Shown: positions 1 through 49,084, numbered from the whole stretch's first letter. The stretch: 49,084 nucleotides of DNA, filler included, from Sphacelaria rigidula (GCA_964200075.2; 3 parts of 3 records of this genome joined end to end with filler, not necessarily neighbours in it); one strand, 5' to 3'. The notes: generated from the sequence alone by a model not told the origin. A program made the numbers and translations.

Positions 1-42
1 CCACCCGTATATCTCCAGATGTTCTTCCTCGTCTGCGTTACC
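1..42 (-). mobile_element. 5'-truncated end of a LINE copy (same family as 3298-7231)
   Basis: tatatctccagatgttcttcctcgtct matches 3832-3858 (tatatcttcaggtgttcttcctcgtct); it abuts a G-run at 43-58. Confidence 0.6.
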
Positions 43-469
43 AGGGGGGGGGGGGGGAGAGGGGTGCAAGGCAGGTGAGGGAATATTCTACCGTGCAACC
101 TTGGTACGGTTGTAGAATTCACATTTCACAGTACTGATGAGCGTATACTGGGACATACAAACGCTCCTCTCCAACACTAGCCCGCCCTGATATGTGATAC
201 TTAACGCCGGTGTTCGCATGGCACGCATCCGGGGCTGAATTTTTCCTCCTTAGACAGTCCTCATTTTTACAGTAGGAAAGGACGGGTTGATCCGCTGATA
301 TGAAAGTGAAAAGCCCTCTGCTGCCCCTTTTTTCGCCGCGGGTACTGCTTCTGCTCGATCGGTAATGATGACCACGTACATTGAGGTGCAGCGAATCTTT
401 CTACTCGCTGAAGAGAAGCAAAGGCAAGACAAAAAGAAAGTTATTTCCCATTTGTTTTTGTTTGCTCAC

Positions 470-643
470 CGATGTGGAGGATGGCACGGTGAGCGGAATG
501 TACCCCGAGGTGCCCGAGGCCGACAGGGATAGTCCCGTGATATCGCCAACGACGTTGTCCACTGTGGCTGTCAATAAGGCTCCGGAGTAATCAAGCTCCT
601 CGTGAAGGGTGAACTCGGAGCACATGTCGTCAAACTTGACAGA
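470..643 (-). CDS. Agd3-like gene exon (SVKFDDMCSEF...YIPLTVPSSTS), C-terminal beta-rich region
   Basis: gtgcag|TCT acceptor, TCG|gtgagc donor, 174 nt, phase 0-0; the donor implies another exon downstream. Confidence 0.85.
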
Positions 644-3600
644 CTGCACAGTAAAGATCCGGCAAAGATTCCGGGAGAAGCATGGCCGGTATAGCGGTGG
701 ATGTGGAGGTAGTGACATCGCGTCGAGGAAATGAAGGCAAGAAACAATATGATGTAAATACGAAAATCGACGGAGGGGAGGGTGTTGCGGGTTGTGGGGT
801 GGGCGGGGTCATAGAAGGGCTTAGAGTCACGCAGTGTGTTTTGATCGATGTTTTATTGCATGCTGAACAAAAACATTTATTTTACAATCATTTCCACATG
901 ATTGCAGGAGAGATGTATCTTTGGGGGGTATGGCCAAGGAGTTTAGAGTTTTCGCCGAATCAAGCACGAAGCGCTGTGATGTGTTCAACGAGTCGCACAA
1001 AGCGTGAGCTGCATCCTGTTAATATTGTTCGGCCCGAAGCGTATTGATTATCTTGCATATGGATGGCAGCCTATAATGAACTGCTTTATTTCCTGCCTTT
1101 ACATTATATCGCCACTTTCAGGGGCAGCCATGGCTTATACGCTGCCTCATGGGTGTCTCCCCATGAAGCCTGGTTGGGGGGAGGAGGGGGCGCGTAAGCA
1201 ACTGCGTACGTCCAGTATCGACCGTTGTGTCTACTGCAACAGACAAGAGATTCCATACTGTCTGTGCGCAATACTTTTTTACGATGTAATATCGTTGTCC
1301 AGGGTGTGCGAGATAGACCTACGTTCCCAAATGCATATACTCGGAAAACTTCGCTGAAGAAGAAAGCTTTAGGAAGAGGAAATAAAAATAGGAAGGAGCG
1401 GAAAGGAACTGAAGGAGAGAAGAACAAAAAAACAGGAGTGAAGCAAGCCTGAGATCTTGTACCAGTCCCAGGGGAAAAGAAACGACAAGGCCCAGCCGCG
1501 TGGCTCCAAGCGGGTGCCACAGGAAAACCACCAAAAGGAAAAATCCCGTGGATGGAGGTTCCTATCCGACTACTTGCGAACTAGACAGCAGTAAGCGTCC
1601 ATCTAAACAAGCAACCCATCACGCCTTTACTATCTACTTCTCGTGAGCAAAATGGGACGCCTGGTGCGGATTGCCAATCCACTCCCTCGAGCCCCACGGC
1701 TCAAAACTGGTCGTTGTTCACGGGGGGAAACGGCTACCTAATCACACAAAGGTTTTGGCCATTTTCGGTGGCCGCAATTGGCCATCGTTTTAACAAGGAC
1801 AAATGGTCGTTCACTTACGGTGACGGGGAAGGCGATATACTGGCTCAACATGGCCATGATCTCCTCATACCAGTGCCCTAAAAGCGAGCCCCCCGACAGG
1901 TTGGTCGGAACCACGTTTGCCTGGTGGAACATGTACTTGTCCCTGCCGACCGCACGGATTCACACGATGACGGCAAACAAATGAAACGAGACAGGGGACC
2001 AGGGTCGGGGATTGTTCGGCACAAGGTGTGCTTGAAAGTAGGGGACGAAGCACAAAGGCACCCGTACTGTGTGCACAGCCAGAATTTGCCGTGCATAATA
2101 AACTGCGCAAAGGTAAACAAAACAATGAACGAAGCATTGACAAACAACAAGGATACGGATCGGACAACACGCTCGAGAAGTAGCCGGAGGAAACGACGAT
2201 CTTTGCCGAGGGCAACGCGCGGCAATTAGTGCAGGATTGAGACAGCAGACCAGCACCCCCCGGTCGTACCGTGGCGTATCACTATGCAGAACAAGGAGAA
2301 TGCGGACTGGTGAACGATTGAAAAGCGTAAACAACGTCAGCAACGTCCAGTACCAGCTACGGGCGCGTGCACAAGACGAAAAACACATTCCTCGCGAAAT
2401 TATATGTGCGTGTACATCGTGATGCTATAAGAAAGACAACGATCAACCGGGAAAACGATCAGGTCGATACAGGAGGAGGCGCAATCACTGATCACACGGA
2501 AAATATTTCACAAGAAAAAAACGTCGGTACGTAGTGAAAACTAGGCAGCGATTTTGAACGGAACCCCCCCGCCCCCCCGGAAAACGCGTGGCATGATAAC
2601 ATGTGAAAAATGAGCTTTGTTCGCGCGCGCGCGTGCACGCCACACCCACCCGTGGGCTAACGAAAATGACATCATCAAACACAGAACATAAAAAAACAAA
2701 TCATACCCGCCACCGAAAAACAACGTCGGCCTTGATGCATACACTATCGTGCGCTGTCGCCTCAGCAACCTCCCAATCGATCAGCTTCATCGGCGACTGT
2801 CTCACACCAAAGATCTTCATCGAGCACCTTCCTCGAACAGGTGCTACTTACCCCTCTGGTTAATCTTGCTACTATCGCACGTACCCCGCGCAAGGCATTC
2901 TAAATGGTTTTACATCCGGCCGGATTGGGACAGACGTGAGATGAGCACTGCACAAGCCTGACATGAGTCAACTCATTGGTGTTAGCCCCGATTCACCCCG
3001 ATTTTTGGATCTGCGACCGTCCGGCGCACACCGCGAGTCAAAACCTTGTGGCAACTGTTGAGATGCATATGTTCCATGATAAACGTCCTCGGCATTGACC
3101 ATCTTTATGCTATTGCTGGTAAATACCTGCGACCCATGAGAATCTGGCGAGTGGCGGTTTTAGCCTCCTGCTCGAACAAAGCCTCGATGCTGCCGAAGGA
3201 CTGGATGTCGTCTCCACAGCTGGAACACGACTGCAATAAAGCGTGGTTGGCAGGGAAATAAATTTAATGATACCGTGTGGTTGTCACCAGGAGGGGGCGG
3301 GGGGTGTACTTATTTGTTGCTTGATTTAGTCGTTTGACCATTGACCACGCATCCCTTTCGAGATAAACCAGCGTTTCTACTCCTAATAGAGACACCTCCA
3401 ACATTCCGGTTCTCATTGAGTTTCTTCCATACTTCACACAAAAACCTCTTACATATCTTATACCCGTCCTGGTTCGCCGTCTCTGGCCACCATCCATCTC
3501 CTAATATAGCCATCGTTTTTTCTCTACGGTCTACTGTATCGAACGATTTCATGCCACCTTCGTTCACACCTCGCATTCTACCGCTCTAGCACGTCCCATT

Positions 3601-6600
3601 CCTCCTTGCATTGCTCACATTCTGCTACTACATGAGCTTTTCTCTCCATTGCTTTGCAACAGGGGTAGTTCTGCCCATCTATTTCCTCCTCCTCTCGACG
3701 GCTGGTGAATATCTTCCTTTTTTGTGGCAGGTCCAGGTCCCCACCCGAAATCGCAGTTTCGTATTTTTCGCAGCGTCCATTGGATCATGTAAATATACGT
3801 TCATCTCTGTCCCCTTTCTCAAATCCCTCCCTATATCTTCAGGTGTTCTTCCTCGTCTACTTTGCGTCTGAGCGCTCCTTTTCTCCTTATTCCGATCATG
3901 TCTCTTACGTCCGTCTTGTACCCCGCGCCTTCACCTATGGACAGCATTTCGTCTTGGTTTCCTCCTGTCTCCTTCGACACTTCCTCGTCTTCTCTATCTC
4001 ACCTCATTCCAGAATGCCCTTTCAAACTTCTCTTCCATACAGCCCTATCAACTATTGCTGGCAATTTCTGCCTTTGCACGTTCTTTACGCTATATTGCCA
4101 TCGCATCATCGCATATTTCTCATGTCTCTGTTCGTTTTCAGTGAGTACATTCCCAACTCTGCTCTCAAAACTATATTACTCGTCGTTTCCGAGCATCCCA
4201 ATATTTTCTGAGCTGCTGCCATCTGTACTGTTTCCAACTTTTTTACCAACTTCACGTTCCCCTCCCATGCTTCTCCTGCATATTCCGGCTATGGTTGAAT
4301 CACGTTCATCAGGATAAATCTCCGAATCCTAGTGCCTAGGTGCGAATCTCTGAGGATCACGTCCAAGTTGCCTATCTGTGCCTTACCCTTTTCTATTACT
4401 TTGTTCATGTGTGCATCCAAAGAACAGTTTCTTGAGATCTCTACGCCAAGGTGTTTATACTGGTCTACGATCGGCACTTTCTTTTCTCCCCACTTCCATT
4501 TGGACTCTACCTGATTTTGCTTATCTTCGTTACAGACGAGTACCGCGCNNNNNNNNNNGTTGACGTTCGCTGTCACTCTCCACTTCCTAGTGCATTCTAG
4601 CGTCTTGTCTATTTGTGTCTGTAATCCTTGTGGTCTTCCTGAAATCCCCACAAAATCGTCCGCGAACATCAATCCTGATACCATATCTTCACCCACCTTG
4701 ACCTGTTGCTTTGCTGCTTCTATTGCTATTATCAGGTCTTGAATAAATAAGTTGAATAGAGTGGGTGATAATGGATATCCTTGCGCAACTCCTTGTAAGA
4801 TATCGAAATATTTCAATATTTCCCCGTCTAGCATCATGGCCCCTTTGGCACATTCTGTCATCTTCACCATTTCCAGTATATTTTCTCTTATCCCAGCTTC
4901 CCACAACGTTTTCCACAACCCATGTCTTTTTACTGTGCCATAAGCCTTTTGGACGTCCAGATTAGTACAGTACGCTGTCAGCCCGTTGTCTTTCCTACCT
5001 TGAACAATCTGACTCAGTGTGTACACGTGGTCTACGCAACTACGGTGTGGTCTAAAACCTGCTTGTGCCTCGCTGATTTTCTCCTCATTTTCTAGCATTG
5101 TTCCTACTCTTTCGTTCAGAATCTTACAGAATGTTTTCTCTACCGTGTTCCCTTTATCATTCCCTGGGTCAGCCTTTCAATCTTTTTTTTAAAAGGTTGA
5201 CGACTACTCCTTCTTTCTCAGATCCAGTTATATAGCATAACCATCATGGTGATCATTCCCTTTCCCCGTACTTGAGAAATCCATTCACTACTCCGTCTCC
5301 TCCTGCTGCCGTTCCGTTCTTGAGTTGTGCTACCCACTCCTTTACTCCATCTCCAGTAAACTCTCTCTGCAATTTTTTCGAGCCATTATCCTCCCGTTGA
5401 GACGTCGCTACATTTGCCTCTGCCCATGTGTTGATTTCTTTCTCGAATTCCGTGTCAAACTTCGTGGATATGTTTTGGTGTTACTAATTTACGGTAGTGC
5501 TCGACTAGCACTCCTCTCTTCCCCTTCGAATTGCCGAACATTTTATCGTTCTGTGCCCGGCGTGTGGCTATCCCGTTGTCTATCTTTCCTGCCTGGTTTC
5601 CCGTCATCCATTTCATCCCTACCCATGTGTGTTTCATACCGACATCGAAGTATTGACTTGTTTTATTCAACACATCCTCTCGTACTCCCTTATTTTCCAC
5701 TCTCAACCGCCTTTTGAACTTCCTTTCGAGCTTTAGTATACTCCTCCCATCCTACCGTACTTTTACTCGATATGCATCTCGCGTGAGCCTCTCTCCTTAC
5801 TATAGCCTCTTTTATTTCCTCATCCCACCATTTTACTGCTCTATTACATACGATCAGCTTCCCCCCCCCATGGCTTTACTTCATGTGCTCTTGATCAGCT
5901 GCTCCCACCCTTCTACAATCTTCGCTCCTGCTCGACTTCTCTTCATTTCGGTATCAGCTGTTTCTACGCGTCCCAACAGCTCGGAAACTTTCACTTGAGT
6001 TTTGGCCATCACTTCTTGGAAATCTTGCTGTTTTTGTTCCATACTTAGTTTATCGGTTCTCCATTTGTACAACTACCTACCCCGCCTATTTATTTTAGCT
6101 CTCGTCTATAGGCTTTCTGTCCATATTAGGCAGTGATCTGTAGTTCCCACGTCCTCCGCGCATACACGTACCTGCACGTCTTTACTATTTCCATGCCCGA
6201 CCACTAAATAGTCAAGAACGCAGCGTTGTATCTCGTCTTCGCATTTTTTAGCCCATGTCCATCGCGCCTTTGGTTTTTGTGCTCTATGATTCAGCGTCTT
6301 CATCTCGGTATGCTCAAGGAACCCCAGCATTTTTACCCCATTCGTGTTCTTCTTATCTTCCCCGTATTGCCCAATGATACCTTCCGGTTGACCTGCTTTT
6401 CCAACCCTTGCACTGAAATATCTCACTAACATTACTTCTCCTTGCCTTTTATACCTATATACATCTGCTGCTTTCTCTCCACCCCTCCGCTCTATATCGT
6501 TCCCCCTATTCTTTGATTCTGCGGGAATATAGATGTTGCCCACGAAGAAGTCCTTGGTTCCCCACTCTCCCGGTAAACTGTGCTCTCGTCGACTTTCGTG

Positions 6601-9600
6601 ACGTCGATCACTTCTATAATGTCGCACAGGTATTCCTTGCCCAAGAATCGTATTTCCCCCGCTCCCCTGCTATTAGGGTTTTGTCCCTTCCACTTTTTCC
6701 TTATCCATGCGTACATTCAACTTCGCGTCCGATTTCTGCCCCTCTTTCTCCCATGACTCTTGGATTCCTACTATATTTAGGTCGTGTCCACTCACTTGTC
6801 GCGCTATCTCTATTCTTTTGCGCTTGTACGTGGCGAATGCACACACGTTCCACGATCCTATTCTCAACTTCCTTCCCGAGTCATTATCTGCTCTCGTGTT
6901 GTCTGCTGTTGTCTTTCCGTCACGTTCACTTCCACTTTCTCTTGCTTGATTGTTCTTCCCGTTCCCGGGTTGGTCTTTGCCCATTTGCATCGGACCGCTA
7001 TGTTCCCTCCCCTTCCTCTTCCGGGCACTTACCTGTTCCTGCCTCTCTTTCCCTCCGTTTACCCATGCACTACGTCTGGGTTTTGTTGTCCAATTTGCTA
7101 TGTATACTCTCCATCCTACACTTCTAATCCATGCCAACACCTTGGTTGTCTTTATCCTTTCCCACTCCTCGCTCGCGCTCTGTTTTCGCGTGATTCGGAA
7201 CTGTTTCCCTCCCCCGTCTCTCCCTCGCGTGGGAGGGGGGATTGATGTTCTCTGGATGAAGTAGCATAAAATATCGCAATCTCCAGGAACTCTCCGACAC
7301 TCAACTGGCGTTGCCCTCATGAGTACTTCGATCGACGGTCGTTTCGTGTACGTCCGTGGTGCCTTCCTCTTTTCAACCTCTCGACCATGAGGGTAGTCCA
7401 TCTGGACTCATGTATACGTTTTCCAAAATGACACTGAAGCTGATACAACGGATGATCTATGCTCGCCGTCAAGGGATTGAGGTCGCATGTTGGAGGCTAT
7501 ATCGAGGTTTATCACGCTTGATATTTCGTTTGCTTCCAAGTGAATTACATCAGTTTTTCTCCACTGTACAGCAGGGTCCTCGTGAAGCAACTGTGGAAGG
7601 TCATTAATCTCACCCCTTTGTCCTGGGAGGGGTCGAGGTTGGAGCAGCCGCACACGATTCGTCGGATGTACTCGTTCTCGTTCACCAGGCACTGTTGGGT
7701 TGTTTCATTGTTGGCGGGGAGGGTGGCACGGGAGGGGGGAGACAGTTGAAACAAAGTTATGGAAAAGCAACTCGAAACAAGACTAAAACCAAGAGATTCC
7801 GCTGTCAACACAACATGGAGACAAACCCGGGGCTACACAAGAGGAAGGCCAACACAGGATTTTGTCTTCTCATTTTATTTTGTTCCGGATCTCCTACTTC
7901 CTTATGGGGCAATATTTTTTTAACGCGAGAGGGGCTTAGCAGTCACTTTCCCTCGTCGACCGTGAAGTCAAATTCCGTATACCCACGGGATGGATGGTCG
8001 CTCCTCAATATTGGCCACGATGCGAAAAAAAACCCGAGGTCGTTTGATTTCACCGAGACCCGAACCCACGACCCAACCGTCAGAAAGTTTCGAGGTTACC
8101 AACTGAGCCACCGGGGCGGCCAGTTTGCATACACAGACGGGAATATAATATACTACGCCCCATCGCGGTACAGATGGTTGGGCGCGAAATTTCGAGCGAG
8201 TATATCTGCATTGGGCATATTTGCATGCGCGGTAGTCGGGAAAACGCGAAGTCTCCTTGTTCAGTGCCCCACGCAGGCGACAGGTAAGCAATCCAAATAC
8301 AGCCCCGGTCTTCTAAGGAAAGAGTCTGATCGTCGAGAAAGGGAACCTGCAAATAGGTTATCTCTGCGACAAAATAGGCCCAGTCCGCCGCGTAAAAGGC
8401 CTGGGATTCACACGCCTAACCGTGGAGTATTTCGAGCTATTTTTTTTATCGTTTTGGATAGGTCCATGCACCATACCAATATTGTCTCTGTCTAAATCTC
8501 ACCACGCTATATTTTTGCCAGGATCAATGTTGTACACGAGTACAGTGGCGACGATGGAATTTGACGGGCTGTGGAAGCGCTGGTCCGACGGTCGATGACA
8601 AATGTGTAAGACTGGTATGTGTACTGGGGCAGAGGTGAGGCGACCCCTGGAGACAGCAGAGTCGTCCCGAGCAGGTAGAGGTTTAGCTAACACACAACGG
8701 CATCGATCCGCGGATGCCGCATTTCACGAACTTTCACGTCACCCGTCACGTGTTACTGTCGGGTGTCCAGCGTTGAACAAATATTTGAAAAAAAAACAAG
8801 AAAAGCTAGCAGACACTGTGAAGTACCCTCTTCCCTTTCCCACAATATTTGCAGGCGAAAATAAGTGGGGGTGTTACGCTACGATAGGGGCCGCAAATAT
8901 GTTTTGGCCATTTCTTCCACGAAATTACACTTTAAATCTTCATTGAAAGCAGCAACAGTCAGTTGCTCGACCGCGTTTATCATACTACTCGACACCGTTT
9001 CTACCCAGATACAAACACAACACGAGTGTATTTGGTCGTGTGACACACCTATCAGCCCTTTTTTTCGCGGAATTGAACACCCGCCTTTCCCACGATATCG
9101 GGGCACGATTGAGTGATGGAGGATGCTCATGGGTATCCCTCAAGGGCGATAGCCCTCGGAGCGGAAAGATCATTTTTTCAAGCAGCAGTGGAAGGGTTGA
9201 AGACCGCATGTCTACATCCAGATACAAGACTCAGTCACTGATGATAATTACCGACATATCTACAAAAACGGATAATTATGTGAGACAGGAGGGCTTCAAT
9301 AACTCACGTCGCCGTCCACGCAGTTGAAGTACACGAAGGAGGCCCAGCGAGGTACAATCTGGAATCCAGCAGCGCCTGTTTTTTTTTTTTTTCACGCAAG
9401 TGATCGCAGCGTGCAAATTCGTGTGGCGGAATGAGGCAACTACATCACCGCAAACATGAAAACTAAACATACAGGACATGCACGGAGACGTTTGTCGCAT
9501 GCCTGTGAATCCACTCCTATTTAAAATTCTCGCCAGTTTGCCGCAACAGATGGCGTTATAAAACCAACAACCACATACACACGCGCGCGCGCGCGTGCAT

Positions 9601-12600
9601 GCTCTCACACTCACCAAGTTGATTGGCCTCATTGCAGGTTTCCCATCAAATGTGGTGACGCAAAAACACAAAACCGGGAGGGAAGGGTCATACCTTGTGC
9701 ATTGTACTGCAACGTGGTCGCACTAACATACTTTGTTGGAATAACTCGTGTTCTGTAGCGCTGTCCTTGCGACAGGCTGACTAGCGTTCAGCGTACAGTA
9801 GTATGGCAGAGGTTACACCGTGGATGTTACAGTAGCCAGCGTCAGAAGTATGCAGAATTCGTAATTTCTTAGTTTCTCAAAGATTATCCAAATTTGTTTC
9901 GCTTACCACCGCTCATCACAGTGACTGTTGGGTGCCAAAAAATGGTCATCTGGAGATATTTTTAACCTCTTGACAATTATTGAAAGAGAATATATCTGCG
10001 ATCAATATCGAGTGACTTACGGGCTTGACCGATCTTCAGGGGTCCTGCGAATGTTCAACCCCAGGTTCTAGCTTTTCGGTATTTTCGGTGGACCGACTCG
10101 ATCTCGATCATGTAGGCTCAAAAATGATTATTTTTTGGAAATTCTACCTTTTCACTGCGCTAAAGCCGCAAAACTATGTTTCTTGGACCATTCACGGTCA
10201 ATAACGCCCTGCTGATAAACGGAGTCTTTACTCCGTATCGCCCCCACAACACCAACTTGGGCATTGTGGTTTGAGCACGGTCTGCTTATTTGTCGAAACT
10301 ATCGACGCTAGGACTTTCGAGTGCTCATGGAAAATGTTGTGCGGAAAAAAACGAAATGCTTGACTGAGGTCTCTGCAGTATAGGAGGGAAACACAATCTC
10401 GACCGTTATTGTAAAGAATGGTATTCGTATTCGTTTATCTGGCTATTTACCGTTTCGTTGCGAAAGAGCCGGAAAACTGTTTTTATTGGACCAAAAACGG
10501 TCAATAACACCCTCCTGATAAACGGGGTATCTAGTCCGCTTCGCTCCGAAAACACCAACTTGGGCACTGCAGTTTGAGCGCGGCCTACGCTTTCCCCTGA
10601 ATCTAATGACGCTGGCACTTTCAAGTAGTAATGAAGAATAATATCCGAGAAAAACTCATTAACTACAACAACTACGAATTCTGAAAACTTCTGATGCTGA
10701 CTACTATCGACCACTGCTTCTGCAGCTCAAAGAAAGAATCAGTGAGACAGATGGTTGATTGGGCTCTTCATCCGGCCAAGACAAACCAGAACGCACAGTC
10801 TCTCTTCGAAGCAGAGAACTGAAGGTGAAGAAAGAGAGAGATTGCAAGGACGGCAGAGGCTACCGATTCCAAGCATACCCAATCCTGGAACAAAAAGCAC
10901 AGACCTCTACACGAAAATAGGCTAGAACGCATCCTCAACACTGAAGTGTTGGTTTGCCAGCTCACAGATTGGATTCTTCCTTAACCCACGCGAATACAGT
11001 ACGATACTCACGAGCAATGGCAGCACACTGTCGTATCCTACGAGCTTACGTGGCTAAGCTTGGCGAGATATCTGACTTCAGGAATCCACATGAAACGATA
11101 CTTGTATCCAGTGTCCAGGGTCATTGTTGGGGTTGAGACCCCTTTCGAACCGGAACCTATTGTGCCGCTAATTTTCTACCGAGTTGACAGCCCACACAGA
11201 AACGGACAGCTGAATTACTGGCTGTATAAACTTGCAAAATACTTGACCCCAACACGTGTTAGCGGCCCGACGAGGATAGAGATCATAAAAAAATGACGAA
11301 AGCAGATCTTCTGCAGCCGTACAACTTCGAGTGCGTCGCACGCTGTGATCGATCACCTAGGCACTTCCATCATTTTACACCACGCCGGGCCCCTGAACAC
11401 GACCAGGCGGCGATACCCGATGTTGGACACTTCAAACAAGAGTAATGGCACCCGAGTTCTTGCTCCATTGTACCGAAAGTTTCGTGGGCGCGCGGCTGAG
11501 ATAAAGGCAAGAGCAACGGCGCCGTTTGAAAGCCATGACCAACACAGAGTTGTTGGGAGAGTATCCACAAAAAATATGTGGGATTTCCACGCCGTTAAAA
11601 CTGTTCATACCTCGGATTATCCGCTCAAGATTTAACAGTTGAGTTCTGATCTCTTGAGGGGAGGAGCGCATCGACCGATCAAAGGGCATAGGCAGTGGTG
11701 TTTTCTGTCTTGTTTTCCGGAGATAAAGGCGAACCATATATTTTTTTCAGACATTCATAAGAACCACGTAACTCCATAGACTTTCAAATATTTTGGTCCT
11801 GACTCTCCAAGCTCGAGTGAACAATCGCCGGATACACTTTGTTCGGTCTAGTACGCGGCCCAGTCTGTAGGATGCCTCGTCAACGCATTATCATGGTGCC
11901 CACAATGCAATGGTGACGAGAATTGGCAGCCGAAGATGTCGGTGTGATCGATGCACACCTCTCATCATGGTGCTATGACGGGGAGTAGAAGAAAGAGGAG
12001 GGGGGCGGGGGTGATCATCCTATCGAGATCGACAAGGTATTGTATATGTATATATATATATATATATACACGGGCCGTGCGCGAGCAACTGTAGAGTTGC
12101 ACAGGGCCAATGTCCAAAGTGCACCAACTCTGCAGATTTGTAGTGCCTAAAGTGATGTTTAGGTTTAGATTTCTCAAGAGATAACGCCTTTCATTGGGAT
12201 AAAATGCACCACGAGCATTCTCGAGGGGTCAGGATTAAAAACCCCGAAGCTGCTTATCGCAGCTTTCCCTCGCTCTCTTCTTCCCTGCAGGATACGGGGG
12301 GCAGGCAGGAGAGTAGTGGAACACATCGGGGTGATGACGTTGCAGTCGAGCCTGTGCGAAAATCTCATTCATTATGGTTCCTACACGCATGTTGTTGCGT
12401 TGTTCAAGTCTCAACCCCCAGTTCCTACTCCCTCACCATTGGTTTCGGTTGTGGTTCTGATGGAGTGGAACTGGTTCTCCGTAGACACCAAGCTGACCGT
12501 TGTCTGTACGCCGTCGTACGTGTTGTCGCCGGGGCCGCATGCGTTGAGGTTGGCCATGGCGGACGTGAGGCAGTACTGGTTGAAGAGACCAGTGATGCCC

Positions 12601-14841
12601 GGGTTCGTCATGCTGCGCCAGCAGTAGTTGTCGCTGTCGAACAGACCGGTGATGACGGCGATCTGCGCGTTACCTAAACGGATTGGTAAAACGGAGGAGG
12701 GGAGGCGGCGGAGGAGAGGGGGGGAGGCGTGCAGTGTTGAGGAAAGGGGCCGTGAAATAGGCAGGTTGCGTTGTGTTGGAGATAAATCCACAAGAGAACA
12801 ATGAAAACAGCAGATGAATTTATGCAACGGCAGAAGGGGTACGCCTTCCGCCATTTGTCACATCACACTTGATGAGTGCTTCATGGAAGGATATGTGACG
12901 ATAAATCCCCCTGTCTCCATCGTCGGGTGAATCGACGGATGAGAACTACTATGCGTTACCGAATACTTTTTCCAGCTGTGTTTCAGTCCATCACGTAAAA
13001 CACAACAGCCAACTTCGAATATCGAATACTCCAGTTTCCGCGGTTGGCATCAACAACAACAACACTACAACAGCAAGACTGTGTGGTAGAAGACAACTCG
13101 AAACTTAAAATGAAAACGTATTGGTTTCACCACTTCACCTCCGTCCTCAATGTCGCAATCCGACTGCCCCAGATTATCACGAGCCAGATGCGCAAGAGTG
13201 TGCGACTGCCACCAGAAGGACTCCATGTTATCCAGTACCCACGATAGTAGATCATCAGACGCCCATTCCCCTGAGTCGAACTCAGCTTTCATACCGGGCA
13301 CGGCCCGAGATAGCCATCCTTCCGGGAGAATCGGATCGATTCCTGCCGGTTCGTGATGATTGCGGTGTGGCGACGGTTACGGTGCGCGATCGCCACATGT
13401 TACGACCTTTCCATCGTTTGTCGATCAGAAGGAGGTGTTCATGGCGGCTAGACGGTGGCAGGGTGGTGTGATAGGACCGTGCGGGTTATTTTTCGCGGTG
13501 GAACCAACGTGCCGGGCACCTGGACGCTGGAAATGTGAGTAACGGTACTTGATACGTGAATCGGATAATGATTTCCTACTAACTCATACATCTTGACTGC
13601 CAGCAGAGACAAAAACAACAACTGAGAGATGCATATTCTGCAGCACCGTTATGGGAGTGAAGGAAGGCCTTACCGACCAAAACTCCGTTGTCAACAAGGG
13701 AAAATATGAACGCAGAGGGATATTGAAGACGTATTGAAGACGTCATTGACTGGTCGGACCTGTGCCGAACCTCTGCCGAACAGAACACAGGCTCCATCCG
13801 AAGTTACCTAGATTTAGTATGCGATAGCTGTAATTGTTTCATCGCATTGTTCTCGAGACAGGAAGCAGACTGGCCTGTGGCACTTGACAGCCCCCCGCAC
13901 ACACTAGATCTATTCAGTGCCGCGACGGCCTTGCTCAATTCGTCACAGCGGATGCAAAAAGCCCCCGAACGTCGAAGAAAACCCGTTTTATAGTACATTT
14001 TGGCGATTTGCAAAGTGCTGCGGCCTCCGCGGCACGCGTTACGGAAAGCCGCCGCACCACTGAATAGTCTTGGTGTGTGGGAAGCGCACGTATCAAACCG
14101 CAGTCCAATCCTCTGCTTCGTTGCCGAGATATCTACGTTGCAAGATGTACTTGATTTTAGTGTGATTGATTCATGTGGTACGAATCAATCCTTACGCTTT
14201 ATTTTCAGCGTTGCAACCCACGTATGCGCAGCCCGGCAAAGTGGAATGGCGCAAAAGTTGCGTGGAGACCTGTTTGACCAGCGGTCGACGTTCTTCTCTC
14301 TTTCCATCAATCAGGCCTACGAAATCGTGGATTTGGTGATTCGAACCGGCGATGATTGGTCCGAACCGTGAAGATGAGCACAACAACAACACGTGCGGCA
14401 GCTCCTATCCTCCTGTTGTAACCCTGTGCACAGGTGTACAGCAACGTCAGTCATAGGGCTGTTACAGAATCTACTATAGCAGTAGTACATTTTGGATGAG
14501 CGCCGTCGTCATTTGGAGTGACGCGTGTACCTGTGATTGACACTGACAGGCTCATTTAGGTTTTATTTAGTCTGCATTCAACTGACTGTGTAGTTGGTCG
14601 GTCCATTTCCCCTATATACAGTACCCAAAATCGAGCCCCATTCACCCCTTTAACAGTCGGTCAACTTTCACGCAGGACTCATTGTGAAGACACGTACGTG
14701 TCGGTTGATTTTACTAGTATGAATGATTGTGGAGCAATTCTGAACTCATTGACGCGTCATACCTGCACCCGACACCGGCTCTCCCTTGGGCAAGAGTCCG
14801 GCATCGGAGTCGTCGAAACTCACAGCATAGTCCGATTCCAC
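470..14841 (-). CDS. Spliced host gene (partial, 8 exons, 356 codons): Agd3-like / CE18-family polysaccharide deacetylase
   Basis: Exons 14841-14763, 13342-13139, 12673-12437, 9375-9308, 7691-7614, 3230-3127, 1942-1819 and 643-470 each have an AG acceptor and a GT donor. Junction phases match (1,1,1,0,0,2,0), giving 1068 nt with no stop. The product contains WWQSHTLAH, MTNPGITGLFN, CGPGDNT, GFQIVPRWASFVYFNC, GRRDKYMFHQAN, SLLGHWYE, FPVTSVKFDDM and YIPLTVP, in the order I recall for A. fumigatus Agd3 (HISHTFTH, IIPPAITGLHN, CVGDNT, GMQVNPRWATRIYYNC, LRHDGYMFHQAN, WPLVTI, PIPVTFP). Start and stop exons not located. Confidence 0.88.
1819..1942 (-). CDS. Agd3-like gene exon carrying the YMFHQAN motif
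   Basis: ggcag|G acceptor, ACC|gtaagt donor, 124 nt. Confidence 0.9.
3127..3230 (-). CDS. Agd3-like gene exon (SCSSCGDDIQSFGSIEALFEQEAKTATRQILMGR)
   Basis: ttgcag|TCG acceptor, AG|gtattt donor, 104 nt; its phase-2 end completes an Arg codon with the next exon. Confidence 0.85.
4289..5098 (-). pseudogene. LINE reverse transcriptase domain (fragment)
   Basis: 269-aa ORF with QAGFR, QG-PLSP-LF and FADD motifs; contains a 10-N gap. Confidence 0.93.
6106..6880 (-). pseudogene. LINE apurinic-like (APE) endonuclease domain (frameshifted)
   Basis: KLRIGSWNV...IVGIQESW in ORF 6673-7401, continuing to NIYIP, LDYLVV and TDH in ORF 6106-6627. Confidence 0.88.
7614..7691 (-). CDS. Agd3-like gene exon (CLVNENEYIRRIVCGCSNLDPSQDKG)
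   Basis: caacag|TGC acceptor, GGG|gtgaga donor, 78 nt, phase 0-0. Confidence 0.82.
7857..8121 (-). mobile_element. tRNA-derived SINE
   Basis: Minus strand begins GGCCGCCCCGGTGGCTCAGTTGGTA with A-box TGGCTCAGTTGG (8110-8099) and B-box-like GGTTCGGGTCTC (8066-8055). No acceptor-stem pairing, so not a tRNA. A non-tRNA body and an A-rich 3' end follow; the 3' boundary is approximate. Confidence 0.75.
9308..9375 (-). CDS. Agd3-like gene exon (GFQIVPRWASFVYFNCVDGD)
   Basis: aacag|GC acceptor, GAC|gtgagt donor, 68 nt; conserved PRWA motif. Confidence 0.88.
10170..10626. repeat. Diverged direct repeat, about 155 bp x2 (10170-10323 and 10473-10626), period about 303 bp
   Basis: Shared blocks ttggacca..acggtcaataac.ccct.ctgataaacgg.gt and aacaccaacttgggca.tg..gtttgagc.cgg. 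Probably the interior of an unclassified intronic element. Confidence 0.75.
12437..12673 (-). CDS. Agd3-like gene exon (PGITGLFN...GPGDNT)
   Basis: tttag|GT acceptor after a pyrimidine tract, G|gtgagg donor, 237 nt, GC-rich third codon positions. Confidence 0.9.
13139..13342 (-). CDS. Agd3-like gene exon carrying the metal-binding SHTLAH motif
   Basis: ggcag|GA acceptor, G|gtgaag donor, 204 nt; encodes ...DDLLSWVLDNMESFWWQSHTLAHLARDNL... Confidence 0.87.
14763..14841 (-). CDS. Agd3-like gene, most 5' exon found (VESDYAVSFDDSDAGLLPKGEPVSGAG)
   Basis: aatcag|GTG acceptor and G|gtatga donor; its phase-1 end fits the next exon. No conserved motif, so it is the least certain exon. Confidence 0.65.
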
Positions 14842-15127
14842 CTGATTTCCGTGGAGCAACAGCCGCACAAGAAGCTAAGCGCTTCAACAGCATAAAAGCA
14901 GACATATTACGGCCACAACCCGGACATTCTCTGCTCGTAAAAGGTGGAATATCTACTTCATCATGACAAAGAGAAGAGTCATACAAAGATAGGGAGGGGG
15001 GGGGGGGGGGGGGGGGGGGAATTTTTTGTTTTTTTGGTTGGTTGTTTTGTTGTCCACCCCACTTTCTTTTTGAAACGCAAACCNNNNNNNNNNAGGTTAC
15101 AGTAGATGCGCGGCCGGGCGAGGAGAA

Positions 15128-16211
15128 TGAGGGGGGGGGGCTGGGGGGGTGGGGGGGGGGGGGGTACTCATATGTTGTTTGCCTGGGTCATTTGATCGCT
15201 GACCACGCATCCCTTTTGAGCCAGAGCACCGTTCCTATTCCAAATACTAGCTGGGCCAGCTTACAAGCGACTAAACGTTGTTTACACCACAGCTTTTCCA
15301 GTTTCCCGAATAAATCCAACGTAAACATATCACTGTGAACTGCAGACCCACCTGATGACAAAGGGCTGCGTCGCTGTTTGATTGGCGTCGTGTTGCCGAT
15401 GACTTCATTGTACTGCACAACGTACGGGGTGCGCTTCATATCGTTGGGCGATAACGTGTCGGGGTGATTTTTCTTTTTTTAATGCGGTGGGTTCACGTCA
15501 GCAATCACCCCGCACTGGGTATAAGTGCGGTGCAGCAGCGTCAAGCAAAACGTTTCAAGCACAGCCCAATTCGACGACTCTTGAGCTGAGATTTCACGAA
15601 GACCTTCTGCACCCAAGGAAATGATACATCCCCGGAGCAGCTGCAGATCCTCATTTCTTTCGTGGACTTATGAAATTATCTTGTTTTTGCTGAAATTTCA
15701 GATCCCATAACTTCCTGTTTTTTCTTCTTTTTTTCTTCTTGTTTTCTTTGTTGTTCACGTTTTATTCCGCACGTCGATCATAATAAGCTCATGTCGAAAT
15801 TTCAGCGTCCAACTCCTAACTTTACGCCGTGCGTCGCCTGAGCAAGAAAACCACCCATTGTTGGCTGGCCCAGCTCGTGGAGATACTTGAAACATTTGGG
15901 CGCTCATTGCGCTTTCTCCGTACACTACATAGTAACATTTCTTGTCCCCTTTCTTGTTTTGCCGTCTGGGGCCACCGCCTATTTCCCAGCGTAGCCATCG
16001 TTTTCTTGCTCCTGTCTGATGCATCAATTCGTGCCACCTTTTTTCACTTTCCACGTTTCCCCCTCCAACACGTCCCGTTCCTCCTTGTATGAACCACATT
16101 GTTATTATATGCTTCCCATTCTCTCTTGCTTTGCCACAGGGGCAACTCTGTGCATCTACTTCCTCTTCCACCCGACTACTGGTATATCTCTTTCTTCGTT
16201 CTGGCAGATGC
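15128..16211 (-). mobile_element. 5'-truncated LINE 3' fragment, split by a MITE
   Basis: 15165-15246 matches 3305-3387 and 15880-16211 continues colinearly with about 3388-3735 (encodes SCPCGKARENGKHI); G-run at 15128-15164. Confidence 0.85.
15247..15877. mobile_element. Non-autonomous TIR element (MITE, 631 bp), probably Tc1/mariner-pogo type
   Basis: TIRs ctagctgggccagcttacaa and rc cgagctgggccagccaacaa (17/20). Flanks are TA (15245-15246) and TG (15878-15879), a probable mutated TA duplication. It cleanly interrupts a LINE copy. Confidence 0.75.
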
Positions 16212-16216
16212 TATGA

Positions 16217-16282
16217 GAGGGGGGGGTACTCTTTCGTTGCTTGCCTTAGTCATTGCACCATTGACCACACATCCCTTTCGAG
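16217..16282 (-). mobile_element. Very short LINE 3' tip (same family)
   Basis: ggggggggtactctttcgttgcttgccttagtcattgcaccattgaccacacatccctttcgag matches 3300-3362. Confidence 0.8.
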
Positions 16283-16296
16283 AGGAGTTGGGGGGG

Positions 16297-16396
16297 NNNN
16301 NNNNNNNNNNNNNNNNNNNNNNNNNNNNNNNNNNNNNNNNTTAATTAATTAANNNNNNNNNNNNNNNNNNNNNNNNNNNNNNNNNNNNNNNNNNNN
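16297..16396. other. Scaffold gap with artificial TTAATTAATTAA spacer
   Basis: N44-TTAATTAATTAA-N44, identical in design to 32692-32791; an assembly artefact. Confidence 0.95.
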
Positions 16397-16501
16397 ATGG
16401 CCCATATGAAAGTCATTTGTCATGAATTTTGGTCAGGGAAAGCACGACGTTTGAGTTGAACCTCATTTGCTTTTCAACCCCATTTTCGAAAATCGGCTGT
16501 T
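16397..16501. repeat. End of a repeat element running into the gap; inverted copy at 32620-32691
   Basis: ggtcagggaaagcacgacgtttgagttgaacctcattt...tcaaccccattttcgaaaatcggctgtt is the reverse complement of 32620-32689. Confidence 0.8.
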
Positions 16502-17279
16502 CTAAGGAGGTGCTCTGGGCAGAGGGGAATGTGTAGTAACGTTTCGCGTATTATCTTACTATACCCTGACCTCACCCAAAATCAACATCAAGACCGTGTA
16601 AGCTCCACGAGATACATCAAACCCCCAAGATGTAGAAATGTAGAAACGCAACTTCAAGTGCAGTGACGCGGGCAACATGTAGAGTGCATGGCCTTGTATG
16701 CCGTACATTCAGTCACACGACACAATATCTGTCCGCCCCGCACATTTGATATACCGCCAACCTGCCCCGTAATCTACCTGAATTAGTCCATCTTCGTATG
16801 CACGAAGACTGAGATCGGCAATATTCTCATAGATTGTTATGTGCGCACTTTGATTTTTCTACTTTTTATATTCTGAAGTATATGTCGCGCTTTGTCCGTT
16901 CCTATTCTAACTGCTCGCGCTGGCCCTTGTTCGGTCGTTCGGTCCTCCCTTTCGCCATCAGGCATTGTCTGAGGGGTTGATGGCGGACATCTTCCATCAA
17001 ACAGCACCGCTGTTGGTGTCCACGAGTGCGTCCATCCATTGGACGGGAGTAGCCTTCGCTACGATAGACTTCGTGTCTTTTTTTTCGACGGACGTACCTG
17101 GCGTCGCAAACGCTATGGGCACCCTATGATGCTCAAGGTTCAGCTGAGCACTCTCGCGATTTCGAGAGAGTTTTGAATATCTGCTGCGTATCTTATCGGT
17201 CCGCTGTTGTATTGGTCCTGCCGGTGCTTGTTCGCGGGTGTCTTCGTGAGAGTCTGACAACAAATTAGTTGGTAGCCAG

Positions 17280-17489
17280 TGTGATGCGTGAAAAGCCGCG
17301 TGCTTAGAGAACCCGCATCGGCATTTGAACATCCCTATGGTTAGGGTCAGGGTTACGGTTAGTGTTGGGGTTAGGGCAGGGGCCTGGTCCATGCAGGGAC
17401 TGACCTGATTGGATTCGAAACACATTGATCCTGAGGTGTTTCGAACTACGATGCGGTACCTCAAGTACATGGTTTTCTCGCGCATTACA
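17280..17489. mobile_element. Short TIR element with internal degenerate (TTAGGG)n, copy 1
   Basis: Termini tgtgatgcgtgaaa and tctcgcgcattaca; internal ggttagggtcagggttacggttag; body colinear with 18422-19139. Confidence 0.75.
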
Positions 17490-18421
17490 GCAAGCACGCC
17501 ATCATATTCGTAGGGGCTTTGTCATTTTCCTTCTTCCATCAACTTGTGTATCTCGTTACTGGGCCGTTTATTGATGGTAGCGTGGTGCCACTTTAGGGGT
17601 ACACGAAACAAATATCTGGTCTGGCGCACTTCCTGTGGTATCTCCCGCCCCACGCGTCAGAAACAGCGTGGCGTTGTTGAGTTATTCCATTCTCCGGTTG
17701 GTTTCATCGCGTCATCATGCTCATTCGAGATTGTTCATTTTTTGCCCCTCTTTCGCTTTGATTGGTATATAAGATACTTGCAGTGATGTAGGGAATCTAA
17801 ACGTGGCACTTATGGCATCTTCCGCGGCGTGCCACTGCTTCGGTGGACGACGGGGTGCTCGTGGTTGGCTGTCTACCGCGTGGTTCCAGTGTATGTGCAT
17901 ATGACTTTGTTGTGTTTGGGCCAGGGGCAAGTATTTGCTCCCATTCATGAAACCGCATTGGTGTGTTACATTATACAGTGCAAGTTGATTCAGACGGTGC
18001 GCTATAGGGCCACATCATGGCCATGACTCACCTAGCGTGTTGCGCCTTTCAATACCGGTTTCCTGTACAATTCATCAAGTTGCGCCTCTTGGTGCGAGTG
18101 CTATGCAATGCCGAATCCTACATCGGACAAATCAGTTTGTACACCCTCACAACTTGTGCACTATTTGTTTCTTTGCGTTGATCTTGCGTGAGCGAGTACC
18201 AGCTGCAGAATATTCAAGTTGTGCCTATGCTCACCTCTGGCATGCGGCATAAATATTGACGAAACAGCAACCCTGCCGAACTGTCAAGGCCAACCCTGAT
18301 GACCCACTTAGGAATTTCGCTTTTGTTTCAGAACAGTTGCTGTCAATTCCACGCTCGTAGCACGTGTTTGTAAGCTACGGAGTTGGTAAACCTGATTCCG
18401 TTGTCAACCGTGGGAGGACCG

Positions 18422-19139
18422 TGTAATGCGTGAGAGGACCGCATCGGAATTTGAACATCTCTACTATGTTTATATTGTGGGATTTACGTGTGGTTCCCAG
18501 CAGGTGGTGGCAAAGGCTGACACCGACGGAGGTTAGTCTGTACAGCTAGCTTGCAGGTAGCAGGTGATGCTACTGCTGTAGACTTGTTGATGTTAAATGG
18601 GCGCTTGCGGCCAACAAAGACTTGCAGAGAACGATACACTTTGACAGTCTAGAGAAGGCGACAGGAGACAAAGCTGAGCGAGATAGAAGGGGGGCGAGCT
18701 TGGCTGCACCTCTTCTCTTTCTAGAATATCAGACACACACGCATGTTCTAGACTAGTCTAGAAGCTTGTCCTGGAAACTACTGTTCCAGGAGCCAAAGTA
18801 ACGTTCTACGTGGCCTTCTTGAACCAACTACTGTTCTTGAGAACGTTCCTAAGATACGGTGTAACCATTCAGGTCTCGACTGCTATAATACTACTGAACA
18901 TTCACTTATGTAGCTTTGCTAATCCATAACAGCTTAGGGTTAGGGTTAGGGTTGGGGTTGGGATTAGGGTCCGGGGCGTAGTCCTTGCAGGGACTGGCCA
19001 GGGTTATGGTCAGGGGCGTGGTACCTGCAGGGACTGACCCGATTGGTTTTGAGAAACATCGATCCTGAGGTGTTTTGAACTACGGTGCGGTCCTCTAAGC
19101 GCGCGGTCCTCTACGCACGCGGTCCTCTCACGCATTACA
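18422..19139. mobile_element. Short TIR element with internal (TTAGGG)n, copy 2, interrupted by a solo LTR
   Basis: Perfect 21-bp TIRs tgtaatgcgtgagaggaccgc / gcggtcctctcacgcattaca; ttagggttagggttagggttgggg at 18934-18957. A further inverted partial copy lies at 19148-19229. Confidence 0.8.
18473..18931. mobile_element. Probable solo LTR (459 bp)
   Basis: Insertion absent from the sister element at 17280-17489. Ends tattgtgggatt...aatccataaca (short inverted termini, TG mutated to TA). Near-perfect 5-bp duplication gttta/gctta. Confidence 0.6.
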
Positions 19140-19298
19140 CCCCAGCACTAACCCTAACCCCAACCCTGACCTAGGGATATTCCAACGCCGATGCGGTGCA
19201 CCAAGCACGCGGTCCTCTCACGCATTCCACCATACTGTAAAATCACTCTGCCGACGATGATTCTCTGCAACTGGCAATATGGGGGAGCGGAAAACTAG

Positions 19299-19867
19299 TG
19301 TAGCGCGTATCTAGTCCGCGTGCGTAAGGACTACATCAGAGTGTGAACACCCTGCGACCGACGTGTCGGGAGGATCGCTCGTACCTATCGACAGCAGGGA
19401 TGTCGTCCCGAGCAAATCGGAGCCGCGCATTTATCGAACCAGGGGTAGCGAAGCCGGGTAAGCTGACTGGAGTCACACTATGGCAACGCAGTGTGATCCG
19501 GAAACGAGGAGAGCAAAAGGAATTGATACAATACAAGTTGAAGGACAGCACTCGTCTAGGAGTCATTCTCGTAGGTGTATTGTGGTGAAAACGAGTTGAC
19601 ACCAGCGCATTCAGTTAGGTGTCGGTGCCTACCACGTCATCATGACCGCACCGACGAGTTGATGCTCGGTACTTTCAGCTACGTGCTGCAGGCATGACTC
19701 CTAGACAGTACTGGCCTCTGAATTTTATAGTTTCAAAAACAATTTGCGATCCTCGTTTTCGGGGCACACGGCGTCGGCATCGTGTTGTTGTCTTCCCGGC
19801 ACGTCGGTTCCGGGGTGTTCAATTTCCGATGCGGTCGTAGAAGCACGTGATCTGGACACGTATGACA
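19299..19867. mobile_element. Older TIR element (about 570 bp) related to the TTAGGG-bearing family; another left end begins at about 19877
   Basis: Diverged TIRs of about 75 bp sharing cgtgc...gac..catc.ga...tgaacaccc...accgacgtg.cggga.ga. The same terminal motif recurs at 19877-19953 just before the copia LTR. Confidence 0.6.
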
Positions 19868-19982
19868 TCAGTCCATTGCGATGCGTGGGACGACCGCGTG
19901 CTGTTCGGACCGCATCGGAATTCGGACACCCCAGAACCGACGGTCCGGAAGACCGCGTGGACGCCGTCAATGCAGAGACCGC

Positions 19983-20236
19983 TATTCCTTGCCTCAGGCA
20001 CAGTGTAACGGCTTCAGATCTTTTATTGAAGAGCACCCAAGTTCTACTATAACTTGGGAGAGTGCTGATGAGATGGAGGTAGATGAATGAGAATGACCAA
20101 GGGAGGCGGACTGCTCTGCTGCTTGGAGCCGTACTGTACCACATTTGCACACACTTTACTATCGGTACTCGTACGTCACCCCGACCCCCGGTTCTACTTA
20201 GATCCAGCATTACTGGGTATCTGAATCACTCAAACA
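19983..20236 (-). repeat. Copia 3' LTR
   Basis: Begins TGTTTGAGTG right after the PPT; the terminal CA is not preserved. Confidence 0.9.
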
Positions 20237-20544
20237 CTTCCCCTGATCGGACACCTCAGCACTCAAAGCTAAAAAAACAGAATTCGAGGAGGAAACTCGG
20301 CCTTCCGAGCAAAACAAAACTGTCACACAAACTCTACCGCTTGTGCTCAAAACAAACAGCCCTTTTTCGCAGACGCCCAGGCCAGGGCACCTGCACTCAA
20401 AAACGGGGAACGCCCTACAAATCCATGCCCTCAAAGTAGCGTGAGCGGCTTCACCCGATGTAAGCGCAGATGCATTACGGAAACCATAACCTGAAACATC
20501 TAGAGCTGACAAATCGAAAGATGCACACAAAACTAAATATGTGT

Positions 20545-23500
20545 CTACTCGCTGTCCCCAGTGTTCATCATGGCGCGACGGTGCCTGTTGAACAGCGTGA
20601 ATTGGAGCGGCTTTGTAAGGATATCGGCGTGTTGCCACTCCGGATCCACATGAACAATCCTTAGTACTCCCGTCCTAACCAAGTCCCCAATATAATGCCA
20701 CCTCACGTCGATGTGCTTACTTCGACCTGAGCTGAGAGGGTTGTCGGCTAGAGCTTTAGCCCCCTCATTGTCTTCGTAGAGAACAATATCATACTCTACT
20801 TGTCGTCCCAACACGACCTTTGGTCGTAGGAAAGACAGTACCGACCTGACAAACATGTATTCCTTCGCCCCTTCCGCCATAGCTACGTACTCGGCTTCGG
20901 TGGGTGACAGGGTAACGCAGTGTTGCGTTCGACTAGTACTTGATACTGCTATTCCCCCGTACATGACAGCTACACCGGAAACTGACCGCCGGTTTGTATC
21001 TTCCTTGGCGTAATCAGCGTCACAATAGACTGTGAACCTACTCTCCCTTGAACTAAACGTCAGACCGTAGTTTCTGGTCGTGTTGAGGTACGCCAGAACT
21101 TTCAACACCCGTCGCCACTGTCTTTCACATGAGTCATGTGATTGTCGGGCCAAGTCTCGGGCTGCATTTGCTATGTCAGGCCTGGTTACCCCAGCCAACC
21201 ATATCAAACCTCTCACGGCACTACGGTATGGCCTATCCAAAACCTTATCACCTTGCTTCACCGGTCCCAAATCTGCAAACACTGATGCGGGAATATCAGA
21301 AAATTCCGTAACTTCGAAACGCTTCAGCATGGTGTCGACAAAGGTCGTCTGATTTACGTATATTGTACCTTTTCTCCAATTCCTCTCTATGGCACACCCC
21401 ATATACCATTGGACTTCAACTAAGTTGTTCGTCGGGAATCTGTTGTTGAGGATATTATATACCCTCTCCACTCTTTTCGTTTCTCCCCCAAATAGAATGT
21501 CGTCCACATGCACAACAAGTATGACACACACTTCCCCCTTTCCTGCAGTCTGTACACACACGGGTCAACCTTACTTTGCGACACTTTTACATCCTCCATC
21601 AGTGGTTTGTTCAGGAGGAGGGACCATTGCCTCCCTGCTTGATTTACGCCGTATATGGATTTTTCTAGCCCAACCGTGCTACCTGTCAATGGGCCACACC
21701 CTTCTGGGAGCTTCATGAACACGTTCGTGCCCAGTTTGGCTCGTGCAAAAGCCTGGGTAACGTCGGAGTGATGTAGTGGCCATCCTCTTTGTACTGCCAC
21801 GGCCATGGCCAATTTTATTGATGTCATGGCCAGGGTGGCTGCAAACGTCTCAAAATAATCCACCGCGAATCTCTGGCCAAACCCACGCGCTACTAATCTA
21901 GCTTTAGCTTTAGTTACAGTACCATTAGCATCGGTTTTCCAAGGGAACACCCATTTGGCTGTGATTATGTTTATTCCTTTTGGAATTTCTCCTTTTGAGA
22001 ATGTACCTGCGGTTTCATGCCCATTCAGTTCTGCACGCATAGCACTCAACCATATTTCCCTGTATTCCGACTTTTCTATGTCTTCTACTGTTACGGGGGG
22101 AGTTTCCACATCTCTCACGTGCAGACCGATGCGGGAACGCAAACCAACACTGGACTCTTCCTCTGTCCCGTTTTCGGCTGAAAAACAAAAATACTCCTGC
22201 TCCGCAAAGGTCTCTTCGGTCAGCATGGCCGCGCTGCCTCCCACCTCTGGTCCGGCTGCTGCAGTGATCAGCTCCGTCATCCAGCACTTATCCTCTGCCA
22301 TTCCAAACAGCACAGTCTCCCCCTGAGCCCTTGCCTGATCCCTCGCCATCGCGCGGGAGAAATTTCGTTTCTTTCCCACGCCATCATTCTCTCCAGTTCC
22401 TTTGCCGCCGATGCTTGCTCGTTTTGGTCGGCTGCCGCTCTCGTCGCACTGCGCATACGACCTGCCATTTGCGGAGGCAGAGACAATTCATCGTCGAGTG
22501 CAAGACGACGTAGCTCCGTCCTTGGGATTTCTGGAACTCCACCGCGCCCCCCGTCATTGCGCTCAGGGGTGTCTACGGTTGTCGGCCTTGTTGCTGTCGG
22601 CGTTGACGGCGGCGGTGTTGCTGTCGGCGGCGACGTGGCTGTCGGCGGCGATGTGGGGGGCGGCGGCGATGTGGGGGGCGCTGATCCCCGTCATCAATGA
22701 GATGTCGGACAGGGTTGCGTAAAATCCCGCGCCCCCCCCCCCGCTTCTGCAAGGAAGCGACGAGGTCATCTCACCCCCCCAGCCAATAGCGGGGGTCTGT
22801 TGTGCCGCTTCTGCGTCCAGCTCTGGGTTGGGGAGCAAGAACGACACGTGCCGTGAACCGCGGGGTGAAGCACGCGCCGCCGGAGTTCTGCCGGCCGTCC
22901 CTCCCTCGATCTTGTCATCCCTCGCTCCGTCGGGCGTCGGGATCGCTTGTTGTGGGGCAGGGAGAGGAGTAAGGGGGCATACGCCCATGTTACGTGCCTG
23001 GTCGTAATAGTTTGTCCTGTTTCCGTCATCACTCTCATAGCATCGCGCGGGTATCCTGGGGCTGGGCTAAGGTACCAGCACCTCTGAGCTTTTCGTTGTA
23101 ACTTGTCTGTCCTCTGAACCCTACAAAATCCAGGCTTTAGAAAAGGAAGAAGGTTGTTTTCCGGTGGTACTCCGTGCCACATTTCGTGTGGCGTCTTCTT
23201 TCCCGGGTTAACCGAGGTCGCAGTACAGTTCAAAGCATGGCATGCCCAGTTAGCTTGTTCCGCCCACAGGTTCTCGCTAGTTGGGGTATTCTGATTCGGG
23301 TACATCTCCGATGCCTGAATTTTGGCTGCAAGGCCGGCCGACTCTATGATGCCAGTTGCACGCTCCGCTACACCGTTGAACTGTGGGGAGTCAGCAGTTG
23401 TTTTCTCTTGTTTTATTTTTTTCTCTATCACATAGCTCCTCGAACGCCCCCTCCGAAAATTCACCTCCACCATCACTGCGGACCTTCTCGATTTTTCGCG

Positions 23501-25841
23501 GGTGGATTTGAGCTATGTATTTACTTAAGTACTGTATGGACTCGTCCTTTGTGCGCAGAAAAAATAATCTAGTGTGCCGCGAGCAATCACCGCGTACTAT
23601 CATTATGTACGACTCTCCTGCCCGAGATCTAACTGGTTTTGGGCCTGTGAGATCAACAAACACTCTGGAAGCTGACTCAACTGCTCGTGTATGGGTCGAT
23701 CTTGGGATGGGCTGCCGAAGTCCCTTTCTTTCCGAGCATCCTCGGCACGGTCTCAACTCGCCCCGCAGCTCCACTCCGAGCTGCTTTGCAGTCCGCCGGA
23801 GCAGGTCCTCGTGAACATGCGCGTGTTTGCAATGGAAGTAATGAATATCTTCAACTTGGGGACTGGGAAGTTTCCCCGGGGCAATCACAGCGCATGCTGT
23901 CGCATGCTCGTCATGACCTTGTGGATAAATGCGTTGGGCGTACATTATCAACTGTCTGTGCTGACCGGGGATTTTCAGGGTATTGCCTGACTTTAACTCA
24001 ACCCGGAAGCCGTTACTAGACCCAATGTAGGTGTGACCCGCGTTGGACATCCTGGTCAGTGACAACAGATGGTGACGGACACAAGGTGCGTGGTCTACAT
24101 TTTTCAAATGCAAGACTATATCACGCCCGTCAGATCGTAAAGAAAGAGACAAATTACCTCTCCCCACGATCGGGTAGGTACCACCGCCCGCACACCGTAG
24201 TACCCTTCCACTGCATTTTCTATAGTCCACCATCTTACTTGAATCAGGAGAAAAGTGCGAAGTGGCCCCCGTGTCAAGTATCCACGGTTCGTCCCCATCT
24301 GACTGCTCTACACCCCCCTACCCAGTACCAAACGCATACTCGCCTGTGTTGACCTCCTCCACCGTCATGTCGAGGCTGGTGAATGCTTCTGCATCAGCAT
24401 CCGAACAGACGGAGTCGTCGTCCACGAAGTCTTCCGCCACGCCCATCACAATCGCCGCGTCTTCCACAGTTCTCTGACAGTCAATCAGTTGATGTCCTCT
24501 CTTCCCGCACCTAACACAACGCCTGTCTGGACAGTCTCTCGCCCGATGTATGATCATCTTCTGACGAACGTGGCACCTCCACGGCGTCGCAGCCCCCGAC
24601 TGGCTCGTTGACGATGAAGCCGGCGACTGGTTGTTTTTGTCCTGCCCCCCATCACCTGCGCGGCCTGGGTTCTGGGTCTTCCCCGGTTCACCTTTCCGGT
24701 GTGAACCGTTAGGTTTGCCGGGATGGCCCTTGACAGCAAGAGCCTGGTCGCCCGGGGAAGCCTTCTTCCCCTTGGCGAGTTCCTGCTTGAAAAGTGCCGA
24801 TTCGTAACGTTTTCGAACCGACCTCACTACGACTTCCCTCGTGAGTGGACCTTCGCGCTCCTCCAACGCCTGTTTTTGGTAGTTATACTCGCAAGATAGC
24901 GCATTGACAATTTGAGGAGGGTTTGCGCCTCCGTCAGGATGATGTTGGTGTCGTGAGATTGTAACTCTCTCGCCACCTCTTCCATCTCGATTAGTTTTTG
25001 AACAGGGTCATCGCGAATACCAACCTTTACGTGATCACCCTTTTCTAGTAGATCTAATCTAGCTCCGTTGGTCTTGGGGCTGTAGAAATCATTTAACTCA
25101 CGCCACACGGCTGCTGGAGACGGAATTCGGAACAAAAACATCCCGATCCCGCTTGTGTTCGAGACTCGCCACCAACATTTGCCTCGCTCTCATGTTTGCA
25201 GCTACAGTGCCCTTCCCGTGCCTTGCTTCAAGATAACTTAAGGATAATGCTTTGTTTCCCACCTCCACATCGTATGTCCTATATTTTGACATAGTAAACA
25301 CCCAATCAACTGCTTCGCTCCTAGCAAACATGCTTAGTTCGTGACTGTAGTGGTTGAACTCTGAACTCTTCCCAGAGAACCTAGGCACAGTTGCCTTGAA
25401 AACCGGGACCCCGGAAATATTATGGACACTTGGTCGATCGTGACCGAACACTAAGACGGACTCACTTGCGGGGTCTGCACCCCTTGCTCCGTCGCTTGCT
25501 GTCCTGTGGTCGCTCCCGCACGGAGCTCCCTGCTCGCCCTCTCGGCTACGTCTTCGCCCGTGAGGTGTGCTGTGGCTGGCTGAGTTGTCAGCCTGGTGTT
25601 GTTGTGTTGCTTGATCTTCTTCGCTTTCGACGACGCCACTCCATCTCGCGTCTCCGGACTCCCTATCTTCGATGCCATGTACTCCACCCTGTATTACAGT
25701 TTGTGTAGATTGTACATATTTAACCATCTCTGCCAGCGTGCTTAACTGACCACTGAACAGACTCATCATACTTTCAAGCTGACTCGTGAGCCCGTCTAAT
25801 CTTTCTTCTGAAGACGGAGCGTTACCATCGTTCCTAGCCAT
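20545..25841 (-). pseudogene. Copia gag-pol polyprotein, broken by frameshifts and stops
   Basis: Successive minus-strand ORFs 25098-25841, 24827-25141, 24318-24866, 23391-24233, 22766-23476, 21420-22379 and 20545-21561. Confidence 0.95.
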
Positions 25842-25866
25842 ACTTGCCCAATCGATTGATTACTAG

Positions 25867-26123
25867 TGTATTCCTTGGCTCAGGCACAGGGAAATGGTTT
25901 CAGATCTTTTATTGAAGAGCACCCAAGTTCTACTATAACTTGGGAGAGTGCTGATGAGATGGTGGGTAGATGAATGAGAGTGATCGAGGGTGGCGGACTG
26001 CTCCGCTGCTCTCAGCTGTACTGTACCGCATTTGCACACACTTGACTGTCGGTGCTCGTACGTCACCGCGACCCCCGGTTCTACGTAGATTAAGCATTAC
26101 TGTGTATCTGAATCACTCGAACA
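25867..26123 (-). repeat. Copia 5' LTR
   Basis: TGTTCGAGTG...GGAATACA on the minus strand; about 90% identical by eye to 19983-20236. Confidence 0.92.
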
Positions 26124-26813
26124 AGCCTTCCGTACCCCCATCCGGGGTTAGGGTATACCGTTACAGACACACCCGATTGCAGGTATGAGCACAGGTATAT
26201 ACCTTGGGGAGGTACGGATATAGGTTCAATCCAAACACAACCTCATGACCTGAACAGGTACCTCCCATCGATCAACCCACCCAACTCCTTCATTCATAAC
26301 TGCACACCATAATTCAATGTTGAAAAGTTCTCCAGGAATCTGACGGGACACAAGGTACCGCTGAGTGGAAACACGAAACATGAGCAGCCCTGCAAACCGT
26401 CAGGATGGATCACCCCGAGACTTGAGTGGTGGCTCGAGCGGGGACGGTTCATCTGCGCCACTAGAGGATCAAGTAGCAAGACGCACGTCATCGACGTTGA
26501 TGGTGGTTGTGTCGTGGTCATCAAACCCCAGGCCGTTATCGACATGTACAGCAAGAAGTATGAGCTGCCACCGAAAGTCGCGTGCCAAAGGCTTCCAGAG
26601 AACGGGCAGCCGTGAATGCTCCTTCATGTACTCTCTGGGAGTGTACGTAAAGCTGACAGATGTTGACGATCCCGTGCACATGTACTACTGCGATTGTTTG
26701 CGTAGTCTTTCTCAATCAACCCCGTGAAGCCGTTCAGAGTTTTCGTGAGCTGTCATCTGTACTTCGCCACTGTTGTAGTGACGTAGGTCCCGCCCCAGGG
26801 GTGATGATAATTC

Positions 26814-27351
26814 CAAGGTCGTGTTTTGTAGGCTACGGTTTTCTGTATACCCGGGGGGTTTTGCCGGGTGTTTACCGTACCCGACAGTTTTGTAAACTCT
26901 GTAAGATCTCCATACCCGTACTCGATAGTTCTGTAAGTTCTGTAAGCCTGCTGTACCGTTACCGGGGGGTACGGATATGCTCTTGATAAGATACCCGGTT
27001 GCGGGTACGGTTTTCTGTGCAACCTCGATACCTTACCCAACAGTTTCTGTGAGTTCTGTAAGCCTCACATACCCTTACCCGACAGTTCTGTGAGTTCTGT
27101 ACAAAACAATTACCCTAACGCGAGGGGCGGATATACCCTGAAAGAGTTAACCAATTGCCGGTACCGGTTTTCTGTAAGCCTCCCATACCGTACCTGATAA
27201 GTTCTGTAATTTCTGTAAGATTTTCATACCGGTACCCGACAGCTCTGTAAACTCTGTAAGAGCTTCATACCGGTACCCGGCAGTTCTGTAAGTTCTGTAA
27301 GGAATCTCATGCCCTACAGAACGTACCCGTACCTTACAGAACACAACCTTG
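26814..27351. mobile_element. hAT-like MITE (538 bp) with many internal ttctgtaag/tacccg repeats
   Basis: TIRs caaggtcgtgttttgtagg and rc caaggttgtgttctgtaagg; degenerate 8-bp duplication gataattc/gttgattc (6/8); repeated units gttctgtaagttctgtaag...catacc.gtacccgaca. Confidence 0.72.
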
Positions 27352-28141
27352 GTTGATTCCACTACACTACAGAATACCTACAGATGCGGCCACCACTCAA
27401 GAAACTCTTATTTTGCGCGAGGCTCGAGGCTGTGACGAAATTACGCCGTTACGTTGAGTTGGTAGTGATGATCTGGATAATGAGCGGGAACACTAGGTTG
27501 ATACCCTGGCGTGTCTAGGTGGGTGCCTTGGATGGTCACTCCTGAATAATGAGAATATTGTAAAGGCTGACAACTGAAACTGAGGCCAGTAAGACTGGGG
27601 AGTCCCTCAACAGCAGTGATCCAACAGTACTTCCACTGGCTGGCGTCACAATATCGATATTGGTGCTATAGTGCTAGTGTTAGTGCTAGAAATCTGCTGA
27701 AAAGGATTTCGGCGGAGTGAGTCTGGCAGCTGGGGACAACCTGACACCAAGGACGCGTGACGGGGGTTCAAGCTGGTGGTGGCTGCAGACCAAACAAACG
27801 AATCACAAGGCTCATTTCCTCTGTGGACGTAACCCAATATGATAGCGACTATATATATATATATTTATATGTAGATTTTAGTGCAGGATTCTAAACTAAG
27901 CACATATTGTTACGGTCAAGTTTTTGAATTTCTACTATGTCGAGTCTGGATTATTAACCCTCTTGGCACCCTGGGTTTTCGAAAACAATATCATGGAGCT
28001 AAAAAAACGAATTTGGTGCGCCGTGATTGGTCTACGGTGCACAGTCCTGAAAAAAAAAGACACACACACTGCTCACTGACTTTTTTCTTGTTTCCACCAA
28101 CAAAGAAGGTCTACTTGGTTAATGTACAGGATGCGTCCCCA

Positions 28142-31100
28142 CACACGCGGCCATTCGGCTACCCCCTTGAAACCCTCTATCGCGATTTTCATCCTCTCGA
28201 GGGTGAAGTGACCCTCCGGAGGATAAAAATACGGGCAATGGTCTAGAAAAGGTATATCTTCTCGTTTTTTGCCTAAGAAAGGCATAAAAAATGACCAGAA
28301 ACGCGAAAACAGCAAAACACACGATCTACACCGATTTCACTTCCTATTTTTCTCACACAGCAATCGGGAGGCTCCTCGGCACCCGAGCCTCGAAAAAAAC
28401 GGGAAAAAAACATGTTACTCGCGAGATATGCCCATGTGCAGAAGGACGTCTCGCCTTCAGAAATCACTTACCCTTTCTAGACCACATTTGAGCCAGGTAT
28501 ACCTGATCTAGGAATTACTTTTCAATCGTACCTTCTCTGGGCCAGCAGTCGGCCTAGAAAGTATCTGTCCTGGGCCATCACTTCCCACACTGTACCTGAT
28601 GCGGCACACTACGCGCAAGGGAATCTACGCGCCAACTCAAACCATGGCGCCCACACACTCGGCTCTTTTCCCAAAAATTTGCCGTTCACGATCGCCACAA
28701 CGACCACATGTTACTAACCCTGACGCCACAACCATTTAAGCTGTTGGGACCGGACTCGGCACAGCGGTACGTTTTTGTCACTTTCAATTAGTTTTGTTTT
28801 CAAGTCGAAATGATGCCATTTTACAAAAATGTGTGAACTGGCATCATTTTAACTTGGAAGCAATACAACAAATGGACACCTGCCATCAATATATACGATT
28901 GTGGGGGAAAAGGGTCCGAGAAGGAATATGACACCAGCCCCAGATCGCAACGGCACGATGTGACGTAACCCTCCGCAAGCGCAAAAGCCCGAAGCGTTGT
29001 GATTCGTGAGTCCAGTTCTTGTGTTGATGCAGAGAGACTCGGGAATCATTACCGGGGAGAAAGGGGTGTGGTCGTTGTGGCGATCGTGAACGGCAAATGG
29101 GCGGGAAAAGAGCCGAATGTGTGGACGCCATGGTCGGAATTGGCGCGTTTAGATTCTCTTGCGCACAGTGTGCCGCATCAGGTGCAGTGTGGGAAGCGAT
29201 GACCCAGGACAGGTACTTTCGGGGCCGACTGGTGGCCCAGATAAGGTACGATTGGAAAATAATTCCTAGATCAGGTATACCTAGGCAAAATTTGGCCTAC
29301 AAAAAGAGGTAAGCGGTTTCTGGAGGCGAAATGTCCGTTTTCGCGTGGCCATGTTTCTCGAGTAACATTTTTTTCCCCGTTGTTTTTCGAGGCTCGGGTG
29401 CCAATGGCCCCCCTGAATGCTGTGGGTGAAAAAGTCGGAGCGAAAACGGTCAAAACGGCGTATTTGGCTGTTTTCGCGGTTTTGGCCATTTTTCGTACCT
29501 TTCTTGGGCAAAAATCGAGAAGGTATACCTTTCCTAGGCCATTGCCCTAAAAATACGCTCTAGAGGGTATTGCATACTCGGTTCCGGCCATAAAACGAAT
29601 CCTCTGGAGGGCATCTGATGCTCCAGTGACTTCTGAGGTCTGAATCCCTCCAGAGTACCAAAAATATGGTGCTCTGGAGCACGTGGTTGTCGTGAACGTC
29701 CCATAGAGGGAAATATGAACAGCAGAGGGAACTATGAGCACATCATTCCTCTGGAGAAGGGATCCACTATGGCCTCTAAGGCATTTGTTGCGACGCCGGA
29801 GGACATAGCCGTGCAGTATCACCCGCCGTTCACAGATTGAATTGCAAACCCGACGACACTTATTCCCAGCTATAATACCACCACAATAACCCTGCAGCAG
29901 AAAGCACGAGTCGGGCACAGGGATATAGATACACACTGCAGTAGTTGGGTATGACGTATGTCTTGTTGGTGGAAGTTTAAACTTGAGCATCTTCTTCCAT
30001 GGTCGCGGAGTCGCGCGGTGCCGGAACCATGCGGGGTAGGGTGCGGGCAATAACCGCGGCGGCTTATTGCATACACATCCATGGACAGTAGTGCAGGTAG
30101 ACAAAGCTGCGCACACTTTTCAAGCCCTTTTCACGTCGCACTGTGAGCAGAAAACATATAACAACGTTTTCGTGAAATCGAGAGTTGAAGGTACGATTGA
30201 GAGTGAAAAGCGGTCAATTAGTGAATGAGCCGTTTCAGTTCCGAAATGCATCTCCACCAGGCCCAATATTCTCTCTGTAGAAGCTTGCCACTGAGGCCCT
30301 CGATACCTCTAAGTAGGATATCAGCGTATAGCTGTAAGCACATGGCAGTGATGCGACGACGAAAAGCACACACGGAATGAAAAATTAGTCAAGTTAAAGC
30401 GAAGGATCAAAGCCACTCCCAATCCGCACCCAACTCTCAATCTCACGAAAAGCCTTGTTATATAGTCCTGCGCTGTCTGTACTGTAATTTGCCCGCTTGC
30501 CCTTCTCGCCCTACTGACTGCAGCGGTGAGCATGCTACAAGAACGTGCGTCGTGATGTGTACTCAGTAGCTGACGGTATATAACACCCCCATGCACCCAA
30601 AGTTCCAGGCATCCGCCACTTTGTTTAGCCATACGTGGCACATATGCCGCACAAACTCTGCAGTATATTGCACCGCACGTATATACGCACGATAGAGTAC
30701 TGTCCTGCACGGTATTGTACAGTTCAGTACAGCACCAAACGTCGCTTATTGTTGTGATGATCATATCGTCATCAACTTACAGAGTTAACCACGATCATAA
30801 TTTTTCGCATTTTTATGGTAGACTCGGGACGACGGGGTTTGAAAACTTGCATATATAGAGGTCAGAGGTTCATACAGATTCTGCGCTATCAACACTAGCC
30901 AAACCTGTACAGCGCGGCCATGTGGACATACCCTCGCAATCAGTGTATGGGATTTGTGACCAGCCGAGGCTGTTGAATACTTCGACCCCTTGCCCAATTG
31001 ATATATGAATTGGGGGGCAAGAGGATGAGTTTTCAACAATTTCTGCTGTCTCTCGATTTTCATCCACTGATACAGTGCAGTATGTGGGACTTAAACAGCA

Positions 31101-31512
31101 GAAAGCTGCTCGCAAATTAGTTTCTTTTTTGCCCAATTTCATGTATTGGCGGGCAAAATGAGGATTTATTTCGAACAGCTTCTGGTGAATAAATTCCATC
31201 TGCAAGTGTATATGGGATTTGTACAGCCTCTGCTGTTCACAATAAATCATCTTTACCAGATTCCAATGATTTGTTATTATGATTTATTTCGAACAGCAGA
31301 GGCTGTAAAAATTCCAGATTTCCAAAGCACTTGTGCCTCCAAAAACAATCCAGGGGAATTTATTATCAACACAGACCGTCGAGGGCCCCAATTTTGAAAA
31401 TCCTCTAGAGGATTACGAATACCCAAGATCCTCTAGGGGGGATTCCAAAACGGACAGAACCGAAGATGACGTTTGGAAATTCCTCTACAAGGTAGCCGAA
31501 TGGCCGCGTGTG
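28142..31512. mobile_element. CACTA/EnSpm(CMC)-like non-autonomous DNA transposon (about 2.05 kb without the nested insertion)
   Basis: Perfect 22-bp TIRs cacacgcggccattcggctacc / ggtagccgaatggccgcgtgtg; 2-bp duplication CA (28140-28141 and 31513-31514); palindromic subterminal motifs of type CCTCTAGAGG near both ends (about 28193, 28213, 29558, 29601, 31402, 31430, 31482). No recognisable transposase. Confidence 0.78.
28233..29547. mobile_element. Mutator(MULE)/foldback-like non-autonomous element, 1315 bp, TIRs about 480 bp
   Basis: 28233-28708 and 29067-29547 are diverged inverted repeats starting GGGCAATGG; perfect 9-bp duplication taaaaatac at 28224-28232 and 29548-29556. Confidence 0.9.
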
Positions 31513-32043
31513 CAATATGGTCCTAAACAAATGGAGATACTTGTCATTGATTAGCTACATCAAGCTCTGGATTGGGTTCTTAGCTACACAAAACATTACC
31601 AGTAGGGTTTACAGCAGTGAGTTGCTTCAGCATGCGAGGGATCGCACAGCACACCACCACCAGCAGCGAGTTTGGCCGTCCAAGGCTTCCCACTCACTCG
31701 ACAATCACACACCAGGGTTATTAGCACCGGCTGGTTAGCACCAGCGAGCATGGCGTGGAGCACGCTTACTCGAGATATTCTCAAACGGCAGACCTCGAAA
31801 AATAGAGCAGTACATCGAGTACAGCAGCAGCAGGAGTAGTGTTGTTGTATTGCTACACACATGCCTGGTACAAATGTGTGTGCACATGCCTGGTACAAAT
31901 GTGTGTGCGTCGGTTTGGTACAGCAATACTGTATACAGCAGTCTGGCAGTAGTACTACAGCAGTATAGTACAGCAGTACGCAACAGCAGTACAGATATAT
32001 GTGGTGTATGCATGACATTGTATGCATATGATGTGCATGTACA

Positions 32044-32619
32044 TGTTATCCCTTGGCTCAGGCACAGGGATATGGTTTTTTATATTTTATTAGAGAGCAC
32101 CCAAGTTCTACTGTAGCTCGGGAGAGTGCTGATGAAGAGGGAAGCTGATGAGAGTGGGAACATGAGAGTGCGGCTGGTGCGCCCGCCATCCGTACTGTAC
32201 CACATTTGCACACACTTGACTGTCGGTACTCGTACGTCACCCTGATCCCCTGTTCTACGCAGATCCAGCATTCCCAAGTATCTGGATCACTCGAATACCA
32301 CCCCTGATCGGATACCTCAGCACTCAAAGCTCAAAACAAAAATAATGTTTGAGCAGGAAAATCGGCCTTCCGAGCAAAAAAAAACATCACACAAACTCTC
32401 CACCGCTTGTGATCAAAAATAAAACAGTCCTTTTTCGTAGACGCCCAGGCCAGGGCACCTGCTCTTAACAACGGGAAATGCCCTACCAACTCATGCCCCA
32501 CAAAGTAGCGTGAGCGGCTTGACCCGATACAAGTGCAGATGCATTACACAAACCATGACCTGAAACAACTACACCTGACAAATCGAAAGACACACACAAA
32601 AACAAAATATGTGCCTACT
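32044..32619 (-). mobile_element. 3' end of a second copia copy (3' UTR, PPT, 3' LTR 32044-32297)
   Basis: Colinear with 19983-20548 up to the pol stop codon, then cut by another repeat and the gap. Confidence 0.9.
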
Positions 32620-32691
32620 AACAACCGATTTTCGAAAATGGGGTTGAAAAAAAATGAGGTTCAACTCAAAAGCCGTGCTTTCCCTGACCTA
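32620..32691. repeat. End of a repeat element running into the gap; inverted copy at 16397-16501
   Basis: aacaaccgattttcgaaaatggggttgaaaa...gaggttcaactcaaaagccgtgctttccctgacc. Confidence 0.8.
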
Positions 32692-32791
32692 NNNNNNNNN
32701 NNNNNNNNNNNNNNNNNNNNNNNNNNNNNNNNNNNTTAATTAATTAANNNNNNNNNNNNNNNNNNNNNNNNNNNNNNNNNNNNNNNNNNNN
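32692..32791. other. Scaffold gap with artificial TTAATTAATTAA spacer
   Basis: N44-TTAATTAATTAA-N44. Confidence 0.95.
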
Positions 32792-34619
32792 GGTTGTGCA
32801 AAACTGGTTAGCGCGCGTTCTTGCGAATGGCGATCCAAGGAGTTGAAAAGCCACTGGGGGCAACCAGCGGGGCAGTGTTCCGGCCCCAGCTTGGGGCGGG
32901 AAGCGGTCGGCGCCGTCGGCACGACGGGTGCCGAGGGGGTGGCGGAACGAGCGCGTCCGCCACTGTCGGCATCTGTGTCGTCCACTCGGCGAAGAGTGGG
33001 AGGAGCCGGGGTCGTAGGCGGCGCCGTGGCGGTGGGGGTGGCGGCGGAAGGGGTCATGTTGGTCGTATCGGTTGCCATTGTTGTCAAGGAGTTGAGGCGT
33101 TGTCGTATATCTGCAAGTTGTTGTTGCATCAAACGCACGCAACGGGCATCCGAAGGGGTGGTCGGACCTTGATGAGATCGACGACTAGAACGGCGGACAG
33201 CGTTTGTTGAAGAACTTGATGAGGCGGCGGAAGACTCAGCAAGTGAAGGGAACTCAGACTCATACGCATAAAAAAAATCATCGAAGCAGCAACACCGGCC
33301 ACTGGGTCGGGCCCAGAGGGGCGGCGACGGAAAGGGCGTGGTGAGTTTCGCGGCCCGAATGGGCGGCGTGATGCGGCACCGGGGTTGGCAACTGATGCGC
33401 GGCGTGGTGCGGCACCGGTGGTGGGAACGGTTGAGCGGCGTGATGCGGCACCGGGGTCGGCAACAGGCGAGCGGCGTGGTGCGGCATATTTGGTGGGAAC
33501 AGTGGAGGGATGAAAAGTTGGGGTTTTTTCGGAAGAAGGGGGTCGGGAGACGGAGCGTGCGGATGCGACCTGATTAGATGCATCAGGGGCGACCGCAGTT
33601 GCGGCGGCGGGGGCGGCCGGAGAGCGCAGCAAGGTATTACAAAGAACCTGTAGGGCGGCAGCCACGGTCATATCCGGTGCAACCGTCGTGGGCGGCGACA
33701 AATCCGCATTGGATTGTGTCACAGCAGCTAAAACAGTGGACAAAACACTGGCGGCAGAAGCGGTTGGCATGGCAGCAGATGGTGGAGGGGGTGCAGTGGT
33801 GACGGCAGCAGTGTCGGTCTGCGCAAATTCGGACATGGGTAACACCTGCATGTCCGAACGGGGCAGAGCTGGAGCCGAAAGTGTGTGGGCTGGCGGAGCG
33901 GTTGTGGCACTCAAATCTTGGTGGGTGGTCGGCTGTACGGCCGTGGAGTGGGCGCGCACGGGTAACACCTGCGTGGCGGAGTGGGGTTGAGGTTGGGTGA
34001 CGGCGGAAACGGGAGGGAAGACCGCGGGGTTCGCTTGTGTGGAGCGTGGAACAGCGGGTAACACCTGCGCTGTGGGTCGGTGGAAATGTGAAGTCGTGGA
34101 AGGATGTGACGAGGACGGCGCGGGTTTCGCCGGAATGGTGGAATCCGTAGCGGGTGACACCGGCGCTACGGATTGGGGCGATGAAGCGGTGAGTCCATGG
34201 CGTGGGTCCGGTGTGGGGCCGCGTTCGATGGCGCGGGCAGTATCAGGGAACTCAATCACTGCATCCATGGGCTGAAAGGATAAGGTGGACACAGCGCGTG
34301 TCGGTGAAGGGTGGGCCAACGTGGTTGAACCAGAAGGAGGGGAACCCGGGTATGAGGGAGAAGGGTTGGAATCCTCATCGGGGTCGGAAGTGGAGCTGAA
34401 AAACTGCGGAGGAGAGTTACGCTGAACAGACTGTTCATGCATCGCAAGTGCACGAGCGGCGGAGGCCGGTGGCTTTCGCAAAGCAGAGTCGGAATCATTC
34501 CCAGTGTCAACAAAAGTGGACAACGCTTTGACCTGACTCCGTGTAACACGAGGCGAGAGCTTGCCCGCGCCAGGTGAAGACGTGCCAGAAAGACGTTGAG
34601 ACATCTTAAATGTGTGCAA
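32792..34619 (-). pseudogene. Long Pro/Ala/Ser/Thr-rich ORF (496 aa plus frameshifted continuation), probably the gag N-terminal region of another LTR element
   Basis: ORFs 33129-34619 and 32792-33138; intronless; N-terminal RVTRSQ; 12-aa repeats AAPRRSPVADPG/AASRRSTVPTTG/AAPRRASVANPG; preceded by a U-rich leader of about 1 kb. No diagnostic domain before the gap. Confidence 0.45.
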
Positions 34620-35490
34620 TCAAGGGGAACCACAACGGGAAAAAGAGAGCGTAGAACAAGAGCCAAAGCTAGAACGCAATTGTGTAAGAGCAAAAACTCA
34701 CAATGAGGCGACTGTGAAAGAAGACAAACACCCGGACAGATGTCCGACGGGCGCACTATGCACGTCAAATATGACTGGGGTACTTAGTAGCCAGGCACAC
34801 GCTGGACACGGGTACGTCAGTGGTGCAAGTAAGACACCGCACACAGGAGATGTAGGAAAAAAACACAACTCGAGACCGCGAAAATGGACACCAAAACTAG
34901 TACGGATCACGTGGCCAAAGTAAAGGCGATGCGTGAATAGTGTTGGAATTCAATACAGAAAGACAATCAAAAGCGCGGCAGCGAGGGTGCGAAACACTGA
35001 AGTCAGGTGCAGGGATAAAATAGGAGACAACCGTTGCAGCTGACTGAAACACTAATGTTGGTGCAGATCAGGCTCCAAACTAAAACGACTACAGGGGGAT
35101 ACGAAATTTCGAACAAGAAATCACGAAATCGTAAAGCAATCCAGGTAGTGCAGCACCAAAGAGGAAAAAGTTGATCACGCAGTGCCGGGTCAAAAGGGAA
35201 AAGAAAATGCGTATGTAGTACCCACGCGAAAGATGAAAAATGCATCCACCAGTACACGCACAAAAGATGAAAAGCGCGTCGTGGAATGCACGACCCAAAG
35301 GTGAAAAGTTGACCACGTAGTGCTCACCCAGCGAAAAATGTAGAAGCAGGACTGGGGTGCGATAAAAACCTGATGGGAGGTGCGATGAGAGACGTACAGC
35401 ACCGGATTTGTCAATTGTGTTGGTGCAGATTGTCGCGCGGGAGAAGAAATAGTGTGCACTACAGTACTCTGCACGCTGGAGCGGCAGTTG

Positions 35491-35519
35491 CTACTACCAC
35501 AACAACAACAACAACAACA

Positions 35520-35561
<42 letters not shown>

Positions 35562-35563
35562 GC
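35491..35563. repeat. Compound trinucleotide microsatellite (CAA)n(CTA)n
   Basis: Directly visible; flanked by duplicated gcggcagttgc.acta. Confidence 0.95.
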
Positions 35564-35688
35564 TGCGGCAGTTGCGACTACGCAATTGTCGTACCGAAAA
35601 AGTAAGCGTGGTTGTAAGCGGTGAACAAAAACACTAAAGCAGTCAGGGTGAGGGGACACCGCACGATAAACACAGCTACGGCACACAA

Positions 35689-36758
35689 ATGTCAACGTCC
35701 AGCAAGGATAAAGGTAGACGCTTTCGCCGTAAGATAAAAGCGGCGTGTTCTGTATCGGTCAAGTAAGGTATAGTGTCAACTGTCCGCAAGAGTTTACAAC
35801 AAGCCAGCTGACACAGCGCTGGGCGGAATATTCGGCGAGTGATGTGGGGCAGGAAGAACAAGGACAATAGAGCAAGGGCACTACAGATCAAGAGTGCGGT
35901 TCAGCAAAAGGAGCGACCGAAGCAGGAGAAGGACAAAGACAGAGTGCGCCAGCGGCGGAGGTGCAGTTGTGGCTGCTGTTGGAAAAACATGACTGCGGGA
36001 ATGAACTACCGCACTATAACACAGCAAAAAGAAAGCACTCTAAAAGTAAATAAAAATCAAGGACTGTGGTCTGCTACACTAAGAAAGGGAAGGTACAGGT
36101 GCAACAAAAAAAACGAGGGACAGTAGTGAACTATAGCTAAACAAGGTAACGAGGCTAAAAGAGTACGAGTGAAAGGCTACTGAAAAAGCAAGCAAGACAT
36201 GGTCGATTAGTCGAACGCCAGTGTGATAAGGAGCGGTATGGACAGATTTCACACACCTTCCTTGATAGATCGATGTGCAATAAGCTATGCACGAGGTGCA
36301 ATGATATGTCCGAAAGCTATATGATTCACAGGTAGGCTCACGTGACCGATGGTCAACAGTAGCAAGCAGGCAGAAGAAGCTCAAAGGCTTGATGTCTTGT
36401 AACTCTAACTCATTATTCCCTTGCTCGCCTAGCACACTGTTCTCACCGAAGGGAAACAGTAGAAGCAGATGCCCGGGTCGAAGGGAAGCTCACGAGTGAG
36501 CGAGTGTGCATGGAACGCAACCTATCCGACCTCGGCCCGAGAAGGCGTTTCGCCTCCTCCGGACTAGGGCATATCAGCCTGCACACTAACCTTCCCCAGC
36601 TAGGGTACGCCAGTCTGTACACCAACCTTCCCGAGAACGTTGTCTGTACATCAACCTTCCCCCGAACTATGGGAGCATTCCCGTGGATGGATCGAGTGAT
36701 CTGTGAGACAACCTGCCACAAAGTTGTCTTGATTCATTGCTTGATTGTCGCACTTTAA
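35689..36758 (-). repeat. Putative LTR region downstream of the gypsy PPT (boundaries uncertain)
   Basis: Minus strand: G7 tract (36769-36763), then non-coding sequence with three repeats of about 35 bp (36563-36662). Candidate ...ACA ends at 36438 and 35689. No second copy in the window to confirm. Confidence 0.35.
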
Positions 36759-37240
36759 TTGACCCCCCCAGGGTCCAGCCGTGGTCTAATGATGGACGTA
36801 CCCAAGGGAAACGAAACTCAAACACGCTTTAAGAGAGAGAAAAAAATAGGAACAGAAGCAGAAAAAAATAGGAATAGAAAAAGAATAAAATAGAGTCGTC
36901 GAACAGAACGACATATCAGACTAAGTCGTGACAAAAAAGTAATAAAAACTCAACACAAGCAAATCACAAGAAGAAATGGCCGACCTAAAGTAAGAAAAAG
37001 GAAAACAAGAGGAAAGTACAAAGCAAAAAACAAACGAACAATGAAACGATGGGGAACAAAAAAGAAGTCTGCGGGAACACATAACGCCTCTCTATCTTCC
37101 TTCCTCATGACAATGTACCAGGTGAGTACCTGTGAACAAACTACCGAATTCAAACACGCGGGAGAGCAAACTGCCCCTGCACAGAAACCGACACAGGCGC
37201 CACCCTGGGCGACTTATTGTCCCAAAAACAAAAACAGAAA

Positions 37241-37455
37241 CAAAGCAAAGCAAAGCAAAGCAAAGCAAAGCAAAGCAAAGCAAAGCAAAGCAAAGCAAAG
37301 CAAAGCAAAGCAAAGCAATGCAAAACAAAACAAAACAAAACAAAACAAAACAAAACAAAACAAAACAAAACAAAACAAAACAAAACAAAACAAAACAAAA
37401 CAAAACAAAACCAAACAAAACAAAACAAAACCAAACAAAACAAAACAAAACAAAA
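37241..37455. repeat. Compound pentanucleotide microsatellite (CAAAG)16(CAAAA)n
   Basis: Directly visible; lies in the probable 3' UTR of the gypsy element. Confidence 0.97.
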
Positions 37456-38211
37456 AAACAGCCGAACGGCAATGAGGCAACCATTCCTCGATCACCTTCC
37501 CATGATCGACCCCTTGTCAAACCCCGGCACTCCTTGGACCAAAACGGAATGCCGTCATCTCACGCAGAAAACAAAACGAACGACAAGAGAAAAACATAAA
37601 AAATTAACAAACACAAACAATCAACCCGAAAGAGTCCGATGCTCCATATATCTACGATGCCCTGGCGTTGTTCACCCAAAACCAAACACACCAACAAAAG
37701 CGTTGTATCGGAGCGCAAAAAACAAAACAAAAAACAAAAACAAGAACAAAACCACTGCAGTAGAACGCTTTTTTACAATTTTCTGTATTCATCTTTTTAT
37801 TTATTTATTTGTGGTACATACTAACATGCATCCCCCTAGCTATATGATATTAACGCTCCTCCTTCATCCGTGCCCGGCATAAATGTTTTGCAAGACTTGA
37901 AACCCCGAAACAGGTTACAACAAAAACGTACACAAAAGAAGTACATATGTTAAAGAAACCGGACCAAACATAAACCAGCCACAACTGAAACCAAACAAAA
38001 TAACTCAATCAGAGGCTTCCCAGCAAACACTAGGTACCCTGCACATGAAAATGAACTCCTCCTCCAAGAGTGCTGACTGCTCCGCCTGTGGGTCACGTAC
38101 CGATGCCGCCCTCCCCGTCCTGTCTACTTTCCGCAGTCCGCACCTCGCCCCCGGTGTAGTCGCTGCGCCGAGCATGGCTCCGTCACCAAATCCAAGCCGA
38201 CCCGAGCTCCA

Positions 38212-38976
38212 TCAAATATTGTGGACGAAATGTTTTGCGGTTTTTTTCGAGTTGTGATATTGGAAACACCAGTCCCCCGGCTTTCCCCGCGAGACCTTCA
38301 AATTATCCCTTCTCAAATGCATACTATGACATCTCCCCAGGTCCAACATTCGCAAGGTATGCGGAAACGGAAGTTGCTCCGAATTGTTTTGCAGACCCGC
38401 CACTTCAGCCAGGTGCCAACCATCCTTCTTGGTTTTGTAATAGATATAGCAGCCGATTATGTAAGGGTGATATACATCGGGTCCTTGTATTCCATCGTCC
38501 GTCAAAAAATAACCCGGCGGCACGTATCGATCCCCTTTCGTCCGCGCGACCAATCTCTTTGCCATACTGGTTCTGTACTTGCGGTACCTGGCATTCTGAC
38601 CTCCAGCCTGCACCGGGTTTCCCATCCAGTATGTCAAGATTACTTCTTTCCCATATTGCTCGAGATCCTCTTCACCTTTTCATCTCTTGTTCTCACAGTT
38701 GTCCCAGGTGGTGTAATACTGCACAATGGTTTTACCCCCCAACCCTCGTGTCAACCGATGTTCACTGATGCTGACCGGCGTGACTCAGAATGTATTGAGT
38801 TCTAGGTTGACATCTTCAGCCGTCAAGTGTAAAGGCGGTGAACGTTCCGATTTCTTGTTGAGCACGTACTGGCTTAAACCCCAAGGTAGATGCTTCGATT
38901 TTTCTGGTCCGTCCATCGGGTTATAACATCGTTTGCACCGCGGTACTGCAACCCTTGAACTTGAGCCTCCCCCCAT
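38212..38976 (-). pseudogene. Integrase C-terminal extension: chromodomain followed by a Tudor/SH3-like module
   Basis: One frame with two TGA codons (probable TGG>TGA): F*VTPVSISEHRLTRGLGGKTIVQYYTTWDNCENKR*KGEEDLEQYGKEVILTYW...IIGCYIYYKTKKDGWHLAEVAG...HTLRMLDLG...WCFQYH. Confidence 0.7.
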
Positions 38977-41436
38977 GTTATTTTTTTCACGTCCAGCAAC
39001 AATGGTTTATTGCCCACTTTCCCCTCTGGATCCGTTGTCCCTGGACCAACGAACAATATTTCATACGGTCCCGTCCAACACTGCGGCAATTTCACCGACA
39101 GAGTGAACGACTTCTTCCCGGACGCCGACACCGGCACCACTGCATGACCTCCACGAGAGAGAGTTCCCCTCTCATCGTAGACAAACACCCAGTCACCCGC
39201 TTCCCACTTCGGGCGACGATTCATGATCTCGTCCAAGTGGTCATTCGCTACCTCGCGTTTAGATGTTGTGATGAAGTCCTCCTGCCGGACAAGCTCGTAC
39301 GCTTTCTTTTGTCTATCCCTTATCAGCTGCAAATATTGAAGCTGGTCTACCTTCAGACCTTGGTACCCTTGGGCTCCTCTTCCTTCTAAAATGGTCATCG
39401 GCATTCTAGTGTATCGCCCGATGTGGACCTCATTCGGAGCCAACCCGATACCTCTACTCACGTTATTGTTATGCGCTACCACAGCGTGCGTCAGCATGTC
39501 ATCCCAATTTTCTGATCATCCGCCACCAAATAGGACAACATCTGGCGCAGAGTATGATTCAACCTTTCCACCATGCCATTTGTTTGTGGGTGGTACGAGC
39601 TGGTGTACGATTTGACGGTTCCCATCATCCTATATATCGCTCGAGTGATGGGAGAGGTGAATTCCGGCCCGCGGTCAGATAGCAAGGTGTGCGGGCATCC
39701 GCATCGAAGCATATCGTTGTTGACGAGGCGAGCCGCACAGCCTTCGGCGTTTTCTCCTCGCCAGTCAGGGCGAACGCTTCGGCGTGTCTACTGAATAAAT
39801 CTACAACTAACAGTATGTAGGTGTTACCCTTCAGTGTTCTAGGCAACGGCCCTAGCAGGTCAATACCCACCATTTGACCAGGTCTGCTAGGCAGAGGTAG
39901 ACATACTAAAGGTCATCGAATCGTGGACCGCGCTACTTTCTTGCTTTGGCAATAGTAACACCTCGGATCCAAATTTTTATTCTGTCATTCACTCCGATCC
40001 ACCAATAGTACCGTTGTAGCAAGGACAACGTGACTTTCCCCCCCAAGTGCACGGCTTCTTTGTGAGTTTGGTCCATGACGCACGGCCTCAACAAAATCGG
40101 TACATATGTGCGAACAGGTTCGTCTCCAAAATACCGTTCAAAAGTTCCCGGATTGCGGTCCTCTTGACCTGACGGCTCTTCCGTGACTTTTCTCACCAGC
40201 ATTTTCGCATCATCAAGAAGCTCGAAAAGTTCCCCTGCTTTCAACAGCCTTCGTAACTCTTTCAAATCAACCGCTGGTGCAATGGATTTCTCCTGTTCTT
40301 TGGTTAGTGTTCTGATTTCCCGGCACAAACACTGAATAACCGTGCGCGAGGTGATGCCATTTTGCTGAATGCTAGCCCAATCCCCGGACGACCTACGGCA
40401 CAGATTTTCCCCAAATTCACGAGCTTCACAAATACCGAGCGTACCCGCGGCACCCGCACTGCCACACTCGGCGGTGGTAATTACATTAACGTTGGCATGC
40501 GATGGTGCAGTTGACAATCTACTTCCTGCTTCAGTAAGAGGGTACGCATGCAGAATTAACCCAGCTTCCCACTGACAACTGGTCACGAAATCCGGAAACA
40601 TAAGCGGGGTGCGATATTCTACTACCTGAGGTTCGTCCCCCGTGTACGTATGTACGGCCGAGACCGAAGTTGGGCCTACAACACCCGGATCATCACCAGG
40701 AACGTACGCACGCAGCCCATTCAGACTAGACCTATGCGGCTCATGGCTCATCGGGCGAAACCCATCCAAGATGGAACCATGAGGTCGAGAAAATATTTTG
40801 GGCTGTACGCCACTAGCGCCGATAAAGTATACGTCCACATCGTCCGGATTTGTGATGCTATATTTGCCCGAAACGTCTTCCTCACAATATTTAGTCGGCA
40901 GTCGAAACAACATGTCCGCGTTAGCGTTTACCGGGCCAGGCTTGTAACGGAGAGTGTGAACGAGTAAGCGCTCAAAACATCTCGCCATCGTTGAACCCGT
41001 GGAATCATTTCTGCCAGACTGAAAAGTTGCCGAGCGGTTGGTGGTCGCTATTTACTTCAAAAGGCACGCCGTGAAACAAAGGTCGGTTCTTTTTCACCGC
41101 CCACACAACCACGCCCATCTCGAGCTCTGTCGCAGTCCAGGGTTTTTCGTTGGGGAGAGTGGAACGACTGAAAAAGCACCACGGGCGGACTTTGCCGTCT
41201 GTCTGCCGATGTTCCACCGCTCCCCGCAAACCATCCACAGACGCCTCCACAATCAACATGAACGACCGCCCCCCCGTGGACGCTCCCTCGTAGTCTGGGA
41301 ACGCCAACACTTCCGGGCTCGACAATTTGAACAATAAAGATCGAACGACCGCGGTGTGTTTTTTCGTGAAAGTAAAATCCGCGCCCTTTTTCAGCAGATA
41401 ATTCAAAGGCCTCGTGAAGGCCGCCATTTTTGGCAA
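38874..41436 (-). pseudogene. Gypsy RNase H + integrase
   Basis: ORF fragments 41005-41436, 39933-40988, 39625-39873, 39491-39712 and 38874-39497 with the RH and IN motifs listed above. Confidence 0.93.
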
Positions 41437-41463
41437 AAACTTACGGTAATAACTGAACCCGGA

Positions 41464-43270
41464 TCATAGCTGCAATATGTTACTTGGCATAGGCATTTTT
41501 ACCAGAGCCGCAACCTTGTCCGGATCAGGAGCTATTCCCTCTGCCGAAATACGGTGTCTAAAACACTTGGTTTTCTTGGCGCCCAAGTGCGCCTTCTTGG
41601 GAGCCAATTTGAGGTTGAATTTGGTTAATCTTCCAAAGAACCGCTCTAAATCTCGCACATGTTCCTCGCCGCTATTACTGAAAGTGCAAATATCATCGAT
41701 GTACATACAGGCAGCACCTTTCCAAACCCTCACACACCCGAGCCATGATGGATTGGAACCAACCCGGGCTACCACCACATCTCATGGGCATGACTAACCA
41801 CTCGTACAATCCAGACTGGGTACAAACGGCGGTCAGGGGTATCGTGTTTGGGTGGATGGAGATGTTGAAATAACCCGACAAGATGTCTAGACACGTAAAA
41901 CCTTTTGCACCCCCCAGCTCATCCAACAGTTGGTCGATCGTTGGGATAGGTAAGATCGGTATGACCGTCGCGTCATTCAGCTTTTTGTAGTTGCAAGTCA
42001 ACCGTATCCCACCGTCCTTTTTGCTCACAACTACCAACGGACTACTCCAATTACAATAGGACTTGCGAATGAGCCCAGCGGCTAGCATGCGATCCAACTC
42101 GATCTGAATTGTTTTCTGCAAAGCCGGGTTATGACGGTAAGGTCGCTGCTTGACCGACCGACTTCCAGGTTTCAAATCGATTCGAAAGGGATCGACAGTA
42201 CAATATTCTATATCCATCTTGTCCTTGGAGAAACGGTGAGAGTATTTGCACAACACATCGGCCAAGTTATCGATATCCTCTACAGTCCAATACTTGCCTT
42301 CGAGATCAAAATGAATATTGCGAAGATGGACGGGTATCCGCTTCCACAACCGCCTGAACGCGACTTTCTGCACGTCATCAGCACCGGTCATCATGGAATC
42401 CGGTGCCTGCGATGTCTCTTCTAGAACAGAAAACACGTCAGTCACGGGTAAAATGTCAACTTTCGATATCTCCGCGTGTTCCAACTTGCTTTTCTCGAGA
42501 GGGGCGCCGGCTGATCCCAAGATCATACCCGGCTCCACCACCACGTCCTCTGCACAAAAGGATTTCATAGGGATCTCGGATTCACCGGCATCAACAATCA
42601 TCTCAGTTGGAGACCAACCTTTACCGAATCTTACATAATAACCGCCCCGTTTAGCCTTGGTCCCACCTTCGTTAGTGAGTATGACGGAAACCCAGTCCAG
42701 GTCTTGAGACAATATTTGCGCCTGCTCGCCATTAAAACGAACAATAAATCCTTCACCTGCAGCAGGTTCTCGTTCAATGCGTCCGATCGCGTTATTCACG
42801 CAGCCTTCGTGTTGGTTCAATTTCGGCGCAAGGTTTAGGGTAATAATAGTTTCGTCTCGATTGACATCAGTAAATTCACGTATGGGGGATTGGGATAAGC
42901 CGTCTCTTCCCATCAGGATATCATACGTCATTGTGCCGTCAGGCACAACATTCGCAAACACAGCAAGGCGGGGTGCCTCGTCGCGCTGGACACAGCCATT
43001 TACCTTGGATAAGTCCTCCAAACAAATATTCAGTCTAACCTGCGAGGATGTGGTCAGTGGTACCCCATGAAACCCTCCCCACGAGATAGGATCAACTTCT
43101 CTTGAACCATCTACCGTGGCAGCCCCGCTTGAGAGCATGTTTTCCCACACGGCACGAGTGACAAACGTGGCTGGGCTACCACTGTCTATGAGGACATTGC
43201 AGGCCCGGTTTTGAGTGGCTTTAAAACCCGAATACACGAAAGCTGCGGCTGTATTATTCCGACGATGCAT
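41464..43270 (-). pseudogene. Gypsy protease + reverse transcriptase
   Basis: ORF 41693-43270 (DSG protease, RT N-half), frameshifted into 41464-41778 (YIDD). Confidence 0.94.
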
Positions 43271-44561
43271 AGGCGCATTTCCCCTGCCACTGCTCTCTCT
43301 ATTGCGGGCAAATATACCCCATTCTTATCTCTCGCGACCGAGCAGGTTACAGGCGCAGGCGAGAGTACGGGTGTAGACTTGTGTTTTCTAGTGCGGTAAC
43401 CAGATGAGGGATCCAGGACATAGATATGCTGGTCGCCTTGACCGTACCGCAGTTGGTTGAGCGTTCTACAGGGTGTCGGAGGGACAGAGGGTATGACATT
43501 TTCATGTGAGCCCTTTCGCGGAGTACTTGACAGACCGGGGGCAGTGCTAGGTGCATTGACAGTTACTCCAACGTTATTTTCGTACGTACAATCCTCGCTG
43601 TCCAGCTCTCTTACTGGCTGTAGCGCTCTGTCGCCGGTATTGTGAGATATTTCTCCAAATACACGACAAGTTCCAGTTGGTTTGCGCGAGACTCCGGCCG
43701 CACGAACCGGTTTGTTTGGGAAAACGGCCGAACAAACGCGTGGATGATAACAGTCATATAGTGGAATATCCGGTCCACTGGACGAATCATTATTGGTTGA
43801 TTCACAACTTGACATCGTTATCTTGCGATCTTGGATAGCTCTTGCAATGGGATCATTTTCTGAGTGTGAAGCCCACTTCACATCGGGCCTATCCTGCGCC
43901 CTAGGGACAGTGGTCTTGGTATTACTTGTATACCGACCACTCGTCTGCACTTGCAACTTCCCACGATAGGGTTTATTGCGTAAAACTAAAGAATAAATCG
44001 GGGAGCTACCATTGATTCTATCCTCATTGCGGTGACTAGAGGACACTACAATATCAGTCAAAACGTCTGATCGTGGGGCCTCTGCCAAAAGCAGCGAACT
44101 ACACCCCGAATTGTCCAAACATGGTGTGGAGTGATAATTTCCACGCGTGGATGGTGACATAAAGGATCGTTCAGTACTTACATCACATACACTAGATGAA
44201 TCGCACCTCACCTCTAAACCAGAATCTGTCCCGTGCAAAACGGAACTGGTTGCACAAGTACCTGGACTAATGGTACCTTTTACCGTCAACACTTTACCTC
44301 TACTTACGGGTTCGTGATTTCCAAACCTCTTTGTCACAACATTAGAACGTGGTACCGCGCTTGAAACACGCACAACGGAACTCTCACCAACAGGCTTCTG
44401 TGCCACCGATATGCCAGCCATAGTCATACCGTCGCACCGCCAGCTCCGCTGGCTGCGCTCCTGAATGTACACACGCAACCTTTGCTACCACCTGCGCCAC
44501 CGTGCCGCTACTTTCTCCTCCGAACCATTCCCGATAGCATTATGAATAAGCCCTGACTTAT

Positions 44562-47500
44562 TCATAAACGGCTCCGGACAATCACGAGGTAAAGTGTGCT
44601 CGCTACCCCGCAGCTCAAACAGTAAGGACCAAACGCTCTTCGCTTAGCTATCCTTTCATCCTTACTTCCAAACGGTTCGTAGAAGCGGGGGTCATTGAAC
44701 GGTCCAAAACCACGCTTATGGCGCTTCCTTTCGCCGATCGCATAATCGTAACAGTACTCGTCCTCCTCCTCTTCACAATCTTTACCCTCGCCGACCATCA
44801 TCACTCGGTTGTACTGTCGTCCATACTCCGTGTCAGTGCGAGTTTTGGCACGGTTGGAGTGTCCTGTGTACGTCGAGGCTCCAAATCGTTGAGGCTCAAC
44901 AGCACCTAACTGATTGATTTCGTGCAAACGTAACGACAACAACATGTGGTCCATGTCATCAAACGGTGAGGGGCTGTCGTTACGGTGGGCGAACAAAACT
45001 GCACTAATGCCGGGAAATTGGTCATCAATAATGGTTTTGACGGTCGCTTTGATAGCCAGGTCACCCGGTGTGGCATACCGCCCGATATTGCGTACATTCG
45101 AGACAAGCAATTTGATCCTAGACAGGAACATCGCAAATGAAGTGCCAACGGGCACCGTAAACTGTGTTAACATGCTCATTACGCCCTCTGGGGTGACTTT
45201 ACTGAGCACTCGGCTCATCAACACGAGCAGGTGGTCAAAAGCCTCCGGTCCGGTTTTACTCCTCTCCTCCTGCAAGCGTACGGCTTGCTCGGTTGCGTCG
45301 TTTATGTGGGCGCGTAAGGCCACAGCTTCCTGAGAACCAGAGCGGATGGCACGCAACAAATATCGTTGTAAGCATTTCTCCCACCCACGCGTCCAATGAA
45401 CGGCGTCAGGATCACCGGCACTGACACGGATACTTCCCACGGCATCCTTCATAGCTTTGCAAAATACCACTAGTTCACCGATTTTCTGGTTTTGCGCAGA
45501 GGGAAGAGATGGCAACTCAGGCAACAGTTTAATGTTGAGTTTCGCCTACTCTTTTGCGACTACTGGGTTCCAACCTGCACGCGGAGACTGAGCAACCGTG
45601 TGACCCGCAACCGAAAAATCATCACCTACGTCACCAGGGTCCAACGTTTCAAACCGTTCGTCACCATACCTGCCATACTGATTAGCCGAGCGACCCCGAC
45701 CCCCACCACGTCCACCACGTCCACCTCCCCCACCGCCGCCACCGCCAGCACCGCCCTTGTGGCGCACCGGACCGTAAGAGGGAAGATCGGTCTCCTCCCG
45801 GACCCGTTGGTCCGGACCCCCAGAAGCGTCAGCCTACGCCTGGCGATGCGCCAGAACTCCCTGACCAATGGGAACCAGATGCGCCTGGTAGGAGATTCAC
45901 TTCTCCAGGTCCCTACCGTCCACGCACGAGTCCGCACACAGGTGGTAGTCCACAAGCCAATCCGACAGGGACCCCCCGCCGGAAGCGTACGCAACATGTC
46001 ATCGTACGCCGCCGGGCTGTAACTGGGGTCGCTCGCGCGAGCGGGGGAGCCGACCAGTCCAGGGTGTTGATGGGCCGAGACAGGCCGCATCGACACGGAA
46101 ACCCCCGCAGCAGGAGGGGGCGAGCGCGGAGTAGGGGGAGCAGTCTCAACCGCTTGGGCTTGGTGCTGCGGAGGAGCCTCACCGACTGCCTGAGCTTGAT
46201 GTTGAGCCCACTCCCTTGGCGACATACGCTTGACGTGGATGTCGGCGGTCACCCCATAGAGAGTGGTAGCCGACTCTCTGCTCTTGCGAGCCTCCACGAC
46301 TGACTGCTCCTTTCCTACGAGAGACGCTCGCAGGTAAGCCACCGACGCTTCCGCCGTCGCCAGCGCAGCACGGGCCTCATCCCGTTCGCGTTTGGCTGCG
46401 GCGAATTGATCACTACCGTCTGCCAGGCAATGACGGACTTCCTGAAGGGAAGAAGGGTGGATCGACGGGGGCACAGGCAGTGCCGTGGGCGGCTCGGGCC
46501 CGTCATTAATCACATCATCGGCCAGTACGCTAAAACGGCCATAAGAAGGAACCGCGGGGGTCACGAGCTCGGCACGGCTACTTAGGGGCTGCCTCGAGTA
46601 GCGTACACCCTTCGCGGCCTGAGCATATGTTCTGTCAGGCAGCAGGGGCGCATGAGAAGGAGCACTAGAACCACGCGAGTGCCGCGATGGCAAAACGTCA
46701 CCGCGACTCAATTCATTCGTGGATTCGTCCATAGAGCGGGTCAACAGTTCATCCGACGCGAGAGTGGCAGCAACTACCGCAGCTTGACGACGCTCTTCGT
46801 CAAACAGCATGTGCACAATCATTTCATCGGACAGCGCGCTACCTATCGCCGGTCGCGGCACTCCCGAGCTATGTGACTGACTACAACGAGTGGGGGAAGG
46901 GTAAGACGTCGTGGGGCGGGGGTGGGAGATAGGGAACTAACCTCCACCCGACCCGGCGGCCGTAGTTACTGCACGCTGGCCGTGGGGGTCCACCCCGGTG
47001 ATTCGACATCGATCAACATACGACAAATGACCCATGAGTTCCCGCACATGCTCTACCATGTCAAAACTCACCGCCTTGTCAGCGTCGAGCGCAGGCGGCG
47101 TATGCAGGGAAGGAGAGGCCCACCCTCAGCCACTGGCCCGCCGGCCATGCGCGGAACCGTCGCCACCCCCTCCGCGCGAGGTTTTCCCGACAGAGTAGAG
47201 TCTGTTACTTCTGTAACGGAGGGCGCATAAGGGAGGGCGCATAAGGCACTAGTGCGGGGCCCTCATACAACTGTTCGGCATTTCGGATGGACGCACGTAA
47301 TAGCCGACCGTCATGTGACAGCACACCCGCCCTACGAGCGGTGGCTGAGTCCTCTACTGCCACCGACACAGAGGTACCACGGCCTGAACGGTAAATGGGT
47401 TCTCCGTTTGCGCAACCAAAACCAGCCGTATCGGCGATGGCCAAGCGTTCATTTGCGTCCGCAGTTCGGACAGCACTGCCTACATTTGGATCATATTTCC

Positions 47501-48254
47501 CTCTCGCGACGGGAAAGGAGCCGGCCACGACCGCAGCCGCCAGAGACTGGACCAAAGACGCGAACCTCCTATGAGGCATTCCACGAGCGTTGCGACAAGA
47601 TCCCCGCGACGGCGAGTCCGGTGAAGCCGAACCCGCGCGCCCGGGATCAGAGGCCGAGGGGACGCTACGGCGCACCCCAAAATATCCGGGGTCAGAGACA
47701 GCCCCAACAGCAGCCGCCGCGGCATCTACAGGCGGGCGCTGTTAAATCCCACGTGCCTCGATATGTAGCTGAGAGCGACTTGGGTCCCGATCTAGCGAAA
47801 CAGTCTCAACTGCAAGAGCGCTAGAATGTGAGTCAACTGAAGCTGCATCCGCAACACGGCGCGACGGGACAACGGCCGTCGCCCCAGAAACAGGCGCAGA
47901 AAAATCAGTCCGTCCCAGGGAGTGGGAACGAGTCCGAGAGGCAACACTACCACCAAAGGTGTCATTACCAGAGACAGCAGACGTGGAAGCAGGAAAATCT
48001 CCACCTGAAACCGACATCGCAGAGCAATCCAACAGCGCCGCGTAGAGAAGAACAGGACGAGCCCAGACCGAAGACGTTGGAGCCACTGTCAGAACCACAA
48101 CTGGCTTGTGGTGTTCTCGTAGGTTCACGGGCGGGGGGTGTTCAGAGTTCTCGCTTGTGGTGCGGCTTGCTGATCGTCGATAAGAGGTGTCGAGCTGGTG
48201 TCCCAAAAAGATGTTGGTTGGTTGAGGCTTTATTATACTGCTTAGAGTGTACAA
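44562..48254 (-). pseudogene. Gypsy gag with a very long low-complexity N-terminal region
   Basis: Overlapping minus-strand ORFs 47742-48254, 47205-47675, 45626-46861, 45546-45767 (RGG-rich; same frame as 44562-45524 across one stop) and 44562-45524. Confidence 0.6.
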
Positions 48255-49084
48255 TGGTCTTTGACTTGCTGTTGGTATAGCTTCTCGGAAGACTGACCCT
48301 GGCGGGCAAGCAGCACACGCTCAAATCCCCCATGAACCCCCATTTACATTCACACATGCATCCATGGTGTCCATTCTCTTCGCAAATAGCAGAACTCCAG
48401 TCCCCTATATTCCTACGTTCAACTGCAACTTTCTGTTGTTGACTGAACCTACTTGTATCGCACTGCACGTCTATCTGAGATATATCACCAAGCCAAGTTC
48501 TTCTCAAAACCGAGCACGACTAATCAAAAGCTGGATGATACAACTTTTCTCCAGTTTCCACTAGATCCAAGTCATTCGTTATTCTGCACGCAGACTAAAA
48601 CACACGCAGGGCGTCTGCATGCGGGATCCTTCTTTACTCGTATCTCGTACACCTGCTATAGCTTATACGTGGGTGTATACTTTAATCCAATACTCTTGTA
48701 TTATATCAATCATTGCTCTGCGTAACGGCAGCTGAAACCCAGGCTCAGTTTGTGATCACGACAGTACTCTACTGTTGTGCTGCTGTATTACTGTACAACT
48801 GACTGTCTGTACGGCATCGCTGTAGTTCACCTTACCGCGATGTACTGTTGTAGGGTTCTACATTGCACTCTATACTGCACTGGCTGTACTCTGCACTGCA
48901 CAGCCCTACAGCACTACAGTACCCTGTGGTGCACCGTAGTAGATTGAAGCACTACAGGTGCAATGAAGCATGGCGTACGGCACGTACGGTGCCGCAGGGT
49001 ATGGTCCAGCAAATAACAACAAATTGTGAGAATTGAGGTTTAACTTCGAGATGAGGCTCAAGCCTAAAACAGTGCTTTCTCCAC

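What the first reader, a model, noticed from the sequence alone, without database searches (positions are those of the whole stretch)
470..14841. Hidden, intact Agd3/CE18-like exopolysaccharide deacetylase gene in an apparently algal genome
Seen: eight small exons spread over 14.4 kb splice into a stop-free 356-aa product while everything around them is decayed, which suggests selection. Established: Agd3 de-N-acetylates alpha-1,4-GalNAc in galactosaminogalactan, the adhesive biofilm polymer of Aspergillus; CE18 is known mainly from fungi and bacteria and uses an Asp-His-His metal site plus conserved Arg and His residues. Here the HxxxH (SHTLAH), PRWA Arg and MFHQAN His are all retained. Inference: if the host is a brown alga or stramenopile, whose described wall polymers are alginate, fucans and cellulose, this points to an uncharacterised amino-sugar or cationic extracellular polysaccharide pathway (adhesion), or to an enzyme acting on microbial polymers. 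It may be an old horizontal acquisition that has since gained introns.
Basis: partly seen in the sequence, partly recalled or inferred. Interest (0 to 1): 0.8.

Follow-up and report, generated by a model that had tools for sequence, protein, structure and literature searches.

The report
Expressed brown-algal Agd3-type deacetylase gene fragment
The window holds eight correctly spliced, transcribed internal exons of a brown-algal gene for an Agd3-like (CE18) sugar-polymer deacetylase, one member of a large but barely discussed brown-algal gene family whose substrate is unknown.

Summary
Eight minus-strand exons (14841..470) with canonical GT..AG borders splice to 1068 nt, giving 356 aa with no stop. 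Intron-less contigs in three RNA-like runs of one study join six of the seven junctions, and a DNA-like run shows none of these joins. The product is 74.6% identical, without gaps, to the Agd3_CE protein P0001 and keeps 8 of 8 invariant and 21 of 21 near-invariant family columns that it covers. These include HxxxH, the PRWA Arg and the MFHQAN Met/His.

It is not a whole gene. The first part of the CE domain (the Asp-Asp motif), the N-terminal domain and the C-terminal end are not in the window. The transcripts run about 1.2 kb further 5' and 3.1 kb further 3'. An artificial N/TTAATTAATTAA/N linker ends the contig 1.45 kb upstream of exon 1.

The host is a brown alga. The gene sits inside a monophyletic brown-algal clade of at least 49 proteins from 8 named genera. 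Some of these already carry the automatic name 'Agd3 deacetylase domain-containing protein'. It is therefore a new member of a known kind. The GalNAc-polymer idea stays open but testable.

The parts
14763..14841 (-). Exon 1 of the window's part of the gene (79 nt). It aligns to P0001 residues 302-328.
   Evidence: A cag acceptor lies at 14844-14842. The profile hit has E 3e-4. Spliced contigs of X6, X7 and X8 cover 14762-14843 and join it to exon 2.
13139..13342 (-). Exon 2 (204 nt). It carries motif CM2, HxxxH (SHTLAH), with His codons at 13200-13202 and 13188-13190.
   Evidence: tblastn to P0001 gives 73% identity, E 9e-31. The profile hit has E 1e-39. Pfam Agd3_CE matches at profile positions 117-155. 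RNA joints are 13341|14762 and 12671|13137. The invariant His residues are kept.
12437..12673 (-). Exon 3 (237 nt).
   Evidence: tblastn to P0001 gives 79% identity, E 6e-35. The profile hit has E 2e-47. Invariant G424 and D445 are kept. RNA joints are listed.
9308..9375 (-). Exon 4 (68 nt). It carries motif CM3, the PRWA arginine (codon 9347-9349), equivalent to Agd3 R613.
   Evidence: Pfam Agd3_CE matches at profile positions 230-252, E 7e-5. Invariant R484 is kept. RNA joints are 9374|12436 and 7691|9308.
7614..7691 (-). Exon 5 (78 nt).
   Evidence: The profile hit has E 1e-11. The GT..AG junctions are. RNA joints are 7691|9308 and 3230|7614.
3127..3230 (-). Exon 6 (104 nt).
   Evidence: tblastn to P0001 gives 80% identity. 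The profile hit has E 1e-14. The RNA joint is 3230|7614. The junction to exon 7 falls at a break between two contigs and is only consistent with the model, not bridged.
1819..1942 (-). Exon 7 (124 nt). It carries motif CM4, MFHQAN, with the His codon at 1924-1926, equivalent to Agd3 M666/H668.
   Evidence: Pfam Agd3_CE matches at profile positions 291-342. tblastn gives 81% identity. H564, Q565, N567 and W582 are kept. The RNA joint is 643|1819.
470..643 (-). Exon 8 (174 nt), the start of the C-terminal beta-sandwich domain. It ends at a gtgagc donor, so the gene goes on beyond the window's left edge.
   Evidence: The sequence is. tblastn gives 66% identity, E 1e-20. Contigs of X6, X7 and X8 all break at 470 and hold about 3.05 kb more sequence on that side.
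4289..7407 (-). Remains of a non-LTR retrotransposon inside intron 5 (the intron spans 3231-7613). It is not part of the gene's product.
   Evidence: RVT_1 matches at 4559-5176 with E 1e-22. There is a weak Exo_endo_phos match at 6673-7407. Depth in the DNA-like run is 1e5-1e6 against about 60-80 over unique sequence.
16297..16396 (.). Artificial linker (44 N, TTAATTAATTAA, 44 N). It marks the end of the contig that holds the exons, 1.45 kb upstream of exon 1. A second identical linker lies at 32692-32791.
   Evidence: The sequence was printed and the N runs are listed. That such six-frame-stop spacers mark concatenated contigs is recalled, not tested.

Best explanation
Window 470-14841 (minus strand) holds eight consecutive internal exons of a single-copy, transcribed brown-algal gene. 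The gene encodes an Agd3-type (CAZy CE18) metal-dependent polysaccharide de-N-acetylase.

By analogy with its full-length relatives, the whole protein is secreted and has three domains: a CBM87-like N-terminal domain, the CE18 barrel and a C-terminal beta-sandwich. The window encodes the last roughly 80% of the barrel and the first part of the sandwich.

Inferred mechanism, following Agd3. A metal held by one Asp (motif CM1, encoded outside the window) and two His (H74 and H78 of the window product, SHTLAH) activates a water molecule. A CM1 Asp positioned by the PRWA arginine (R183) acts as base. The MFHQAN histidine (H263) acts as acid. The result is removal of N-acetyl groups from an extracellular amino-sugar polymer, which makes it cationic and adhesive.

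What is shown: the exon structure, splicing in RNA-like runs, family membership, conservation of the covered catalytic residues, and the brown-algal origin.

What is inferred: secretion, catalytic activity, presence of the Asp-Asp motif in the unseen 5' exons, and the substrate. An alpha-1,4-GalNAc-type polymer is my leading guess at about 0.35.
For: Exons and junctions:
- tblastn with 8 homologues and a profile find the same 8 collinear exons.
- All 7 junctions are GT..AG and align without gaps.
- The joined product is 356 aa with no stop.

Transcription:
- Runs X6, X7 and X8 (one study, labelled 'RNA?' by the tool) each hold contigs that join 6 of the 7 junctions. The DNA-like run X1 has depth 0 for every one of these joints.
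- Unique intron bins 8161-8704 and 11425-11968 have depth 0 in X6-X8 against about 65 in X1.
- The four runs X6-X9 hold 0.44 of the words of 12400-13400, which equals the exonic share of that stretch.

Family membership:
- Single exons hit Pfam Agd3_CE collinearly.
- Of the 8 homologues found with exon 2, 7 score E 1e-32 to 1e-45 against Agd3_CE and the eighth, the truncated P0004, scores 4.5e-13.
- P0001 matches the solved Agd3 structure 6NWZ by sequence with E 7e-24.
- The P0001 model (pLDDT 94.3) matches 6NWZ over its whole length, Foldseek E 2e-41, TM 0.76/0.81.

Constraint:
- The product is 74.6% identical to P0001 over 355 residues without gaps.
- It keeps 8 of 8 invariant and 21 of 21 near-invariant columns of a 50-sequence alignment that fall in the window.
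- Its terminal branch (0.089) is shorter than that of its sister P0001 (0.28).

Host:
- It sits inside a brown-algal clade with support 100 in both trees.

Secretion:
- The orthologue P0160 begins with a hydrophobic, signal-peptide-like N-terminus. This was read by eye; no predictor was run.

Catalytic roles:
- These are taken from passages of Bamford et al. 2020, PMC7229062.
Against: - The Asp-Asp motif (CM1), 4 of the 12 invariant columns and 10 of the 31 near-invariant columns lie upstream of exon 1. They are found nowhere in the window, so an active site cannot be shown for this gene.
- The content of the extra 1238 nt (5') and 3054 nt (3') of the transcript contigs could not be read.
- The RNA nature of X6-X9 is the tool's guess, and all four runs come from one study.
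- The exon 6/7 junction is not bridged by a contig.
- The spliced product itself could not be sent to Pfam or folded, so P0001 (75% identical) served as a proxy.
- No partner gene of a GAG/Pel-like pathway lies in the window. Scans of 167 ORFs found only transposon domains outside the exons.
- No activity or substrate is known for any brown-algal member.
Confidence: 0.85

Rival explanations
1. The locus is a 5'-truncated copy (a gene fragment or young pseudogene) that is still transcribed, perhaps from a transposon or neighbouring promoter. It cannot make an active enzyme because the Asp-Asp exon is gone.
For: No exon for the first ~65 residues of the CE domain or for the N-terminal domain exists anywhere in the 49 kb window. 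The region upstream of exon 1 is low-complexity poly-C/poly-G and repeats. The sequence of the 5' 1238 nt of the transcript contigs is unseen.
Against: - The contig ends at an artificial linker only 1.45 kb upstream of exon 1, so the absence of 5' exons is expected from the assembly.
- The extra 1238 nt matches the size needed for the ~300 N-terminal residues of P0001 plus a 5' UTR.
- There is no stop, no frameshift and no lost splice site in 8 exons.
- All 29 conserved columns covered by the window are kept.
- The terminal branch is shorter than the sister's.
Confidence: 0.07
2. The enzyme is real and active, but it works on foreign polymers: the Pel, GAG or PNAG-like biofilm matrices of epiphytic bacteria and fungi. 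It would be a surface defence or antifouling tool rather than a modifier of an algal wall polymer.
For: The known substrates of the family are microbial biofilm polymers (abstracts and passages). Alginate, fucans and cellulose are the wall polymers treated in the brown-algal ECM papers I searched. GH114, whose characterised members cut alpha-1,4-galactosaminide bonds, is amplified in brown algae.
Against: Deacetylation makes these polymers more adherent, not less, which would be a poor defence. Thirteen of the 49 family members are fused to WSC domains. From recall, brown-algal mannuronan C5-epimerases that act on the alga's own wall also carry WSC domains. Nothing tested here separates the two readings.
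Confidence: 0.2
3. The substrate is not a GalNAc polymer but another N-acetylated glycan, for example a GlcNAc-containing chitin-like or heparosan-like chain.
For: After Agd3, the best structural matches of the orthologue model are the N-deacetylase parts of human heparan-sulfate NDST1 (E 3e-12 to 3e-9). Identity to Agd3 is only 22%. The brown-algal clade sits on a very long stem, 1.26-1.6 changes per column, which leaves room for a change of specificity.
Against: Agd3 is by far the best match (E 2e-41 against 3e-12). One clade member (P0003) is fused to a GH114-associated domain. GH114 is the co-amplified hydrolase family. Both point to alpha-1,4-GalN/GalNAc chemistry.
Confidence: 0.3
4. The scaffold is fungal or bacterial contamination, which would make the gene an ordinary Agd3 or PelA relative.
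For: None was found. The family was first described from fungi and bacteria.
Against: - The 49 closest proteins include 36 named from brown algae and none named from fungi or bacteria.
- The window groups inside the brown-algal clade with support 100.
- Identity to chytrid, green-algal and ascomycete members is only 21-34%.
- The locus has spliceosomal introns of 0.5-4.4 kb filled with retrotransposons.
- The holders of the stretch are labelled one organism, or algae/protist metagenomes.
Confidence: 0.01

Closest known systems
Agd3 of Aspergillus fumigatus (PDB 6NWZ), founding member of CAZy CE18/CBM87
   Same: The three-domain fold is the same in the orthologue model (Foldseek E 2e-41, TM 0.76/0.81). 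The sequence match has E 7e-24. Motifs CM2 (HxxxH), CM3 (Arg) and CM4 (Met-x-His) align residue for residue with the window's exons. CM1 (Asp-Asp) aligns with the brown-algal orthologues.
   Different: Identity is only about 22%. The gene is brown-algal, interrupted by many introns, and is one of several paralogues per genome. In the window it is not next to any GAG-cluster gene. Its substrate and activity are unknown. The window itself lacks CM1 and the CBM87-like part.
Brown-algal 'Agd3 deacetylase domain-containing' / 'WSC domain-containing' proteins (e.g. five Ectocarpus siliculosus clusters, three tandem models labelled Undpi1)
   Same: They are the same family and the same clade. The window's orthogroup of 11 rows (support 98) includes Scytosiphon P0160 (71% identical), Pylaiella P0161, E. 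siliculosus P0182 and the three tandem models labelled Undpi1.
   Different: The window's gene comes from a species whose protein is not in the searched sets; the best match is 75%. Its subfamily carries no WSC domain in the precomputed Pfam lists, whereas 13 of the 49 members do.
Deacetylase domains of bacterial PelA / Bacillus cereus PelA-DA (Pel polysaccharide modification)
   Same: They are reported to perform partial de-N-acetylation of an alpha-1,4-GalNAc polymer and are discussed together with CE18/Agd3. I saw only the search listing and abstracts.
   Different: They were not compared here by sequence or fold. They are bacterial, periplasmic and operon-encoded.
N-deacetylase domain of human heparan-sulfate NDST1 (PDB 8CCY, 9F6Z)
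   Same: It is the second-best structural match of the orthologue model (E 3e-12, TM 0.46).
   Different: Identity is about 12%. It acts on GlcNAc in heparan sulfate and is fused to a sulfotransferase. It is a fold-level relative only.

Membership tests
CAZy CE18 / Pfam PF25115 Agd3_CE | Significant profile match to the Agd3 deacetylase domain | tested here: met
   Three single exons hit PF25115 collinearly, but each is below the 27.6-bit cut-off (22.4, 16.1 and 12.7 bits). A profile of 8 PF25115 proteins finds all 8 exons with E 2e-47 to 3e-4. The orthologue P0001 scores 137.6 bits. The spliced product itself could not be submitted to Pfam.
CAZy CE18 / Pfam PF25115 Agd3_CE | CM1: Asp-Asp (catalytic base D377 and metal ligand D378 of Agd3) | tested here: inconclusive
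   It is not encoded anywhere in the window. It is invariant (D241, D242) in all 50 aligned relatives, including the sister P0001. The transcript contigs extend 1238 nt 5' of exon 1, but their sequence is unseen.
CAZy CE18 / Pfam PF25115 Agd3_CE | CM2: HxxxH metal ligands (H510, H514) | tested here: met
   SHTLAH is in exon 2. H74 and H78 of the product align to invariant H375 and near-invariant H379.
CAZy CE18 / Pfam PF25115 Agd3_CE | CM3: arginine that positions the base (R613) | tested here: met
   PRWA is in exon 4. R183 aligns to invariant R484 and to Agd3 chain residue 491, which is R613.
CAZy CE18 / Pfam PF25115 Agd3_CE | CM4: Met-x-His with the catalytic acid (M666, H668) | tested here: met
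   MFHQAN is in exon 7. M261 and H263 align to M562 and H564 and to Agd3 chain residues 544 and 546.
CAZy CE18 / Pfam PF25115 Agd3_CE | Agd3-type fold (CE barrel with the beta2 insertion, flanked by a CBM87-like domain and a C-terminal domain) | tested here: met
   This was tested on the 75%-identical orthologue P0001 only. The model has pLDDT 94.3 and pTM 0.93. The top PDB hit is 6NWZ with E 2e-41 over 743 alignment columns. Pfam CBM87_Agd3 is weak, 19.1 bits against a 27.6-bit cut-off.
CAZy CE18 / Pfam PF25115 Agd3_CE | Metal-dependent de-N-acetylation of alpha-1,4-GalNAc chains | not testable with these tools
   This needs recombinant protein and oligosaccharide assays.
GAG / Pel-like exopolysaccharide gene cluster | Deacetylase gene clustered with a synthase (GT4 Gtb3/PelF), hydrolases (GH114 Ega3, GH135 Sph3) and an epimerase (Uge3) | tested here: not met
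   Pfam scans of 167 ORFs of the window (6, 150, 11) gave only transposon domains outside the eight exons (RVT_1, RVT_2, rve, RNase H, Pol_BBD, integrase zinc domain). The window is three concatenated contigs and no whole genome is held, so presence elsewhere in the genome is untested. Published tables list GH114 (78 rows) and GH135 (5 rows) in brown algae and sister groups.

The most novel reading that the evidence does not exclude
Brown algae as a group make or remodel a partly de-N-acetylated, cationic amino-sugar polymer (GAG/Pel-like, alpha-1,4-GalNAc/GalN) in their extracellular matrix or adhesive. The toolkit would be an old, multi-copy CE18 family, partly fused to WSC wall-binding domains and in one case to a GH114-associated domain, together with the amplified GH114 family. 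Such a polymer is absent from current models of the brown-algal wall (alginate, fucans, cellulose, mixed-linkage glucan). It would be a fourth independent use of this adhesion chemistry, after fungi, Gram-negative and Gram-positive bacteria.
Probability: 0.3. Interest if true: 0.7.

Novelty: new member of a known kind. Interest (0 to 1): 0.38.

Why it matters
The gene itself is an ordinary member of a family that public protein sets already hold for many brown algae. What is worth a specialist's attention is the family. It is monophyletic and already present in the early-branching genera Discosporangium and Choristocarpus. It has several copies per genome and is expressed.

It is almost absent from the brown-algal cell-wall literature. 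No paper in the held library contains both 'Agd3' and 'brown alga'. The detailed CAZyme tables of Mazeas et al. 2024 list a single CE18 fragment against 78 GH114 rows.

Together with the published GH114 amplification, this makes a concrete question testable: do brown algae have a GalN-containing matrix or adhesive polymer?

Tried and rejected
- Whole-genome search for partner genes: no genome is held for this window.
- 5' exons with the Asp-Asp motif: a --max profile search over all six frames with E up to 50, relaxed tblastn with seven N-terminal parts, and a motif regex found nothing. I first took this to mean an intron longer than 34 kb. I dropped that reading after finding the artificial linker at 16297-16396.
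- Other cellular genes in 15-48 kb: 150 ORFs were scanned and only transposon domains were found. Long ORFs 33132-34619, 43189-44484, 44565-45545 and 45629-46936 have no Pfam match even at E 0.1.
- The look-up of sequencing runs: no holder is on record as RNA. X6-X9 are labelled 'RNA?' by guess.
- Folding or Pfam-scanning the spliced 356-aa product was not done, because a joined sequence cannot be handed to those tools. The orthologue P0001 was used instead.
- Earlier findings of this scan: nothing by place or by words.
- Sister group of the brown-algal clade: FastTree puts the green alga Monoraphidium next to it at weak support (79). The IQ-TREE quick tree does not recover this. No donor or direction of transfer can be named.
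- dN/dS: not possible, because no coding DNA of a close relative could be fetched.
Full report
**Observation**

The gene lies on the minus strand. A motif scan found SHTLAH at 13188-13205, PRWA at 9341-9352 and MFHQAN at 1915-1932, all on the minus strand. Translated alone, the three stop-to-stop frames that hold these motifs each hit Pfam PF25115 (Agd3 deacetylase domain). The profile positions were collinear: 117-155, 230-252 and 291-342. Each score was below the gathering cut-off because the pieces are short.

A word-indexed search with the exon-2 frame returned eight longer proteins. All carry PF25115, and four are labelled with a brown-algal source: two models labelled Undpi1, which I read as Undaria pinnatifida, one from Sphacelaria rigidula and one from Ectocarpus sp.. 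tblastn with these proteins gave the same eight collinear hits. A profile built from them did too, with E from 2e-47 to 3e-4, and nothing else in the six frames of the 49 kb window scored below E = 1.

For each of the seven junctions, the best-scoring pair of sites is a GT donor and an AG acceptor that aligns to P0001 without any gap. The exons are:

| Exon | Coordinates (minus strand) |
|---|---|
| 1 | 14841-14763 |
| 2 | 13342-13139 |
| 3 | 12673-12437 |
| 4 | 9375-9308 |
| 5 | 7691-7614 |
| 6 | 3230-3127 |
| 7 | 1942-1819 |
| 8 | 643-470 |

Exon 1 follows a cag acceptor and exon 8 is followed by a gtgagc donor. Joined in a script, the exons give 1068 nt = 356 aa with no stop.

**Transcription**

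The stretch 12400-13400 is 44% exon. Four small runs of one study, labelled 'RNA?' by the tool, hold 0.44 of its words. Several larger runs of the same coded organism hold 0.63-1.00.

I laid X6, X7, X8 and the DNA-like X1 on 1-16296. Each of the three RNA-like runs has contigs that skip exactly the predicted introns:

- 643|1819
- 3230|7614
- 7691|9308
- 9374|12436
- 12671|13137
- 13341|14762

All of these have CT..AC ends on the plus strand, which is GT..AG on the minus strand. X1 has depth 0 for every one of these joints. Unique intron bins (8161-8704 and 11425-11968) have depth 0 in X6-X8 and about 65 in X1.

The seventh junction (1942|3127) falls where two contigs meet. It is consistent with the model but not bridged.

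The evidence comes from one study, and the RNA label is a guess. The pattern nevertheless shows intron-less joins, empty introns, and no such joins in the DNA-like run. That is what spliced mRNA looks like.

**The window holds only part of the gene**

The product aligns to residues 302-656 of the 711-residue P0001. In P0001 the CE domain starts at residue 238.

A 50-sequence alignment spanning brown algae, chytrids, a green alga and an ascomycete has 12 invariant and 31 near-invariant columns. Eight invariant and 21 near-invariant columns fall in the window's exons, and all 29 are kept. The other four invariant columns (W222, R232, D241, D242) and ten near-invariant ones lie upstream of exon 1.

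No frame of the window encodes that upstream part. This was checked with a profile search at E up to 50, and with relaxed tblastn using seven N-terminal parts plus a motif regex.

The transcript contigs account for the missing sequence. The contig that ends with exon 1 has 1238 further letters on the 5' side. The contig with exons 7-8 has about 3054 further letters beyond the donor at 470. Neither lies on 1-16296.

The 5' length fits the ~300 N-terminal residues of P0001 plus a UTR. Homologues also continue after the exon-8 equivalent with a conserved block.

The absence of 5' exons upstream is an assembly matter. At 16297-16396, and again at 32692-32791, the sequence reads 44 N, TTAATTAATTAA, 44 N. 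I recall such six-frame-stop spacers as the usual mark of concatenated contigs; this was not tested. On that reading the window is three pieces joined artificially, and the contig with the exons ends 1.45 kb upstream of exon 1.

**What it encodes**

By sequence, P0001 matches the solved Agd3 structure 6NWZ with E 7e-24. With the chain offset of 122, that alignment puts the motifs described by Bamford et al. 2020 (PMC7229062, passages read) onto the brown-algal proteins:

| Agd3 motif | Agd3 residues | Brown-algal sequence | Location |
|---|---|---|---|
| CM1 | D377/D378 | VDD | upstream, outside the window |
| CM2 | H510/H514 | SHTLAH | exon 2 |
| CM3 | R613 | PRWA | exon 4 |
| CM4 | M666/H668 | MFHQAN | exon 7 |

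An AlphaFold2 model of P0001 built on the 50-sequence alignment has mean pLDDT 94.3 and pTM 0.93. Its best PDB match is 6NWZ over the whole chain (E 2e-41, TM 0.76/0.81). Next come the N-deacetylase parts of human NDST1 at E 3e-12 and weaker. The orthologue therefore has all three Agd3 domains.

The Scytosiphon orthologue P0160 begins with a hydrophobic, signal-peptide-like stretch and ends in a Pro/Ala/Thr-rich tail (read by eye). I could not hand the spliced product itself to Pfam or to the folding tool, so these statements rest on a 75%-identical proxy.

**Family and host**

A search with the CE region of P0001 returned 49 proteins including the query, all with PF25115.

- Thirty-six are named from brown algae of eight genera: Ectocarpus, Pylaiella, Scytosiphon, Hapterophycus, Sphacelaria, Choristocarpus, Discosporangium, and Undaria by its Undpi1 label.
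- Five clusters are from Ectocarpus siliculosus alone.
- Three are neighbouring gene models labelled Undpi1.
- Thirteen of the 49 are fused to WSC domains.
- One (P0003) is fused to a GH114-associated domain.
- UniRef names some of them 'Agd3 deacetylase domain-containing protein'.

The exhaustive representative search gave 667 proteins at E ≤ 1e-3. Identity drops sharply from 46-56% to 26-34%. The named proteins among the more distant ones are from chytrids, the green alga Monoraphidium and an ascomycete.

| Tree | Rows | Brown-algal clade | Support | Stem length |
|---|---|---|---|---|
| FastTree | 134 | 49 rows | 100 | 1.26 |
| IQ-TREE quick | 59 | 35 rows | 100 | 1.6 |

In both trees the window pairs with P0001 (support 99). 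In the IQ-TREE tree it falls in an 11-row orthogroup (support 98) with Scytosiphon, Pylaiella, E. siliculosus, the three models labelled Undpi1 and the GH114-associated fusion.

The window's terminal branch (0.089) is shorter than its sister's (0.28), which argues against relaxed constraint. The sister of the brown-algal clade is unresolved, so nothing can be said about a donor.

**Surroundings**

Intron 5 holds remains of a non-LTR retrotransposon: RVT_1 with E 1e-22 and a weak endonuclease match. The other two pieces of the window hold a copia-type element (RVT_2, Pol_BBD; about 20.5-24.3 kb) and a gypsy-type element (RVT_1, RNase H, integrase; about 39.5-43.3 kb). No cellular gene, and no GAG/Pel partner, was found.

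**Literature**

- No paper in the held library contains both 'Agd3' and 'brown alga'.
- None of the 15 top-ranked papers for CE18 together with brown-algal terms holds 'CE18'.
- None of the listed titles or abstracts for 'galactosaminogalactan' plus 'alga' presents an alga as producer (listing only).
- Denoeud et al. (bioRxiv 2024.02.19.579948) and Mazeas et al. 2024 (PMC11468063) report amplification of GH114 in brown algae and cite its alpha-1,4-galactosaminidase activity (passages).
- The Mazeas supplementary table, as held, lists 78 GH114 rows, 5 GH135 rows (Discosporangium and Tribonema) and one CE18 row, a Desmarestia herbacea fragment.
- Supplements of the bioRxiv preprint could not be seen and may list more.

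**Verdict**

The identification as CE18/Agd3-like and the brown-algal host are supported.

The claim of a hidden, intact gene needs correcting. This is an internal eight-exon part of an expressed gene. Its catalytic Asp-Asp exon lies off the contig. It belongs to a family already present, though hardly discussed, in public brown-algal data.

The functional idea, a de-N-acetylated amino-sugar polymer in brown algae, is untested. It gains some weight from the family's age, copy number and WSC fusions, and from the GH114 link.

Noticed in passing
window 16297-16396 and 32692-32791: The same artificial pattern occurs twice: 44 N, TTAATTAATTAA, 44 N. It looks like a six-frame-stop spacer between concatenated contigs, so the window is probably three unrelated pieces (1-16296, 16397-32691, 32792-49084). 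Anything inferred across these points, such as intron length or synteny, is unsafe.
   Followed up: partly
window 16431-16501 versus 32620-32689: A 71-bp stretch near the start of the middle piece is 93% identical to the reverse complement of the last bases of the same piece. It could be a terminal inverted repeat of an element or an assembly artefact.
   Followed up: no
window 20548-24317 (-): A copia-type LTR retrotransposon coding region: RVT_2 (E 4e-30 and 4e-6) and a Pol beta-barrel domain (E 2e-13), split over several frames.
   Followed up: no
window 39494-43324 (-): A gypsy-type retrotransposon coding region: RVT_1, RT_RNaseH, integrase zinc-binding and rve domains, broken into several frames.
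   Followed up: no
window 33132-34619 (-), 43189-44484 (-), 44565-45545 (-), 45629-46936 (-): Four long open frames (496, 432, 327 and 436 aa) have no Pfam match even at E 0.1. The last lies in the GC-richest part of the window (0.61 at 46-48 kb). They may be transposon gag-like or unknown proteins.
   Followed up: partly
window 14980-15145: Long poly-C/poly-G tracts and a 10-N run (15084-15093) lie just upstream of exon 1. The read-laying tool reports that contigs are cut there. A second 10-N run (4549-4558) sits inside the reverse-transcriptase frame without breaking it.
   Followed up: no
window 3290-3730 versus 15148-16283: A dispersed repeat is shared between intron 5 and the region upstream of exon 1, at 70-85% identity. 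It produces many false 'joints' in both DNA-like and RNA-like runs.
   Followed up: partly
protein P0003 (relative, not in the window): A member of the window's orthogroup carries a C-terminal GH114-associated domain (PF14741, E 1e-11) after the Agd3_CE domain. This is a physical link between the CE18 and GH114 families in brown algae.
   Followed up: partly
model of P0001 (relative): After Agd3, the best structural matches are the N-deacetylase parts of human heparan-sulfate NDST1 (E 3e-12 to 3e-9). This suggests that CE18 and NDST deacetylase domains share a fold.
   Followed up: no
proteins P0019 and P0021 (chytrid relatives): Two chytrid proteins of 2398 and 1926 aa contain two or three tandem copies of the Agd3-like region.
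   Followed up: no
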